Positions 1 to 64,000 of a DNA stretch of 64,000 nt are shown in pieces. This DNA is from Chloroflexota bacterium. GTDB lineage: Bacteria; Chloroflexota; Chloroflexia; QHBQ01. A model generated the notes under the pieces. That model saw only the letters and a list, made by a program, of their open reading frames with translations. It ran no database searches and was not told the origin of the DNA. A program made the translations under genes and the position numbers. The stretch is from the NCBI GenBank assembly GCA_025355955.1, contig JANXYP010000200.1:16125-80124 (forward strand). Direction: 5' to 3'. Within the stretch, counting starts at the first letter, position 1, and every line of letters starts with the position of its first letter.

Positions 1-75
1 CAGCCCCAGCCGCAGGCGGTCAATAATCGCAAAGTTAGTGATGTTCAGTTCAGCTAGCAACTTGGGCTTCTCCAT
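1..75 (-). CDS. 5'-end fragment (N-terminus) of a RecN/SMC-type ATPase gene that runs off the window start
   Basis: Reverse translation of 75..1 gives MEKPKLLAELNITNFAIIDRLRLGL, resembling the conserved N-terminal strand of RecN/SbcC-like ATPases (L..L.I.NFAiId). ATG at 75..73. Confidence 0.4.
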   Translation of the reverse strand, partial: MEKPKLLAELNITNFAIIDRLRLGL

Positions 76-248
76 CAGTCTCTAGTTCATGCAGGCATAG
101 TCGGCATACGCGGCTTATTTTCCGCGCACCTTACTATACCATAATCAGGCTGATTCTGCAATTTGTGGGTGTGCGTGGAAGAGCCATGACACGGGTTAGA
201 AGTGGGTGAGAATTGGCGGCTGGGTGCGCGCCGCGTTTTTTTTTTTTC

Positions 249-431
249 ATACCCAACCAGGGCGAACAACGGTTCGGCCCTACGCTTACCCAACCAGGGC
301 GAACAACGGTTCGGCCCTACGCTTACCCAACCAGGGCGAACAACGGTTCGGCCCCTACGCTTACCCAACCAGGGCGAACAACGGTTCGCCCCTACCGACC
401 GCTTGCTCCGCAAGAACGTGATGCATACCAT
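249..431. repeat. Tandem array of 4 copies of the family-1 REP-like core (ccaGGGCGAACAACGGTTCG(G)CCCctac, unit ~39 bp) followed by the conserved tail cgcttgctccgcaagaacgtgatgcat. Preceded by a T13 run at 235..247.
   Basis: Direct reading. Four near-identical units with no unique spacers. The same core plus tail recurs at 3755..3835 and 14525..14610. Confidence 0.85.
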
Positions 432-708
432 CGGGCGCTCAACTGGATGACATCGCCAAACAGGTATGCTATACTAGGCATGAACAGGCTTCTTTCGGTG
501 AGGTTGGTTAATAAGCAGATTATGCCAGTTAATTACGAGTGGCTAAAAAGGTAGATGCAGAGGCATTGGTGTCCCAGGTTGTTCGCCATGTTCCCCTACC
601 GTTCGCCTCTCTTGCTTTAACCACTCCCCTTCACTTTTAACTTGAGCGTGCCTTTCATTAGCGCCCCTGTTGGTGCGTTCAGCCACTTGAACTTAGGAGG
701 TCTAATCT

Positions 709-2370
709 GTGACCGAAGACTACCCCCGCACCCCGCTGGGACAACTCGCTGCCCGTTACTTCCAGCGGTCGTTCGAGCAATACCCGCTGTTCGCCACCAG
801 CCTCGGTATCCACGATTATGACGATCAGCTGGGCGACTACACGGCAACCGCGCTTTATGCCTACGCCGCGCAGGTGAAGGTGATGCAGGCGGAGCTGGCA
901 CAGATTGACCCCGCCGTGCTATCGACCACCGAGCGAAGCGATTATCAACTGCTGGCCGCCAATATGGAAGATGCGCGGCTGGACATCGAGCAGATCAAGG
1001 ATTGGCAGCGTGCGCCACAGATGTATGCCGATATTGCGGTCTATGCCATCTTCCTGTTGGTAAGCCGAGATTTCGCACCGCTGGCGCTGCGACTACGCAG
1101 CGTGCTATCGCGGCTGCAGCAGGTGCCGGAGCTACTCGCCCTGGGCAAGCAACAAGTGCAGAACCCGCCCGCCATCTTCACCGAAATTGCGATTGAGGGG
1201 GGAAGCGGCGCGGTTGGCTTCTTTCTTATGGTGCCAACATTGGCGGACCAACTTGGTGCGGCGAACGACGAGCTAAAGACCGACCTAGTCGCTGCCGCAG
1301 AGCAGGCAGCGGCAGCCATGGAAGATTATGTCGCCTGGCTGAAGCACGACCTCAGCCCCCGCTCTAATGGCGACTTCGCCCTGCGTGAGCTTTATCCGCG
1401 CAAGCTCCAGCTGCAGCACATGATTGACCAGACTCCCGAACAGATTGCCGCCTGGGGCCACGAATTGTTCACCAACACCCTGGCAGAGATGCGCGATCTG
1501 GCGGCGGAGATTGACCCGCACAAAACCTGGCACCAGATAATCGCTGAAACCCGCAGCGACCACCCTACCGCTGACGGCCTGTTGCTAGCATATCGCGGCG
1601 AAACTGACCGGCTAGTAACCTTCCTCCAGCGCCAGAATCTTGTCACCATCCCGCCTGGCGAGCTTGAGATCGTGGAGACCCCCGCCTTTCAGCGCGCCAC
1701 CTACCCCTACGCCGGTTACGCCCAGCCGGGCGCGTTCGATGCGATGCAAACCGGTCAGTTCTGGGTTACGCCAGTGGATCTGCACGGCAGCGCGGAGCAG
1801 CAGGAGCAGCAGCTAGAAGAACACGCATGGGTCTGGATCCCTGTGATTGCCTTGCATGAGGGCTACCCCGGCCACCACCTGCAACTGTTGCGCGCCAACC
1901 AAACTAGCACCTATATCCGCAAGCACCTCGGCTTTAGTAGCCTAATGGTCGAGGGCTGGGCGCTCTACTGTGAACAGATGATGGGTGAAGTTGGCTACTA
2001 CACTGACCGACGGGTGAAATTGAGCCAACTGCGCGGCCAACTGTGGCGGGCGGCGCGGGTGATGATTGATGTGGGCCTGCAGATGGGAACGATGAGCGTA
2101 GACGAGGCCATCACCCTGCTCTCCGACCAGGTGAGGTTCTCCCCCGCCTCGGCACGTGGCGAGGTGCGCCGCTATACCATGACCCCCGGCCAGCCGATGA
2201 GCTATTTGCTAGGCAAGGATGCTATCCTTCGCCTGCGCGACGAGGCGCAGAAGCGTTGGGGCCACGCCTTTAGCCTGCAACGCTTCCACGACCGGCTGCT
2301 CGACAGCGGCAGTATTCCGATGATGTTGGTGCGTGAGGAGTTTTGGGCAAATGACGGCAACATTATATAA
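709..2370 (+). CDS. DUF885 family protein (HEGYPGHH zinc-binding-like motif)
   Basis: 553-aa ORF with GTG start at 709 preceded by AGGAGG (695..700). HEGYPGHHLQL motif is the DUF885 signature. Confidence 0.7.
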   Translation: MTEDYPRTPLGQLAARYFQRSFEQYPLFATSLGIHDYDDQLGDYTATALYAYAAQVKVMQAELAQIDPAVLSTTERSDYQLLAANMEDARLDIEQIKDWQRAPQMYADIAVYAIFLLVSRDFAPLALRLRSVLSRLQQVPELLALGKQQVQNPPAIFTEIAIEGGSGAVGFFLMVPTLADQLGAANDELKTDLVAAAEQAAAAMEDYVAWLKHDLSPRSNGDFALRELYPRKLQLQHMIDQTPEQIAAWGHELFTNTLAEMRDLAAEIDPHKTWHQIIAETRSDHPTADGLLLAYRGETDRLVTFLQRQNLVTIPPGELEIVETPAFQRATYPYAGYAQPGAFDAMQTGQFWVTPVDLHGSAEQQEQQLEEHAWVWIPVIALHEGYPGHHLQLLRANQTSTYIRKHLGFSSLMVEGWALYCEQMMGEVGYYTDRRVKLSQLRGQLWRAARVMIDVGLQMGTMSVDEAITLLSDQVRFSPASARGEVRRYTMTPGQPMSYLLGKDAILRLRDEAQKRWGHAFSLQRFHDRLLDSGSIPMMLVREEFWANDGNII

Positions 2371-2380
2371 TTAGGAGTTA

Positions 2381-2473
2381 CACCAATTAGCCGAGCAGAT
2401 AGTATAAATTGGGCCAGGGCGAACAACGGTTCGCCCCTACAGAAATTATAGCGGCACCACGGCTAATTGGTAT
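2381..2473. mobile_element. MITE-like element family 1: terminal inverted repeats caccaattagccg / cggctaattggtat flanking a REP-like hairpin core. A second TIR-less core copy at 2485..2545 abuts the murG stop.
   Basis: Near-identical copies at 8121..8214 (inverted), 58463..58556 and 60778..60962. Too small to encode a transposase. Confidence 0.7.
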
Positions 2474-2537
2474 TACACCAATGGATTGAGCAAGGGCGAA
2501 CAACGGTTCGCCCCTACAAATTATAGCATCGCCTCGG

Positions 2538-3686
2538 CTAAAACTTTAATTTCGCCTGGTGGGCCAGTTCGCGGAGCAACGTGACAATCGTCTCTGCGGC
2601 ATGGGGCTGGGCCAGGGCTTGAGCAGCCTGGCCCATGGTGATGAGACGGGCGGGGTCGGCCAGCAATTCGCCTACCTTTGCGCTCAGGCGATCGGCGTTC
2701 AACGCTGCTTCAGGGATGATGACCGCACCGCCCGCTGCTTTCATCAATTCGGCGTTACGCAACTGTTCGCCTTCGGCGCTGCTTGCCAGCGGCACCAGGA
2801 TCGCGGGTTTGCCCAGGGCGGCCAGTTCGTTGAGCGTTCCCGCCCCGCTGCGACCAATCACCAGGCGGGCTGCGGCATAGATGTCGGCAATCTCGCCGCG
2901 CACAAAGGGCAGCACTGCGTATCGTGCCTGCAAGTTGGGGGGCAACGCCGCCCGTCGCGCCTGCAAATCGCGCAAGTCCGCCCTGCTGCCGTCCGGCCCG
3001 TTGCCACACTGATGTACGATCGTCGCCTGCGCTAGCAACTGCGGCAGCGCAGCGCTCACTGCCTGGTTCAGAATATGCGAACCTTGCGCCCCGCCGGTGA
3101 TGTATACCAGCGCCACACTTTCATCCAACCCGAAGCGGCGGTAACCCTGCTCTGCCGCGCCACCGAACACCACCTGACGCACCGGATTGCCGCTCAATAC
3201 AACCCGCCGCGCCTTTGCGAAATATGGGCGCGAACTCTCGTAGCTGATCGCCACCACGTTGGCGAAGCGGGCAGCGATGCGGTTCGCCAACCCTACCAGC
3301 GCGGTCTGCTCATGCACCAACGATGGCACGTGGCGCAGCCAGCCTGCCAGCACCGTCGGCACGCTGACGAATCCGCCGGTGCTGAAGATCACGTCGGGTT
3401 TGAAGCGGCCCACCTGCCTTGTTGCCATCACCACCCCCACCGGGATGCGGGCCAGGTCTGGTGGGGTCTTCCACGACAGGTAGCGACGCAACTTGCCCAC
3501 TGGCACGCTAACATAGGGGATGCCCATCGCGCTGATCATTTCGCGCTCCGCGCCCGCCTTCGAGCCGATATACAGCAGCGTCAGCGGCCAACCTTGCGCC
3601 CCGCTCTGCGCCCGCAACTCCTCGATCACTGCCACCGCCGGGCTGACGTGGCCGCCCGTCCCGCCACCTGTAACAATAACCCGCAT
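2538..3686 (-). CDS. murG: Undecaprenyldiphospho-muramoylpentapeptide beta-N-acetylglucosaminyltransferase MurG
   Basis: 382 aa. N-terminal MRVIVTGGGTGGHVSPAVAV (G-loop GGTGGH typical of MurG) and a C-terminal GT28 domain. Confidence 0.85.
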   Translation of the reverse strand: MRVIVTGGGTGGHVSPAVAVIEELRAQSGAQGWPLTLLYIGSKAGAEREMISAMGIPYVSVPVGKLRRYLSWKTPPDLARIPVGVVMATRQVGRFKPDVIFSTGGFVSVPTVLAGWLRHVPSLVHEQTALVGLANRIAARFANVVAISYESSRPYFAKARRVVLSGNPVRQVVFGGAAEQGYRRFGLDESVALVYITGGAQGSHILNQAVSAALPQLLAQATIVHQCGNGPDGSRADLRDLQARRAALPPNLQARYAVLPFVRGEIADIYAAARLVIGRSGAGTLNELAALGKPAILVPLASSAEGEQLRNAELMKAAGGAVIIPEAALNADRLSAKVGELLADPARLITMGQAAQALAQPHAAETIVTLLRELAHQAKLKF

Positions 3687-3754
3687 AGATAATCCTTTGT
3701 TTCAGCCGCCAACTTGCAGCAGGTAGAGAGTTTTTTACGAGAATGCGTCACGTT

Positions 3755-3872
3755 CTTGAGTTCATGACCAGGGCAAACCGTTGTTCGCCCCTACTGAACG
3801 CTTACTCCGCAAGAACGTGACGCGCACTCGGTTTTTACAAATCAAAACTCAAAACTCAAAACTCAAAACTCA
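3755..3872. repeat. Family-1 REP-like core with inverted loop plus conserved tail (3755..3835), followed by the heptamer tandem repeat (tcaaaac)x4 at 3842..3869
   Basis: Direct reading. ccagggcaaaccgttgttcgcccctac tgaacgcttactccgcaagaacgtga, then acaaatcaaaactcaaaactcaaaactcaaaactca. Confidence 0.8.
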
Positions 3873-4571
3873 TCACTGGTACCGCTGCCGCGTCTTGAGC
3901 ATCTCGATGTAGCCGCCCGCCAGCTTGCCGAGCGGGTCGTGGTGGGTCCAGTGCATCTCGCCACCTTGCTCGTTCCAGATGTAGCGGCCACGTACCTCCA
4001 CCTCGTCGCCCACCCGCAGCGACACCCGTGGTGCATCGTCAATGTTGTGGACCACCAGGATTGATTGGCCGTCGGGCAGGGCGATGACGAAGCGTTGGTG
4101 GCGGTTGCCAATTGTATCGGTAGACAGCCGCTTGGTGACGCGGCCCTGAACCGTCAGCATCACGTTATTGTACTTATGTTCAAAGGCGCTCTCCGCGGTA
4201 AGCGCAAAGTTTGCCATATCTGCCACCTTGAACGGCATAGTGCGCTGGCGTATCTCCAGTTCTTCCTTGAGCGGTGAAGGAGGTGGGGAGTCAACGGGCA
4301 GCGTACCTGGCGCGAGGTGCTTGGCTGAAGCGGCTTCGAGCGCTGGCCCGAACACTTCATCGGCGTGCTGGCGCTGTTGCTGGCGGCGTTCGCGGCGGTT
4401 CAGCCCTGGCTTAGGCACGCTGTGCTGCTGATGCGCGGTTAGCGATGCTTGCGCCTTTGCCGCCCGACCTTTGTTCGGCGCTGATGGAGACCGCTGCCGA
4501 TGCGCCCGTCGTCGCAAAATGGCGGCGATTAGCTGAAGCAGCCTGGCGAACACCCTGATCATGCTGCCCAT
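3873..4571 (-). CDS. Hypothetical protein: N-terminal hydrophobic segment, Arg/Gln-rich low-complexity region, conserved ~130-aa C-terminal domain (…HQRFVIALPDGQSILVVHNIDDAPRVSLRVGDEVEVRGRY…)
   Basis: The ORF track extends to 4775 but that overlaps the convergent gene at 4646. Internal ATG at 4571 (MGSMIRVFARLLQLIAAIL) is the likely start. Function not recognisable. Confidence 0.45.
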   Translation of the reverse strand: MGSMIRVFARLLQLIAAILRRRAHRQRSPSAPNKGRAAKAQASLTAHQQHSVPKPGLNRRERRQQQRQHADEVFGPALEAASAKHLAPGTLPVDSPPPSPLKEELEIRQRTMPFKVADMANFALTAESAFEHKYNNVMLTVQGRVTKRLSTDTIGNRHQRFVIALPDGQSILVVHNIDDAPRVSLRVGDEVEVRGRYIWNEQGGEMHWTHHDPLGKLAGGYIEMLKTRQRYQ

Positions 4572-4645
4572 TAACCCTCCGAGTAGATGCCCTCCCCCAT
4601 TTCGGGGCAGGGTTGGGGTGGGGTAGTGTATAAAATGGCGCACGA

Positions 4646-5371
4646 ATGCCGTGCGCGGAAACCAGACCACTGATGAGCGATGCACACCTCGACCCAACTC
4701 TTTTGATCGAGATATACTCCCGGCTAGTCGCCAGCTATGGCCTGCAAGAATGGTGGCCGAGCCAGACTGGTACACCGTTCGAGGTTATCGTCGGCGCGAT
4801 CCTGACCCAGGGTACTAGTTGGCGCAGTGTGGAGCGCAGCATCACCAACATCATCGCCGCCGATGCCATGTCGCCCACCGCCATCCAGCAAATGCCTCGT
4901 GCAGATCTGATTGATCTAATTCGCCCGTCAGGGTATTATAACGCGAAAGCGGCCAAGCTACAAGCCTTCACCACCTTTTTGTTCGCGCAGCACGGCGGCG
5001 ATCTTGCCAGCCTGTTTGCCCTGCCCGTGACGGAGATGCGCCACCAACTGCTGGGCGTGTGGGGCATTGGCCCCGAAACCGCCGACGACATCATCCTCTA
5101 CGCCGCCTGCCAGCCCATCTTCGTGGTCGACTCCTACACCCAACGCATCCTCACCCGCCTGGGTATCGTCGCCCCCGCCATCACCCACCACGCGCTGCAA
5201 GAACGCTTCGCCAGCCTGCCAGCCGATGTGCCGCTGTTCAGCGAATACCACGCTCTGCTCGACGAACACGGCTCGCGCACCTGCCGCCCTACCCCTCGCT
5301 GCGCCGCCTGCCCCTTGCTCGATCTGCCCTGCCAGTATGGGCAGCAGCGGATGCTGAGTGCTGAGTGCTGA
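4646..5371 (+). CDS. Endonuclease III-like HhH-GPD DNA glycosylase with C-terminal 4Fe-4S cluster loop (C-x6-C-x2-C-x5-C)
   Basis: 241 aa with HhH-GPD core and a C-terminal Cys cluster RTCRPTPRCAACPLLDLPC. Alternative start at ATG 4673 (MSDAHL). Stop codon lies inside a (gctgagt)4 repeat. Confidence 0.7.
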   Translation: MPCAETRPLMSDAHLDPTLLIEIYSRLVASYGLQEWWPSQTGTPFEVIVGAILTQGTSWRSVERSITNIIAADAMSPTAIQQMPRADLIDLIRPSGYYNAKAAKLQAFTTFLFAQHGGDLASLFALPVTEMRHQLLGVWGIGPETADDIILYAACQPIFVVDSYTQRILTRLGIVAPAITHHALQERFASLPADVPLFSEYHALLDEHGSRTCRPTPRCAACPLLDLPCQYGQQRMLSAEC

Positions 5372-5380
5372 GTGCTGAGT
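5353..5380. repeat. Heptanucleotide tandem repeat (gctgagt)x4 spanning the stop codon of the HhH-GPD gene
   Basis: atgctgagtgctgagtgctgagtgctgagtgcc. TGA at 5369..5371 lies inside repeat unit 3. Confidence 0.9.
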
Positions 5381-5386
5381 GCCTCG

Positions 5387-5518
5387 TAAACAAAGTTTTG
5401 ACGAGGGGTGTAGTTTCCCCTCCCGCCGGGAGGGGTTGGGGTGGGTGCGTGCAGCGCGATGTAGACCCACCCCCTGCCCCTCCCAGCGGGAGGGGAGAAC
5501 CTCAAAACTTAGTTTACA
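5387..5518. mobile_element. MITE-like element family 2: ends taaacaaagttttgacgagg … cctcaaaacttagtttac enclosing a long GC hairpin (gggaggggttggggtgggtgcgtgcagcgcga … gacccaccccctgcccctcccagcgggagggg)
   Basis: Second full copy with an internal duplication at 46778..46990. Fragments at 4591..4628 and 24770..24805. Confidence 0.6.
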
Positions 5519-5613
5519 AAGCACTGAGTACGACACAAACTTAATTCAATGAGAACCTACGTAGGGGCGCAGATTTATCGCGCCTCGGTGAAGCGCATTA
5601 CTGCACCCCAAAC

Positions 5614-5643
5614 TTGCACCCCACCCAGGTCAGCGGTTATAAT
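5614..5643 (+). promoter_or_regulatory. Candidate sigma70-type promoter (TTGCAC, 18 nt, TATAAT) upstream of the radical SAM / toxin-antitoxin operon
   Basis: ttgcac at 5614..5619 and tataat at 5638..5643. By sequence inspection only. Confidence 0.3.
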
Positions 5644-5712
5644 TGTATATCTGATATTGTGCCTGTATAAAAATCCCCTTCCCCATATAGGGGGAGGCTA
5701 GGTGGGGGTATT

Positions 5713-7500
5713 TTGCCAAAGCCTAATCGCAACGAACGCTACGAACGCCTGGCCGCCGAGCAGGGCGGGGTGATCAAGGACTGGGGGGGCAAGATCAGCG
5801 TCGCGCTGGTGTTCCCCAATACCTACTATGTCGCCATGTCCAGCCTGGGCTACCAGGCGGTGTACAGCCTGATGAACGCAGAGCCGGATGTGGTCTGCGA
5901 GCGCGTCTTCCTGCCCGACATTGCCGAGCAGCAGCCCGACGCGCCATTTCCCAAGCCGGTCTCGCTGGAGTCAGGCCGCCCGCTCACCGATTTCGATGTG
6001 GTCGCGGTCAGCGTCAGCTTCGAGCTTGATTACTTCAACATCGTGCGGATGCTCAACGCCGCTAGCATCCCCCTGTTTAGCGACGAGCGTGACGACCGCC
6101 ATCCCTTCCTGATGGTGGGTGGCGCGTGCGCGATTGACAACGCCGAACCGATTGCCCCCTTCTTCGATCTGGTGGTGGTCGGTGAGGCCGAGGCGCTGTG
6201 GCCTGCGATGATTGATACGATGCGGCAGGCCATTCGTGGTGATCGCGAGGCGCTGCGCCAGGCTATGGCTCTCTATCCCGGCCTCTATATACCCGCCTTC
6301 TACGATACCTGGTTTGAGGCCAATGGCCGCTACGGTGGTATCCGCGCCAACTCGCGCCACCCCCGTCCCGACATAGCGTTGCCGATCTCGCGGCAGGGCG
6401 CACGCAACCTCAACGAGTTTGCCACCGTGAGCAAGGTGTTGACCCGCAACACCGAGTTTGGCGATGCCTATCTGATGGAAGTGGCACGCGGCTGTGCCAG
6501 GGGCTGCCGCTTCTGCCTGGCCGGTTTCGCCTTCCTGCCCCAGCGCGACCGTCACGTGCCGTTTCTGCTGGAGCAGGCCAAAGAGGGGCTGAAGTACCGC
6601 GACAAGGTGGGGCTAGTCGGCGCGTCGGTGTCGGATTACCGCTACATCGACGAACTGGTGGTTGGCCTTCGTAAGCTGGGCGCACGCATCAGTATCTCCT
6701 CGATGCGGGCCGATAGCATGACCCCCACGCTAGTGCAAGCGCTGATCGATAGTGGCGCACGCACGCTCACCTTCGCGCCGGAGGCGGCCAGCGAACGCTT
6801 GCGCCGCGTGATCAACAAGCGCCTCAGCTACGATGAGGTGATGGGCGCAACCGACCTGCTGGGCAAGGCGGGCGCACGCAGTATCAAGATGTACTATATG
6901 ATCGGGCTGCCCACGGAGGAACAGTCCGATGTGGAGCAAATCGTCAGCCTCAGCATGGCGGTGAAGAAGCGCATGGACGGACATCATCCGGGCGGCGAGA
7001 TTCAGGTCAGCGTCACTCCATTCGTGCCAAAGAGCCATACCCCCTTCCAGTGGGGCGGGATGTTCCCGCTCGATGTGCTGGAGAACGATGTAAACTATTT
7101 GAAGAAGGAACTGCGCCGCCAGGGTGTCACCTTCAAGATCGAGTCGCCCAAGTGGGTGCGGGTGCAAGGCACTCTGGCGCGGGGCGATCGCAGATTGGCG
7201 AAGGTGCTAGCCTACATGACCGAGGCGGGCAACGTCAGCATGGTAAACTGGCAGCGGGCGCTGGAGCATCACGGCCTCGATCAAGCCTGGTACCTCGATG
7301 CCTACGACGAGGGCGCACCGCTGCCCTGGGGTCATATCGAATCGGGGGTCAGCTTCAGCGCGATGCTGAGGCAATGGAACAAGGCCCACGTCGAAGCCGA
7401 AGACTACACCACCGCCATCCAGTACAAGCCCCGTGCCGAGATTCGCCTTGAACACGCGGTGCGCGAACACGCGAGGTTGGTGGAAGCATCGGCAAGCTGA
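5713..7500 (+). CDS. Radical SAM protein, TIGR03960-like (N-terminal B12-binding-like domain, CxxxCxxC = CARGCRFC)
   Basis: 595 aa. Radical SAM cysteine triad in ARGCARGCRFCLAGF. N-terminus ERYERLAAEQGGVIKDW resembles TIGR03960 proteins. TTG start at 5713. Confidence 0.7.
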   Translation: MPKPNRNERYERLAAEQGGVIKDWGGKISVALVFPNTYYVAMSSLGYQAVYSLMNAEPDVVCERVFLPDIAEQQPDAPFPKPVSLESGRPLTDFDVVAVSVSFELDYFNIVRMLNAASIPLFSDERDDRHPFLMVGGACAIDNAEPIAPFFDLVVVGEAEALWPAMIDTMRQAIRGDREALRQAMALYPGLYIPAFYDTWFEANGRYGGIRANSRHPRPDIALPISRQGARNLNEFATVSKVLTRNTEFGDAYLMEVARGCARGCRFCLAGFAFLPQRDRHVPFLLEQAKEGLKYRDKVGLVGASVSDYRYIDELVVGLRKLGARISISSMRADSMTPTLVQALIDSGARTLTFAPEAASERLRRVINKRLSYDEVMGATDLLGKAGARSIKMYYMIGLPTEEQSDVEQIVSLSMAVKKRMDGHHPGGEIQVSVTPFVPKSHTPFQWGGMFPLDVLENDVNYLKKELRRQGVTFKIESPKWVRVQGTLARGDRRLAKVLAYMTEAGNVSMVNWQRALEHHGLDQAWYLDAYDEGAPLPWGHIESGVSFSAMLRQWNKAHVEAEDYTTAIQYKPRAEIRLEHAVREHARLVEASAS

Positions 7501-7515
7501 TATAATGGAGCTAAG

Positions 7516-7830
7516 ATGACCCTTGACCAGAAGCTAGCGCGAATCAGGCAGCAGGCTGCCTCCGGTAATATTGTTCCCACTTTCCACATTCAAGACAGAA
7601 TGAAGAAGCGTGGCATCACTAATAGTGACATTGCTGAGGCTATTGCTAGTGGCGAGATTCTGGAAGACTACCCAAGTGATCCACGAGGAGCATCCTGCCT
7701 GATTAACGGCGTTACGCAAGTGGGTCGTCCGCTACACGTGGTATGCACTACCGATCTTGCTGACCTAACAATTATCTCTGCTTACGAACCATTGCCGCCA
7801 AAGTGGATTACACCTAGAACAAGGAGATAG
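7516..7830 (+). CDS. DUF4258 domain protein (predicted toxin of a type II toxin-antitoxin-like pair)
   Basis: 104 aa. 15 nt after the radical SAM stop, GGAG Shine-Dalgarno, and 2 nt before the next gene. DUF4258-like sequence (…FHIQDRMKKRGITNSDIAEAI…). Confidence 0.6.
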   Translation: MTLDQKLARIRQQAASGNIVPTFHIQDRMKKRGITNSDIAEAIASGEILEDYPSDPRGASCLINGVTQVGRPLHVVCTTDLADLTIISAYEPLPPKWITPRTRR

Positions 7831-7832
7831 TT

Positions 7833-8117
7833 ATGAAGTGCAACATTCCGGGTTGCCCAGGTGAATACGAAGACGATCTGATTGTCGATGCTGTCGAGCA
7901 TGAAGGACGAATCATCGTCTTCAAGGATGTCCCAGCCAAAGTATGCGACACCTGCGGGTATGTACTGATCAGCTGGGAGGTGGAAGGGCAATTGGTTCAC
8001 TTGCTAGAGTCGAACCCCATGCCAGTCGCTACGGCTCCTGTTTATCAGTTCGTGCCGCAGCAACTCTATGAGCTTGTAGGCGCTGGCCGCACAGGCAACG
8101 GTCGAACTGCGAAGTAA
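7833..8117 (+). CDS. YgiT-type (MqsA-like) zinc-finger protein, predicted antitoxin partner
   Basis: 94 aa. CPGC…CDTCG zinc ribbon (MKCNIPGCPG…KVCDTCGY). AGGAGA Shine-Dalgarno. Translationally coupled to the DUF4258 gene. Confidence 0.6.
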   Translation: MKCNIPGCPGEYEDDLIVDAVEHEGRIIVFKDVPAKVCDTCGYVLISWEVEGQLVHLLESNPMPVATAPVYQFVPQQLYELVGAGRTGNGRTAK

Positions 8118-8120
8118 TAC

Positions 8121-8214
8121 TAATACCAATTAGCCGTGGTGCCGCTATAATTTCTGTAGGGGCGAACCGTTGTTCGCCCTGGCCCAATTTATACTATCTG
8201 CTCGGCTAATTGGT
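8121..8214. mobile_element. MITE-like element family 1 (inverted orientation)
   Basis: ataccaattagccgtggtgccgctataatttctgtaggggcgaaccgttgttcgccctggcccaatttatactatctgctcggctaattggtat. Confidence 0.75.
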
Positions 8215-8235
8215 ATAAGAACAGAGTTTAGGTTG

Positions 8236-9114
8236 ATGCTCAGGCCATCTATGCCTCTACCACCGATCCTCTCCCACTATCAGGCTAGCCCCATCCTTGA
8301 AGCGCGACGCAAGGGGCAATCAACCGTGACCACCTCGCTGGATCTGGGCCGCAGTAGCGTGGAAGTGTCACTCACTGCCAGCGGCCTGCTGCTCCCTGAT
8401 GGGCAGGAACTCGGCTGGGCGGCGCTGGAGAAGGTAAATGGCGACGAGAACAAGTGCTTCACCGTCGAGGGCGGCGCAATCCAGCCGATCATCGTTCACT
8501 CGCCAACCACCAACTGGGTACGCACCCTATACCCCACCGCTGCTGCGCCAACTACCCTGGTCGCAGGCTTCCTCATGCACCGCATCAAGGATATTGACCC
8601 GTTGCAAGATACCCGCCGCAAAATCGCCACGATTGCGCCGATTACTGGCGCAGTGTTGGACACCGCTACCGGCCTCGGCTACACTGCGATCGAGGCGGCC
8701 CGCACCGCTACCCATGTTACCACCATCGAGCTAGATGCGGGCGCATTGGAGATTGCCCTGCTCAATCCCTGGTCGCAGCCGTTGTTCGACAATCCAAAGA
8801 TTACGCAAATAATTGGCGATGCCACTGAGGAGATCGCGAAGTTCGCCGACGGCCGGTTCAATCGCATCCTGCATGACCCGCCCACCTTCAGTCTGGGCGG
8901 CGAGCTATACTCCGCTGCCTTCTACGCCCAGCTATATCGGGTGCTGGGGCAGGGCGGACGGCTCTTCCACTACATCGGCGACCTCAGCAGCAGCTACGGC
9001 AGCCGCACGGTCAAGGGCGTGGTCCGCCGCTTGTTGGATGCAGGTTTCAGTCGGGTGGTGAAGAAGGATGAGGCGTTTGGGTTGGTGGCTACGAAGTTAA
9101 AAGTTGAAGGTTGA
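8236..9114 (+). CDS. Class I SAM-dependent methyltransferase with DPPF (motif IV) amino-methyltransferase signature (RsmD / N6-adenine-methyltransferase-like)
   Basis: The ORF track starts at 8170 inside the MITE. First ATG after the element is 8236. ILHDPPTFSLGG motif. The C-terminal residues and stop are encoded by a heptamer repeat. Confidence 0.55.
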   Translation: MLRPSMPLPPILSHYQASPILEARRKGQSTVTTSLDLGRSSVEVSLTASGLLLPDGQELGWAALEKVNGDENKCFTVEGGAIQPIIVHSPTTNWVRTLYPTAAAPTTLVAGFLMHRIKDIDPLQDTRRKIATIAPITGAVLDTATGLGYTAIEAARTATHVTTIELDAGALEIALLNPWSQPLFDNPKITQIIGDATEEIAKFADGRFNRILHDPPTFSLGGELYSAAFYAQLYRVLGQGGRLFHYIGDLSSSYGSRTVKGVVRRLLDAGFSRVVKKDEAFGLVATKLKVEG

Positions 9115-9137
9115 AGGTTAAAAGTTGAGGGTTGAGG
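9096..9137. repeat. Heptanucleotide tandem repeat ((a/g)gtt(a/g)a(a/g))x6 spanning the stops of two convergent genes
   Basis: agttaaaagttgaaggttgaaggttaaaagttgagggttgag. Confidence 0.85.
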
Positions 9138-10533
9138 TCATTCCGTAGGGGCGAACAACGGTTCGCCCTGGCCCAACTGCCTGATGCCTGATGAAAGTTG
9201 CACATAATTCCTCGCCCCTCAACATATACTCGACCAATGCCAGATTGTGACTCGCACCGATCTTGCGGAAGATGGTCGCCGCTTGCGTAAGCATCTCCCG
9301 CGCTGCCGGGGTGATAGCACCTTCGCGTTGGGCAATCGCTTTGGCATAATCATGGTAATCACGGCCCAGGTCGTAGGCATCACCGCGATGCTTGCTTTGC
9401 ACGATCGCCAGTTGGAAGTTGGCCTCGGCCTGCGGCCAGTCGCCCTGTGTGCCGTAGAAGTGGGCAATGGTCAGATAGAAGTGTTCATGATTCTCGCGGC
9501 CCGGTTGCTGATCGAAGCGGCGCAGCCAGTCAATGTAGTGGCGGGCATGGGCGAACTCACCGGTCGCGGTGTGATATTCCACCATTCGAGCCGCAACTTC
9601 TTTTTTGAGAATAATCGGGGCGGTGGGTTCCTCGAACACCGCGATGGCGGGCGCATAGCTACCCGCCAAATCGCCCATCTCCTGCCGCACCAGACTTAGC
9701 CGCGATAGCGCATATGCCTCGACGATCTTATTGTTGCCCACGCGGGCGGCGCTGAGAGCGCGGTTTAGATACTCCACTGCCTGCTCGAAGTCGCCCGCGC
9801 AGCGATGCACCCCCGCGACGCTAACCAGCGACTGGCTGATGAAGTTCTGGTTTTCGACCTGTGGCAGCAACTCTATTACCCGCTGCGCGTACTGGATGGC
9901 CCGTGAGATGGGGCCAATGTGGATATAGACGTGGCAAAGCAGCCGATATGACAGCATCAGGGTGGTGGGGTCGCCGTGCGCCTCGGCGAACTGGGCGGCC
10001 TTGTTGTAACGGAACAGCGCCTCGTGCATCCGCCCCTCGGTGGTACTGACATTACCGAGGTTGGCCCACAGCCGCGCTGCCAGTTCGCCGCCCGCCAGTC
10101 CTACATGGCGCAGGCCACGCTGATAATACAGGGTGGCCGCGCCGCCAACGCCGCTCACGTACTCGATGTTGCCCAGAATGTTCAAGATTTCGCCGAGCAG
10201 TTGCTTGTCGCCCGCTTCAGATTCGAGCATTACCAGTAGCGGCAGCAACTCCATCTTGGCCTGCTGCATCTCGCCCTGGTAGTAATGAATCAGCCCCTGT
10301 AGCCAGCGCAAACGTGCAGTCAGCAGGGCTGCCTCGGTGCCAAAGTCGGCGCTGGCAAGCTCCGCCTCCACGTTGGCAAGCTGGGCCTGGGCCGCCGCAT
10401 AGTCGCCCCGCTTGATATCAGTCTGAGCGCTATCCAACGTCTGGCGCAACCACACCGCTGCCAGCAAAGCGTCACACTGCTGACAGCGTTGGGCCGAAGC
10501 CGGGTTCTCGGCATTGCAGTTGGGGCAACGCAT
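9118..10533 (-). CDS. TPR-repeat protein with N-terminal zinc-ribbon (MRCPNCNAENPASAQRCQQCDALL)
   Basis: 471 aa. CxxC…CxxC at the N-terminus, multiple TPR-like helices. The C-terminal ~15 aa (GPGRTVVRP…) are translated from a REP-like element at 9146..9170. Confidence 0.6.
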   Translation of the reverse strand: MRCPNCNAENPASAQRCQQCDALLAAVWLRQTLDSAQTDIKRGDYAAAQAQLANVEAELASADFGTEAALLTARLRWLQGLIHYYQGEMQQAKMELLPLLVMLESEAGDKQLLGEILNILGNIEYVSGVGGAATLYYQRGLRHVGLAGGELAARLWANLGNVSTTEGRMHEALFRYNKAAQFAEAHGDPTTLMLSYRLLCHVYIHIGPISRAIQYAQRVIELLPQVENQNFISQSLVSVAGVHRCAGDFEQAVEYLNRALSAARVGNNKIVEAYALSRLSLVRQEMGDLAGSYAPAIAVFEEPTAPIILKKEVAARMVEYHTATGEFAHARHYIDWLRRFDQQPGRENHEHFYLTIAHFYGTQGDWPQAEANFQLAIVQSKHRGDAYDLGRDYHDYAKAIAQREGAITPAAREMLTQAATIFRKIGASHNLALVEYMLRGEELCATFIRHQAVGPGRTVVRPYGMTSTLNF

Positions 10534-10643
10534 AGCTATGTCCTGCGTCTAGCGAATGTGGTCACATCGCTCTGATTAGCAGCATGGGCTATTCGGCTGG
10601 GCGAGTGCCACCCGCCCCTACATTTATAACATCTCGAAGGGGA

Positions 10644-12560
10644 TTAGCCACCGCTCATCGTTGTGCTGGTGGCGATGGTGGCTAGCTGCTCCTCGTTCAG
10701 TCCGCGATGGCCGTTGCGCTTTACACGCTCATCGGCGGTCAGCGCCTCGATACTCACCGCTGCCAACTCTTGCTCTACGCTGGCATCCCCTTGCTGCACA
10801 TTGCGGGCAGGCTGGCGGTATGCGCCTTCCAGGGCAAAGATGCGGCGCAGGATCGCCACTGCGGTTGCATAAGTGGAGTCCATGCCCAGGTAGGCCAGGC
10901 TGCTGGCCCCCAGGTTCTTGCCCCGCGTGTAGGGCGTGTCCGAGGCGTAGTGCAGCACGCCCAGATCGAAGTTCAGCCGCTTGAAGTTGATGTGTTCGCT
11001 GGTGGGGTAGCGGGTGGAATAGATGTGTTCGTACAGCCCGTTCATGTACGGCCCCGCTTCCATCTCCACCACCGTATAGCTCTCGCGGTAGAACTCGTCG
11101 AGGTATTGGCGGTTCTGCAGGTATGTTCCCTTGACCGTGACTGCCTTCTGGTTGTCCAGCACCGAGCCGTAGACCAGGTATGGGGCAACCTCACCCGCGA
11201 CGAAGCAGTTATCCAGCCAGTAGGTGTTCTGCGAATGTTCGTCGTAGATGGAGTCGCTGATCATCACATCGCCGATACTGCCATTCAGGGTGGCCGCCTT
11301 GCCCAGGATGTAGATGCCCTTGATGTTCGACAGGCTCTGCGCCACCTGGGCCATGATGAAGTAGGAAGCCAGGCCGAGCGGGTAATCAATGTTGACGATG
11401 ACCGCATCGCTGCTCTTGATCGCCTCGCCATCCTCCAGCCCCAGACGTGGGTCGAACTCATTGGCACGCAGCTTGTTCAGCTCGATGATCTGCGCGTCAA
11501 CCGCCATGCCCTCGCTGGTCGGCACGAAGTGGATGCCGCGCTCCCGCTCGTCGGCCTCGCGCTGAGACCCCATCTTGCGGTTCTTGCCCAGGTATGAGCG
11601 CATGATGTAGTATAGGAAGTTCTCCAGGCTGCTGCGGCTCTCGCCCGCCATGATGTTCTCATACTCCTCGATCAGCAGCGGATCGTGCGAGTTTCGCATG
11701 AACTTGTCCAGTTCGCCGCGCAACCGCACCGCGCTGCCGCTAACCAGGTTGCTGATGCTGTGGGTGTTGCTGGAGATGAAGTACACCGGCCGATCTTGCA
11801 GGTGCAACTCTTCCATCTTCTGGGCAATTGGCCGCCACCAGCGGTGTGCCGCCTTGCCATAGCCAATGTAGCTGCCGCCCAGCATCCGCACGGTGAAGCT
11901 CTTGGGCTTGGCGGCAATGGCAAGCAGATTGTTCCAGAAGTTACCACCCCACACCGCCCGTAGCCGCTCCCAGTCCTCGATGCTGATCATCAGCCGCACG
12001 GTCAGCACCTTGACCATCTCGTTGTAGAGCGGCGAGTGTTCGTCCAACCCAGTACGCAGTATCTCGAGGGTGTTGGGATCGCGGTTGAGCAGGGCGTGCA
12101 GCTTGTTCCACTCGATCTGCAGGCCGACCAGCACCGGGATTACATCATCCACATCCGAACTGCTGGCGATGTAGACCGCGAGGGTGTTGCGCCCGTCGTA
12201 GAACCAACGCCGCCGCCGCCCCGCCGCACTGACGCTCTGCCACTTCTCCACATCATTGCCCGCCGCCTTGAACACATCTTCACTTTGGCCCAGCAGGACG
12301 CGGGTGATCTTCATAATGTCCTGCGGCAGCCGCTGCAAGCTATAGGTGAAAGCGCTGAGGTCGGGTTCGGCCAGCGAGGCCTTGGTGTGCAGGCTGGAGT
12401 CGCTATTGACATGAGCTTGGATCAGCGCCTTGATCTTAATATCGCCGCTGCTGCGTAGCATTGTGTTGTAGGTACGGATGTATAGCTCGACATCCTGCTT
12501 CTGCGCGGGGTAGACTTCCTCGCGCCGCTGGGTGCTGGCCTCGTTTTGTTGCATATCCAT
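10644..12560 (-). CDS. PNP/UDP-phosphorylase-family protein resembling AMP nucleosidase (C-terminal catalytic domain) with a ~400-aa N-terminal extension
   Basis: The ORF track starts at 12734. ATG (MDMQQNE…) at 12560 is more likely. The C-terminal region has the nucleosidase pattern GSIGDVMISD … VTVKGTY … TVVEMEAGPY … HYASDTPYTRGKN … GMDSTYATAVAILR, parallel to E. coli Amn blocks as recalled. Confidence 0.45.
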   Translation of the reverse strand: MDMQQNEASTQRREEVYPAQKQDVELYIRTYNTMLRSSGDIKIKALIQAHVNSDSSLHTKASLAEPDLSAFTYSLQRLPQDIMKITRVLLGQSEDVFKAAGNDVEKWQSVSAAGRRRRWFYDGRNTLAVYIASSSDVDDVIPVLVGLQIEWNKLHALLNRDPNTLEILRTGLDEHSPLYNEMVKVLTVRLMISIEDWERLRAVWGGNFWNNLLAIAAKPKSFTVRMLGGSYIGYGKAAHRWWRPIAQKMEELHLQDRPVYFISSNTHSISNLVSGSAVRLRGELDKFMRNSHDPLLIEEYENIMAGESRSSLENFLYYIMRSYLGKNRKMGSQREADERERGIHFVPTSEGMAVDAQIIELNKLRANEFDPRLGLEDGEAIKSSDAVIVNIDYPLGLASYFIMAQVAQSLSNIKGIYILGKAATLNGSIGDVMISDSIYDEHSQNTYWLDNCFVAGEVAPYLVYGSVLDNQKAVTVKGTYLQNRQYLDEFYRESYTVVEMEAGPYMNGLYEHIYSTRYPTSEHINFKRLNFDLGVLHYASDTPYTRGKNLGASSLAYLGMDSTYATAVAILRRIFALEGAYRQPARNVQQGDASVEQELAAVSIEALTADERVKRNGHRGLNEEQLATIATSTTMSGG

Positions 12561-12787
12561 AAAGCTTGTCGCTCTCTTTCTGCCTGCCCTTTGCAGGCAA
12601 TCCACGCATTTCGTGTTCTGCGTTTCCTTTAGATGTTGATACTGGTATTGTAACATGGAAGAGGGGGTAGTGGCAAGCATTTTGCGCCACACGGGGCAAA
12701 TGGGGCTTGACAAGGTAGGCGCTTTCCTATACACTGTGCCTAACTTACGTTATGCAAAGTTAGCAGCGGGGAAGGTGGATAGCATTC

Positions 12788-13651
12788 GTGGCGCTAGTGG
12801 GGCAACTTAGCGAGTTTCAACTGGTCAACATCATCGCGCTGCTGCAGGTGGAGCGTAAGACTGGCGAACTCACCTTGCAGGACGAGGAGCAGCACACTAT
12901 TCGCCTTTACCTGAAGGAGGGGCGGGTTATCCACGCCGAGGGCAGCCGGGCGAGCGGCCATTCCGCCCCCACTGATGGCTTCGAGCTAGCCCTGGAACCG
13001 TTTGTCTGGCTGGGCGGCAAGTTCCACTTCGAGGCTTACGATATCGCTATACCCAATCCCAATATCAACCAGGGCAACGTCGTGCTAGTGACTGAAGGGC
13101 GCAACCGCGCCACCGCCTTCCGCGAGATCAGCCAGAACGTGCCGAGCAGCAACCTGGTGCTGAAGCTGGTGCATCAGCCCGCCAGTTCAATGCAGAGCAT
13201 CAGCCTCGACTTTCACGAGTGGCGCTTCCTGACCATGGTGGATGCCGAGCGCGACCTGAACACCATCGCCGCCATGCTGGATGTGACTGAGCAGCGGGTG
13301 CGGGCGATTGCCAACAAGATGCTGAAGAACGGGCTGGTGGAGAAGGTGGATATGCGTACGCGGATGTACAAGCTGCACGCCTTCACCGCTGAGGACAACC
13401 ACCCCAACGACCTGGCGGTGATTGACGACCTCGGCCTCGACGTAATGGCCCACAACGATCGTGAACTGGTAGCAAACTCACAGTTGGAGGTGCTAACCTC
13501 CGATGAGCAACGCCACGAGCGGATGCGGGTGGCTGGCTACCCCAACATGGCCGACCGCGTCATGCTTGCGCCGATGATGATGGCGCAGCTGGGGGTGAGC
13601 AATGGCGACCCCCTCTATGTGCGGCTTCGCGACCTGCGTGGGGAGACGTAA
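12788..13651 (+). CDS. DUF4388 domain protein (PATAN-like N-terminal domain)
   Basis: 287 aa. N-terminal LSEFQLVNIIALLQVERKTGELTL… is the DUF4388 signature. Confidence 0.6.
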   Translation: MALVGQLSEFQLVNIIALLQVERKTGELTLQDEEQHTIRLYLKEGRVIHAEGSRASGHSAPTDGFELALEPFVWLGGKFHFEAYDIAIPNPNINQGNVVLVTEGRNRATAFREISQNVPSSNLVLKLVHQPASSMQSISLDFHEWRFLTMVDAERDLNTIAAMLDVTEQRVRAIANKMLKNGLVEKVDMRTRMYKLHAFTAEDNHPNDLAVIDDLGLDVMAHNDRELVANSQLEVLTSDEQRHERMRVAGYPNMADRVMLAPMMMAQLGVSNGDPLYVRLRDLRGET

Positions 13652-13667
13652 AAAGGGGGTAGGCAGC

Positions 13668-14492
13668 GTGCCTATCATCGGCCAATTGTTGCAATCAACG
13701 CTGGGCCGCCTGTTTTCCCGCCGCCGTGCGACTAACGCCAATGGCGGGCGGGCGGGCAGCGCCGCGCCGCCGCCCGCCTCGGCCACCCCCCGCCCATCTG
13801 ACCGTGAGGCGGCGCAACGTTGGGTGAAGCTGGGGGTCAGCTCCGCCGTCGCTGGGCAGCATGACAAGGCCCGCTATTGCTTCACCCAGGCGGTGCGGGC
13901 CGACGACCACAATGCTCGCGCCTGGCTCTACCTCGGCGGGGTGGCGGGCGATCCCGCCGATAGCCTGACTGCCTTGCAGCGGGCGCTAGCGCTGGAGCCG
14001 GGCAACGCGCAGGCGAAACTAGGTTACCTGTGGGCGCGCTATGAGCTAGGCTTGCTGCCAACCGCCGAGGAGCGGATCACCAGCCCGCTGCCGGGTCGCA
14101 CCACTCCCGCGCTCGGCATCCATTCCACCCCCCAACCGCGAGAACGTACTACTCAACCGCAGCCAGGCAGCCCACCTAGCGCCCAAACGTGGCTACGCCT
14201 CGGCGTGGAAGCCGCGATCGGTGGCAACCGCACCTATGCTCGCTACTGCTACGCTCGGGCGGCGGAGATGCCGATCAACGAGCGGCGGCTCGACGAGGTG
14301 CTGCTCAGGCGACGTGCCTGGCTCTACCTTGCTGGGGTCGCCGCCGACCCTGCTCTCACCCTGGCGACGCTCGAACGAGTGCTGGCTGAGGAGCCAGACA
14401 ACCAGGAGGCGCTCCGTGGCATCAGGTGGGCTACGGAGCGTCTTAATATTAGCGACTACGACCCCAGCAGAGGTTGGCGATTGCGCCCCTGA
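13668..14492 (+). CDS. TPR-repeat protein
   Basis: The ORF track start at 13602 overlaps the upstream gene. GTG at 13668 is preceded by AAGGGGG (13653..13659) and lies 16 nt after the upstream stop. TPR helices (ARAWLYLGGVAGDPADSLTALQRALALEP…). Confidence 0.55.
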   Translation: MPIIGQLLQSTLGRLFSRRRATNANGGRAGSAAPPPASATPRPSDREAAQRWVKLGVSSAVAGQHDKARYCFTQAVRADDHNARAWLYLGGVAGDPADSLTALQRALALEPGNAQAKLGYLWARYELGLLPTAEERITSPLPGRTTPALGIHSTPQPRERTTQPQPGSPPSAQTWLRLGVEAAIGGNRTYARYCYARAAEMPINERRLDEVLLRRRAWLYLAGVAADPALTLATLERVLAEEPDNQEALRGIRWATERLNISDYDPSRGWRLRP

Positions 14493-14524
14493 GCTGCCAG
14501 TTGATCATAGCTCAAAGGGTGCGC

Positions 14525-14610
14525 GTCCCTTTCTAGCATACCCAACCAGGGCGAACAACGGTTCGCCCCTGCTGAACGCTTGCTCTGCAAGAACATGATA
14601 CATGACCTAG
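14525..14610. repeat. Family-1 REP-like core plus conserved tail (catacccaaccagggcgaacaacggttcgcccctgctgaacgcttgctctgcaagaacatgatacatgacc)
   Basis: Same core and tail as 249..431 and 3755..3835. Confidence 0.8.
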
Positions 14611-14713
14611 CTCAAATAGGCTATTGACACAGGAACGCAGGTGGTGTATGATCTAATTAACATAACGTAGCTTATCGTGTCGTGCCACATATCTTACTCA
14701 GGAGGACCAAATA

Positions 14714-15562
14714 GTGAACAAATTGGAACATAAACGCACCACCTCAGCGCGGAAACGGTCGGGAGTCGGCGTAGCGCTGATCGCCGCGCTTGGCCTGGTC
14801 GCGCTTCTCGCTGCCTGCGACACAAGCGGTAGCGCAAGCCAGCCCCAGCAGGCGGTGGTATCACAACCGCAGCCGCAAGCGCCAAGCCCGAACAATCCCC
14901 CTAAGATTGCTACTGCCTATCGCCCCGGTGGGCAGGCTACCCCCTATGCTCCGCTGGTCATTCCCCCCGCCCCCGCCCTGCCGCCTGCGGTTGGCGCGGT
15001 GCTACTCGCTGACAGCTTCGCCGACACCCCGATCAGCAACTATACCATCGTTGATCTGGGAGTGGCCCCCGATGCCCGCCCCTCTACCTGGGCGGTACAG
15101 GACGGTATGCTAGCTCAGAACGGAGACGCTGACGGCAACCCCGCCGCCAACGAGACCCTCGCTGTAATCGGCAATGCAGTCTGGACCAACTACAGCGTCG
15201 AGGCTGAAGCCTACTCCGGTGGCAGCCCGCTCGGTTTGGTGGCGCGTTATTCGAAGGCCGGTTTCTACCGCCTGCGGGTCAATCGCAGCACGGTCACGGG
15301 CGCGGGCTGGCTGCTACAACGCTACGACAGTGGCAAGCAAGCCTATACCACCCTTGCCAGCGGCGCGCTCAATAGCGGCTACACCGTTCAGCAGTGGAAT
15401 TACCTCAAGCTGACGGCGCAGGGCAGCACCATCAGCGTCACGATCAACGGCCAGCCTGCGGCCAGCGTCAATGATAGCGCTTACCCAGGCGGCAGTGTTG
15501 GCCTCTACACCGAAGCAACCGGGGCGCGTTTCAGCAACCTGCGCGTCAGCGCACTGCAGTAA
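14714..15562 (+). CDS. Lipoprotein with DUF1080 (LamG-like / 3-keto-disaccharide-hydrolase-like) domain, copy 1
   Basis: GTG start with AGGAGG 8 nt upstream. Lipobox LLAAC. The C-terminal 120 aa (GFYRLRVNRSTVTGAGWLLQRYDSG…FSNLRVSALQ) are typical DUF1080. Confidence 0.65.
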   Translation: MNKLEHKRTTSARKRSGVGVALIAALGLVALLAACDTSGSASQPQQAVVSQPQPQAPSPNNPPKIATAYRPGGQATPYAPLVIPPAPALPPAVGAVLLADSFADTPISNYTIVDLGVAPDARPSTWAVQDGMLAQNGDADGNPAANETLAVIGNAVWTNYSVEAEAYSGGSPLGLVARYSKAGFYRLRVNRSTVTGAGWLLQRYDSGKQAYTTLASGALNSGYTVQQWNYLKLTAQGSTISVTINGQPAASVNDSAYPGGSVGLYTEATGARFSNLRVSALQ

Positions 15563-15585
15563 AATTGGAGAGGAATAGCAACCTA

Positions 15586-18063
15586 ATGTATAAAACTAAA
15601 CTTGCCAGCCGCGCCTTCGTCGGGCTGGTCAGCCTATCCCTGCTGCTAACCTTGAGCGTCTCCTACAGCGCCGCCCAACCCGCCACTGCACCTACCAGCC
15701 CATCCAGCCAGGGCCAGCCCGCCGCGCAATCAGCTAGCCGCCCCGCCTATAGCAACGTGCAGTGGTCAGCGGCGCAAAACATCTCTGGTGGCAATGGCGA
15801 ACTCTATCCTGGCGTGGCGATGAACGCGGGTGAGGCTCAGGTAAACTTCAAGGGTAGTTCTACTCAGGAGATCTACGAGTCCTACAGCAGCGATAACGGC
15901 CACAGCTGGGCGGCACCCACGTATCGCGGCTGCGACAACGGCAGCGCACGGGGCTCGACTGCACCCAGCATCGCCGAAGATGCCAACAAAAATGTCTACA
16001 TGGTGTGGGAGGATTACTGCGGACCCACTCGCCAACTGTACTTCAAGAAGCATGATGCTACATCCAACCAGTGGCAGGCTACCCGTCAGATCGTCAGCTC
16101 CAACAGTAATGGCGGCTCCGTGGCGGTCGGCCCTAATGGGGTGATCCACGTCTCATACATCAATGTGTTTGCCAGCGGGTCTAGCGGCCAGCTCGAATAT
16201 ATCTACTCCACCAATGGCGGTGCCTCCTTCAGCGCCCCCACTGTCCTTACTAACAGCGCTGAGTGGATTAACACTAGCCACATTGCGGTGGATACGCTCA
16301 ACCGCCCCCATATTGTCTGCGAAAAAGGTCCTTCTGGGCGATACAGCATTGTGGCTGAGGACTTCGTCAATGGCGCATGGCACACGACTACGATATATAC
16401 TGGTCGCGGCTACTGGTCGCAAATTGCCGCCAACCACAGTGGCGGAGTAGGCGCCGTCTGGCAGATGAACGATGCGGGGGATCAGATCCTCTACAGCCGC
16501 TGGAATGGCGCAAGCCAGACGTGGGATGCGATTTCCACCCAGGTATCGGTTGACAGTAGCAACAACTATTACCCCACGCTTACATACGACAACCTCGACG
16601 ATGCTTATGTCGTCTGGGGCCAGAGCAGCGGCAGCCCCGGTTCGCAGCAACTGCAGTTCAGCTACGAGCAAAGCATCGGCAATTGGAGCGCCGAGATAAA
16701 TATTCAGAGTACCCGCACCAGCGTAGCAGTGCTGGCTAACTACAACAACAATCTGACCGTCGCCTATCAGTTTGATGGCACGGGCAACTGGGGTATCTGG
16801 TCTAGCTGGCTGCAACTACCGCAGGCAAACTTCACGCCGACTAGCATCGCTACGCCAACCCACACCGCTACGCGGACTAACACGCCTACCAACACTGCCA
16901 CCGCCACCTTCTGCCCGGGCCAGACCTTCACCGATGTGAACTGCTCATTTTGGGCGTTCGGTTACATCAAGGCGATGAACGATGCCAACGTCATCAATGG
17001 CTACAGCGGCGCACAGTGTACTGGCGTACACGTCGGTTCGCCTTGTTACCTGCCAAGCAACCTGGTAACCCGCGCTGAAGTGACCAAGATGCTGGCCCGC
17101 GCCGAGGCCTGGCCGGCCGTTACCGTTACCAGTCCCCACTTTACCGATGTGCCGCCAAATTACTGGGCTTTCCAGTTTATTGAACGAGCGGTTGCGAATG
17201 GCGTGGCCGACGGTCTAAGCGCGCAGCAGTGCCAGGCAGCAGGCGCGACTCCACCCTGCTACTTGCCTAATAGCCCTTTGACCCGCGCCCAGATGACTAA
17301 GTTCGTCTACCGCGCTCATCATCCAGTTCCCTATACGCCAAGCGGGACACAGACATTCACCGATGTGCCGCCCAGCTACTTCGCCTATGGCTACATCGAA
17401 ACTGCCAACCATGATGGCATTGTTACTGGCTACACCTCGCAGCAGTGTACGGCGGCTGGCGCAACCTTCCCTTGCTTCCTGCCCAACCGCAACGTCCACC
17501 GCGATGAAGTGGCAAAGATGGTCAAGAAAATGCTCGACGCGGGCAGCGTTACCTCCACGCCGACTGTCGCGCCGACCTCGACCGCGACCAACACGCCGAC
17601 GAATACAAACACGCCAACGCTGACCAGCACTGCTGTCGCTACCAGCACCAACACGCCCACGCCGACCAGCACCAACACGCCCGCGCCGCCCACCAGCACT
17701 CCGCTGTCGTCTACCAACACCCTTACGCCCGTACCAACCGTCACTGTCACCCCTACCCCTACCATCACTCCAGGGATAGTCAATGTCAACATTGTGGACT
17801 ATGCCTTCAGCCCGCAAACCATCACTGTCACGCTCGGCACGCGTGTAATCTGGACAAACACTGGGACGATGACTCATACTGTCAACTCTGACGATGGCAG
17901 CTCGTTCGCCTCCGGCAACATTGCGCCATCAGGAACCTTCAGCCGTACCTTCACCACCACCGGCACGATCGGCTACCACTGCACTATCCACGGCGGCATT
18001 CATACGGGGATGTACGGTACGGTCGTCGTGCTGGCCGCCGACCACCCTAACGGCACAAATTAG
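15586..18063 (+). CDS. Secreted BNR/sialidase-like beta-propeller protein with three SLH domains and a C-terminal cupredoxin (plastocyanin/azurin-like type-1 copper) domain, copy 1
   Basis: The ORF track starts at 15565 (TTG). ATG at 15586 gives a signal peptide MYKTKLASRAFVGLVSLSLLLTLSVSYSAAQP. BNR motifs (SYSSDNGHSW, YSTNGGASF). SLH repeats (FTDV…WAF…I…A…ITRAE). C-terminal H…C-x2-H-x4-M (YHCTIHGGIHTGM). Confidence 0.7.
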   Translation: MYKTKLASRAFVGLVSLSLLLTLSVSYSAAQPATAPTSPSSQGQPAAQSASRPAYSNVQWSAAQNISGGNGELYPGVAMNAGEAQVNFKGSSTQEIYESYSSDNGHSWAAPTYRGCDNGSARGSTAPSIAEDANKNVYMVWEDYCGPTRQLYFKKHDATSNQWQATRQIVSSNSNGGSVAVGPNGVIHVSYINVFASGSSGQLEYIYSTNGGASFSAPTVLTNSAEWINTSHIAVDTLNRPHIVCEKGPSGRYSIVAEDFVNGAWHTTTIYTGRGYWSQIAANHSGGVGAVWQMNDAGDQILYSRWNGASQTWDAISTQVSVDSSNNYYPTLTYDNLDDAYVVWGQSSGSPGSQQLQFSYEQSIGNWSAEINIQSTRTSVAVLANYNNNLTVAYQFDGTGNWGIWSSWLQLPQANFTPTSIATPTHTATRTNTPTNTATATFCPGQTFTDVNCSFWAFGYIKAMNDANVINGYSGAQCTGVHVGSPCYLPSNLVTRAEVTKMLARAEAWPAVTVTSPHFTDVPPNYWAFQFIERAVANGVADGLSAQQCQAAGATPPCYLPNSPLTRAQMTKFVYRAHHPVPYTPSGTQTFTDVPPSYFAYGYIETANHDGIVTGYTSQQCTAAGATFPCFLPNRNVHRDEVAKMVKKMLDAGSVTSTPTVAPTSTATNTPTNTNTPTLTSTAVATSTNTPTPTSTNTPAPPTSTPLSSTNTLTPVPTVTVTPTPTITPGIVNVNIVDYAFSPQTITVTLGTRVIWTNTGTMTHTVNSDDGSSFASGNIAPSGTFSRTFTTTGTIGYHCTIHGGIHTGMYGTVVVLAADHPNGTN

Positions 18064-18130
18064 CGTAGCGTGCCAACAAGGCAACGCAATCAATGGCGCT
18101 GGCTCGACCAGCAGCACCATTATCGGGGCG

Positions 18131-18155
18131 CGATAAATCCGCGCCCCTACATCAC
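18131..18155 (+). repeat. REP-like hairpin ggggcgcgataaatccgcgcccctac downstream of the SLH gene stop
   Basis: 8-bp GC stem followed by CTAC. No T-run, so not a canonical intrinsic terminator. Confidence 0.7.
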
Positions 18156-18779
18156 CAGCCACCGCTCTTTGAGGCTGGTATAGCAATTAGGGCCATTGAT
18201 TTACACATTGGGCCAGGCCATCATTGGCCCGGCCCTTGTGCTTGTGGTACAAAGGTGTTCTCTTGACACACTCCCCAGCGTAGGTTATACTGCCCAAGTT
18301 CTTCGCCCAGAATCGGCAATTAGGGTGAAACCTTTTTGCTGCTGATACGTTATCTTCACAGCGCCTCTCAATGGCGAGGGTCGGCGCTGTATTTTTGAGG
18401 GTAGCTGGCATTGCAATTTGCGCCGCCTTCCGCTAATGCTCTTGGCGGAACGGTCCAGCCGCACTATCTCCCACCGGTCGCTGCAGCAAAGCCAGAACCC
18501 GCCGTCTCGTAAACCATATAGATAAGTGTCAATCATTCGCTAGCAATCACCTCAGCGCTTGCTGGTTGGCGATTACTGGTTGGCGTGCGTTGATACGCAC
18601 GCTCTAGAGGGGAGCAGATACCCTATACTTCGCTTCAGTGAAGCGAACGTTGCGAGAAGGTAAAACCATCAACCCCATCAATCGCTCATTATGGCAGGTA
18701 GTGGTCATGTGGGAGAGTCGCTACTAACGATGCCGTTGTGATATAAGAGCGGAATGTAAGAACCAGGAGGATAATAACC

Positions 18780-19610
18780 TTGTCAAATCAGAAGTCAAGC
18801 AATAGGGTTGCACGGGTTTGGGTTGGCCTCGCGCTAATTAGTGCGGCGCTGATCATGTCCGCTTGCAGCAGCGGCGGTACCGCCGCACAACCGGGTCAGG
18901 CGGTGGTGTCCCAACCGCAGCCGCAAACGGTAAGCTCGAACAATCCACCCAAGGTAGCTACTGCCTACCGCCCCGGTGGGCAGGCTACCCCCCAGCCTCC
19001 CATCGTCATTCCACCTGCCCCCGCCCTGCCCCCCAGCAGCGGCACCATCCTACTCGCCGATAACTTTGCCAACACCCTGATCAGCAACTACACCATTGTT
19101 GACATTGGCGCTGGCTCCGATGCCCTCCCCTCTAGCTGGCAGGTGCAGAACGGGATGCTCGCCCAGAATGGCGATAGCGACGGCAACCCTGCCTTCTACG
19201 ATACCTACGCCCTCACCGGCGATGCCGCCTGGACCAACTACAGCGTGGAGGGCGAAGCCTACTCTGGCGGCAGCCCGTTCGGCCTGGTAGCTCGCTACTC
19301 GAAGGCCGGTTTCTACCGCCTGCGGGTCAATCGCAGCACGGTCACGGGCGCGGGCTGGCTGCTACAACGCTACGACAGTGGCAAGCAAGCCTACACCACC
19401 CTTGCCAGCGGCGCGCTCAATAGCGGCTACACCGTTCAGCAGTGGAATTACCTCAAGCTGACGGCGCAGGGCAGCACGATTAGCGTAACCATCAACGGCC
19501 AGCCCACGGCCAGCGTCAGCGATGCCACCTACGCGGTGGGCAGCGTTGGCTTCTATGCCGAGGCTAGCGGGGCGCGCTTCAGCAACCTGCGCGTCAGCGC
19601 ACTGCAGTAG
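18780..19610 (+). CDS. Lipoprotein with DUF1080 domain, copy 2 (paralog of 14714..15562)
   Basis: TTG start with AGGAGG 8 nt upstream. Lipobox IMSAC. About 190 nt (≈19290..19480) are almost identical to 15240..15430. Confidence 0.65.
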   Translation: MSNQKSSNRVARVWVGLALISAALIMSACSSGGTAAQPGQAVVSQPQPQTVSSNNPPKVATAYRPGGQATPQPPIVIPPAPALPPSSGTILLADNFANTLISNYTIVDIGAGSDALPSSWQVQNGMLAQNGDSDGNPAFYDTYALTGDAAWTNYSVEGEAYSGGSPFGLVARYSKAGFYRLRVNRSTVTGAGWLLQRYDSGKQAYTTLASGALNSGYTVQQWNYLKLTAQGSTISVTINGQPTASVSDATYAVGSVGFYAEASGARFSNLRVSALQ

Positions 19611-19633
19611 AATTGGAGAGGAATAGCAACCTA

Positions 19634-22096
19634 ATGTATAAAGCTAAACTTGCCAGCCGCGCAGTCGCCGGTCTGGTTGCAATATCCCTGCTAATGACGG
19701 TGGGCGTTACCTACAGCGCTGCCCAGCCGGTCACGGCAACCAATAACCCGCCCGGCCCGTCCCAACCTGCGGTCAAGTCGGGGGCGCAATCCGCCGTTAA
19801 GTCCGGGGCGCAACCTGCATACACCAATGTGCAGTGGTCGGATGCCCAGAACGTATCCGGCGGTAGCGGTGAACTCTACCCTGGCCTGGCGATGAACGGC
19901 GGCGAAGCCCAGATAAACTTCAAGGGCGGCTCTCCCCAGGAGATTTTCGAGTCTTATAGCACCGATAACGGTCACACCTGGTCTGGACCCAGGTATCGGG
20001 GCTGCGACGGTGGTGCCGTGGCAGGCTCGACCGCGCCCAGCATTGCTGAAGACATCCACCTCAACGTCTATATGGTGTGGGAAGACTACTGCGGTAGCAC
20101 TCGCCAGTTGTACTTCAAGAAGTACGATGTTATCACCAACCAGTGGCTGGCTACCCGCCAGATCGTCAGCTCCAACACTAATGGCGGTTCAGTGGCGGTT
20201 GGCGCTGATGGGGTAATCCACATCTCCTTCATCAATGTGTTCGCCAGTGGGAGCAGCGGCCAGGTCGAGTACATCTACTCCACCAATGGTGGCAACAACT
20301 TCAGCAGCCCCACCGTTCTTAGCGACAGTAAGACCTGGGTGGTCACCACCCACGTTGCGGTGGACACCCTCAACCGCCCCCACATCGTCTACGACAAAGG
20401 CCCCAGTGGACGCTACAGCATTATCGCCAGCGATCTGATCAATGGCGCATGGCACGCGACTTCGATATACAGCGGGCGCGGTTTTTGGCCGAAGATTGCC
20501 GCTGACCACAATGGCGGCGTGGGTGCGGTCTGGCAGATGAACGATGCCGGGGTGCAGATACTCTATAGCCATTTTGATGGCACCAGCCAGCAGTGGGATG
20601 GGGTTCCCACCCAGATTTCGGTTGATAGTAGCAACAACTATTACCCTGCGCTCACCTACGACAACCTCGACGATGCCTATGTGGTTTGGGGTCAGAGCGA
20701 CAGCAGCCCCGGCTCTCAGCATCTGCAGTTCAGCTACGAGTACAGCCCTGGGGTCTGGAGTCCCGAGATCAACCTTCAGGGTACCCGTACCAGCGTGCCG
20801 GTGCTGGCTAACTACAACAACAATCTGACGCTAGCCTACCAGTTCGACGGCACAGGCAACTGGGGTATCTGGTCCAGTTGGGCGCAACTGTCGCAGCAGA
20901 CTAATACTCCGACCAACACCCCAACCAATACTTATACGCCCACGCCCACCAACACCCCCACCAACACCCCTACCTTCACGCCGACGTTTACGCCCACCCC
21001 TTGCGCTGACGGCTCGTTGTTCGCCGATGTCTGCCAGGGCTACTGGGCTTACCCCTACATCCAGGCACTGGGGCTACGCGGTATCGTCAGCGGCCAGGGC
21101 GGATACTACTACCCCGGTCGGCTAATCACTCGCGCCGAACTAACCGCAATTATGGTGCGTTCGCAGAGCTGGTCGCTGATTACACCGCCGACCCCCAGCT
21201 TCAGCGATGTACCAATTAGCTACTTTGCCTACAGCTACATAGAAACCGCCCTTGCCCATCACGCGATCAGCGGCTACACCGACAACATCAGCTCGCATCC
21301 CTGCGCCGATGCTGGCGTGGGTTCACCCTGCTTCCTGCCCAACAATTACGTGAAGCGTGATGAGACCACTGTGATCATCGTCAGGGCCAGCGGCTTCCCG
21401 CTAATCACCCCGCCGAACCCGAGCTTCACTGACGTGCCGACAACCTACTGGGCGTACAGCGCAATCGAAACCGCGCACGCTCGTGGCATCGTCTCCGGTG
21501 TAGGTGGTGGCCTGTTCCGCCCCGGAGACCACGCCAAGCGCGATCAGATGGCGAAGATCGTATACCTGGCCCTGCCCGCCATCACTAGCATCGTTCCCAG
21601 TTCGGCGCAGGCAGGTAGCAACACCCTGGTGACCATTACTGGACGCAACTTCGGCGACCCCCAGACCATCAGCAGCACGCTGCAGGTCAATGGGATAACC
21701 ATGACGATCGTCAGTTGGCACGACACCGTGATTAACTTCACCATTCCAGCTAACACGCCGTCCACGCCGAGTCCGGCAACCATCAATTTGACCTGGAACA
21801 ACAAGCTAGCCTTCATTGAGAACAACACCACCTTCACCGTGCTGCCCGCGCCGACCGCTACACCAGGCCCGCCGACCAGCACACCAGGTGGCCCCACCAA
21901 CACGCCGCTGCCGACCGTTACCAGCACGGCAACGGCAACGGTCACACCGGGCGGCCCAACTAACACCCCGCTGCCAACCGTTACCAGCACCGCAACGGTC
22001 ACACCGGGCGGCCCAACTAACACCCCGGTAGCTACCAACACGCCGCTGCCGACTACGACCGCAACCGCAACCCTTGCTGCTGAACCGAACAAGTAG
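19634..22096 (+). CDS. Secreted BNR/sialidase-like protein with three SLH domains and a C-terminal IPT/TIG domain, copy 2
   Basis: Same spacer and start context as copy 1 (ttggagaggaatagcaacctaATG). BNR motifs, SLH repeats, then an IPT/TIG-like segment (ITSIVPSSAQAGSNTLVTITGRNFG…) instead of a cupredoxin. Confidence 0.7.
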   Translation: MYKAKLASRAVAGLVAISLLMTVGVTYSAAQPVTATNNPPGPSQPAVKSGAQSAVKSGAQPAYTNVQWSDAQNVSGGSGELYPGLAMNGGEAQINFKGGSPQEIFESYSTDNGHTWSGPRYRGCDGGAVAGSTAPSIAEDIHLNVYMVWEDYCGSTRQLYFKKYDVITNQWLATRQIVSSNTNGGSVAVGADGVIHISFINVFASGSSGQVEYIYSTNGGNNFSSPTVLSDSKTWVVTTHVAVDTLNRPHIVYDKGPSGRYSIIASDLINGAWHATSIYSGRGFWPKIAADHNGGVGAVWQMNDAGVQILYSHFDGTSQQWDGVPTQISVDSSNNYYPALTYDNLDDAYVVWGQSDSSPGSQHLQFSYEYSPGVWSPEINLQGTRTSVPVLANYNNNLTLAYQFDGTGNWGIWSSWAQLSQQTNTPTNTPTNTYTPTPTNTPTNTPTFTPTFTPTPCADGSLFADVCQGYWAYPYIQALGLRGIVSGQGGYYYPGRLITRAELTAIMVRSQSWSLITPPTPSFSDVPISYFAYSYIETALAHHAISGYTDNISSHPCADAGVGSPCFLPNNYVKRDETTVIIVRASGFPLITPPNPSFTDVPTTYWAYSAIETAHARGIVSGVGGGLFRPGDHAKRDQMAKIVYLALPAITSIVPSSAQAGSNTLVTITGRNFGDPQTISSTLQVNGITMTIVSWHDTVINFTIPANTPSTPSPATINLTWNNKLAFIENNTTFTVLPAPTATPGPPTSTPGGPTNTPLPTVTSTATATVTPGGPTNTPLPTVTSTATVTPGGPTNTPVATNTPLPTTTATATLAAEPNK

Positions 22097-22121
22097 CAGC
22101 CAGGCAAGCAAGCAAGAAGAT

Positions 22122-22160
22122 GCGCCCCACCAGCCGATCGGCTGGTGGGGCGCATTGTTT
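22122..22160 (+). terminator. Rho-independent terminator candidate: perfect 32-nt palindrome gcgccccaccagccgatcggctggtggggcgc followed by attgttta
   Basis: Direct reading. 25 nt downstream of the SLH/IPT gene stop. Confidence 0.55.
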
Positions 22161-22252
22161 ATACCAATTGGTTAAGGCGATAATGGTTTACCATAGGGGC
22201 GCACGTCGTTGCAACCCTACGGGTAAATCCACTGAGTTATCAGCCAGTCTAG

Positions 22253-24391
22253 TTATTGCGACGGCAGCACGTAGCGCAGCACACGGCCAATCCAGCCATC
22301 CCAGCCGACCACGAATAGGAAGCCGAGCAAGCCGCTAACCAGCAGCCAGGTGCGCCAACCCCGCTGCCCCAGGTTCAGCGTAACCCCCTGCCTCGCGCCT
22401 GCCCAACTTGCGGGCAGCGCTTGCGCCAGCCTAACCAGCGCGTAACCCGCCAGCAATCCCAGCAGTGGCAGGGCGAACAGCATATGGCGCTGCAAGAGGT
22501 TGACCTTCAGGTCGACCACGCTGAAGACGGCGAATACCCCGGCCCATGCGATGATGATCGCGAGGCAGAAGCGGCGCACACCATCATTACTTATTGCGCT
22601 GCCCACTCGCCTTGCCAGCAGCAGGGCCAGGCCACTGAGGGCGAGGATGAGCGGCCATGCGGTGAAGTGCGCCCACACCTGCGGCCAAAAGCCGGTCAGT
22701 GGCGGCGTTCTAAAGAGGCTAGCATCCTGTCCCACCCCACTGCCCAGGTGCGCGATAATCGCGGGCAGCGAGATGGTTAGTATCGGCCAGACGTAAGCGC
22801 CATAGTAGAGGAGCGAGAGCGCCGCACCCACCCCGAACGAGGCCAGTAGCGGCCAGAGCGGAAAGCCAAACCCGCCCCGCCGCCGCATCACCAATACGAC
22901 TACCAACGCCAGACCCACCAACATCGCCATGAACAGGGCGATGGCGGTATGCGAGGTGAGGGTGAGGGCGGCTAGTAGGCTGAGGATCGCAAACGGTAGT
23001 GGCTTGTTCGCTCTGTCGGCGAGACATACCCCTGTCATTATGTAGACCACTGCCAGCCAGCCACCCCAGATGTAGGGCCAGTTGCCATCGCTGAAGTGCA
23101 GATAACTGAGCGGGGCGAACAGCGTGATTGCCGCCGCAATGATGCCCGCCTTTCCGCTGCTCAACCCCCGCTTGGCGATGGCATACAGCGCAAACACGAT
23201 CGTGCAGGTCAGCGCGGTCAGCGCGGTGTTGCAGGCAATCACCAGCCGATCTACATGGGTGGTGGGCCAGAGCAGACCGAACGGCACGAACAGGTAGTAG
23301 GCAAACGGCGGGTAGGGCAGCGGCACCGGCAGGTTCCATTGCCCCACAATCGAGAGTTCGCCACTGGTTCGCACATCGCTGTTGGCGGCGGCGCTGCTAA
23401 CCCGCTGGTACTTATCCCAGAAGGCGGCGGGGTCGGCAACCAGTTCCTGCACCTGGTGGGCGCGGAAGAGATGGTCGAGCATGATAAAACGGGGATGCAT
23501 CATCCCGCCCGCCTTAATCGCGAAGGCCAGCAGGAAGAGTAGCATCAGCCAGCGCAGCGCGATCGCGCCTGGCCTCGCCCCCAGCCGCGTCAGCGTCCAG
23601 GCAACCAGTGGCGGCAGTAGCACAGCCATGCCATAAACGCACAGCATCACCACCAGCAGCGGCAACGCGAACATGGTCAGGTCGTAGCGGTCGTAGACCA
23701 GCGCTGCGGCGGTGAGTAGCATCAGCGTCGCGCCACCCGCCCACGCGGTTCGCCCAGAGATGCCAAGGTGACGGAGGGTTAGGTAGAGCAGCAGCAGAGA
23801 AAGTAGCAGCCAGAGGGTGGCGCTGATCGGCGGCAGAGTCAGCCCCTCGCTAGCGGGCTGGCTCAACCCCACCGTATCGAACACCACTCCTAGCACGCGG
23901 CGGTCGTGCGCTGGGGAGAAGGCATTGGCCGCGAAGTAGATGGTCAGGTTATCATCGAGGTTGACGCTGGCGGGGATAGTTACGGTGTAGGTCTGTGGCC
24001 CCGGCTTGGGGGTGAGGATTGCAACCACCGTGCTATCGGCGGTGACGGTCAGCACGGCGGCGGGCTGTGCAGCAGGGCGGCTGCCAATCAGCCCCAGGGT
24101 GAGTTCGAGGCGCTGGCTGCGCCCCACCCCCGGCACCACCATCAACGAGACATCCTGCGACCAGCGGAAGCTGAGTTTGCCGTTGATCTCGCCATCGTTG
24201 AAGCCGCTCAGGTAGTAGCGGTCATTGTTAGTGCCGACATCAATGCCCAGGCGTGCGCCATAACTTACCTGATAGCCTAGCACAATCAGCAGCAGACCGA
24301 GGCCGAGCAACAGATACAGCCCAGGGCGGGCCAACTCCCTCCACTCCTCACCGATCAGCGGCGGCGCGACCCGCCCATTTGCTTCGTTCAT
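22253..24391 (-). CDS. Integral membrane protein (~13 TM) with N-terminal anchor and periplasmic domain; putative GT-C-fold glycosyltransferase / DUF2029-like. Paralog A.
   Basis: The ORF track starts at 24502. The paralog alignment and ATG at 24391 (MNEANGRVAPPLIGEEW…) support the shorter start. The glycosyltransferase assignment is tentative. Confidence 0.5.
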   Translation of the reverse strand: MNEANGRVAPPLIGEEWRELARPGLYLLLGLGLLLIVLGYQVSYGARLGIDVGTNNDRYYLSGFNDGEINGKLSFRWSQDVSLMVVPGVGRSQRLELTLGLIGSRPAAQPAAVLTVTADSTVVAILTPKPGPQTYTVTIPASVNLDDNLTIYFAANAFSPAHDRRVLGVVFDTVGLSQPASEGLTLPPISATLWLLLSLLLLYLTLRHLGISGRTAWAGGATLMLLTAAALVYDRYDLTMFALPLLVVMLCVYGMAVLLPPLVAWTLTRLGARPGAIALRWLMLLFLLAFAIKAGGMMHPRFIMLDHLFRAHQVQELVADPAAFWDKYQRVSSAAANSDVRTSGELSIVGQWNLPVPLPYPPFAYYLFVPFGLLWPTTHVDRLVIACNTALTALTCTIVFALYAIAKRGLSSGKAGIIAAAITLFAPLSYLHFSDGNWPYIWGGWLAVVYIMTGVCLADRANKPLPFAILSLLAALTLTSHTAIALFMAMLVGLALVVVLVMRRRGGFGFPLWPLLASFGVGAALSLLYYGAYVWPILTISLPAIIAHLGSGVGQDASLFRTPPLTGFWPQVWAHFTAWPLILALSGLALLLARRVGSAISNDGVRRFCLAIIIAWAGVFAVFSVVDLKVNLLQRHMLFALPLLGLLAGYALVRLAQALPASWAGARQGVTLNLGQRGWRTWLLVSGLLGFLFVVGWDGWIGRVLRYVLPSQ

Positions 24392-24518
24392 GTACCTATT
24401 ATATAAGCCCTTCTGCATCGGTGTCAATCGTGTCCGCGCCTCAATGTCTGGGATGCCGATTAAGTAATTGTTCCCCTCCCGGTGGGCAATTCTTACCCAC
24501 AAGTGGTGAAGGGCAGTA

Positions 24519-24720
24519 GTGGTGGGGATAAGCCCCGTTCGCCAAGTTACTGAGGGCTGGGAGCGTAGCTCCGAGCGGTCAAGCGCATCAATGCTTATCG
24601 AAAGCGCCTATGCGTCAACTGCGGTAAACCTTCGTCTGGGTAAGCAGCCGATAAGCCTGCGTAGCATTGCAAGCAAGGGCTGCGCCCCCAACCCCCGGTA
24701 ACTCGGCACGCCGCCTGCGT
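24519..24720. repeat. Family-5 structured repeat (gttactgagggctgggagcgtagctccgagcggtcaagc … gggctgcgcccccaacccccggtaactcgg)
   Basis: Homologous to 42990..43410 (two tandem units plus tail). Both sit upstream of minus-strand gene starts. Confidence 0.6.
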
Positions 24721-24838
24721 TCTTGCGGCATTATACTATTGGACGTTTTTACTTGTGGGTAACAATAAGCCCGCCGGGAGGGGTTGGGGTGGGTCCGTGC
24801 CACGCTCACTAGCCGATTAATTGACCACCAGCCTAGTT

Positions 24839-26968
24839 TCACCCCGTTCCCGGCGGCAGCACGTAACGCAGGATGCGGGCAATCCAATCATCCCAGCCGA
24901 CCGCAAACAGGAAGCCGAGCAGCCCGCCAACCAGCAGCCAGATGAGCCACCGTTGCGACACTAGCTCCATCACCCCACTTTGTCGCCCTAGCTTCGCGGC
25001 TGGCAGCGCTTGGGCCAGCCGCACCAGGGCGTAGCCCGCCAGCAGCCCCAGCAGGGGCAGGGCAAACAGCATATGCCGCTGCAAGAGATTAACCTTTAGA
25101 TCAACCACGCTAAATATGGCGAACACGCCCACCCAGGCGATGAGGATCGCGATGCAGAAGCGGTGGGTGCCATCGTTGCCAGTATCGCGCCTGCGGACGA
25201 CCAACAGGGCCAGGCCGCTGAGGGCCAGGATGAGCGGCCAGAGGGTGAAGTGCGCCCCCAGCTGCGGCCAGAAGCCAGTCAGCAGCGGCACGCTGAGGAA
25301 GCGCGGATCCTGGCCTAGTCCCGCACCCAGATGAGCGATAATCGCGGGTAGTGCGACAGTGAGTAGCGGCACGACATATGCGCCATAATATACAAGCGAT
25401 AGCACTGCGCCAACCCCGAACGAGGCCAGTAGCGGCCAGAGTGGAAAGCCAAATCCGCCCCGCCGCATTAGCAGCGCGACCACCAGTGCCAGCGCGACAA
25501 ATACCACCATGAACAGAGCAATCGCCGTGTGCGAGGCAAGGGTGAAGGCGGCTAGCAGGCTGAGGATAGCGAACGGCAGCGGCTTGCCCGCCCGATCCGC
25601 GAGACATACTCCTGCCATGATGTAGACCACCGCCAGCCAGCCCCCCCAGATGTAGGGCCAGTTGCCGTCGCTGAAGTGTAGATAGCTGACTGGCGCAAAT
25701 AGGGTGATCGCTGCCGCAATGACCCCCGTTCGCCCGCTGCCCAATCCCCGTTTGGCGATGGCGTACAACGCAAACGCCACCGTGCAGGCCAGCGCGGCCA
25801 GCATAGTATCGCAGGCAATCACCAGGCGGTCGACGTGGGCGGTGGGCCAGAGCAAGCCAAACGGCACGAACAGGTAATAGGCCAGCGGCGGGTAGGGCAG
25901 AGGCACCTGCAAGTGCCACTGCCCCAGCATCGAGTAGTCACTGCCGTGGCTGCCGCCGCTGGCATCGGCGGTAGTGACCCGCTGATACGTATCCCAGAAG
26001 CCCGCCGGGTTGCTCACCAGATACTGCACCTGATGGGCGCGGAAGATGTGGTCGAGCGCCTCGAAACGGGGGTGCATCATCCCGCCCGCCTTGATCGCGA
26101 AGGCCAGCAGGTAGAGCAGCATCAGCCAGCGCAGGGCGGTCGCGCTTGGCCCTGCCCCTAGCCGCATCAGCGTCCAGGCAACCATTGGCGGCAGCAGCAG
26201 GGCCATGCCGTAGACGCACAGCATCACCACTAGCAGAGGCAGCGCGAATATAGTCAGATCGTAGCGGTCGAAGGCCAGCAGCGCGGCGATCAGCAGCAGC
26301 AGCGCCGCACCGAGCGCCCATGATCCTTGCCAGGGTACACCCAGGTGGCGGAGGGTGAAATAGAGCAGCAGCAGGGGTAGCAGCAGCCAGAGGGTGGTAC
26401 TGAGCGGCGGCAGGGTCAGCCCATCGTTGGCGGGCTGGCTGAGTTGCACGCGGTCGAACACCACGCCCAGCACGCGGCGATCGTGGGGAGGCGAGAAGGC
26501 GTTGGCCGCGAAATATATGATCAGGTCATCGGCGGTGTTGACGCTGGCGGGGATGGTGACAGTGTAAGTCTGCGGCCCAGGCTGCGGGGTGAGGACTGCG
26601 ACTATAGTGCTATCGGCGGTGACGGTCAGTACGGCGGGAGGCTGCCCGGCGGGGCGGCTGCCAATCAGCCCCAGGGTGAGATCGAGGCGCTGGCTGCGGC
26701 CCACCCCTGGCACGACCATCAGCGAGACATCCTGCGACCAGCGGAAGCTGAGTTTGCCATTGACCTCGCCGTCGTTGAAGCCGCTGAGGTAGAAGCGGTC
26801 CTCGTCGGTGCCGACATCGATGCCCAGGCGTGCGCCCGACCTTAGCTGGTAGCCGAGGGCAATCAGCAGCAGGGCGAGGCCGAGCAGCAGATACAGCGAA
26901 GGGCGGGCCAACTCCCGCCACTCCTCACCGACCAGTGGCGGCGCAACCCGCCCATTTGCTTCGTTCAT
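24839..26968 (-). CDS. Integral membrane protein, paralog B of 22253..24391 (same N-terminus MNEANGRVAPPLVGEEWRELARP…)
   Basis: 709 aa, collinear with paralog A at roughly 75% identity by eye. Confidence 0.5.
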   Translation of the reverse strand: MNEANGRVAPPLVGEEWRELARPSLYLLLGLALLLIALGYQLRSGARLGIDVGTDEDRFYLSGFNDGEVNGKLSFRWSQDVSLMVVPGVGRSQRLDLTLGLIGSRPAGQPPAVLTVTADSTIVAVLTPQPGPQTYTVTIPASVNTADDLIIYFAANAFSPPHDRRVLGVVFDRVQLSQPANDGLTLPPLSTTLWLLLPLLLLYFTLRHLGVPWQGSWALGAALLLLIAALLAFDRYDLTIFALPLLVVMLCVYGMALLLPPMVAWTLMRLGAGPSATALRWLMLLYLLAFAIKAGGMMHPRFEALDHIFRAHQVQYLVSNPAGFWDTYQRVTTADASGGSHGSDYSMLGQWHLQVPLPYPPLAYYLFVPFGLLWPTAHVDRLVIACDTMLAALACTVAFALYAIAKRGLGSGRTGVIAAAITLFAPVSYLHFSDGNWPYIWGGWLAVVYIMAGVCLADRAGKPLPFAILSLLAAFTLASHTAIALFMVVFVALALVVALLMRRGGFGFPLWPLLASFGVGAVLSLVYYGAYVVPLLTVALPAIIAHLGAGLGQDPRFLSVPLLTGFWPQLGAHFTLWPLILALSGLALLVVRRRDTGNDGTHRFCIAILIAWVGVFAIFSVVDLKVNLLQRHMLFALPLLGLLAGYALVRLAQALPAAKLGRQSGVMELVSQRWLIWLLVGGLLGFLFAVGWDDWIARILRYVLPPGTG

Positions 26969-27008
26969 GCGCCTATTTTACGGTCCGGTTCATTGCTTTG
27001 TCAACCAG

Positions 27009-27953
27009 CTACAGCAGCGGGATGATCGCGTCGGCATACGCTTGCGCTCCCGAAGGGTTGGGGTGGCCCGCCGATGCCAGCAGGCAGAGAGGAATGTTGG
27101 TGCGGGTCGAGCCAGCGGCAGCGCAGGCCAACGCCCGTTGCTCCGCCACACTGGGGTCGTCGGCGGGGTAGAGCGGCGGGTTGATGGCGAAGATGAACGA
27201 ATCGGGTGCAGCAATCGCATTGGCGGGGCCGAAGCCGGGGTTGGCGAAGAAGATGCGGGCGGGGCCGCCCAGCGCGGCGTTGGCCTCATCCACCGCCTGC
27301 TGCAGCTTCAGGTTGGCCTGCTCCGCAAAAGTAAGGCAGTTCTCTATTACCCGCTGTAGTTCGGCAGCATCGGCGAAGAAGGTTCCCTCCAGCAACCCCA
27401 TCACAAACAGATAGGCGGCTAGCAGGAATTCGTCACTCTGTTCGCTGAAGATTTGGTAGTAGCCACTCACGATGATCTTCGCGTTGGCGAACACTGGCGT
27501 AACCAGGAGGGGGTTGGGCTGCGTACCAGTCATGGTCTGCAGCAGTTGACGCATCGCTAGGTGACAATAATGCTCCGCCAGGTCGCTGATGTCGTCAGTG
27601 GAGATTAGCGGATCGAGGATGTGGAACGGGCCTACATCGTTGATGCCACCATCGAGCAGGATCAGGTCAATCTCAGCGGGCGGGTCGCTGAAGGCGGCTG
27701 CCTGCTGCACGATGGTGGGATAGGAGCTTGGCACCTCGCCATCCAGCGGCGGCAGGCTGGTGGGGTCGTAAGGATGCAGCCCGATAATCGCGCCGGAGTG
27801 GGCGAGAACGGCGGTCTCTACACCGTCCACCCCTGGCTGCGACGCGATTGCTACGCCAACCAGGGTGGAGAACTTCTGCTCCTCCAGCAAACCCTGACCC
27901 CAGGTAACGGAATCGCCCAGCACCAGCATCTTGAAAACGTTTGGGTTTGACAT
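27009..27953 (-). CDS. SGNH/GDSL-family hydrolase
   Basis: N-terminal KMLVLGDSVTWGQG (GDSxxxG block I). Confidence 0.6.
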   Translation of the reverse strand: MSNPNVFKMLVLGDSVTWGQGLLEEQKFSTLVGVAIASQPGVDGVETAVLAHSGAIIGLHPYDPTSLPPLDGEVPSSYPTIVQQAAAFSDPPAEIDLILLDGGINDVGPFHILDPLISTDDISDLAEHYCHLAMRQLLQTMTGTQPNPLLVTPVFANAKIIVSGYYQIFSEQSDEFLLAAYLFVMGLLEGTFFADAAELQRVIENCLTFAEQANLKLQQAVDEANAALGGPARIFFANPGFGPANAIAAPDSFIFAINPPLYPADDPSVAEQRALACAAAGSTRTNIPLCLLASAGHPNPSGAQAYADAIIPLL

Positions 27954-28012
27954 AGCCTCCTTCAGGTTTTGGGATTTGGTGTAGGGGCGAACCCTTGTTC
28001 GCCCTCACGTTG

Positions 28013-31000
28013 CTACGGTTGCATCAGCCGGTACAGCACCCTGGCGATTTCGGCGCGGGTGATGTTGGCGTTGGGGTGGAACTGGCTGCCCGCATAGCCG
28101 CTGAACACTTGGTGGTAGGCGGCGGCCTCGATGTATATATACGCCCAGTAGTCGGGCGGCACATCGCTGAACAGCGGTGGAATCGGCGTGTTGGTGGCCC
28201 AGCCTTGCGCTTTCACCAGCATCCTGGCCGCCTCAGCGCGGCTAATGGTACGCACCGGGTTGAACATATGGTTGCCGTCGCCGCTGACCACTCCCCGCGC
28301 CGCCAGCGTCTCCACCCAGGGGTAGGCCCAGCTCCAGGGCAGCACATCGGCGAAGGTAGGTGCGGTAGGCGCGATTTGCGGCCAGCCCTCCGCCAGAGTA
28401 AGCAGCTTGGCAAACTCGGCGCGGCTGGTGGGGTTGTTGGGCCGGTAGGTGTTGTCGAGATAGCCGCTGACCACGTTCTGGCAGTAGAGGTACTGGATGT
28501 ACTGGTAGGCCCAGTAGCCAGTTGGCACGTCGTCGAGGTGGAAGTGGCAGGGGCGCGGCGTATCGCTCGGCTCCGGGGTGGGATTGCCGTAGCGGATGGT
28601 GACGGGAATGCCAATCAGTTGCGCCGCATTGCTGGGGCCGAGGAACGCCTGACCCTGCCAGATGCCGCTGGTCATGCCCGGCTTATTCCAGGCCAGGGTG
28701 AGGCCAACCTGCGAACCGGCCGGGATGGTGCCGCTGATCACTGCTGGTGTAAAGCTGAGATCGGTGCCGCCAATGGTGTTGATGGTCAGGTCGAAGTGGG
28801 TGCCAGCGCTGGGAATGTTGGTGCCGTCCACGCGGATGCGGTAGTCGCCATCCAGCGCCGGGCTGATGCGGATGAATTCGTCGCCGCTCGGCCCGGTCGA
28901 TGCGGCGATCTCGTTCCAGCGGTTGTTGAAGAAGCGATCGAGGAAGAGGTCGATGTCGGCATCGTTGTCGGCGTGGGTAGTGAGTTCGAGTGCGGCGGTG
29001 TTGGTTAGCGTCAGGTTGTCGAACCAGGTGCCATACTGTACCACGTACAGGTTGCGTAGGGTGCTTTGCTGGCTGAGGCCGAAGGCGCTGGTGCGTAGGC
29101 CATTGGGCAGGGTCAGGCCAGTGGTGAGCGTAATCGGCACGCTGCCGCTGCTGGAGTTGGTGCTGACATCCACGCTGGCGCTGCTGAGGTTGACGATGCC
29201 CAGCGTGTCGGTGAACGGCTCGGCGGGGGCGCGCCCGGCGTAGCCGACGTTGTGGTGGACGATCTCGTGCGCCGCCTGCACGTTGTTGAGGTGGGTGGAG
29301 ACCCACTCCTCGGTGGCGCCGGTCACGCTCTGGAAGGGGAAGATGCCGCCGCCGATCCAGGAATTGACGCTGCCGCCCAGCAGCCACTCAGGGTAGGGGC
29401 CGAACAGGTTGGGGTAGGTGGTAGAGAAGAAGTCCCAGGGCGCGGGGCCAAGCACCACCGTATCTATATCGGTGGGATAGTGATTCCATTTGGTGTTGAC
29501 CCAGAGGAAGTCGTTGCCGCCCACCTGCTGGGTGTTGTTGACAAAGAAATTGCGCCACTCGCCCGAGTCGGGCCGCCAGTTCCAGTCAATCGCGCCGCGC
29601 ACCTGCCCGCTATCGAAGATGCTGGCTGAGGGTGGCGTGCCGCCCAGGGTGGTGTCAAGTGCGGGAGCAACCACGTTGGCAGCGATGGGGATAGTCTGGG
29701 TGTAGGCAACGTGGCCGGGGCTGGGATGGGTGGCTACCGTGAGCGCGCCCTCATAGGTGCCGGGTGGCTGGCTAGATGGCGCGGTGAAACTGGCGACGAA
29801 GGTTGCCTGGCCATGCGCCGGCACGATAAGCTGCGTCGCGCTCAAATTGCTGACCATCGGCCATGCCTGGTGGTGGTAGAAGGTGGCTTTCAGGTTGATG
29901 GTGGTGGTGAGGATGTCGCCCGCATCGAAGCGGTGCTGCAAGCCGACGAAGAAGCCATCCTTGACCCGCTGCAAGGGCTGCTGCACCCACATCTGCAAGA
30001 TAGTGCCTGCATTATAGGCGTAGGCGAAGCGGTTGAACTCTCCGCTCTGATACTCGCCGTCGTTGACCACCCCATTGTGGTTGTCGTCGTGCCAGACGAT
30101 GCCGTCGTGGTTTTGGTCGTGCCAATCGTAGGCCAGCAGGCTCCAACTGCTCTGATTGCTGAGATAGAGCGAGGTGGGGGTAATCACGCTAAACTGCTCA
30201 TAGGGGAAGTAGGCGGTAAGCTGCACCAGGTCGGTGCCGAGCGGGATCTGGTTGCTGAGATTCCAGAGGTAATCGGGGCGGCTGAAGTTGGCGGGACTCT
30301 CATTGGTGATGCTGGTGGAAACCGACCAATCGAGGCTGCCGGTTGCCACCAGGTTGTCGCTGCCCAGATTGGCGGTGAGCGGTGCGGGGCTGGGGTTATT
30401 CAGGGTGAAGCTGCGAGTGAGGGTCAGGCCGGGAGTGATGAAGCCGATCGCGCCGGGGCTGCTGCTACCCACGTTCCAGGCTGAGGGGCTGGTGTAGAGG
30501 CCCGCATTTGCGGCGGCAATGTCCACCGTGCGACCAGCGTCTACCTGGCCTGCGCCCTGGGCGAACACATCGTAGTTGAGGTTCTTCGCCCCCGCTTTGA
30601 GGATGTCCTTCGCTACCTCGCCATCGGGGTAGTAGCCGTGCGCCGACTTGTATGCCTGATAGAGCAGCGCGGTTATGCCCGCCGCTTCGGGCGTAGACAT
30701 ACTGGTGCCGCCCCACAACACCCAGTCGTTCCAACCATCGTGGCCGCCGGAGGGAGCCAGCTCGTTAATCGGGATGTCACCGCTGCCCCACGCGCCCACC
30801 GATACAATATCCGGCTTGGGCTGGCCGCTGGCGGCGGGGCCGCGATTAGACCAGGGTTGCACATCGTTGAACTTGATCTGGTCGGTGCCGCTAATCGGGT
30901 CGAAGGTGGTGGTTTCGCCGTACTGGGTGGATGCGCCCACACTGATGACGTAGGGTGAGGTAGCCGGTGGCGTTACCGTGCCGTAGCCGGGGCCGCCGTT

Positions 31001-32803
31001 GCCGCTGGCGACCAGCACGGCGGTGTTGGGCGCGTACTGGCGCAGCAGCGCAGACAGATAGCGCGATTGGAAGTCCCAGCCATTATCCGCGCCGCCGGAG
31101 AAGCCGAAGCTGAGGCTGACAACCTGGGCATCGTCGCCGCTGCCGGGGATGCCATCGTAACCGTAGGTCATCAGCATATAAGCGTCGTAGATAGTCTGTA
31201 CGCTCTGGTAGATATTGCCGATGGCGATCAGTTTAGCGTGCGGCGCGGTGCCTTGCACCATACCGCCCACGCCCGCGGGTTTGTAGGGGGGATAGCCGTC
31301 ATGATGCCCGTCAATCACTCCTTGCGCCACAATCGAAGAGGCGCACAGGGTGCCGTGATCCTGGCCGTAGCCAAAGCTGCCCATCATCGCCACCAGGCTG
31401 CCATTGGCGGGCGGCAACTCGGCGTAGAGCCAGTCGCTGGCGGGGATGGGGGTGTGGCCGTCGGCGACGAAGTAGAGCATCCCGGTACTGCGGTCGGCGT
31501 AGCCGTCACCATTGTAGTCGCGGGTGGCAACCTCGTGACCCTTGTACAACGGGTCATCGTCGCGGAAGTCGTGGTTGTTGTTGAGATCCACGATCACAGT
31601 GTCGTACACACCTGCGGTGTGCGCGTCTACCACCAGCACAGCGGGATACTCGTGGTAGGTATCGTAGACCAGGTTCTCGTCGGGGTGGATGCCGATGTGG
31701 TAAATACCGCTCTTGCTGGTGCCGGGCAGAGTGTAGGTGTGGCTGATGGGAGAGAGGCCCAGGTCGCTCTCCGCTGCGGTGGTGAACACTGCGGTCGCGC
31801 CGCTGACGGTCGTGCTGGTGTCAATATACCACGAACCCCAGCCAGTGATCGCGCTGCTGACGTTGTGGCTGATGCCGTAGTTGTAAAGCTCCATGCTCCA
31901 AGGGTCGTAGGCTAGCGGCCAGCCATAGTATGGCGAGTTGGGGTTGTCGTCGCGGGCATAGGTGTTCTGCAAATCGGGATGACCGAAGTCCACGCCGGTA
32001 TCCAGCAGCGCGACCTTCACTCCGTCGCCTTGGTAGCCTGCGTTCCAGGCGCTATGCACGTTCATTACGTCGAGCGCGTGCCAACTGTCGGGCGACCCGG
32101 ATGAGTTTTGAGATTTGAGATTTGAGTTTTGAGTTGGGCTATTGGCTGCTGAGGATGTCTTATCTGCGGTTGTAGGGGCGAACCGTTGTTCGCCCTGCTG
32201 AAGCAGCACGGACCCCTTCCCAACCTCCCCTGGTGGGGGAAGGGTTTTGCTTTGAGTGCCGAGGGTGGGGCGTTGGGGCAACGATGGGGGATTGGGTTTC
32301 GCTGACCCCGCTCTGCAATTTGCAATCTGCACTCCGCAATCCGGCAGCGGTGGCACTTCGACCGCGCTGTTATCCATCACCTGCACCACATTGGCAGGGA
32401 CAGCCAGCTTCAACACCTGGCTGGCGGCTACCGCGCCGAAGTTGAAGACCAGGCCGTTAGGGTCGGGGCGGCGGGAGACACGGTTCTGCAGCGGCACGCT
32501 CTGAGGCAACGCGCCGACACTGACCACGATGACGCTGAGACGCTCACTATCCTGGGCAGCGGCGGCCTTGTCGCGCAGCATCGGGCTGACTTTCTGTTTG
32601 AGCGGGTCGCTGGCGGCGGTGACTTGACCCAACTTCTGCGCGGCTGGCACAGCGGGGGCGTGCTGCATATCGGCAGGGGCGGGCGGCTGGGGCGGCAATG
32701 GCCCATAAGGGGCCGACTGGGCTAGCAACGCGGGCAGCATCAGAGCCAACAGCAGGGGTATGATAAAGCGTACCCGGCGGTGAGAGGTGGTAGGCAGTTT
32801 CAA
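28013..32803 (-). CDS. S8 (subtilisin-like) serine peptidase, ~1597 aa: signal peptide, I9-like propeptide, repeat-encoded linker, catalytic domain (D-T-G / HGT / GTSMSTP), large beta-rich region, three C-terminal SLH domains
   Basis: The ORF track starts at 33154 inside family-3 repeats. TTG at 32803 (GGAG 8 nt upstream) gives MKLPTTSHRRVRFIIPLLLALMLPALLAQSA. Catalytic triad motifs ALLDTGVDFGHPD, HGTLCAS, GTSMSTPEAAG. SLH-type repeats at the C-terminus. Confidence 0.7.
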   Translation of the reverse strand: MKLPTTSHRRVRFIIPLLLALMLPALLAQSAPYGPLPPQPPAPADMQHAPAVPAAQKLGQVTAASDPLKQKVSPMLRDKAAAAQDSERLSVIVVSVGALPQSVPLQNRVSRRPDPNGLVFNFGAVAASQVLKLAVPANVVQVMDNSAVEVPPLPDCGVQIANCRAGSAKPNPPSLPQRPTLGTQSKTLPPPGEVGKGSVLLQQGEQRFAPTTADKTSSAANSPTQNSNLKSQNSSGSPDSWHALDVMNVHSAWNAGYQGDGVKVALLDTGVDFGHPDLQNTYARDDNPNSPYYGWPLAYDPWSMELYNYGISHNVSSAITGWGSWYIDTSTTVSGATAVFTTAAESDLGLSPISHTYTLPGTSKSGIYHIGIHPDENLVYDTYHEYPAVLVVDAHTAGVYDTVIVDLNNNHDFRDDDPLYKGHEVATRDYNGDGYADRSTGMLYFVADGHTPIPASDWLYAELPPANGSLVAMMGSFGYGQDHGTLCASSIVAQGVIDGHHDGYPPYKPAGVGGMVQGTAPHAKLIAIGNIYQSVQTIYDAYMLMTYGYDGIPGSGDDAQVVSLSFGFSGGADNGWDFQSRYLSALLRQYAPNTAVLVASGNGGPGYGTVTPPATSPYVISVGASTQYGETTTFDPISGTDQIKFNDVQPWSNRGPAASGQPKPDIVSVGAWGSGDIPINELAPSGGHDGWNDWVLWGGTSMSTPEAAGITALLYQAYKSAHGYYPDGEVAKDILKAGAKNLNYDVFAQGAGQVDAGRTVDIAAANAGLYTSPSAWNVGSSSPGAIGFITPGLTLTRSFTLNNPSPAPLTANLGSDNLVATGSLDWSVSTSITNESPANFSRPDYLWNLSNQIPLGTDLVQLTAYFPYEQFSVITPTSLYLSNQSSWSLLAYDWHDQNHDGIVWHDDNHNGVVNDGEYQSGEFNRFAYAYNAGTILQMWVQQPLQRVKDGFFVGLQHRFDAGDILTTTINLKATFYHHQAWPMVSNLSATQLIVPAHGQATFVASFTAPSSQPPGTYEGALTVATHPSPGHVAYTQTIPIAANVVAPALDTTLGGTPPSASIFDSGQVRGAIDWNWRPDSGEWRNFFVNNTQQVGGNDFLWVNTKWNHYPTDIDTVVLGPAPWDFFSTTYPNLFGPYPEWLLGGSVNSWIGGGIFPFQSVTGATEEWVSTHLNNVQAAHEIVHHNVGYAGRAPAEPFTDTLGIVNLSSASVDVSTNSSSGSVPITLTTGLTLPNGLRTSAFGLSQQSTLRNLYVVQYGTWFDNLTLTNTAALELTTHADNDADIDLFLDRFFNNRWNEIAASTGPSGDEFIRISPALDGDYRIRVDGTNIPSAGTHFDLTINTIGGTDLSFTPAVISGTIPAGSQVGLTLAWNKPGMTSGIWQGQAFLGPSNAAQLIGIPVTIRYGNPTPEPSDTPRPCHFHLDDVPTGYWAYQYIQYLYCQNVVSGYLDNTYRPNNPTSRAEFAKLLTLAEGWPQIAPTAPTFADVLPWSWAYPWVETLAARGVVSGDGNHMFNPVRTISRAEAARMLVKAQGWATNTPIPPLFSDVPPDYWAYIYIEAAAYHQVFSGYAGSQFHPNANITRAEIARVLYRLMQP

Positions 32804-32934
32804 AGTAGGTCTCCAATCCAGAGGGGGAAGAAGGGGCGGTTCGCAGCTACTAAACCCAGTATAAAACAGCGAGGACGGGTTGTCAATCAGTGTGTTGCAA
32901 GGGGTGCAATTCACAGTTTTGCGATCATCGGGGC

Positions 32935-33120
32935 GGATGGCGTTCGCCCCTACGTCGACATTGGTGCTGGCGATGGGGATTGATGCGCTTCGAGCGGGCG
33001 GGCAGCCGCCCGCCCCTACCCCAACATTCGTGCTTTCGATGAGCATTGGTGCGCTTCGAGCGGGCGTATGCCATGCGCCCCTACACCAACATTGACGCTC
33101 ATGATGGGCATTGATGCGCC
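32935..33120. repeat. Three tandem ~60-bp family-3 repeats (cattggtgcgcttcgagcgggcg(g/t)… gcccctac), each ending in a REP-like GGGCG…CGCCCCTAC hairpin
   Basis: Homologous to the 2-copy array at 40463..40598 (…gcgcttcagcagggcgtatgccatacgcccctacgggtaaatccgc). Confidence 0.7.
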
Positions 33121-33192
33121 GCACTGACGCACAAAGGTATTGGCCAAGGGCCATTCTCAGCAGCTACGTATGCAACTACCAACAGCGTTTCA

Positions 33193-34227
33193 TTATTCAA
33201 GCTCATCGGCCTCCTGCGTAGAAAGGTGATTGGCACTTTGTTTCCACACATTACTTCGATGCCAATCGAGCACCTCTTTAGGAGGACATATAGCTTCATT
33301 ATTGGGCAGCAGTATTTGCTTGCCATCCATGTTCATTAGATCGAAGTTGTTGGTATCTGCTATCATCAACACGGGGCTAAGAGTTATTCTATAATCATCA
33401 GTTAGGGTGAACAGTCCGTTATCAAAAGCCCAGTGGTGAGTACGGCACAACGCCAAGCCATTACGTGGGTCATCTGTACTATTCTGCTCTTTCGGCACAA
33501 TGTGCGCTGCTGTAACCTCTGACAAACCACCAAGCTGAACCTTCAAGCCGCAAACAGCACATGTATAATCGTACTCACGCAGAACCAAACGACGAAAGGC
33601 ACTGTCTCTTTGGGGCGAGGTTGCAGTGTAACTGACTCGCTTCTCTTCAATGAATAGCTGAAACTCATCGCTCAAATGAGCATATAGTTGTACTTCTTGG
33701 CTAGCATCTTCCGTATCTGGTATTTGTGATATCTCCATTAGAGAGGAATCATCAATGCCTACAATAACAAACCGATCTTCATCTGAATTATAACTTTCAA
33801 TTAGCCCCAATCCCAGAATTTTATAGGTACAACCTTGTAGCTTGTCGTATTTGTCTGTTAGACGCTCAAGCACAACGAGAGGAACTTTATCGCTCATGCA
33901 TTTCAACAAAGCATTTTTGTCTGACATAGCAGACCTATCATTAGGACTAGTAGGTGGTGAGTAGGTAATACTCCATCGTCCATCTTGAAGATACGAGATG
34001 CTATCTTTATTACCATATCGGCTATCTGCAATGATTTTTACAGACAGGGCATACTCGGAACCTTTCGGCTTATAGACACCTCTGGCTCTAGTGACCAAAT
34101 ACTTTAGTTCAGGAACATACAAAGATATGTTTTCGATATAGGTGCAAGGAAGGGATCTTCCCGTGTACTTAACAAGCTTCGTAAGAGCTTTAGCACGTTG
34201 CTCGTTAGGCATATTATACCTTCCCAT
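33193..34227 (-). CDS. HNH-family nuclease (C-terminal CAVCG…AAHIVP…NGLALCRTHHWAFDNGLF) with ~230-aa uncharacterised N-terminal domain, in a low-GC island. Candidate modification-dependent (type IV-like) restriction endonuclease.
   Basis: 344 aa. GC content ~43% versus ~64% in the flanks. HNH motif (C-x2-C … H … N … H-x3-H-like). A terminator-like hairpin ggcggtaac…gtcaccgcc lies just beyond the 34227 end. The N-terminal domain is not assignable by eye. Confidence 0.65.
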   Translation of the reverse strand: MGRYNMPNEQRAKALTKLVKYTGRSLPCTYIENISLYVPELKYLVTRARGVYKPKGSEYALSVKIIADSRYGNKDSISYLQDGRWSITYSPPTSPNDRSAMSDKNALLKCMSDKVPLVVLERLTDKYDKLQGCTYKILGLGLIESYNSDEDRFVIVGIDDSSLMEISQIPDTEDASQEVQLYAHLSDEFQLFIEEKRVSYTATSPQRDSAFRRLVLREYDYTCAVCGLKVQLGGLSEVTAAHIVPKEQNSTDDPRNGLALCRTHHWAFDNGLFTLTDDYRITLSPVLMIADTNNFDLMNMDGKQILLPNNEAICPPKEVLDWHRSNVWKQSANHLSTQEADELE

Positions 34228-34296
34228 CGATGGCGCTAAAGGCGGTAACGCTTGGTTTTGTCACCGCCTTTGCTATGCCGCTTTGTAGTCTGATGT

Positions 34297-35190
34297 TTAG
34301 CCCTTGACCGAACCGGCCAGCAGCCCGCGCACGAAGTAGCGGCTGAGGAAGATATAGAGTATCAGCGGCGGCAGTGCGGCGATGATTGCGCCTGCCATCT
34401 GCACATTCCACTGCACACTGTAGCTGCCCGCCAGGTTCTGGAGCGCGACGGTAATCGGCTGCGAACTGGGGTTGCTGACCAGATTGATGGCGAACAGGAA
34501 CTCGTTCCACACCGCGGTGAACTGCCAGATCAGCACCACGATGAAGCCGGGTACCGAGATGGGGAAAAGGATGTGGCGATAGATACCGAAGAAGCCTGCG
34601 CCATCGATGCGTCCCGCCTCGACCAACTCGGTTGGCACGCCCGCATAGTAGTTACGGAAGATCAGGGTGCAAATGGGCAGGCCGTAAATGACATGGGTGA
34701 GAATCAGGCCATACAGGTTGCCGTAGAGGTGTATGGCGCTCAAGGTGCGGGTCAAGGGGATGAGGATGGCCTGATATGGGATGAACATCCCGTACAGGAT
34801 GAGCGGGAAGATGATGTTCGCGCCGGGGAATTGCCACTTCGCCAGCACGTAACCATTGAGCGAACCGATGATCGCGGTAATCAAAGTAGCGGGAATAACC
34901 AGCTCGAAGCTGTTGAAAAAGCTGCCAGCCAGGCCGGTAATGGATTGGGACTCGCTGCCAAACCAGGCATCGCGGAAGCTGTCGAGGCTGAAGCCAGTGG
35001 GCAGGGTCCACATATGGCTGAGGTTCACCTCAGTGTACGCTTTGAGGCTGGTGGTGACCAGGATGTAGACTGGCAGCAAATAGAAGACGGTGAACATCAG
35101 CAGCACCGCATAGATAACAATGCGCCAGGGATTGAAGCGGCGGGGCGGGGCGGTATAGACCGCTGGTGGGTTGGTGGCAATCGCGCTCAT
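34297..35190 (-). CDS. Carbohydrate ABC transporter permease (MalG-like)
   Basis: 297 aa, 6 TM. The EAA-type loop region TELVEAGRIDGAGFFGIYRHILFP is typical. Confidence 0.75.
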   Translation of the reverse strand: MSAIATNPPAVYTAPPRRFNPWRIVIYAVLLMFTVFYLLPVYILVTTSLKAYTEVNLSHMWTLPTGFSLDSFRDAWFGSESQSITGLAGSFFNSFELVIPATLITAIIGSLNGYVLAKWQFPGANIIFPLILYGMFIPYQAILIPLTRTLSAIHLYGNLYGLILTHVIYGLPICTLIFRNYYAGVPTELVEAGRIDGAGFFGIYRHILFPISVPGFIVVLIWQFTAVWNEFLFAINLVSNPSSQPITVALQNLAGSYSVQWNVQMAGAIIAALPPLILYIFLSRYFVRGLLAGSVKG

Positions 35191-36122
35191 TGCTTCACCT
35201 CGTTTCGGAAGTTGAAGATCAGGTAGGGGATGATCAGGATGCTGACCAGGATGAGCAGAATCATGGCAATGGCTGCGCCACTGGAATACTCGTTAGCCGC
35301 GATGGTGTCGAACATATTGAGGGCGGGTACATCGGTGCCAAAGGCGGGGCCATGGCCGCTCATGGCGAACACCAGGTCGAAAATCTTGAGCGAGATATGG
35401 CCGAGGATGATCACCGCGCTGAGGGTAATCGGCTGCAGCAAAGGAAAGATGATGCTACGGAACACCTGCCACTCGGTTGCGCCGTCCACGCGGGCAGCCT
35501 CGCGGATTTCGTCGGGGATGGCGCGCAGGCCCGCAATGTACATCGCCATCACATAGCCTGACATCTGCCATACCGCCGCTAGCGCCACCGAGAAGATGCC
35601 GCTATCGGCGTTGGAGAACCAGGTCCAGGTGAGGGGGTCGAGGTTGAACAATTGATCCACGCCATGTGGATCGCCTGCGGTGCCAGGCGAGAGCAGCCAA
35701 CGCCAGGCCACGCCAGTTACGATGAATGAGATCGCCAGCGGAAACATGAAAATATTGCGGAAGATAGCTTCGCCCTTGACCTTTTGATCGAGCAGGATGG
35801 CGAGCAGCAGCCCAATCGCAAGGCAGACGACCAGGAAAGCGATGGTAAAGAACAGGGTGTTACGCAAGTCTTGCTGGAAGCGGAAGGTACTAAACAACTG
35901 CTGATAGTTTTGCAAGCCAACGAACTTGTTCGTATAGTTGGATTGGTTCCAATCGATGACCGAGATGTAGGCACTCGCTCCAATGAAGAAATAAACGAAG
36001 ATGGCGATGGCGATTATTGAGGGAGCGATGACCGCGATGGAGATAATCCGATCAATTCTAACCCGCCGTTTCTTCGGCTCGTAGGGGGCAACAGCAGTCA
36101 TTACCGTATCTGCCTGGCTCAT
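35187..36122 (-). CDS. Carbohydrate ABC transporter permease (MalF-like)
   Basis: 311 aa. EAA loop IPDEIREAARVDGATEWQVFRSIIFPLL. 4-nt overlap with the downstream permease. Confidence 0.75.
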   Translation of the reverse strand: MSQADTVMTAVAPYEPKKRRVRIDRIISIAVIAPSIIAIAIFVYFFIGASAYISVIDWNQSNYTNKFVGLQNYQQLFSTFRFQQDLRNTLFFTIAFLVVCLAIGLLLAILLDQKVKGEAIFRNIFMFPLAISFIVTGVAWRWLLSPGTAGDPHGVDQLFNLDPLTWTWFSNADSGIFSVALAAVWQMSGYVMAMYIAGLRAIPDEIREAARVDGATEWQVFRSIIFPLLQPITLSAVIILGHISLKIFDLVFAMSGHGPAFGTDVPALNMFDTIAANEYSSGAAIAMILLILVSILIIPYLIFNFRNEVKQ

Positions 36123-36189
36123 GTTATGCTCCTAAAGAATGGGGCGGCCAGAGCTGACCGCCCCATTACCCTGAAAGTAGCGGTTAGCC

Positions 36190-37629
36190 TTACTTGCCCA
36201 TTGCAGTCGCTGCGGCAGTTACCAGTTGGGACTGGGTAGCCGTAACATCCTGCTTGGTAACGAAAGCATTGACCGCATCGGTGTAGTCCTTGACCCAGCT
36301 TGGCTTCGCGGCAGCACCGTGGACAACGCTAGGAACAATCGTGTCCTTGGTCCAGTCGCTCATCGCGCTCTTGAGGTAGTCGTTGTAGCTGGGTTGACCG
36401 GCGGCTGGCTTACCGGCATCGGTGCGGGCCGGAATCGAACCCTTGAGCGGGTTGAAGATGTCCTGACCCTGCTGCGAACCAGCCAGCTTCAGCCAGGCGA
36501 TGGCGTTGTCACGATCAGGTGCGCCCTTCGGCAGAGCGAAAGTGTCGGACAGCGCATCGTAGATGCCCTTGGTACCGGGGGCGTTAACCCAGCCGTAGTT
36601 GGTGAAGTTCTTGGCGATATAGTCGGCGTTGGCCCAGTCGCCCATGATGGTCATAGCGGCCTTGCCGGAGATGACTTCGCTGTTGGCCTGGTCCCAGCTC
36701 AACGAAGCGTGGTCGGAGTTGATGTAGCCTAGCATCTTCTTGAAGGTGTTGAGCGCTTCGGTGACCTTGGGGTCGTCCCACTTGGTCGTGCCAGTCCACA
36801 GACCCTTCCAGCCATCTGCGCCGAGGGTGCCGAGCAGCACAGTCTCCATAAGGTGCGGGGCAGCGAAGCTATCCTTGTCGCCGAGGGCCAGCGCGGCAAT
36901 ACCTTTGGCCTTGAGCGCATCGGCGGCGGTGAAGAAGTCAGCGAAGGTCGCGGGCGGCTGCAGGTTGTTGTCGCTGAACACCTTCTTGTTGTACCATAGT
37001 ACGTTGGCGCGATGGATGTTGACCGGCACCGACCAGTAGTGCTTGGTGCCGTTGGCATCGGTGGAAGAGACGATGTCGAGAACGCCCTGGGGGAAGGTCT
37101 TGGTCCAACCCTCGGACTGATAAAGGCTGGACAGATCCTCGACCTGACCGGCAGCGACGGGGCCGTCAATCAGTTCGTGGCCCATATGGATCTGGAAGGC
37201 ATCGGGTGGGTTGTTGTTCTGCAAACGGTTGTTCAGTACCGCGTGAGCATCCTGGCCCGCTCCGCCTGCCACCGCCGAGTTGACGATGTTGACGTTCGGG
37301 TAGGTGACGTTATAAGCCTGATACAGCTTCTTGAGACCGGCTGCCTCACCGCCGGTGCTCCACCAGGAGAACATCTCAAGTTTGCCGGTAAGGCTGGAAT
37401 TGCTGGTGCCAGTCATCACTGCTGTGCCAGTCATCACTGCCGTACTTGCCATTACGGGTGTGTTCGCCATTACGGCTGTGTTCGCCATTACGGGTGTGCT
37501 GCCGCCGCTGCCAGTAGCCGCGCCCGCGCTAGGGGTCGATGTGCCATTGTCGCCGCCGCAGGCAGCGAGCAGGGGTAGCAGCATCAGGATGCTAGCCAGG
37601 GTTAGGATGTTATACTTGGGTTTCCGCAC
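36190..37629 (-). CDS. ABC transporter extracellular solute-binding protein (family 1, sugar-type), lipoprotein
   Basis: GTG at 37629 with AGGAGG 7 nt upstream gives MRKPKYNILTLASILMLLPLLAACGG. In-frame 18-bp tandem repeats (TAVMTG / TPVMAN) follow the lipobox. Confidence 0.7.
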   Translation of the reverse strand: MRKPKYNILTLASILMLLPLLAACGGDNGTSTPSAGAATGSGGSTPVMANTAVMANTPVMASTAVMTGTAVMTGTSNSSLTGKLEMFSWWSTGGEAAGLKKLYQAYNVTYPNVNIVNSAVAGGAGQDAHAVLNNRLQNNNPPDAFQIHMGHELIDGPVAAGQVEDLSSLYQSEGWTKTFPQGVLDIVSSTDANGTKHYWSVPVNIHRANVLWYNKKVFSDNNLQPPATFADFFTAADALKAKGIAALALGDKDSFAAPHLMETVLLGTLGADGWKGLWTGTTKWDDPKVTEALNTFKKMLGYINSDHASLSWDQANSEVISGKAAMTIMGDWANADYIAKNFTNYGWVNAPGTKGIYDALSDTFALPKGAPDRDNAIAWLKLAGSQQGQDIFNPLKGSIPARTDAGKPAAGQPSYNDYLKSAMSDWTKDTIVPSVVHGAAAKPSWVKDYTDAVNAFVTKQDVTATQSQLVTAAATAMGK

Positions 37630-38105
37630 TGAAGTTCCTCCTTGGGAATGATAACCTACATAGTTGAGTCGGGCGCTATAAAGCGCTGTTGGCGTACCCC
37701 CACGCACTCTGCCGATGAGGCGGCTTTGCCAAACCGGGTGTGCAGAAGCGAGGCTGCCGCGCTGAGGCTAGGGCAGCCGGTTGCTACGGCAATCGGGTTG
37801 GGCAAATCAGGGGGTGGCTGGTTGCAACTTGCAACGTTAGTGCCATTTTAGTCGGGCTTGTTCATTTTGTCAAGTCGCGGTACATACCAATTTGTGGCGA
37901 GGCCAGGCCGCCGTCCAAATCGGGATCCGGTTTCATCGGCCACCCGACAATTTGCCTTAGATGCGCTGTGCTTGACAAAAGCACTATGTCGGTGCTACAC
38001 TATAATCGTAGCGGTTCACAAGCAGATTCAAAGTAACCAGGCTGTCACCCTCCCCTGCGAGAACGCTTTTGTATTAGTCAATAGTTAGATTAGGAGGATT
38101 CAACA

Positions 38106-38993
38106 ATGGCGGATAGCAGCGAGCAGAAGTTTAAGGAATATGCCCACCCCGAAGTGCTGGTCAGCACCGCGTGGGTAGCCGAACATCTCAAGGACTCCCA
38201 CGTACGTATAGTCGAATCGGACGAGGATGTGCTACTTTACGAGCAGGGCCACGTTCCCGGCGCGGTCAAGCTGGACTGGCACACCGAGGAGCAGCACCCG
38301 CTGATGCGTGACTTCGTGGACAAGGAAGGCTTCGAGCATCTGATGAGCAGCAAGGGCATCGCCAACGACACCACCGTGGTGTTCTATGGCGACAAGAACA
38401 ACTGGTACGCCACCTATACCTTCTGGCTGTTCAAGTATTATGGGCATAAGGATTGCCGCGTGATGGACGGTGGGCGGGCCAAGTGGGTTGCCGAGGGCCG
38501 TGAACTAAGCAAGGACGATGCTGACTATGCGGCTACCAAGTACAAGGCCCAGGACCGCGATACCAGCGTGCGGGTGTTCCGCGACGATGTGCTGAAAGGG
38601 TTGAACGACCACAACCGTCGGTTGATTGATGTGCGTAGCCCGCAAGAGTACAGCGGCGAGATGCTGGCAATGACCGGCTACGCACAGGAGGGCGCACAGC
38701 GGGCGGGTCATATCCCCACCGCCAAGAGCATCCCCTGGGCGAAGGCGGCTGCCGAGGATGGCACCTTCAAGCCCGCCTCCGACCTCAAAACCCTGTATGG
38801 CGGCCATGATATAACCCCAGACAAGGATGTGGTCGCTTATTGTCGCATCGGCGAACGTAGCAGCCATACCTGGTTCGTGCTGACCTACCTGCTCGGCTAT
38901 CCCCATGTCCGTAACTACGACGGTAGCTGGACCGAGTGGGGCAGCAGCGTTGCCGTGCCAATCGAGCGCAGCACCGATAAGCCTGCCTCCTGA
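38106..38993 (+). CDS. Rhodanese-type sulfurtransferase (thiosulfate / 3-mercaptopyruvate sulfurtransferase family)
   Basis: 295 aa, two rhodanese domains. Active-site loop [15 protein letters not shown] as in mycobacterial CysA/SseA-type enzymes. AGGAGG upstream. Confidence 0.75.
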
Positions 38994-39103
38994 GCATTGT
39001 AAAAGGCGCATTGCTAAAGACTCTCCCTGTGGGTAGATTTGGTGAAGGGAAAACTCGTCTTGCGACAATCTTGCGTGTAAGTCAACCTTCATCCCTCACC
39101 AAA

Positions 39104-39130
39104 CCTCTCCCTGCCAGGGAGAGGCTTTTT
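39104..39130 (+). terminator. Intrinsic terminator candidate cctctccctgccagggagagg + cttttt
   Basis: Hairpin plus T-run ~110 nt after the sulfurtransferase stop. The same gggagaggcttttt motif recurs in the 46335..46770 repeats. Confidence 0.5.
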
Positions 39131-39209
39131 GCTGCCCATTTTGCGCCCAATCACAGCGGGTGTATAATATAATCGGGCTGGACATTCAGCCGCGAGAGGG
39201 GAGATAGCA

Positions 39210-39605
39210 ATGGCGGAGATCCGCAAGTTTTACACCGTAGAGGAAGCCAATCGGCTGCTGCCGCAGCTAACCGCGACCCTGCGCGAGATGCAGGCATCCA
39301 AGGATGAGATTATCGCCCACCGCGACGAGCTTGAGCAGTTGGAGCTGGTGGCGGCCAGCAACGGCCACGCCCGCCATGCTGAGGAGCTAACCGCCCGCCT
39401 CGACGATTTGGTGCGTCTACTCGAAGCGCGGCTGGAGCGCATCGTGGCTGCCAGCATCGAACTGCGCGACCTCGACGACGGCTTGCTCGACTTTCCATCA
39501 CTGCGCGGCACACGCATGATCTGGCTCTGCTGGAAGCAGGGCGAACCGCAGGTTGCCTACTGGCATGAACTGAGCAGTGGCTTCGCCACCAGGCAGAGAT
39601 TGTAG
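39210..39605 (+). CDS. DUF2203 family protein
   Basis: 131 aa, MAEIRKFYTVEEANRLLPQL… typical of DUF2203. Confidence 0.5.
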   Translation: MAEIRKFYTVEEANRLLPQLTATLREMQASKDEIIAHRDELEQLELVAASNGHARHAEELTARLDDLVRLLEARLERIVAASIELRDLDDGLLDFPSLRGTRMIWLCWKQGEPQVAYWHELSSGFATRQRL

Positions 39606-39750
39606 AGATTGCAGATCGTAGATTTAAGATTGCAGATTATGGCCCAAACTTATGCCACCTACTCCCATATTCTGAATTGCAAGTTGTAAATGGCAGCCGG
39701 GTATTCACCCCACTAAGCTGCAATCTGCAATCTTAAACCTGCAATCATTT
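39594..39750. repeat. Two inverted arrays of heptamers (agattgc-like x~6 at 39594..39640; gcaatct x4 at 39718..39748) flanking an 80-bp spacer
   Basis: Direct reading. The arrays are reverse complements of each other and overlap the DUF2203 stop. The same 7-mer occurs at 59240..59274. Confidence 0.7.
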
Positions 39751-39762
39751 AGAGGAACATTA

Positions 39763-40305
39763 ATGTCCGATGGACAGAAAGCGATAGGCGGGGCGGAGCG
39801 GCGGGAGCAACTCGCCACTTTGTTGCGGGCGGCAAATGGCAATCCGATTGCCGGTGCCGAGCTGGCAGCGCGGGTGGGGGTCAGCCGCCAGGTGGTGGTA
39901 CAAGATATGGCGCTGCTGCGGGCCAGCGGGCGGCGCATCATCGGCACGCCGGGCGGCTACCTGCTGCTGGGCGAACTCGACCATAGCACAGTCACAGCGG
40001 TGCTGCCCTGCCGCCACGATGCCGCGCAGGTGGAGCAGGAGCTAAACATTATGGTGGACTGCGGCCTGCGCGTGCTGGATGTGGTAGTCGAGCACCCTCT
40101 CTACGGTGAACTGCGCGGCAACCTGATGATAAATGACCGCGCCGATGTGCATCGTTTTGTCGCGGGCCTGCGCGAGGGGCAGTACAGTATGCTGGCCGCG
40201 CTCACGGGTGGGGTCCACCTCCATACCGTCGAAGCCCCAACCCAGGCCAGCATCGCGCAGGCACGGCAGGAATTGCGGGCGGCGGGAATATTGCTGGAGG
40301 AGTGA
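39763..40305 (+). CDS. NiaR/YrxA-family transcriptional repressor (HTH + 3H domain), niacin-responsive regulator-like
   Basis: 180 aa. HTH then 3H-domain histidines (…VVVEHPLYGELRGNLMINDRADVHRF…). Confidence 0.6.
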   Translation: MSDGQKAIGGAERREQLATLLRAANGNPIAGAELAARVGVSRQVVVQDMALLRASGRRIIGTPGGYLLLGELDHSTVTAVLPCRHDAAQVEQELNIMVDCGLRVLDVVVEHPLYGELRGNLMINDRADVHRFVAGLREGQYSMLAALTGGVHLHTVEAPTQASIAQARQELRAAGILLEE

Positions 40306-40309
40306 TTGG

Positions 40310-40337
40310 GGTGAATGGTGAATGGTGAAGGTGGATG
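40310..40337. repeat. Heptamer repeat (gtgaatg)x3-4 followed by the REP-like hairpin gtaggggcggcataaatcccgccc (40330..40355)
   Basis: ggggtgaatggtgaatggtgaaggtggatgtaggggcggcataaatcccgccc. Confidence 0.75.
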
Positions 40338-40462
40338 TAGGGGCGGCATAAATCCCGCCCTGGTGAAGCGTGTCACTAGCAAAAAAGCCGCTGCACCCCA
40401 TCCGATTATCCGTTTATTCGCTGTCACAATCCGCTGGCTTACCCGTTTCGCGCCCAGCATTA

Positions 40463-40598
40463 ACAGCTTGCGATAGGCATTGATGCGCTTCAGCAGGGCG
40501 TATGCCATACGCCCCTACGGGTAAATCCGCAACAGCTTGCGATAGGTATTGGTGCGCTTCAGCAGGGCGTATGCCATACGCCCCTACGGGTAAATCCG
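40463..40598. repeat. Two tandem 68-bp family-3 repeats (aacagcttgcgataggcattgatgcgcttcagcagggcgtatgccatacgcccctacgggtaaatccgc)
   Basis: Each unit contains the palindrome GGGCGTATGCCATACGCCC + CTAC. Confidence 0.8.
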
Positions 40599-40723
40599 CT
40601 TGTTTTCAGACAGCCTCTTAAACCAAGCTTAACCCTGCCTCTCCATATGTGAAAACTAAAGCGCAAAAATAAGCAATTGATAGCTGGTTGGCGAAGGATG
40701 CAATCGGTCGCGTCTTTGTATCT

Positions 40724-42961
40724 TCAAATGAACCTCGCAGTGATACTCCGCTGGCAGTTTTTCAATTCTTGCGGTGGCCCCTCAAACAACACTTCACCAC
40801 CAGCGCTGCCCCCTTCGGGACCCAGGTCTATGATCCAGTCGGCCTGCCGGATCACGTCCAGATGATGCTCAATCAGGATGACCGTGTTGCTGGCATCCAC
40901 CAGCCGGTCAATGATGCCCATCAGCAGGTTGATGTCGGAACGGTGTAGCCCGGTGGTGGGTTCGTCCATCACGTAGACGCTACCCTTTTTGTGCAGTTCG
41001 GTAGCGATTTTCAGGCGTTGCCCTTCACCGCCCGACACGGTACTGAGTGGCTGGCCCAGTGTTAGGTAGCCCAGCCCCACGTCGTTCATCGCTTGCAGCA
41101 CGGCCTTGACCTTCTTCTCGCTGAAGAAGATCAGGGCTTCCTCCACCGCCATGTCCAGCACGTCGCTGATGGTCTTGCCGCGTAGGTGGTACTCCAACAC
41201 ATCGGGCTTGAAACGTTTGCCCTCGCAGATTTCGCAGGTGGATGCGTATCCCTCCATGAACGCCAGGTCGGTGTACACCACACCCAGACCGTTGCAGTTG
41301 GGGCAACTGCCCTCCGAGTTGAAACTGAAGAGCGCCGCGCTAACCTTGTTGGTTTTAGCGAACGCCTGCCGAATGTCGTCCATGATGCCGGTATAGGTGG
41401 CCGGAGCCGAGCGGCTGTTTGCCGTCACGCGGGACTGATCGATCACAATCGCGCCCGCGTGCTGCTGCAGGAAGACATCGTTAATCAGGGTGCTTTTTCC
41501 CGAACCAGCCACCCCCGTCACCACAGTCAGTACGCCAGTGGGAATGTTCACCGTGACGTTCTTCAGGTTATGCAGGGTGGCATTCTTGATCGCCATATGC
41601 CCAGTGGGCAGCCGTACCTGCTGCTTGATTGGCAGGCGCTGCTTCACAAATCGCCCGGTGAGGGTGTCAGCGTTCTTGAGCGCTTCATAGCTGCCCTCAA
41701 ATACCACTTCACCGCCATGTATCCCCGCCTTTGGGCCGAGGTCTACCAGGTGATCGGCGATCGCCATTACATCTGGATCATGCTCGACGATCAGGACGGT
41801 ATTGCCCTTGTCTCGCAGCTTCTGCAGCAGGCTGTTCAGGCGGGCGACATCGCGGGCGTGCAGCCCCACGCTGGGTTCATCGAGGATGTACAGCATCTCG
41901 GTCAGGCTGTTGCCCAGGTGCCGAATCATCTTCACCCGCTGCGACTCGCCGCCGGACAGGGTGGAGGTTTCGCGGCTGAGGCTCAGATAACCCAGCCCAA
42001 TATCTATGAGGTGCTGCAAGCGTTCGCTGAGACTGGTAGCTACGCGCATGGCGACTGGATCGCTGAACTCCCCCAGGAGTTTGACCAGTTCGGTCGCTTC
42101 CAGGTCGGAGAGTTCGGCGATATTGTGGCCGCCAATCCTGCAATTCAGGGCGGCCTGGTTGAGCCTGGCACCATGGCACAGCGGGCAAGTCTGCGAGGTG
42201 GTGAATTGCTCGAAGACGGCACGGTTGCGTTCGGACATTGCCGCCGCGTCCTTCTTGACAAACGAGCGGTTGAAACGCTCGACAAGGCCTTCATATTGCA
42301 GATAGCCCATGCCCAGATCAATCTTAGCTGCGTCTGCGCCGTACAGCAGAGCGTTCAGCTCCTCCTCCGTGTAATCCTTGATTGGTTTATCGTTGTCGAA
42401 GAGGCCGGAGAGGGCGTAGGTCTTCCACAGCAAATTGCCGACTTTGAACGCAGGGTGGAGGGTTGCCCCGCCATTCAGCGACTTGCTGCGATCGAGGAAC
42501 TTGTCCAGATCGAGCTGCACCGTCTTGCCGATACCTTCGCACTCTGGACACATTCCCTGGATGGTGTTGAACGAGAAGTGGTAGCCCGGACCGACATAGG
42601 GCTGTCCCGCCCGTGAGAAGAGCAGCCGCAGCAAAGTGGCAATATCCGTGTATGTGCCTGCGGTCGAACGCGAGCCACCGCCGACCCGCTTCTGGTCAAT
42701 GATGACCGGCGCGTTCAGGTTTTCGATATGGTCCACGTCCGGTTGGCCGTAGTGCGGCAGGAAGCCTTGCACGAAGAAGGTGAAGGTTTCGTTCAACTGG
42801 CGTTGCGCTTCGGCGGCGATGGTGTCGAATACCAGTGAAGATTTGCCAGAGCCAGACACGCCGGTAAACACCGTGATCTTCTGCTTGGGGATGTTCAGCG
42901 AGATGTCCTTGAGGTTGTTTTCGCGTGCGCCGTGAACCTCGATGAACTGCCGATCGGTCAT
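40724..42961 (-). CDS. UvrA-family ABC ATPase paralog (short class II/UvrA2-like, 745 aa)
   Basis: N-terminal MTDRQFIEVHGARENNLKDISLNIPKQKITVFTGVSGSGKSS (Walker A) and a second ABC module. About 200 aa shorter than canonical UvrA. Confidence 0.75.
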   Translation of the reverse strand: MTDRQFIEVHGARENNLKDISLNIPKQKITVFTGVSGSGKSSLVFDTIAAEAQRQLNETFTFFVQGFLPHYGQPDVDHIENLNAPVIIDQKRVGGGSRSTAGTYTDIATLLRLLFSRAGQPYVGPGYHFSFNTIQGMCPECEGIGKTVQLDLDKFLDRSKSLNGGATLHPAFKVGNLLWKTYALSGLFDNDKPIKDYTEEELNALLYGADAAKIDLGMGYLQYEGLVERFNRSFVKKDAAAMSERNRAVFEQFTTSQTCPLCHGARLNQAALNCRIGGHNIAELSDLEATELVKLLGEFSDPVAMRVATSLSERLQHLIDIGLGYLSLSRETSTLSGGESQRVKMIRHLGNSLTEMLYILDEPSVGLHARDVARLNSLLQKLRDKGNTVLIVEHDPDVMAIADHLVDLGPKAGIHGGEVVFEGSYEALKNADTLTGRFVKQRLPIKQQVRLPTGHMAIKNATLHNLKNVTVNIPTGVLTVVTGVAGSGKSTLINDVFLQQHAGAIVIDQSRVTANSRSAPATYTGIMDDIRQAFAKTNKVSAALFSFNSEGSCPNCNGLGVVYTDLAFMEGYASTCEICEGKRFKPDVLEYHLRGKTISDVLDMAVEEALIFFSEKKVKAVLQAMNDVGLGYLTLGQPLSTVSGGEGQRLKIATELHKKGSVYVMDEPTTGLHRSDINLLMGIIDRLVDASNTVILIEHHLDVIRQADWIIDLGPEGGSAGGEVLFEGPPQELKNCQRSITARFI

Positions 42962-42989
42962 GCGTACCTCCTTGTTGTGCCAAAAGTGT

Positions 42990-43410
42990 CCGAAGCGATA
43001 ATGTTGACGTTACTGGGGTGGAGCAGGGTAGCGGGCCGCCGGGTTACTGGGGGCTGGGGGCGTAGCCCCGCACGGTGCAGCGTTACTAAGGCTGTGGGAC
43101 AATACCAGCGTCTATTATCTCACTTCTGGCAATTGTGGGCAAGGCAAGGAGACGAGCTTGAACAATTGTGGCGGGTGGGGCAGGGCAGCGGGCCGACGAG
43201 TTACCGGGGGCTGGGGGCGTAGCCCCGCACGGTGCAGCGTTAATAAGGCTAGGGACAATGGCAGCGTCTATTATCCCACTTCTGGCAATTGTGGGCAAGA
43301 CGAGGAGACGGTGAACACCAGTTCCGATAAGCATTAGTAGCGCTCGACCGATCGGGCTGCGCCCCAACCCCCTGGTAACTCGTCGGCCCGCCGCCTGATC
43401 CGAACGTTAC
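42990..43410. repeat. Family-5 structured repeat: two tandem ~125-bp units plus a conserved tail (…gggctgcgccccaacccccggtaactcgtcggcccgccgcc)
   Basis: Homologous to 24519..24720. Located between the anti-sigma gene end and the uvrA2 start. Confidence 0.65.
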
Positions 43411-43458
43411 TGCCGGTCAGCAGCTGGGAGCTGAACCCCCAGACCCCCACGCAGTCTT

Positions 43459-45618
43459 CTACGGAGTTAGCGTGGGCGTAGCGAACACCGATGGCTCATA
43501 GGGGTTGGCGGTGCTGGACAGGGTGTTCGCCAGGGCGATTAGCTGATCCTTACTCATCTGCAAGCCGCGCAGTTCCACGTAGCTGCTCTGCTTGACCATC
43601 CACAATGTCGGCCCGCCCTGCTGCGTTGGGTTGTTCAGGAAGTGCGCGGCGCTGCCGTCGGCCAGCGTCACTGCCTCACCCTGCTGGCTGGGGTCAGCAT
43701 CGCGGCAGCAGCCTTTCGCGCCGCTAAGGACACTGAGGGCGAAGCTGCCATCGGGGTGATGGTAGACAAGCTCCACTGTATTCACCCCCTCATAAGAGGT
43801 TGCATTCTTAATGTTGAATACATGGACATTTACTGGCGGCTCGACGATTAGTCCGACGGGAGTATCAGGGGGCGCGAAGATGGCGAATGGTAGCTTCCCG
43901 CGCATAGCATCGAGTCGGGGGAGGCCAAACAGTGTGTTGGAAATTGGAGTAGGGGTCGCGGTTACCCCAATCGGCACCTGAGTGAATGAGTTAGCGACCT
44001 TGATAAGCTCGTCGCTGCTCAGGGTAGCGTTAGACAAGCCTAGTTCGTTTCCGTCCCGGTTCAACTCCAGAAATATCACTGGTTGACCGTTGCGATAAGT
44101 TGTATGGGTGAGCCATGCCCTTCTACCACCTACATACACTGACTGCTCATCGGATGAATGTGCCGAGCTAGCGCCTAGCGCCTGCTCCTCGATAAGCAAC
44201 CCATGTGCCATAGGATCAATCGGTTGGTTTGCTTCGCTGGCTGGCACGTATTCCAAATTCAGATACATACCCGAATCTGGAGCTGAAGGGAGTACGTTTG
44301 GCTGACGCGGAACCAGGTTATTAGGTATGTAGGACGGCAGGAACAGAGAGAAACCTGCCTTTGCGGACAAATCCTGCATCTGCGCGTCAAACTGCGTTTG
44401 TGTGGCCGCCCCTTTCGGGCGATAGTCGCTTACGCTGGTACCTGGCGGGGGCGTAAAGGTAAACACTGACTGATCGATCGGCATATCAAACTGGGCGGTG
44501 GTGGCGGTTACTCGCCGACTAAGGTTGTTGCCGTTGTATATCTCATATTTGAGCATGAAGTAGTTGCTGCGATCAATCCAGATTACGAACCGCGCTACTG
44601 GTGAAACTCCTGACGCTAGCGGCCCGTTGGGAAAAGCAGGTGAGGGTACGTTTAGCATTGATGCGGGCGAAGCTGAAGATGAAGGAGGGCAGTGTGATTG
44701 ACCCGAGTCGATCACGTAAGTTGCGCGGCCAGCGACTGTGTCAGTGCCTCGCAGCGCAGGTGTGTAGCATTGCCCCATGCTATCAAGGACACTATATTGC
44801 CAGTTAGTGGTAACGAATTGCAATCGGTTCATGCTGTCTGTGGGATTGTACTCTCTACCAAATAGCTCCACATGAGCGCTCTTATTGCTGGTGGTACCGC
44901 CCACAGTGCCATCGTAGTGCCAAACGTAAGTGCCATCACTGACATCAATTTGCTCATCCGGTATAAACTGCGTCCCTTTACTGGAAAAACCGATGCTGTT
45001 GCTACTCACAGTTCGCCAGCGGTTCGGCGCTTCGTACCAGAGGGCAGTAGGTACGCTGTTGGTTACTACTTCTGGACGAGCTGTTGTTGGGATGGAGTTA
45101 GGGCCGCCCATAGGAGGGATGGACAAATCCATCTCTTCACTTTGAGTAATTACCAAACTCTTGATGCTGCCATCGGTAAACACCGCCTGCGCCCTCTTGA
45201 TGATCTGATCGGCGCTTAGGGGTGTGGGGTTGTTGCTCAGGCTGCCGACCAGCAGCCAGCCACCTGCCAGGATAAGGATAGCAACAGCGGCAGTCGCCAG
45301 GCGGGGGAAGAACCAGCGGCGCAGCGGCTTGGTGGGGGCGGGTTGGCTAAAGCGACCCGCGCCGATGTCGGGCAGCATGGGCATGACGGGTGCCTGCTCT
45401 GCGCTAGTTGCGCCTTGCAGTGCGCTTTCCAGTTGGGCCTTGAGGCGGATTTGATAGGCCAGCGTGGGCGCGGGCGTGTCAAGGCCACGCCGCAGCATCT
45501 GTGCTTGCTCTGCCAGTTCGGCATCCAGCCCGGCAGTTGGCGGCGCGGTGGGGTTCTGCTCAAGCTGACGGCAGTATTGCTCCAGTAGCGCGGCCTGCTG
45601 TTCTTCGTCACTGCCCAT
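43459..45618 (-). CDS. Anti-sigma factor (N-terminal cytoplasmic domain, single TM, ~600-aa extracytoplasmic domain)
   Basis: Immediately downstream (14 nt) of the ECF sigma gene. TM segment RWFFPRLATAAVAILILAGGWLLVGSL. Function inferred from position and topology. Confidence 0.5.
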   Translation of the reverse strand: MGSDEEQQAALLEQYCRQLEQNPTAPPTAGLDAELAEQAQMLRRGLDTPAPTLAYQIRLKAQLESALQGATSAEQAPVMPMLPDIGAGRFSQPAPTKPLRRWFFPRLATAAVAILILAGGWLLVGSLSNNPTPLSADQIIKRAQAVFTDGSIKSLVITQSEEMDLSIPPMGGPNSIPTTARPEVVTNSVPTALWYEAPNRWRTVSSNSIGFSSKGTQFIPDEQIDVSDGTYVWHYDGTVGGTTSNKSAHVELFGREYNPTDSMNRLQFVTTNWQYSVLDSMGQCYTPALRGTDTVAGRATYVIDSGQSHCPPSSSASPASMLNVPSPAFPNGPLASGVSPVARFVIWIDRSNYFMLKYEIYNGNNLSRRVTATTAQFDMPIDQSVFTFTPPPGTSVSDYRPKGAATQTQFDAQMQDLSAKAGFSLFLPSYIPNNLVPRQPNVLPSAPDSGMYLNLEYVPASEANQPIDPMAHGLLIEEQALGASSAHSSDEQSVYVGGRRAWLTHTTYRNGQPVIFLELNRDGNELGLSNATLSSDELIKVANSFTQVPIGVTATPTPISNTLFGLPRLDAMRGKLPFAIFAPPDTPVGLIVEPPVNVHVFNIKNATSYEGVNTVELVYHHPDGSFALSVLSGAKGCCRDADPSQQGEAVTLADGSAAHFLNNPTQQGGPTLWMVKQSSYVELRGLQMSKDQLIALANTLSSTANPYEPSVFATPTLTP

Positions 45619-45632
45619 TGGATACCTCTTCC

Positions 45633-46223
45633 TTAACGACTCGGCTTCATTATCTCGCGCAAGCGTTGCATTGCCCGCAGCCGCAGCATCCGCACCGCCG
45701 CTGGCGTGCGCGACAGCGCGGCGGCAATCTGTGCGTCGGCCCAGCCAGTGAACTGCAACTCGATGACGGCCCGCTGCTCGTGGTTCAGCATTGCCAGCGC
45801 GTTGTAGAGCGGTTCGTACTCCGCGCCGCCCGCGATCGCGTCTTCGGCAGTGGGCTGTGGGTCGCTGAGGTGCATCGCGTCGTCAATCGCCGCCTCGGGC
45901 CGCTGCGCCCGATAGCTATCCACCACCACATTGTGGGCGATGCGGAACAGCCAGGCAGCGAAGTTACCCTGCTGGTAGTCGCCCAGCCTCGCCACCACGC
46001 GCAGGAACACCTCGCTGGTAGCATCCTCGGCGCGTTCGCGGTTGCCCATCCGCACGTAGCAGTAGCGGTAGACCGGCTCGAGGTAGCGTTCGTAGAGTAG
46101 GGTCAGCACGGCTGGGTCGGTATGCAGCCGTGCCACCAACCCGGCATCGTCGGATCCCGCATCAATGGCGGCGCGGTCGGCGGAGTCGGACTCAGCCTGT
46201 GCTTGTGGCGACCAGAAGGCCAT
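45633..46223 (-). CDS. ECF-type sigma-70 family RNA polymerase sigma factor
   Basis: Region 2 (VYRYCYVRMGNRERAEDATSEVFLRVV) and region 4 (ALSRTPAAVRMLRLRAMQRLREI) motifs. Confidence 0.75.
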   Translation of the reverse strand: MAFWSPQAQAESDSADRAAIDAGSDDAGLVARLHTDPAVLTLLYERYLEPVYRYCYVRMGNRERAEDATSEVFLRVVARLGDYQQGNFAAWLFRIAHNVVVDSYRAQRPEAAIDDAMHLSDPQPTAEDAIAGGAEYEPLYNALAMLNHEQRAVIELQFTGWADAQIAAALSRTPAAVRMLRLRAMQRLREIMKPSR

Positions 46224-46334
46224 AAGCCTCTGGACCTCTCTTCTCCCCTGGCTGGGGTTATTTGCTAATATAGACGGAAAACGGTGGGGTGTTATAACGG
46301 TGACTTTGCAGATTGAGGGTAAATGATTTGCACC

Positions 46335-46770
46335 TCATTCCAATTAGCCAACGAGATGCTATAGTTCTGTAGGGGCGAACCGCTGTTCGCCCTGGCTCAA
46401 TCTATCGCGGCACCATCGATAATAGGAATAAGGCAAGCTCTCCCCCCACCAACCTACCCACAGGGAACCCCACAAGGGGGTTTCCCCGCTGGGGAGAGGC
46501 TTTTTGGCTTATCGTATTAGCCAACGAGATGCTATAGTTCTGTAGGGGCGAACCGCTGTTCGCCCTGGCTCAATCTATAGCGGCACCATCGCTAATGGGA
46601 ATAAGGCAAGCTCTCCCCTCACCAACCTACCCACAGGGAACCCCACAAGGGGGTTTCCCCGCTGGGGAGAGGCTTTTTGGCTTATCGTATTAACCAACGA
46701 GATGCTATAGTTCTGTAGGGGTGAACCGATGTTCGCCCTGGCTCAATCTATAGCGGCACCATCGCTAATG
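46335..46770. repeat. About 2.5 tandem copies of a ~180-bp composite repeat. Each unit is a family-1 REP-like core (gtaggggcgaaccgctgttcgccctgg) plus a terminator-like hairpin (ctctcccc…ggggagaggcttttt).
   Basis: Units start at ~46335, ~46517 and ~46688 (partial). Confidence 0.8.
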
Positions 46771-46777
46771 GGTATCG

Positions 46778-46990
46778 CAAACAAAGTTCTGATGGCGAGG
46801 GTGTAGTTTCCCCTCCCACCGGGAGGGGTAGGGGTGGGTGCGTGCAGCGCGACTCGGACCCACCCCCAGCTTGATTGATGCTGTGCTGGGTGGAATCTAT
46901 CTGCGTGTCAAAGTGGGTGCGTGCAGCGCGACTTGGACCCACCCCCAGCCCCTCCCGGTGGGAGGGGAGAACATCAGGACTTTGTTTATC
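46778..46990. mobile_element. MITE-like element family 2 (second copy, with internal duplication of the gtgggtgcgtgcagcgcgac…gacccacccccagc arm)
   Basis: Ends acaaagttctgatggcgagggtgtag … gggagaacatcaggactttgtttatc match 5387..5518. Confidence 0.6.
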
Positions 46991-47012
46991 CGGCTCTCAA
47001 AACTCAAAACTA

Positions 47013-47570
47013 CTATTCTGCTTCTTCCATCCCTACAGCGATGAGGTAGCCCCGCGCCCGCTCACTGAGCGGGTAACGGTTGACTAGCTTCCAGAAGGCA
47101 GTGGAGTGGTTGGCTTCGCGCAGGTGGGTCAGTTCGTGGACGATGACGTAATCCAGTACCCAGACGGGCATGGTTGCCAGCCGATCTGATATGCGGATGC
47201 TGCCGGTGGAGGGGGTGCAGCTACCGTAGCGGCGCTGCTGGTTGGTGACATACTCGATCGAGTTGTACTTCAGCTTGCCGTCGAAGTAGCGTTTGTTCAG
47301 TTCGGCAGCGCGTTCAGCAAGGTTGCGGTCGGTGTTGAGGTTGCGGCGGCGGGTCTGGCGCTCCAGGGCGAGCAGCAGGTTGTTGACCGTCTCCTGCTCC
47401 TGCACGGGGGTGAGGCCCGCAGGCACGCGCACAACGATGCGTCCACCCACGCGCTGGGCGCTAGAGGTGTTCTTGCGCCGATTGCTGCGGATAATCTCAA
47501 TCGGGGTGGGACTTGACTCGCCCGCATCAAGGTGCGATGCGGGCGGTTGGTTGTGGCGATCGTCGCTCAT
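47013..47570 (-). CDS. DUF45 / YgjP-like zinc metallopeptidase (HExxH: VIVHELTHL)
   Basis: 185 aa. WVLDYVIVHELTHLREANHSTAFW motif. Starts 6 nt after the stop of the 1358-aa gene. Confidence 0.65.
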   Translation of the reverse strand: MSDDRHNQPPASHLDAGESSPTPIEIIRSNRRKNTSSAQRVGGRIVVRVPAGLTPVQEQETVNNLLLALERQTRRRNLNTDRNLAERAAELNKRYFDGKLKYNSIEYVTNQQRRYGSCTPSTGSIRISDRLATMPVWVLDYVIVHELTHLREANHSTAFWKLVNRYPLSERARGYLIAVGMEEAE

Positions 47571-47576
47571 CTCGGT

Positions 47577-50500
47577 TTAATCGCGCTCATCATAGGGTTC
47601 GACGCGCTGGGCCCGCTGGGGAATGGGTGCGATGTCAGGGTTGGCGGGATCCTCGTCGCGGCCACGGCGCAGGTCGCTAGGGCCATTACGTCGCCTCCCA
47701 TTGCGGGCTGGCTTGTTCTCAACAACCGCCGCCTCGCTGGTCGCGGCGGGTGCTACAGTCGGGGTTTCGCTTGAAGCTTGCGCTTCAGGCTGGTTGGCTG
47801 GCTTACGATTACGGTTGCGGGCAGGTTGGGGCCGGGTGGGGGTGGCAGCGGTTGCGGTCTCCGTTGACGCTGGTTGCGCTTCGGGCTGGGCTTTGGGCTG
47901 CGACGGACGACGGTTGCGGCTGGGCTTCTGGCGCTGGGGCGTTTCGGGGGCAATGGATTGCGCCCCTACGGTAGCGTCTGATTCGGGAACGGTGGTTGGT
48001 TCGGGTTGGATCGCTTCGGTTGCGCTAGTTGGTTCGGTGGTAGCTGCATCGGTTGCGCTAGTTGGTTCGGTGGCAGTTGCAGCGGGTTGGCGCTTGCCAC
48101 TACCGCGTCCACCGCGACCACGGCTGCGCTGCTCTGGATCCAGGGCGACCCCCCAGGCGGCGCGGGCTTCGGACAACGGTGGAGTGGTGCCATCATCGCT
48201 AACCACCGCCGCTTCCGGCACGTCGCCGCTGTCAAGCACCACGATGAAATCGCTAATCTCCTCCGGCAGCAGGTAGGTGGGCGGCTCGAACCCGGCTAGC
48301 CCTTCGCTGAGGGTCGCCTCATCAGCAGCGCGGTGGGCTGATACCATCTCTGGCACCAGGATCGCCTCATCGAACACTGAAGCAGGCAGCAGCGTCTCAT
48401 CGAGCGGGGCGGTCTGTTCGCGGCGGCGCGGGGTAGCGGGGTAGGCAAGGTGTTCGTGGCCGTGCGCGGTCAGGGCCATGGCCCGCTCGTGGGGGTCATC
48501 CATGCGGTTGAAGTGCTGCTCAATCTGGTCGGCGAAGTCGCTGATATTGCTAAGGGTGGCGGGGTCGTAGAGCATCGCACTCTGGGTCTCTGCCGCAACC
48601 TCGCGGTTGCCGCTCTCTGCTGCGGCCGGTTGCTCGGCGTAAGCGGTTTCATCCTCGTTCTCTACAGTTGGGGTGGTGGAGGTGAAGGCCAGCCAGGGGC
48701 CGTGCAACCCCTCTTCAGTTACGCCGTAATAAGCGTGGAAATTGCCAGCAGCATCGCGCTGGGCCAGGTCGTAGCGGCGCACATCGGCACGGATGGTGCT
48801 GCGCCAAAGGCCAACATCGCCCAGCCAGGTCACATCTTCAGGGCGCGGCTCGTTGTGTTCGCGCTGAGTGATGGCGTAGCGCCACAGGCGGCGGGCGGAG
48901 TGGCGGCTGACGTGATGCACCAGGTTTCCGTTACGCAAATCCTTCATCGTATGATAGATGGTGCCATCACGCTCTTCGCTGGCGACAATCTCCACGCCGG
49001 TGTGGGGTGGGTCAGTGATGCTGTCGGGGCTGGTGGTTTCGACCTCTACGCCAATAGGTTCGTCCACTTCTATGCTGCTCGGCTCATCGGTAACGAGCGC
49101 GGCGGTAGCAGCCTCGGCAGATTGGCCGGGGCTGCGCCCACGCTTACGGCGAGGGCGATGATGTGCGCCGCTTGCCTGTTCCTCGCCAATCGCGCTCTGG
49201 CGATGCTCTTCTGGATGTACGCCCCCGCTGTTGTCCGGCTCGGCTGCAATAGTGGCAGCGGCAATGCTGGGGGCAGCCAGTGCGACCAGCGCGGGTTCAA
49301 CCTGGGGCGCGGGCTGGCGCAAGCTGGTGGGCGGGCTGGCAACTGCATCAACCAACTGGCTGGCGGCGATTTGCGGCTGGGGCAGGCTGGCGGGTTGCTC
49401 CTCGCGGGGCGCGATAACGAGGCGCTCCCGCCGGGGGAAGCGACGCTCATCGCGCTCACCGCTCTGCGGTTGCTGGGTCTGTGGCTGCTGGATTTGCGCC
49501 GGGCGCGGGGCAAAGATAGTCTCACCTGCGCCGCCGGTTATCACCTCACGCATCAGTTGCACGATCTCGTCGCGCATCGCCAGATTGGTCTCGCTCTCCT
49601 GGCGGATGTAGATCTGGCTGCCTTCCAGGGCGTAGGGGCGGTCGCTGCCCTTCGGTACGTTGACCAGCACCACAGATTTGCCTTCGCTGGTGCGTAGATC
49701 CATAGTCAGGTTGAGCGCGGGGGTGATATTGCGCTGGATGTCGCCGCGCAGCACATCTATCGCCTCGGCGGGGTTGTCTACCCCACGCAATGGCAGGCTG
49801 GACAGGGGCGGCACGCCGAGGAAGATGGTGCCACCGTTGGTGTTGGCGAAGGCCACCACATCGCGGAGGATGTGGTGGCTGCTGGTACGGCGCATCGGCA
49901 GGCGGTCGTGGAACGCCTGCACCTGGTTGGGGCCAACGGTGCGGGCGGCCTTGACTGCATCGAACGGCGCTTCGCTGATCTGGCGGCTGGGGCGCACGCG
50001 GTCGAAATCGCTGCTGAACAACAGCCCCTTGAGCGCGGCGAAGCTCTGCTCCGGCAGCAGCACGTCGGTGGTGCGGTCGCCCATGCCGGGCAAACGTTGC
50101 TTCTCGTCGCGGTAGATAAGGTGGCTGTCGCTGCTCTGGATGCAGTGCATACGGCGAGGGTATTCCGGCTTGCTGCCGTTGAAGAAGTTGGGAGTGCTGC
50201 GGCGGCTGATGCTCTCCAGGTCGGTGACTTCGAGGGCGGCGAGGTTGGGGTCCTGGGTGTAGGCGATCTTGGTCTGGCCGCCGAAGTTGAAGCCGTTCAT
50301 CACGATGCCATTGGAGGAGTTAGCGTGCGCGCCGATGCAGATGCCGCCCTCGGCGGCCACGGTGCGGTAGACGTTCAGCACATCGGTGGTCGCGCCCACT
50401 TCGGGGCTGCCCAACAACATCTTTTCTTCGGTGATACCCATGCTCATCAGCAGGTATTCCAGCCGTCGCAAGCTGGTGGTGGGCGGGAAAATGCAGGTGA

Positions 50501-51653
50501 TGTGGAATCCGAAGGTGGCGCTGAACTCGAAGCCGGGCAGCACCAGTATCTTGCTGAAGATACGGCGATACTCCTCCAGTCGGTAGCGTTCGTCGGCAGT
50601 GAGGCGACCCTCGCGCTCCATCTGCTCGACGTGGGCGCGGTCGCGCATCAGATCGTCGTAGCCCGCCACGGTGTTGTGGTCGGTGAAGGCCATGATGTCT
50701 ACATGGCGTTCCTCAGCTTTCTGCAGGATACGCAGATAGCTGACGTTTGGTTCGCGGTAGCAGACGGTGCTGCGCGGGGTGTGACAGTGCAGGTCCATGC
50801 GATACCAGTACATCCCTGGGTGCATCAGCTCGACGGCGCGACGCTGCTCCTGCTCCAGCCTGAGTTCAGCGGCGGTGTAGGTGCGCGGCTCGGCGCTGGT
50901 CTCCTCCTCACCGTTGCGCCCATAGCTGCGTTCGCCGGGGCGGCGCGGGCTAATCCGTTCGCCGGGCAGGGTACGCATAGTGGGGTTGCTGTGGCTGGTA
51001 ACCGCGCGGTGGATGCGATGCTCCGGCTCGGCAGTGGGGGGGGTGCTGCGCTCTGCAGTCGAGGTTGGGGCAGCTTCTGGTGCCTGCGGGCGGGGGGTAG
51101 AGTGCGTCGCACGGGCAGGCCGGGGAGTGATGCGCTCTGGCGCAGACGCGGGCCTGGGGGTGATGCGCTCCGGCGCGGGGGTCGCTTTGGGGGTGATGCG
51201 CTCTGCTTGCGCGGGGGTCGCTTTGGGGGTAATCCGCTCTGCTTGCGCGGCGGTCGCTTTGGGAGTGATGCGCTCGGCTGGCAGTTGGCTGCTCGAGGTC
51301 GGCGCGGCGGCAATCGGCGCGACGGCAGCGGTGCTACGCTCCGGCGGCGATTGATTGCTGCTTGGTGCGGCGGGGGCGGGCGCGGGTTGGGTTAGTGTAG
51401 TGATGGGCGCGGCGGGGGCGGCTGCGCTGCCACTGGCAGCAGTAGCTGCAGCGGCGCGGGCGGCGCGTTCTGCCGCCCGCTGGGCACGCAGGTCGCGGGC
51501 AGCGCGGGTGGCGGTGGTCTCACTGACGTTGCCAGGGTCATTATTTTCCGCACTGGGGCGGGCGGTAATCTTCTCGGCGGGCAGGCTGGTTGGCGCTGCT
51601 GGGGTGGCCGCGCTACGGCGGGGGGGTCGTTTGCTCTTATCGTTGGTAGCCAT
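47577..51653 (-). CDS. Large (1358-aa) protein: Pro/Ala/Thr-rich N-terminus with [12 protein letters not shown] tandem repeats, PHP phosphoesterase domain (MDLHCHT…[10 protein letters not shown]), AlbA_2 / Schlafen-like DNA-binding domain ([20 protein letters not shown]), further low-complexity regions and a conserved C-terminal domain
   Basis: Single uninterrupted reading frame. Domain calls are from hallmark motifs only. The in-frame 36-nt repeats at ~50980..51350 are visible at the DNA level. Confidence 0.55.
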
Positions 51654-51867
51654 GTACTGGTTGTTCTCTCTTTGGTAGTCACACCACGCGGGCGTTGCGG
51701 CCAGGTAAAGGCGCTGCGCTGATTCGCGCCGCTGCTAATGTTAGCAAAAGCGCGGGCGGGGCAGCAAGCTGGCTGTCTTAATCGCTGCGGGGCGGTAGGT
51801 TGTTAATTGTCGGTAGCGCATGAGGCCGATGGTGCGAAATCGCGTTTACCAGCGGCGGGTGGCGCGG

Positions 51868-54366
51868 TCAAACGGCGGGCTGGTCGGGCAGGCTGGGCAG
51901 CGCATCGATTGTTTCGATGGGCGGCGCGGGTTCAGCTTGCGGTACAACCTCGTCCTGGGGTGCGGCCTCGCTAGCAGCGGGCAGCAAGTCATCGGTTACT
52001 ACCTGCTCATCAGCCGCCATCACTAGCGGGCGCTCTAGCGCGGCAGCGATCACCTCGTCCATGTTTGCCACCCAGAGGAACTCAAGCTCCTGCCGCACGC
52101 GGGCGGGGATTTCGATCAGGTCGCGCTGATTCTCCTTGGGGGCGATGATGCGCTTGATGCCGTTGCGGTGGGCGGCCAGCACTTTCTCCTTGAGGCCGCC
52201 AATCGCCAGCACTCGCCCACGTAGGGTAATCTCGCCGGTCATCGCGGTGTCGGCTCGCACCGGCTGCTGGGTCAACGCGCTGATTACTGCGGTCGCCATG
52301 GTGATGCCTGCGCTCGGCCCATCCTTGGGGATAGCCCCTTCCGGCAGGTGGATGTGCAGGTCGGTGGTGGCCTGGAAGTCGGGGTCTATGTGCAACTGTA
52401 CGGCCCGACTGCGAGCGTAACTGAGCGCCGCCCGTGCCGACTCCTGCATCACATCGCCCAACCGCCCGGTGATGGTCAGGCTGCCTCGCCCCGGCATGGT
52501 AGCGACTTCCACTGGCAGCACTTCGCCGCCCACTTCAGTCCAGGCCAGGCCGGTCACTACGCCAACCTGGTTTAGCTTGCTCAGGCTACTGTCTGCGTTG
52601 TAGCGGGCGGGGCCGAGGTAGCTCTCCAGATTGTTGAGGGTGATACGCACCCGCGTGCTACGCCCGCCCACCAGTTGCCGCGCCGCCTTGCGGCAGATTG
52701 CCGCCAGCTTGCGCTCCAGGTCGCGTACGCCCGCCTCGCGGGTGTACTGCTGGATGATGGCACGGTACACCTTGTCCGGTATCTCGATGTAGCCGCGGGC
52801 CAGGCCATGCCCCTCCAACTCGCGGGCAAGCAGGTAACGGCGGGCGATCTGCACCTTTTCATCCTCGGTGTAGCCGCTCAGTTCGATTATCTCCATCCGA
52901 TCGCGCAGCGGCTTGGGGATGTTGCCAAGATAGTTGGCGGTAGTGATGAACAGTGTCTGCGACAGGTCGAATGGCAGGTCGATGTAATGGTCTACGAAGG
53001 TGCCGTTCTGGGCCGGGTCGAGAACTTCGAGCAGCGCCGAGGTGGGATCGCCGCGCTGGTCGCTGGTCAGCTTGTCAATCTCGTCGAGCAGCATCACCGG
53101 GTTGCGCGAACCGCCCTGCTTGATGCCCTGGATGATGCGCCCCGGCATAGCGCCGACATAGGTGCGGCGATGACCGCGTATCTCCGCCTCGTCGTGTATG
53201 CCGCCGAGCGAGATGCGGACGAACTTGCGGCTCATTGCCCGCGCAATGCTCTGACCCAGGCTGGTCTTGCCCACCCCCGGTGGGCCAGCGAAGCATAGCA
53301 CCTGGGCCATGGTCTTGTGGCCGCCACCCCGCGCCACCAGTTGGCGCACCGCTAGAAACTCGATGATGCGCTCCTTAATGCGCTCCAGCCCGTAGTGATC
53401 GGCATCTAGCACTTCCTCGGCGATAAGGATGTCGTCGCAGTCCTCAGTCTGCTCAGTCCAGGGTAGAGACAAGAGCCAATCTATGTAGGTGCGAGCCACG
53501 CTAGCCTCCGGCGCGGCAGCGGTCATGCGCTCCAGGCGACTCAGTTCCTTGAGTAGCTTGGCGTTGATTTCCTCCGGTAGGTTGCGCTCGACGACTTTCT
53601 GGCGCAGTTCGGCAATCTCATTGCCGCCTTCACCGGATAGCTCGTCGTGGATGGCCTTCAGTTGTTCGCGCAGGTAAAACTCGCGCTGGTTCTTGTCAAT
53701 CTGGCTACGCACTTTGGCGCGGATGCGCTCGTCGATCTGCAAGACATCGAGTTCGCCTGCGATGATCACGCCAACCCGCTCCAACCGCACAATCTGGTCG
53801 GTTAGCACCAGCAGTTGCTGGCGCTGCGCCGCGTCGCTAACTACGTGAGCGGCCACCACATCGGCAAGCTGACCTGCGTCGCTAATGTGGCGAGCGGTAT
53901 CCAGCACATCGGCTGGTACCCGCTGGTTTAGCCGCCCGAAGTCGGTGAACAGCCCTAGCACGTGACGAATCAACGCCTCGCTGGCTGCACCCTCGCTGCC
54001 CTGCTCGGCCATCGCTGCCACCTCGACATCATAAAGCCAGTCGGTTGCGATGTATCGCATGACTCGAACGCGGCGCAGCCCCTCGACAATAACCTGGTAG
54101 TTACCGTCGGGTTGACGCTGATAGCTGGTCACTTCGATGAGCGTGCCGACTTCGTAGAGGTCGTCGGGGATTGGCTCTTCGCTGCTGGTGTTGCGCTGGG
54201 TCATCACCACCAGACGCTTGTTGTCGGCGAGGGCGTGTTCCAATGCCCGCAGTGAGCGCGGACGACCAACCATCAGGGTGACAATGGTGTGGGGGAAGAT
54301 GACGACATTTTTGAGCGGCAACAGAGGATAGGCATCGTAGCCTGGGTCTGGGGTGGTATCGTTCAT
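51868..54366 (-). CDS. lon: ATP-dependent Lon protease (endopeptidase La)
   Basis: The ORF track starts at 54453. ATG at 54366 ([26 protein letters not shown]…) matches the Lon N-terminus. AAA+ Walker [11 protein letters not shown]16 protease motif PKDGPSAG. Confidence 0.85.
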
Positions 54367-54488
54367 GGCCTTATCATCGTTCAAGGAAATCGTCTTTCCA
54401 GCTCCTGCAAGTCTGCAACCGTCTACGCTTGCCTGTAAAGGATTATAACACATATATCCTACATAGGCAAGCGGTTATACAAATCGCA

Positions 54489-55790
54489 TCATTTGGCCGG
54501 GTGCATCAGCGTAGCGTAGGTGATGCGATAGACCGTGCCGTCGCCGTTATCACGGCTGACGTAGAGCGCACCGTCGGGGCCGACCGCCAGGCCAGCGGGC
54601 CGCCAGATGGCATCGGGTGGGGGGAAACTGGAGGGCAACGCGCCAACCGCAAGGTCGATGGTGGGCGGATTCCAGTGGTGGCCGGAGTGGGAGGCAAAGG
54701 CGGGAATGTAGACCACCTTGTAGCCAGTCGGTACGGTGCGATTGTAGGAGCCGTGGAAGGCAACGAAGAAGCCTTGCTTCCAACTGTCGGGGAAGGCCAC
54801 GTTGGTGTTCTGCGAGAAGGCCAGGCCGAGCGGCGCGCTGTGCGCCTGCATCATTACCACCGGCTGCACCATCCCGCTCGAGCAGTAATCGGGGCGTGGC
54901 GGAGAAACACGGGGATCGGGAGTGCCATCACCATAGCAGTAGGGCCAGCCGTAGTATTGATGCTCTTGTATCAGATTGACCTCTTCGGGCGGCGCATTGT
55001 CGCTCAGGTCATCGGCACCATTCTCCACTGACCATAGTTCGCTGGTGCCGGGGCGGAAGGCAAGGCCGACATCGTTGCGTAGCCCGCTGGCGTAAGTCTC
55101 GAACTGGCCGTTGAAGAAGCGAGATATCGCGGCGCGACGGGGGTCGGTTTCGATGCAGACATTGCACGACGCGCCGATTGAGATGTACATCGCGCCGTCC
55201 GGTCCGTGGATCAGCGTGCGGGTGTAGTGGCCGCCACCGGAGGGCAACCCGCTGACCAAAGTCGTCGGGTTGGAGGGACCGCTGTCGCAGGTGGCCTGAT
55301 CGAAGCGGTCGACCTCGGTGCGCGAGGCGACGTAATATTGGCCGTTATAATACTCGATGCTGTTCACCGGGTCGGCCATGCCGGTGTTGAACTGGATCAC
55401 GCTGTCGGCCACGCCATCGTGGTTGCGATCGGGCAGGCGGGTGGTATAGGTAAACATACTACCGGCGAACAGGTCGCCACACGCGCCGAAGGTGAGCAGC
55501 CGCGCCGAGCCGAGGCCCGCCGCGAACACGCTGATGCCGAAACCAACCGGCATGGTAATCACCGTCGGCCCGTTGTAGACACTGCGATATTGCGGCGGCA
55601 CCACCACCGTCACCGCCTGCATCGGCGGCTGGGTAAAGGCCGCGTCCATCCCCGCCTGCCCCGCTGCGCCTGCATCCGCACCGGAGGTGGGGTTAGCGGC
55701 AGGCTGGCTCAAGTCGCAAGCCTGGATCAACAGCAAGCAGGTGCAGGCGACGGATGCAAGAGCGGCAAGTCTGAAGCGGCGGTAGGACAT
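54489..55790 (-). CDS. PQQ-dependent sugar (glucose/sorbosone) dehydrogenase-family beta-propeller, lipoprotein
   Basis: ATG at 55790 with GGAGG 6 nt upstream gives MSYRRFRLAALASVACTCLLLIQACD. Motifs HGPDGAMYISIG and LRNDVGLAFRPGTSELW are typical of soluble quinoprotein dehydrogenases. Confidence 0.6.
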   Translation of the reverse strand: MSYRRFRLAALASVACTCLLLIQACDLSQPAANPTSGADAGAAGQAGMDAAFTQPPMQAVTVVVPPQYRSVYNGPTVITMPVGFGISVFAAGLGSARLLTFGACGDLFAGSMFTYTTRLPDRNHDGVADSVIQFNTGMADPVNSIEYYNGQYYVASRTEVDRFDQATCDSGPSNPTTLVSGLPSGGGHYTRTLIHGPDGAMYISIGASCNVCIETDPRRAAISRFFNGQFETYASGLRNDVGLAFRPGTSELWSVENGADDLSDNAPPEEVNLIQEHQYYGWPYCYGDGTPDPRVSPPRPDYCSSGMVQPVVMMQAHSAPLGLAFSQNTNVAFPDSWKQGFFVAFHGSYNRTVPTGYKVVYIPAFASHSGHHWNPPTIDLAVGALPSSFPPPDAIWRPAGLAVGPDGALYVSRDNGDGTVYRITYATLMHPAK

Positions 55791-55925
55791 GACGGACCTC
55801 CGAGAAGGTAGCAGGTAGTGGGTAGAAGGTAGAATGTGGTGGCTGGCTGGTGAAGTATCGATGCCTCTATTATAGCGACAAGTGGGGGTGTGGGCAAGAG
55901 GGTGCAATCCATCAAGCTCTTTGCT

Positions 55926-55955
55926 TGACAAACGGGTACGCAGTTTGCTATAACA
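55926..55955 (+). promoter_or_regulatory. Candidate sigma70-type promoter TTGACA, 18 nt, TATAAC upstream of hppD
   Basis: cttgacaaacgggtacgcagtttgctataacat. By inspection only. Confidence 0.35.
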
Positions 55956-56042
55956 TATGTGAGAGTGCAGGCGCGCTGAATCCGCGCCGCTACAAAGCAG
56001 GCTTATCCAACGCGACAGATATAGCATGACCAATCACGCCAC

Positions 56043-56084
56043 AATCCGAAATCCAAAATCCGAAATCCAAAATCGAAAGATCGG
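56043..56084. repeat. Heptamer tandem repeat (aatccga/aatccaa)x6 in the hppD 5' leader
   Basis: aatccgaaatccaaaatccgaaatccaaaatcgaaagatcgg, ending 12 nt before the hppD ATG. Confidence 0.85.
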
Positions 56085-56095
56085 AGAACACATCA

Positions 56096-57238
56096 ATGGC
56101 GATGACAATACCGCGCCCCCTTAGCAGGAAGGAACGCCGCGCCGAGCAGGAGGATTTCTTCCCCATTCAGCGCCTCGATTACGTTGAGTTCTATGTGGGC
56201 AACGCCCGCCAGGCGGTTCACTATTATCAGAGCGGCTTCGGCTTCAACCTGATCGGCTATCTAGGCCCCGAAACAGGCGTGCGCGACCGCAGCAGCTACC
56301 TGTTGGAGCAGGGTCAGATTCGCTTCATCTTCACCACCCCCCTCTTCCCTGAAGGGCCAATTGCCGAACACATTCACAAACACGGCGACGGCGTGCGCGA
56401 CATCGCCTTCCAGGTGCCAGATGCGGCCAGCGCCTATGCGGCAGCCACCGAGCGTGGCGCAGCTTCGGAAGCGGAGCCGACCACTGTGCGCGACAACAAT
56501 GGCAGCTTCACCCGCGCCGCCATCCGCGCCTACGGCGATACCATCCACAGTATCATCCAGCGCAACGACTATCATCCCCACTTCCTGCCCGGCTTCCGCC
56601 CCGCCCATGATACTTTTGAGATTAAGCCGACTGGCATCAAGGCGGTAGACCACATGGTTGCCAACGTCGAACTGGGCAAGATGGATGATTGGGTCAACTT
56701 CTACGCCAATATGCTCGGCTTCCAGAACACCCTTCACTTCGACGACAAGACCATCAACACCGAGTACAGCGCGCTGATGAGCAAAGTGATGGAAAACGGC
56801 AACGGGCGGGTCAAGTTCCCCATCAACGAACCAGCAGCGGGCCGCAAGAAGAGCCAGATCCAAGAATATCTCGACTACTACATCGGACCCGGCGTGCAGC
56901 ACATTGCCCTCGCCACCGCCGACATCGTTGCCACCGTGCGCGACATGACCAGTCGCGGCGTGGAGTTCATGCCCACCCCGCACAGCTACTACGAGGCACT
57001 ACCGGAGCGCATCGGTGAGATCAAAGAGAGCTACAACACCCTGGAAGAACTCAGCATCCTGGCAGATCGCGACGATGAGGGCTATCTGCTGCAGATCTTC
57101 ACCCGCCCGGTCGAGGATCGGCCCACTGTCTTCTACGAGATCATCGAGCGGCATGGCGCACGCGGCTTCGGCGCAGGCAACTTCAAGGCGCTGTTCGAAG
57201 CGATCGAGCGCGAACAAGAGGCACGCGGCAACCTTTAA
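56096..57238 (+). CDS. hppD: 4-hydroxyphenylpyruvate dioxygenase
   Basis: 380 aa, two VOC modules. C-terminal …QIFTRPVEDRPTVFYEIIERHGARGFGAGNFKALFEAIEREQ is characteristic of HPPD. Confidence 0.8.
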   Translation: MAMTIPRPLSRKERRAEQEDFFPIQRLDYVEFYVGNARQAVHYYQSGFGFNLIGYLGPETGVRDRSSYLLEQGQIRFIFTTPLFPEGPIAEHIHKHGDGVRDIAFQVPDAASAYAAATERGAASEAEPTTVRDNNGSFTRAAIRAYGDTIHSIIQRNDYHPHFLPGFRPAHDTFEIKPTGIKAVDHMVANVELGKMDDWVNFYANMLGFQNTLHFDDKTINTEYSALMSKVMENGNGRVKFPINEPAAGRKKSQIQEYLDYYIGPGVQHIALATADIVATVRDMTSRGVEFMPTPHSYYEALPERIGEIKESYNTLEELSILADRDDEGYLLQIFTRPVEDRPTVFYEIIERHGARGFGAGNFKALFEAIEREQEARGNL

Positions 57239-58305
57239 TGAAACTAGTTAGTTATACAGTAGATCTGCCCGGCACGTTTGGGCCGCAAGGCAAGCTGGCC
57301 GCACTGGTGACGTTGGGCGGTGAGCAGCGCTTGCTGCCGCTGGCTGCCCTGAGCAACTGGGCGATCCATAACGTCGCGCCCGATGAGCTGCGTGATCGTA
57401 GCATCGCCGCGTTCGCCCCGCCCGTTACCATGCTCGACCTGCTGGATCGCGGCTACGGCGTGACCATCGAGGGCCAGCCCGACCTGATGCCCGACTTCGA
57501 CCCCCTCGCTGATGTGCGCGCCCTGCTGGGGCTGCACGCCGACCTGTCCGCCAGCGACCCGACTCTCGCCCGCCAACTAACCATCGCGTCCGGCATGGTG
57601 CGGCTGCTAGCGCCACTGCCCCGCCCCCGCAGCGTGCGCGACTTCTACGCCTTCGAGCAGCACGTACGCACCGCCCGCGCCCAGCGGGGGCAGGAGGTCG
57701 CGGCGGAGTGGTATGAGATTCCGGTTTTTTACTTCTCCAACCACAACGCCATCATCGGACCGGAGCAGCCAGTGCATGGCCCGATTGATAGCGACGAGCT
57801 TGACTACGAGCTAGAAATCGCCTGCGTCATCGCCAGACCGGGGCGCGACATCGCCCCAGAAGATGCGGCTAGCTTCATCGCGGGCTACACCATCATGAAC
57901 GACTGGAGCGCCCGCGACCTGCAACGCCGTGAGATGCGCGTCGGCCTCGGTCCAGCCAAGGGCAAGGACTTCGCCACCAGCCTCGGCCCCATGCTGGTTA
58001 CGCCTGACGAACTGGAGTCGCGCAAGGTTGGCGACGGGATATATGACCTGGCAATGACCGCCCGCGTGAATGGCGAGGAGCGCAGTCGCGGCAACCTGAA
58101 GGACATCCACTACAGCTTCGCGCAGCTAATCGCCCAGGCTAGCCGCGATGCCTGGCTCTACCCCGGCGACGTAATCGGCAGCGGCACGGTTGGCACTGGC
58201 TGCTTGCTGGAACTGACCGCAGGCAAAGGGCCGTATCTGCAGTCCGGCGATCAGGTCGAGCTTGAGGTAGAGTGCCTCGGCACGCTACGCAATCAAGTAA
58301 CCTGA
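57238..58305 (+). CDS. Fumarylacetoacetate hydrolase (FAH) family protein
   Basis: 355 aa. ATG overlaps the hppD stop (TAATG). FAH-fold motifs (…GYTIMNDWSARDLQ…GPAKGKDFATSLGP…). Confidence 0.6.
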   Translation: MKLVSYTVDLPGTFGPQGKLAALVTLGGEQRLLPLAALSNWAIHNVAPDELRDRSIAAFAPPVTMLDLLDRGYGVTIEGQPDLMPDFDPLADVRALLGLHADLSASDPTLARQLTIASGMVRLLAPLPRPRSVRDFYAFEQHVRTARAQRGQEVAAEWYEIPVFYFSNHNAIIGPEQPVHGPIDSDELDYELEIACVIARPGRDIAPEDAASFIAGYTIMNDWSARDLQRREMRVGLGPAKGKDFATSLGPMLVTPDELESRKVGDGIYDLAMTARVNGEERSRGNLKDIHYSFAQLIAQASRDAWLYPGDVIGSGTVGTGCLLELTAGKGPYLQSGDQVELEVECLGTLRNQVT

Positions 58306-58329
58306 CACCCATATACCTGAAAGTTGGGG

Positions 58330-58440
58330 TGAGCGTTGGGTGCCAACGCAGGAATAATGCAAAAAGCCCCCAGCGGGGGTTGGGGGAATGCCACCTCGCC
58401 GCAAAAAGCCCCCAGTGGGGGTTGGGGGAGAAATCCCGAA
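58330..58440. repeat. Two tandem ~45-55-bp family-4 repeats containing the hairpin cccccagcggggg / gggggttggggg
   Basis: caaaaagcccccagcgggggttgggggaatgcc… caaaaagcccccagtgggggttgggggagaaatc… The same family occurs in inverse orientation at 62500..62640. Confidence 0.7.
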
Positions 58441-58462
58441 GCTACAACCACGCTCATTGTAA

Positions 58463-58556
58463 TACCAATTAGCCGAGCAGATGGTATAAATTGGGCCAGG
58501 GCGAACAACGGTTCGCCCCTACAGAAATTATAGCGTCACCAAGGCTAATTGGTATA
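58463..58556. mobile_element. MITE-like element family 1
   Basis: ataccaattagccgagcagatggtataaattgggccagggcgaacaacggttcgcccctacagaaattatagcgtcaccaaggctaattggtat. Confidence 0.75.
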
Positions 58557-58579
58557 ACTATTTACCCAGAGACGCGAAC

Positions 58580-59059
58580 ATGACCGCCATCGCAATTCAA
58601 ACTACCATCCGTCCCGCCCGCCCCGATGAGGCAGCATACCTTACCGAACTAACGATGCGCTCCAAAGCGCACTGGGGCTACGATGCCGACTTCCTGGCCG
58701 CCTGCCGCCCCGGCCTAACTATAACGGCGGACTACATCGCTAGCCACCCTGTCTACGTTGCCGATGACGATGGCACAATAATTGGCTTTTATAGTCTAGC
58801 CGAGGAGATACCAGGTCAGCAGGTCGAGCTAGACTTCCTGTTCATCGCGCCAGAGGCAATCGGCAAAGGAGCGGGCAAGCGGCTCTGGCAGCACGCTGTC
58901 ACCAACGCCCGTCGACATGGCTACTGCCTGATGAGCATCGTTGCCGACCCCAATGCCGAAGCGTTCTATCGGCACATGGGCGCGGTAACAGTAGGCGTGG
59001 TGCTGTCGGAGGCCAAAGTAGGGCGCACACTGCCGCTGCTGCACTTCTCATTGTTATAA
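58580..59059 (+). CDS. GNAT-family N-acetyltransferase
   Basis: 159 aa. Acetyl-CoA-binding motif A-like IGKGAGKRLW. Confidence 0.6.
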   Translation: MTAIAIQTTIRPARPDEAAYLTELTMRSKAHWGYDADFLAACRPGLTITADYIASHPVYVADDDGTIIGFYSLAEEIPGQQVELDFLFIAPEAIGKGAGKRLWQHAVTNARRHGYCLMSIVADPNAEAFYRHMGAVTVGVVLSEAKVGRTLPLLHFSLL

Positions 59060-59070
59060 GGGGGGTTATA

Positions 59071-59229
59071 ATGCGTTTCAAAGTTGTACTCGAGCCAGAC
59101 AAAAACGGCTACACTATCTACGTCCCTGCGCTACCTGGCTGTATTAGCGAGGGTAAGACCGAGGCGTAGGCGCTTACTAACATCCAAGAGGCTATCGAAC
59201 TTTATTTGGAGCCTGTAGAGGAAGATTAG
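59071..59229 (+). pseudogene. HicB-like antitoxin remnant with in-frame TAG (codon 33) and a short C-terminus
   Basis: ATG 59071 preceded by AAGGGGGG. Translation MRFKVVLEPDKNGYTIYVPALPGCISEGKTEA*ALTNIQEAIELYLEPVEED* matches the HicB N-terminal consensus across the stop (gag to tag). No hicA nearby. Confidence 0.5.
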
Positions 59230-59239
59230 CAGAAAGCGC

Positions 59240-59274
59240 CAATCTGCAATCTGCAATCTGCAATCTACAATCAG
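59240..59274. repeat. Heptamer tandem repeat (caatctg)x5 in the hmgA leader
   Basis: ccaatctgcaatctgcaatctgcaatctacaatcagg. Confidence 0.85.
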
Positions 59275-59289
59275 GAAAGAGGGGCAACG

Positions 59290-60489
59290 ATGCCTTATTA
59301 CAAGAAAATGGGGAACATCCCCCACAAGCGGCACACCATCTTCCGCCGCCCCGACGGCAAGCTCTACACCGAGGAGTTGTTTGGGGTGGAGGGCTTTAGC
59401 GGGATTGCCAGCCTGCTCTACCACTACAACCCGCCAGTGCGGGCGGTACGCATCCAGCCCTGCCCGGAGATGAGCGCTGCGCTCACCCCCAAAGTCGCGC
59501 CGCAGGATGTGCAGCGCCATCACCACCTAAAGACTGGCGCGCTGCCCGCCGGTGGCGACCCCATCCAGGCGCGGCGCATCCTGATGTTCAACAACGACAT
59601 CCGCATGGCCCTGGCCCGCCCCACCGAGCAGATGCCCTACTACTACCGCAACTCCCAGGCTGACGAGATGTATTTCATCCACCAGGGGCGCGGCGTGTTC
59701 GAGACCGTCTTCGGCAACCTGCCCTACGAGCCGGGCGATTACGTCATCCTGCCGCATGGCACCACCTACCGCGTGGTGTTGGACAATGCCAACAGCCCAG
59801 AGGGGCAGCGCTGGTTCGTCAGCGAGGCGAAGGGGCGTATCGAAGTGCCGCATCGTTACCAGAATCAATACGGTCAACTGCTGGAACACTCACCTTTCTG
59901 CGAACGCGACATCAGCGGGCCAGCCGAGCTAGCGCCGATCATCGAAGACCCCCAGACGGGGCGCGAGTACGAGGTGGTAGTGCGCGCCGCCGATATGGTC
60001 ACGGCGTACTACTACGAAACCCACCCTCTGGACGTGGTTGGCTGGGATGGCTATCTCTATCCCTGGCGCTTCAACATCCGCGACTTCGAGCCGATAACTG
60101 GCCGCATCCACCAGCCACCGCCCGTGCATCAGACCTTCCAGGGGCCAAACTTCGTAGTCTGCTCGTTCGTGCCACGCAAGTTCGACTATCATCCCGAAGG
60201 CATCCCCGCGCCCTACAACCACAGCAACATCGACAGCGAGGAGATGATCTACTACGTCAACGGCAACTTCATGTCGCGCAAGGGCATGGAGATTGGGAGC
60301 ATCACCATGCACCCGCACGGCATCCCACATGGCCCAGCGCCCGGCGCAGCCGAGGCTAGCATCGGCAAGGAAGCCACCGAGGAACTGGCGGTGATGATTG
60401 ACACCTTCCATCCTGTCTACTACACCGAAGCGGCGATGGAGATTGACGACCCCAGCTATCCTCTTAGCTGGTACGAGAACGACAAGTAA
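59290..60489 (+). CDS. hmgA: Homogentisate 1,2-dioxygenase
   Basis: 399 aa cupin-fold protein. N-terminal MPYYKKMGNIPHKRHTIFRRPDGKLYTEELFGVEGFSG and His/Glu iron ligands are typical of bacterial HGD. Confidence 0.75.
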   Translation: MPYYKKMGNIPHKRHTIFRRPDGKLYTEELFGVEGFSGIASLLYHYNPPVRAVRIQPCPEMSAALTPKVAPQDVQRHHHLKTGALPAGGDPIQARRILMFNNDIRMALARPTEQMPYYYRNSQADEMYFIHQGRGVFETVFGNLPYEPGDYVILPHGTTYRVVLDNANSPEGQRWFVSEAKGRIEVPHRYQNQYGQLLEHSPFCERDISGPAELAPIIEDPQTGREYEVVVRAADMVTAYYYETHPLDVVGWDGYLYPWRFNIRDFEPITGRIHQPPPVHQTFQGPNFVVCSFVPRKFDYHPEGIPAPYNHSNIDSEEMIYYVNGNFMSRKGMEIGSITMHPHGIPHGPAPGAAEASIGKEATEELAVMIDTFHPVYYTEAAMEIDDPSYPLSWYENDK

Positions 60490-60509
60490 GCAAACCAGGA
60501 GGAGCAAAC

Positions 60510-60680
60510 ATGGACGATAACGTTAATACCAGGACCGCTACGCCCGACGCTGATCAAGCGGCAGAGGGTGAAGAGCTAAACCAGCGCTGGACGGTCGACG
60601 AAGATGGCGTGGTCAGCCTGGCGGAGGATGACGACCAGCCCGATCTTGCCGATAACCCCGATGCCAACGACGCACCATAG
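60510..60680 (+). CDS. Small acidic hypothetical protein (56 aa)
   Basis: ATG with AGGAGG 7 nt upstream. MDDNVNTRTATPDADQAAEGEELNQRWTVDEDGVVSLAEDDDQPDLADNPDANDAP. Below the ORF-track length cutoff. Confidence 0.35.
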   Translation: MDDNVNTRTATPDADQAAEGEELNQRWTVDEDGVVSLAEDDDQPDLADNPDANDAP

Positions 60681-60777
60681 CCCAGGCCAGCATAGTCGTC
60701 GTAAAGAGATTGGCCCACCATGTTTTATTTGGCGGGCCAATCTTTTCTCTTCTGGCTTGAGTGCAGGCTACCCCCTT

Positions 60778-60962
60778 ATACCAATTAGCCGCGCAGCTAG
60801 TACAAATTGGACCAGGGCGAACAACGGTTCGCCTAACAGATCGCCGAACAGAATGGACCAGGGCGAACAACGGTTCGCCTAACAGATCGCCGAACAGAAT
60901 GGACCAGGGCGAACAACGGTTCGCCCCTACAGAACTATGGCATCGCCTCGGCTAATTGGTAT
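60778..60962. mobile_element. MITE-like element family 1 with three tandem copies of the core (43-bp unit ggaccagggcgaacaacggttcgcctaacagatcgccgaacagaat)
   Basis: TIRs ataccaattagccg … cggctaattggtat as at the other family-1 loci. The internal core is triplicated. Confidence 0.75.
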
Positions 60963-60984
60963 TACTCAAAACTCAGTATTGTTC

Positions 60985-61458
60985 TCACCCTCGCAGTGAG
61001 CCAATCAGCCGCATAGGGTTCAGCAGCAGATCGAGCGCGTCGGTGATGTTGCGGGCCACAATGTCGGCGTTCTCCATCGCCTCGTTCGCCAACCCCTCTG
61101 GCCCCAGCACGGCAATGCCCAGCCCGGCCATGAACAACATCGCGCCGTCGTTCGCGCCATTGCCAATTGCCACTACGTTGTGCGCCCCCAGGCCACCCAC
61201 ATAGATTGCCTTCTGCTCTGCTCCTATATGATCCTTATCGAGCAGGTGCAACTCCACCCCCAGCTGTTGGGCGACTGCAGTGGCCGTGCCTAGTGTATCA
61301 GCACTCAGCAATACAATGTGTAGCTGCCCACCCAACCTCTTGAGGCGCTCATCCACCCCGGCAATTATTTCACCGTCCAGTGTGATCGTGCCATTGATGT
61401 CTAGGGCCAGATGCTCCAGCCGCAGCTTCTTCCAGTTGGGAACCTCAATCTCGATCAT
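60985..61458 (-). CDS. HAD-superfamily hydrolase resembling the soluble P-type-ATPase-like HAD module (COG4087-like)
   Basis: 157 aa. DINGTITLDG (motif I-like) and VVAIGNGANDGAMLFMAGLGIAV (motif IV GDGxND-like). Confidence 0.5.
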   Translation of the reverse strand: MIEIEVPNWKKLRLEHLALDINGTITLDGEIIAGVDERLKRLGGQLHIVLLSADTLGTATAVAQQLGVELHLLDKDHIGAEQKAIYVGGLGAHNVVAIGNGANDGAMLFMAGLGIAVLGPEGLANEAMENADIVARNITDALDLLLNPMRLIGSLRG

Positions 61459-61589
61459 CGTGTCCGCCTCTCATTGTCCACTGTCGTCTACTATCCTGTC
61501 GGTGTTCTCATTGTACATCGTATTGCCCCCGCTGTCAAAGGCCGCCATTATATAAGGGTGTGTTACTAGTTATTCGGTGGTTAGCTCTC

Positions 61590-61615
61590 TCATCAGGGCG
61601 GGCCACCGCCCGCCC
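61590..61615 (+). repeat. REP-like hairpin gggcgggccaccgcccgcccctac
   Basis: GC stem plus CTAC, same architecture as the superfamily. Confidence 0.6.
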
Positions 61616-61717
61616 CTACGTTTATCCAATAACTTGTATCACACCCCTTACATCAGCATCGGTGCAGGGTGAGGGGGTGTATGCCGTCCACCCCTACTGC
61701 AGATGCTTATTCAGGCT

Positions 61718-62050
61718 TCATCCCTTGCGTAGCGAATACTCCGCCGGGGCGAAGAAGACCAGCACGCGCAGCTCCTCGCTAATGCTATGGAAGCAATGCT
61801 CAACCTCTGCGGCAACGAACACCACTGCCCCAGCGGCTACCGCACTGTCCTCTGCGCCGACTCGAATCTGCCCGCTGCCGCTGATTACGTAGTAAACCTC
61901 ATCCTCGCTATGCGGCTGCTGTGGATCCGTACCGCCAGGGGGCAACACGTAGAGACCGATACTGAGCGATGACTCGCGCAGGAACTCCAGATAAAGGCGG
62001 CCTGACTCGGCCTGCTGCGCGGCTAGCTGTTCGATGGTAAAGATGTCCAC
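61718..62050 (-). CDS. Cupin domain protein
   Basis: 110 aa. Conserved-barrel motifs (…PHSEDEVYYVISGSG…GAVVFVAAEVEHCFH…). Confidence 0.5.
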   Translation of the reverse strand: MDIFTIEQLAAQQAESGRLYLEFLRESSLSIGLYVLPPGGTDPQQPHSEDEVYYVISGSGQIRVGAEDSAVAAGAVVFVAAEVEHCFHSISEELRVLVFFAPAEYSLRKG

Positions 62051-62051
62051 G

Positions 62052-62480
62052 TTAATAATCCCCTCTCTTTTTCACTGCAACAAGTATGGTGAAATCGCGC
62101 ACCCGCCAGCCGATACTGGTGCTGACCATCTGCGCCTGCAGCACTGGCGCAGTGGGTTGCCAGTCGCCCGCGCCGCTGCGTAGCTCCACCGTCACCGTCA
62201 CAAGTACGCTTGCACCCTCGTCGGTGTTCGGGGTGGGAGTAGCTGATAGCGGCGTAAAGATCGCCTTTGGGTTACGCACATCGTAACCGTGCAGCGTGTT
62301 TGCCACCGCCGCGATGCTTGCCTCATTCTCCGCCGTAATCTGACGCGGCAGCCAGTACGCCTGCGCGTTGTCCGTGGCACCCTCGTGGAGGAAAAAGAAA
62401 AAGTTGAGCGTGGCCGCCTCCGGTGTAATCGTCGGCTGCATCGGTTCGCCACATCCCGACAATAGCGATACAAGCAGCAA
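62052..62480 (-). CDS. Hypothetical lipoprotein (…AWFIAALLLVSLLSGCGEP…); start codon unresolved
   Basis: Lipobox LLSGC is clear, but no in-frame ATG/GTG lies upstream. A TTG at 62480 would leave only 8 signal residues. The ORF-track N-terminus (to 62822) translates two family-4 repeat units (SKKPPAGVGGE x2). Possible frameshift or 5'-end duplication. Confidence 0.3.
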   Translation of the reverse strand: MLLVSLLSGCGEPMQPTITPEAATLNFFFFLHEGATDNAQAYWLPRQITAENEASIAAVANTLHGYDVRNPKAIFTPLSATPTPNTDEGASVLVTVTVELRSGAGDWQPTAPVLQAQMVSTSIGWRVRDFTILVAVKKRGDY

Positions 62481-62499
62481 GGCCGCGATGAACCATGCT

Positions 62500-62640
62500 C
62501 GTCCAGCATTGAGGGGGGTTCGAGATTCTCCCCCAACCCCCGCTGGGGGCTTTTTGCTGATGATGAACCATGCTCGTTCAACATTGAGCTGGGTTCGATA
62601 TTCTCCCCCAACCCCCGCTGGGGGCTTTTTGCTAACGTGC
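62500..62640. repeat. Two tandem ~75-bp family-4 repeats (inverse orientation relative to 58330..58440). Each includes the hairpin cccccgctggggg + cttttt and the first codons of the adjacent lipoprotein signal peptide.
   Basis: atgaaccatgctcgtccagcattgaggggggttcgagattctcccccaacccccgctgggggctttttgctg, repeated with variants. Confidence 0.7.
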
Positions 62641-62748
62641 TGGTTTAGTCCTGGGTTGCTTGACAAGCGTAGCCCCCCTGCCTTATAATCCCTCATAATT
62701 TGTTCGCCGGTTGGAGTAATTGGGCAACAGGCTGAAGGAGAATCGAAC

Positions 62749-63411
62749 GTGACACAGAATAATACCGAACAGGCGCGTCCCACCCGCATCGTTGCCGCCG
62801 ACGACGAGCCACTTATTCGCATGAACCTGCGCGAGACGCTTAACAGCCTCGGTTATGAGGTGGTGGGCGAGGCGGGCGATGGTAGCCAGGCAGTCAAGCT
62901 GGCCCGCGAGTTGCGACCAGACATCGTGATTATGGACATCAAGATGCCGGAGATGGACGGTATCGAGGCGGCTCACATCCTGACTAGTGAACAGATCGCC
63001 CCTGTCCTGCTGCTGACCGCCTACAGCGATCGTGAGCTGATTGAGCGGGCTAAGGGTGCAGGGGTGATGAACTACCTGGTCAAGCCCTTCCGTGAAGAGA
63101 GCCTGACCCCCGCCATCGAAGTGACGCTGGCGACCTGGAGCAGTATGCAGCAACTCGATCAACAGGTGGACAGTCTACAGGGCCAGCTTGATACCACCCA
63201 GGGTGAGCTAGGCAGTCTGCGTGAGCAGCTCGAGGCCCGCAAGATGATCGAGCGGGCGAAGGGGCTGCTGATGCAGCGCAAAGGCATCAGCGAACAGGAA
63301 GCCTTCCGCATCGTGCAGAAGCGCAGCATGGACTCGCGCAAGTCCATGCGCGAGGTGGCGAAGGAGATCATTGATGCTTACTCGCTGACCGACGACCTGG
63401 AAAAGCAATGA
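62749..63411 (+). CDS. ANTAR-domain response regulator (REC + ANTAR; AmiR/NasT-like RNA-binding antiterminator)
   Basis: GTG start with AAGGAG upstream. REC acid pocket (…VAADDEP…IVIMDIKMPEMDG…). C-terminal ANTAR helix pair (…EARKMIERAKGLLMQRKGISEQEAFRIVQKRSMD…). Confidence 0.75.
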   Translation: MTQNNTEQARPTRIVAADDEPLIRMNLRETLNSLGYEVVGEAGDGSQAVKLARELRPDIVIMDIKMPEMDGIEAAHILTSEQIAPVLLLTAYSDRELIERAKGAGVMNYLVKPFREESLTPAIEVTLATWSSMQQLDQQVDSLQGQLDTTQGELGSLREQLEARKMIERAKGLLMQRKGISEQEAFRIVQKRSMDSRKSMREVAKEIIDAYSLTDDLEKQ

Positions 63412-63515
63412 TGAATGGTGAATGGTAAATGGTAAATGAAAAGCAAGGTGCCTCCACGGGCTTGCTTTCTTGCTGATTAACCTGATTTACCATTCACCAT
63501 TTACCATTCACCATT
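63412..63515. terminator. Composite bidirectional terminator-like structure between convergent genes: (gaatggt/aaatggt)x4, hairpin aagcaaggtgcctccacgggcttgctt + tcttgc, (accattc/accattt)x4
   Basis: The two heptamer arrays are near reverse complements, so they can extend the central hairpin into a ~28-bp outer stem. Confidence 0.55.
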
Positions 63516-64000
63516 TGGTTCAGCTGCTCCAGCCCATCCACGCAGCGTGGGCCGGGGCGGAGCAGCGCGTCGTCAATTGGGTAGACTTTGCCGCTCTTGA
63601 CCGGGGCAAGGTCTTGCCATGCTTGCGACCGCGACTTCACCTCATTGGCGGTTATACCTATGCTGGCATCGCCGAGGATGATCAGGTCAGGGGGGCGCTG
63701 CTGCAAATCGCCCAGCTTGACCGTGACCAGGCTGCCGCTAACCACGGTCGTGGGTGCGAGGGCGCTATCCAGGTTGTCGCTACCAGCGGTGGGTTGGGCC
63801 ACTGCAAGGTCGTTTACATAGTTGCTGCCGCCCGCCGCCACGATCAGCCCGGCGACGAACGTGTTGGGCGCAACCGTCAGCGGCGTATCCAGGTTGCTGG
63901 CATCCACCTCGTAGAACACTAGCGGGCGTTTGCTTTGCGCCCCTACTTTGGCCCGCATCGCCTCGAGCCGCGCCTGCATCGCCTTGCCCAGCGTGTCCGC
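63494..64000 (-). CDS. 3'-portion of a periplasmic binding protein gene (BtuF / Fe3+-siderophore PBP-like); N-terminus lies beyond the window end
   Basis: …FYEVDASNLDTPLTVAPNTFVAGLIVAAGGSNYV…IILGDASIGITANEVKSRSQAWQDLAPVKSGKVYPIDDAL is the typical C-terminal lobe of class III PBPs. No signal peptide is present in the window part. Confidence 0.5.
   Translation of the reverse strand, partial: ADTLGKAMQARLEAMRAKVGAQSKRPLVFYEVDASNLDTPLTVAPNTFVAGLIVAAGGSNYVNDLAVAQPTAGSDNLDSALAPTTVVSGSLVTVKLGDLQQRPPDLIILGDASIGITANEVKSRSQAWQDLAPVKSGKVYPIDDALLRPGPRCVDGLEQLNQMVNGKW

Follow-up and report, generated by a model that had tools for sequence, protein, structure and literature searches.

Organization of the lon-PHP-DUF45 locus

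On the minus strand of the window (i.e., the whole stretch of 64,000 nucleotides that was analysed), three genes follow each other: lon (51868..54366), a gene encoding a 1358-aa protein with a PHP, an AlbA_2, and a family-specific conserved domain termed "CTD" (ORF call, 47577..51653), and a gene for a 185-aa DUF45/YgjP-like HExxH metallopeptidase (PF01863; 47013..47570). All features given below lie on this strand. The original prediction had described the 1358-aa ORF with its domains and repeats, the lon gene upstream of it, and the DUF45 gene 6 nt beyond its stop, and all were recovered where it had placed them; its domain calls (PHP, AlbA_2, DUF45, and lon) were likewise upheld by Pfam, NCBIfam, Foldseek, and the metal ligands. 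The mechanical ORF of lon extends to 54453 with ATG 54366 as the probable start, and its product matched LON_substr_bdg, AAA, Lon_lid, and Lon_C (Pfam; Lon_C 2.4e-90), by which it is a LonA protease with substrate-binding, AAA+, lid, and S16 protease domains all present. The stop codon TAA of the 1358-aa ORF is followed by the six nucleotides ACCGAG and the ATG of the DUF45 gene. Genes flanking the three-gene run in the window were housekeeping genes, with no defence island among them.

A consensus scan located a promoter-like site upstream of lon (54442..54470; TTGCCT-17-TATAAT with TG extension), which has 10 of 12 consensus matches plus the extended -10 element. Elements of the form TGTGnTAnAAT, resembling this site, were found upstream of hsp20 in relatives. 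In the 214-nt spacer between lon and the PHP gene (51654..51867), no promoter-like or terminator-like site was found on the minus strand, and all three genes are probably transcribed from the site at ~54450. An imperfect inverted repeat (TTGCCTATGTAGG-N16-CCTTTACAGGCAA, read by eye) overlaps the promoter-like site of lon. In relatives, the two genes overlap by 20 nt (L001) or are up to a few hundred nt apart, or a gene for a CheY-like receiver lies between them. Inspection of ORFs from lon to DUF45 revealed no small TrlR-like regulator gene.

Domain architecture of the 1358-aa protein

The PHP phosphoesterase domain (residues 280-545, 50019..50816) includes a helical-hairpin insertion and was delimited by NCBIfam, AF2, and Foldseek. 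Its Pfam match was sub-threshold (PF02811, 16.1 bits vs. a cut-off of 26.4, residues 287-338 only), and precomputed Pfam annotations marked PHP in only some homologues. NCBIfam models matched over residues 280-545 with their PHP part only (TrlF 1.8e-20, Ppl 2.7e-15, Spaf_1101 6e-15). The AF2 model had a pLDDT >90 over most of the domain and, in Foldseek searches, matched the solved PHP enzymes 2anu (2.6e-7), EndoQ (1.3e-5), and RNase AM (1.4e-5); the Foldseek probability was 1.0 for 2anu, 3e0f, 5zb8, 7ug9, and the PHP domain of Pol III. Nucleic acids are the substrates of three of the matched PHP enzymes, namely EndoQ, RNase AM, and Pol III PHP. Across 93 homologues, the metal ligands H289, H291, D325/H326, E376, H384, H443, and D509 were invariant and H511 was conserved in ≥90%. 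Judged by model and alignment, the 1358-aa protein carries a PHP barrel fold with conserved His/Asp/Glu metal-centre ligands, and by sequence and analogy the domain would be a nucleic-acid phosphoesterase, with nuclease activity and a substrate as predicted from its relatives.

The original prediction had placed an AlbA_2 domain in the middle region, and this assignment held (PF04326, 59.8 bits vs. a cut-off of 25.3, 4.8e-16). The AlbA_2/Schlafen-type domain spans residues 560-705 (49539..49976; Pfam core 592-690), and its Foldseek matches were 2kyy, 3lmm, SLFN11/13/14, and the SAMD9 DNA-binding domain, so that both sequence and model assign the AlbA_2 fold. It is followed by a predicted disordered linker with a basic patch (residues 706-874, 49032..49538; pLDDT <50), which varies in length and sequence throughout the family, and by the CTD (residues 875-990, 48684..49031), modelled as two beta-beta-beta-(beta)-alpha repeats (AF2 pLDDT 91). 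The conserved C-terminal domain of the original prediction is thus indeed conserved but not terminal, lying internally at ~880-990 with a low-complexity tail of ~370 aa behind it. No Pfam family and no significant PDB match (best E 0.037, TM ~0.25) were found for the CTD, and when its profile was run against 1.84 billion proteins, only 310 matches at E ≤1e-3 were returned. When ten long matches from this search were scanned, AlbA_2 was present in all ten and PHP in five of them, and some carried two to three tandem CTD copies.

Both ends of the protein are low-complexity extensions that are missing from the typical family members of 555-600 aa. The N-terminal extension (residues 1-269, 50847..51653; 22% A, 15% P, 12% T, and 12% R, net charge +11) had no Pfam match and was common only to the close relatives P0001 and L006, with a shortened form in P0282. 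It contains the five tandem units of the original prediction, found here as five clean ERITP[KR] units (residues 127-184, 51102..51275; regular expression and tandem-repeat arrays) starting at residues 127, 139, 151, 162, and 173; a further four copies are degenerate. At the DNA level, the corresponding arrays are a 36-bp unit repeated 3.6 times (51155..51279) and a 33-bp unit repeated 2.7 times (51118..51205). P0001 and L006 have a different number of units and another unit sequence, PER[VA]QPKPxVT. The C-terminal extension (residues 991-1358, 47580..48683) is acidic (net charge -24), had no significant Pfam match, and was found in P0001 (partially) and P0282; small conserved islands within it, i.e., FADxIExxFN and a motif at the C-terminus of the protein, are kept in relatives, and a 33-bp repeat (three copies) lies within it at 47995..48094. 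Altogether, ~800 residues of the protein are of low complexity and include basic patches. Neither an HTH nor any other regulator fold was detected in the 1358-aa protein, a PadR match (E 0.05) not being significant.

The DUF45 peptidase

The 185-aa ORF is, by sequence, a clear member of PF01863 (DUF45/YgjP-like; 81.4 bits vs. a cut-off of 26, 1.2e-22), matching only the C-terminal half of the profile and carrying the zinc-binding motif HELTH at residues 145-149 (47124..47138; from the translation, aligned to HELAH of proabylysin). The match to proabylysin (4jiu) had an E-value of 0.006. Scores against SprT-like (20.9 bits, cut-off 25.6) and WLM (16.5 bits, cut-off 26) were sub-threshold; the relative in L033 reached 24.8 and 22.8 bits, respectively, and SprT-like was listed for many homologues in precomputed Pfam. 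These matches indicate a place in the same clan rather than demonstrated membership in either family, and the PF01863 match together with HELTH constitutes the likeness to the DUF45/YgjP family, proabylysin, and the SprT/WLM clan.

In total, 4,138 homologues at ~60% identity were retrieved, and all named ones were from Chloroflexota. The pairing with DUF45 proposed originally did not extend beyond one Chloroflexia lineage, that of the window itself, in which DUF45 directly follows the PHP-AlbA_2 gene (3 of 80 genome loci plus the relatives L088 and L089); a lack of conserved linkage among orthologues was an outcome that the original prediction had itself named as refuting. Where the order lon-core-DUF45 occurs (window, L088, L089, L026, L033, and L046), the gap between the latter two genes is 0-80 nt and the PHP-AlbA_2 proteins are 45-52% identical; across most of the phylum the two genes are unlinked and DUF45 stands alone. 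The peptidase gene is most likely a phylum-wide housekeeping gene that became operon-coupled only in the Chloroflexia lineage of the window. A link of DUF45 to type I restriction-modification (R-M) had also been suggested, but hsdR, hsdM, and hsdS were absent from the window flanks and from L086, L087, L088, L089, and the P0195 contig; unlike DUF45 accessories of type I R-M, the 185-aa ORF has no R-M neighbours, either here or in those related loci for which genes were examined, and belongs to a housekeeping subfamily with only Chloroflexota among its named members.

Distribution and gene neighbourhood of the core family

The unit of PHP, AlbA_2, and third domain (hereafter the core) comprised >6,700 protein clusters at 90% identity and occurred in at least 561 species genomes. 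For neighbourhood analysis, 80 core loci were kept, 63 of which had enough upstream sequence to be informative. Every named genome among the 80 was from Chloroflexota, with lineages including Anaerolineae, Chloroflexia, Thermomicrobiales, Caldilineae, Ardenticatenia, and others. Identity of the core between these lineages was ~55%, with dozens of invariant residues. Rather than being a rare fusion, the core thus represents an uncharacterised but large and well-conserved family; several members carry the NCBI name "RNA-binding domain-containing protein" and some databases name members "transcriptional regulator." The 1358-aa protein itself shared 81% identity with P0001, a protein of a Ca. Chloroheliales MAG, and 100% with the library protein P0245, and is most likely a lineage-specific, disorder-expanded long form of this vertically inherited Chloroflexota family.

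Not DUF45 but lon is the conserved partner of the core, accompanied by hsp20 and in many cases by a gene for a CheY-like receiver. In 45 of the 63 informative loci lon lay directly upstream of the core on the same strand, and in four more it was one or two genes away; 14 had no lon within 10 kb. The order hsp20-lon-core was present in 42 of the 63. Gene calls on three independent contigs gave the same gene order, with a 20-nt overlap or an 8-nt gap in two of them. A stand-alone CheY-like receiver with intact DD/D/T/K phospho-acceptor residues was encoded directly upstream of the core in about 24 loci, some of them without lon, and NfeD-stomatin was found between lon and the core in three loci. 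The adjacency to lon noted in the original prediction was hence confirmed, yet its weight had been underrated. In the window, neither hsp20 nor a receiver gene adjoins lon. Upstream of hsp20 and lon in the window and the 80 loci, no CIRCE (≤4 mismatches) and no relevant HAIR (≤2 mismatches) operators were found, so that the heat-shock link comes solely from gene content (hsp20 and lon).

Relationship to TrlF/TrlG, Ppl, and other known proteins

No described system matching the PHP-AlbA_2 fusion was found in PADLOC, NCBIfam, Pfam, or literature searches, in agreement with the original prediction. The closest relatives of the PHP half were TrlF and Ppl (best NCBIfam and plasmid matches). Full-length proteins of the TrlF/Ppl/Spaf_1101 type consist of an N-terminal PHP domain and an SMC/ABC-like ATPase (840-950 aa), and the 1358-aa protein scored 73, 55, and 55 bits against the respective models (NF045780, NF042955, and NF045781) compared to cut-offs of 350, 1000, and 475, covering only positions 2-260 of 944 of the PHP-ATPase model. 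Pfam found no ATPase domain in the 1358-aa protein, whereas a TrlF protein showed AAA_21, AAA_23, and SMC_N. The AlbA_2 half as sole query retrieved TrlG-like genes encoding AlbA_2 and HATPase_c_4, and both of those inspected (L091 and L092) were directly downstream of a TrlF gene. One such pair was nested within a BREX-1 locus on a Vibrio plasmid; the other, on a Pseudomonas plasmid, was part of a conjugative element and had a MazEF toxin-antitoxin pair nearby.

TrlF and TrlG form the "temperature restriction locus" of Photorhabdus laumondii; in Photorhabdus, trlF and trlG constitute one operon, which is induced by temperature up-shift (bioRxiv 10.1101/2020.06.02.129163). TrlF has the PHP type nearest to that of the 1358-aa protein (NF045780, 1.8e-20) and TrlG has an N-terminal AlbA_2, the domain type also found here, but these domains are encoded by two adjacent genes in the TrlF-TrlG pair and are fused in one chain in Chloroflexota. 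The pair carries an SMC/ABC-type ATPase (TrlF) and HATPase_c_4 (TrlG); the Chloroflexota protein lacks both (no Pfam match to HATPase_c_4) and has the CTD instead. While transcription of the pair rises upon temperature up-shift, the Chloroflexota core sits behind hsp20-lon, and while the pair is patchy and mobile (plasmids, inside BREX), the core is syntenic and was seen only in Chloroflexota. Since its nearest relatives are TrlF/Ppl for the PHP half and TrlG for the AlbA_2 half, the 1358-aa protein appears to be a counterpart of the TrlF/TrlG pair in one chain and without the ATPases. Similarity to TrlF and TrlG was distant (24-28% identity) and AlbA_2 domains are common, which makes this Rosetta-stone argument suggestive only.

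Ppl, a single-gene anti-phage PHP-ATPase, has a related PHP domain (NCBIfam 2.7e-15, PADLOC 1.1e-10, 23% identity to plasmid copies), which has been reported to be an ssDNA 3'-5' exonuclease (PMC12904381). This activity is the best available lead for the chemistry of the PHP domain studied here. Ppl differs in having an NTPase domain, which the 1358-aa protein lacks, the latter having AlbA_2, the CTD, and a housekeeping context. TM0559, RNase AM/YciV, EndoQ, and Pol III/PolX PHP share the fold and the His/Asp/Glu metal site, but identity to stand-alone PHP enzymes was only 11-18%, the 1358-aa protein adds the helical-hairpin insertion and the fusion to AlbA_2 and CTD, and the zinc-finger domain of EndoQ was not evident. 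The AlbA_2 fold is common to COG2865-type proteins (DIP2311 3lmm, 2kyy) and eukaryotic Schlafen/SAMD9; COG2865-type proteins combine AlbA_2 with HATPase_c_4 and wHTH, neither of which is present in the 1358-aa protein, where the partner is a PHP enzyme.

Proposed role and alternative explanations

The best explanation, to which we give about an even chance, is that the core is a nucleic-acid phosphoesterase of a stress operon, i.e., a vertically inherited Chloroflexota family residing in the hsp20-lon cluster. Its architecture of PHP phosphoesterase, AlbA_2, variable linker, and a family-specific CTD of 115 aa would sit in a proteostasis/heat-shock gene cluster of hsp20, lon, an optional CheY-like receiver, and the core; in the window, it would most likely share with lon a transcript that starts at the promoter-like site near 54450. 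The PHP domain with its complete metal site would hydrolyse phosphoester bonds at the ends of nucleic acids, acting, to judge by its nearest relatives, as a 3'-5' exonuclease or in end-cleaning, and AlbA_2 and CTD would bind and select the nucleic-acid substrate. Activity or abundance may be tied to stress via co-expression with Lon and Hsp20, and in many lineages also via the phosphorylatable receiver. Domain identities, metal-ligand conservation, phyletic spread, and gene linkage are established by the data, from which we infer nuclease activity, substrate, heat induction, co-transcription, and any control by Lon or the receiver. The core would in effect be TrlF (PHP-ATPase) and TrlG (AlbA_2-HATPase_c_4) in a single chain, minus the ATPase modules. 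There was no sign of mobility: the sole phage match was weak and partial in the AlbA_2 region, no plasmid match spanned both domains, and housekeeping genes flank the locus in the window. Counting against the explanation are the 14 informative loci without lon, the missing hsp20 and receiver genes beside lon in the window, the negative CIRCE and HAIR searches, the distant similarity to TrlF and TrlG, and the CTD, which matched no known fold.

The original prediction leaned towards anti-phage defence, in which a PHP-AlbA_2 nuclease and the DUF45 peptidase would sense or degrade invading nucleic acid. Defence proteins often contain AlbA_2 domains, the PHP domain is closest to those of TrlF and the anti-phage protein Ppl, and TrlF-TrlG pairs occur in the BREX-1 and conjugative contexts described above. 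However, every named carrier of the core was from Chloroflexota, with ~55% identity across classes and syntenic housekeeping/heat-shock contexts, a pattern contrary to the patchy spread in islands that is typical for defence genes. Moreover, no recurrent defence neighbours were found in the 80 loci, PADLOC-DB 2.0 gave only a partial, domain-level Ppl match (1e-10, positions 3-184 of 894) and none for DUF45, the ATPase modules of Ppl/TrlF are absent, the DUF45 linkage is confined to one lineage with DUF45 alone elsewhere, and type I R-M genes are not nearby, leaving defence highly improbable. A DNA-binding regulator of the hsp20-lon cluster, with AlbA_2 and CTD binding an operator and PHP acting as sensor or being vestigial, is very unlikely as well: the "transcriptional regulator" names, the position next to the heat-shock cluster and receiver gene, and the inverted repeat overlapping the window's putative lon promoter would fit, but the strict invariance of the PHP metal ligands favours catalysis over a sensor or vestigial role, the protein has no HTH/regulator fold, the CTD matches no DNA-binding fold, and the hsp20 upstream regions showed no common operator motif beyond ordinary extended -10 promoters.

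For the lineage of the window, repair of DNA-protein crosslinks or blocked ends was considered, in which Lon and DUF45 would digest the adducted protein and a PHP domain guided by AlbA_2/CTD would remove the residual peptide-phosphodiester from the end of the DNA. Lon is a DNA-binding protease, the order lon-core-DUF45 is kept among relatives whose cores are only 45-52% identical, DUF45 has sub-threshold SprT-like and WLM matches, and the PHP fold is similar to the DNA-lesion endonuclease EndoQ. This scheme is nevertheless quite unlikely, given that core and DUF45 are unlinked in most of the phylum, the SprT-like/WLM matches fall under curated cut-offs, tyrosyl-DNA/peptide-DNA phosphodiesterase activity is without support in this PHP clade, and hsp20 and the receiver gene are left unexplained. 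A role in RNA turnover is doubtful too; here, a PHP exoribonuclease like RNase AM, an RNA-binding AlbA_2 and CTD, and long Arg/Pro/Ala-rich disordered regions serving as a scaffold like the C-terminal one of RNase E would remodel RNA under stress. Such a role is favoured by the Foldseek matches to RNase AM (7ug9, 9etk), by the SLFN matches of the AlbA_2 domain (eukaryotic Schlafen-type AlbA_2 domains are tRNA/rRNA nucleases), by the "RNA-binding" NCBI name, and by the low-complexity residues with basic patches in the window protein, but TrlF and Ppl, nearest by sequence, act on DNA ends, the disordered extensions are limited to one lineage, and no RNA-metabolism genes recur nearby.

The stress-operon phosphoesterase could be extended to a more specific and, in our view, unlikely proposal, according to which the core family corresponds to TrlF/TrlG in chromosomal, single-chain form, a nuclease in the heat-shock operon of a whole phylum whose level is gated by Lon and, in many lineages, by a CheY-like receiver. 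If true, thermal or proteotoxic stress would lead to growth arrest or clearance of damaged complexes of nucleic acid and protein, and TrlFG and Ppl, which are mobile and of the defence type, would be related offshoots. The lineage of the window would have gained long disordered tails in which E[RK]I[TS]P[KR] is a linear motif, as well as a peptidase of the SprT clan with translational coupling.

The defence intuition of the original prediction stays partly alive in the observation that the nearest relatives of both core domains are defence-type proteins, i.e., TrlF/Ppl and TrlG.

Gene organisation of the locus

Three head-to-tail ORFs were found on the minus strand: lon (51868..54453, probable start ATG at 54366), which encodes a full LonA protease by Pfam, an ORF of 1358 aa (47577..51653) with PHP and AlbA_2 domains, a linker, a C-terminal domain (CTD) and terminal extensions, and an ORF of 185 aa (47013..47570) with a clear YgjP-like/DUF45 match (Pfam, 81.4 bits). 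The stop codon of the large ORF (TAA) is followed by ACCGAG and then by the ATG of the DUF45 gene, i.e., a gap of 6 nt, and the spacer between lon and the large ORF measures 214 nt and showed neither a promoter-like nor a terminator-like site on the minus strand. The ORFs, domains, repeats, 6-nt gap and upstream lon described in the original prediction were thus all present. A promoter-like sequence with a TG extension (TTGCCT-17-TATAAT; 54470..54442, minus strand) precedes the lon start. This site is embedded in an imperfect inverted repeat, TTGCCTATGTAGG-N16-CCTTTACAGGCAA (within 54400-54470, minus strand), which could be an operator. Rfam and tRNA scans of the whole window returned no RNA features.

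Domain architecture of the 1358-aa protein

AlbA_2 was matched clearly by Pfam (59.8 bits, residues 592-690), as was DUF45 in the downstream gene, whereas the PHP match remained below the Pfam threshold (16.1 bits vs a cut-off of 26.4). The PHP assignment nevertheless stands because it is backed by three other lines. NCBIfam models matched residues 280-545 (TrlF, 1.8e-20; Ppl, 2.7e-15; Spaf_1101, 6e-15). The PHP part of the AF2 model, with a pLDDT >90 across most of the domain, matched the solved PHP enzymes TM0559 (2.6e-7), EndoQ (1.3e-5) and RNase AM (1.4e-5). Among 93 homologues, the metal ligands H289, H291, D325/H326, E376, H384, H443 and D509 were invariant, and H511 was conserved in at least 90%.

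Alignments of the family delimited a three-domain core, in which a variable, disordered linker joins PHP and AlbA_2 to a conserved CTD of ~115 aa, which occupies residues of about 875-990 in the window protein. The CTD was matched by no Pfam family, and a single PadR match was non-significant. Modelled on its own (pLDDT 91), it forms two beta-beta-beta-(beta)-alpha repeats. Foldseek searches of the PDB with the whole-core and CTD-only models gave nothing significant, the best match being the SsgA/SsgB fold (E about 0.04, TM about 0.25); a PUR/Whirly-like fold, which had been the first guess, was left unsupported by these searches. A CTD profile run against 1.84 billion representative proteins recovered only 310 matches at E<=1e-3, and ten long matches that were scanned contained AlbA_2 in all ten cases and a PHP match in five. 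The core therefore combines an intact PHP metal site and an AlbA_2 fold with a family-specific third domain. Some family members carry two or three tandem CTD copies (proteins P0329, P0336, P0342, P0350 and P0348).

The window protein is an expanded form of the family. Its N-terminal extension of 269 aa (A/P/T/R-rich, net charge +11) is common to close relatives only. In it, five clean ERITP[KR] units (residues 127-184) are accompanied by four degenerate copies; at the DNA level, these units are 36-bp and 33-bp tandem arrays (51118..51279). The repeat units vary in sequence and number among relatives, e.g., about six diverged units in the Ca. Chloroheliales MAG protein P0001 and a PER[VA]QPKPxVT unit at the related locus L006. 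The C-terminal tail of ~370 aa (net charge -24) is also present in a 52%-identical relative of 1323 aa, which retains small conserved islands and a conserved C-terminal motif. The part of the ORF encoding this tail in the window contains another in-frame tandem repeat (33 bp x 3; 47995-48094, minus strand).

Distribution of the core family

A search with residues 270-960 retrieved >6,700 protein clusters, most of them 555-600 aa long and ~55% identical; P0094, with 557 aa, is one of the compact members. The names on these clusters were almost all of Chloroflexota lineages, with one 'candidate division WOR-3', and the closest match (81% identity) came from a Ca. Chloroheliales MAG. In a scan of one genome per species, relatives were encoded in at least 561 genomes, and all 80 loci kept belonged to Chloroflexota (Anaerolineae, Chloroflexia, Thermomicrobiales, Caldilineae, Ardenticatenia, Thermoflexales and others). 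The core family is thus conserved across the classes of the phylum at high identity. Its members are currently labelled as 'transcriptional regulator', 'RNA-binding', 'DNA-binding' or 'PHP Zn-ribbon phosphoesterase', and literature searches on Chloroflexi Lon with PHP and AlbA, and on AlbA_2 with PHP, found nothing relevant. What the locus really contains is a member of a conserved but uncharacterised family that was seen in Chloroflexota only. Its description gives these variously labelled proteins a concrete architecture and context, and defines the CTD as an unassigned domain of 115 aa.

Conserved gene neighbourhood

On three unrelated contigs with gene calls, hsp20, lon and the core gene followed one another in this order on one strand, with a 20-nt overlap, an 8-nt gap and 320 nt at the three lon-core junctions; the genes 3' of the core differed, and DUF45 was present in none of the three. 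Upstream linkage was counted in the 63 of the 80 genome loci having at least 3 kb of upstream sequence. There, lon was directly upstream of the core in 45 loci and 2.4-2.8 kb upstream in 4 more, where one or two genes intervene (in 3 of these 4, NfeD and stomatin), and no lon was found within 10 kb of the core in 14. The full hsp20-lon-core run was present in 42 of the 63. Clustering of all ORFs of the loci identified a stand-alone CheY-like receiver of ~120 aa as the second recurrent neighbour. In 24 of 73 loci, its gene immediately precedes the core; in 15 of these it has lon on its other side, and it is also found in loci without lon (examples of receiver-containing loci are L008, L012, L013, L032, L047, L051, L054, L061, L072, L074 and L082). 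L051, from the cultured Bellilinea caldifistulae, has the order hsp20, lon, receiver, core. These receivers retain the canonical DD/D/T-S/K phospho-acceptor residues, and the linkage suggests phosphorylation-dependent control. Downstream of the core, variable housekeeping genes were found (e.g., MogA-like, GNAT, spermidine synthase), and no defence gene recurred among the ORF clusters of the related loci. Tight same-strand linkage thus joins the core to lon and hsp20 and, frequently, to a receiver gene.

The window itself contains no hsp20, and no receiver gene adjoins lon. The sole receiver-domain gene detected in it encodes an ANTAR-type response regulator (REC and ANTAR; 62749-63411, plus strand), only distantly related (23% identity) to the core-linked receivers of other genomes. 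Fuzzy scans for CIRCE and HAIR in the window and the 80 loci yielded nothing relevant, which leaves gene content as the basis of the heat-shock link. When the upstream regions of 33 hsp20 genes were examined for enriched k-mers, only extended -10 promoters (TGTGnTAnAAT) and no common operator emerged.

The DUF45 gene and the defence hypothesis

The original prediction had pointed towards a new defence system pairing the PHP-AlbA_2 protein with DUF45, noting that DUF45 genes commonly accompany type I restriction-modification loci. The related loci did not bear this out: of 80, only 3 had the window's DUF45 3' of the core, each of them a Chloroflexia MAG with a long core gene, and the linkage is confined to this lineage. 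The order lon, long core, DUF45 was also seen in the relatives L088 and L089, and the core-DUF45 gap across the window's lineage ranged from 0 to 80 nt. Elsewhere in the phylum, DUF45 occurs alone in unrelated contexts; its family comprised 4,138 matches (~60% identity), every name given being that of a Chloroflexota lineage. The conserved partner of the core is lon, not DUF45.

No type I restriction-modification genes were seen in the window flanks or the related loci inspected, and PADLOC, run on the large ORF, DUF45 and ten neighbours, returned nothing beyond domain-level matches. Genes for a GSDH-like dehydrogenase, the homogentisate pathway, an ECF sigma factor and its putative partner protein, an ABC sugar transporter and a rhodanese make up the flanks; the surroundings are not a defence island, and the DUF45/defence lead is not the real signal of the locus.

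In several Chloroflexia MAGs, an ORF of about 800-1000 aa was observed after DUF45 (L026, 4021-7026; L046, 4952-7801; L087, 6659-9643; L089, 12696-15053), in L087 with no PHP gene in the vicinity. The L026, L046 and L087 copies are mutually homologous (39-64% identity), and the L089 copy matches none of them; the L026 and L046 copies were without a Pfam match, and none is on record for those of L087 and L089. Such an ORF is absent from the window, and its 719-aa protein, considered as a fourth conserved gene, is not homologous to these ORFs.

Relationship to TrlF/TrlG and Ppl

The best matches of the PHP half, both in NCBIfam and among 72,556 plasmids, were the TrlF family and Ppl, with the similarity confined to the PHP parts (23-26% identity). 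In a recent review, the Ppl PHP domain is described as an ssDNA 3'-5' exonuclease inhibited by bound NTPs (PMC12904381). TrlF is named for the Photorhabdus 'temperature restriction locus' trlR-trlF-trlG, in which TrlG combines AlbA_2 with HATPase_c_4; raising the temperature from 28 to 36 °C induces the operon, and loss of the operon makes growth at 36 °C possible (bioRxiv 10.1101/2020.06.02.129163). The AlbA_2 half alone gave 17 plasmid matches, of which the Pseudomonas syringae group and Vibrio parahaemolyticus together account for 14. Both matches inspected were AlbA_2 + HATPase_c_4 genes immediately downstream of a TrlF gene (V. parahaemolyticus pLH80-1, 2239-6152; P. savastanoi pPsv48B, 2281-6086), with a 15-nt gap at one junction and a 19-nt overlap at the other. 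One TrlF-family gene on a P. aeruginosa plasmid had no AlbA_2 neighbour listed in the PLSDB gene table, and the pairing is therefore not universal. On the Vibrio plasmid, the pair sits within a BREX-1 locus, flanked by pglX and pglZ/brxL, and judging from this placement the temperature restriction module may itself be an anti-phage system.

As each half of the core matches one partner of TrlF/TrlG, the relationship is of the Rosetta-stone type. It is distant (24% identity over 83 aa, E 4e-7; 28% over 113 aa, E 3e-10). Unlike TrlF, the Chloroflexota protein has no ATPase, and unlike TrlG, it lacks HATPase_c_4 and has the CTD instead. Since full-length criteria exclude it, it is not a member of the TrlF, TrlG or Ppl families; it may nevertheless work like them.

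Proposed function and alternatives

On the most likely reading, the core protein would be a metal-dependent nucleic-acid phosphoesterase, probably acting on nucleic-acid ends by analogy with Ppl/TrlF, the PHP domains of Pol III and PolX, RNase AM and EndoQ, with AlbA_2 and the CTD binding the substrate. Under stress, it would be expressed together with Lon and Hsp20, and a phosphorylated receiver would modulate it in many lineages. A more novel reading, a Lon- and receiver-gated stress nuclease forming the chromosomal counterpart of the temperature-restriction module, is tentative and rather unlikely. A role in RNA turnover or as a scaffold, for which the RNase AM-like fold and the disordered tails speak, is also rather improbable, as DNA ends are the target of the closest relatives.

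For the window's own lineage, repair of DNA-protein crosslinks by lon, core and DUF45 is attractive, but it is not general and is based on sub-threshold SprT/WLM matches, so that we regard it as unlikely. That the protein serves as a regulator of the hsp20-lon cluster is very doubtful, given its invariant catalytic residues and the lack of a recognisable DNA-binding regulator fold. Anti-phage defence, to which the domain content had pointed in the original prediction, is contradicted by both family distribution and gene context and is most improbable. Were the phosphoesterase reading true, the hsp20–lon stress cluster of a major phylum would include a conserved, uncharacterised enzyme acting on nucleic acids, often with a receiver, adding a nucleic-acid arm to a response usually framed as chaperones and proteases. 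The TrlF/TrlG and Ppl-type PHP nucleases are poorly understood; the protein would also provide a tractable model for them that is free of an ATPase, and could reveal the relation between housekeeping and defence versions of one domain pair.

Further features of the window

The non-coding stretch that separates DUF45 from the ECF sigma gene (46343-46987) contains ~2.5 copies of a 173-nt tandem repeat (92-98% identity), after which come nested inverted repeats (26 and 16 nt); further copies of the element lie at 2407, 2484, 8157 and 58489. Every full unit carries a GC-rich hairpin and the terminator-like TTTCCCCGCTGGGGAGA plus a T-run. As its 33-nt hairpin core occurs 7 times in the window vs 0 expected, the unit looks like a dispersed REP/MITE-like element. 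It had no Rfam match and was not present in the corresponding spacer of L088, a relative with 91% identity.

Two ORFs on the minus strand, ~5 and ~13 kb from the lon-core-DUF45 run and not adjoining it, matched PADLOC models: a double ABC ATPase of 745 aa that contains a zinc-finger insert and resembles UvrA (40724-42961; strong matches to the MADS components mad3, 2.9e-68, and mad8, 3.5e-33), and an HNH endonuclease ORF (33193-34227; HNH match, 8.7e-24). The 719-aa protein encoded downstream of the ECF sigma gene (43459-45618, minus strand), a putative anti-sigma or envelope protein without a Pfam match, shares only 50% identity with the protein encoded at the syntenic position in L088 (2560-4644), vs 91% for DUF45, so that its gene is evolving unusually fast.
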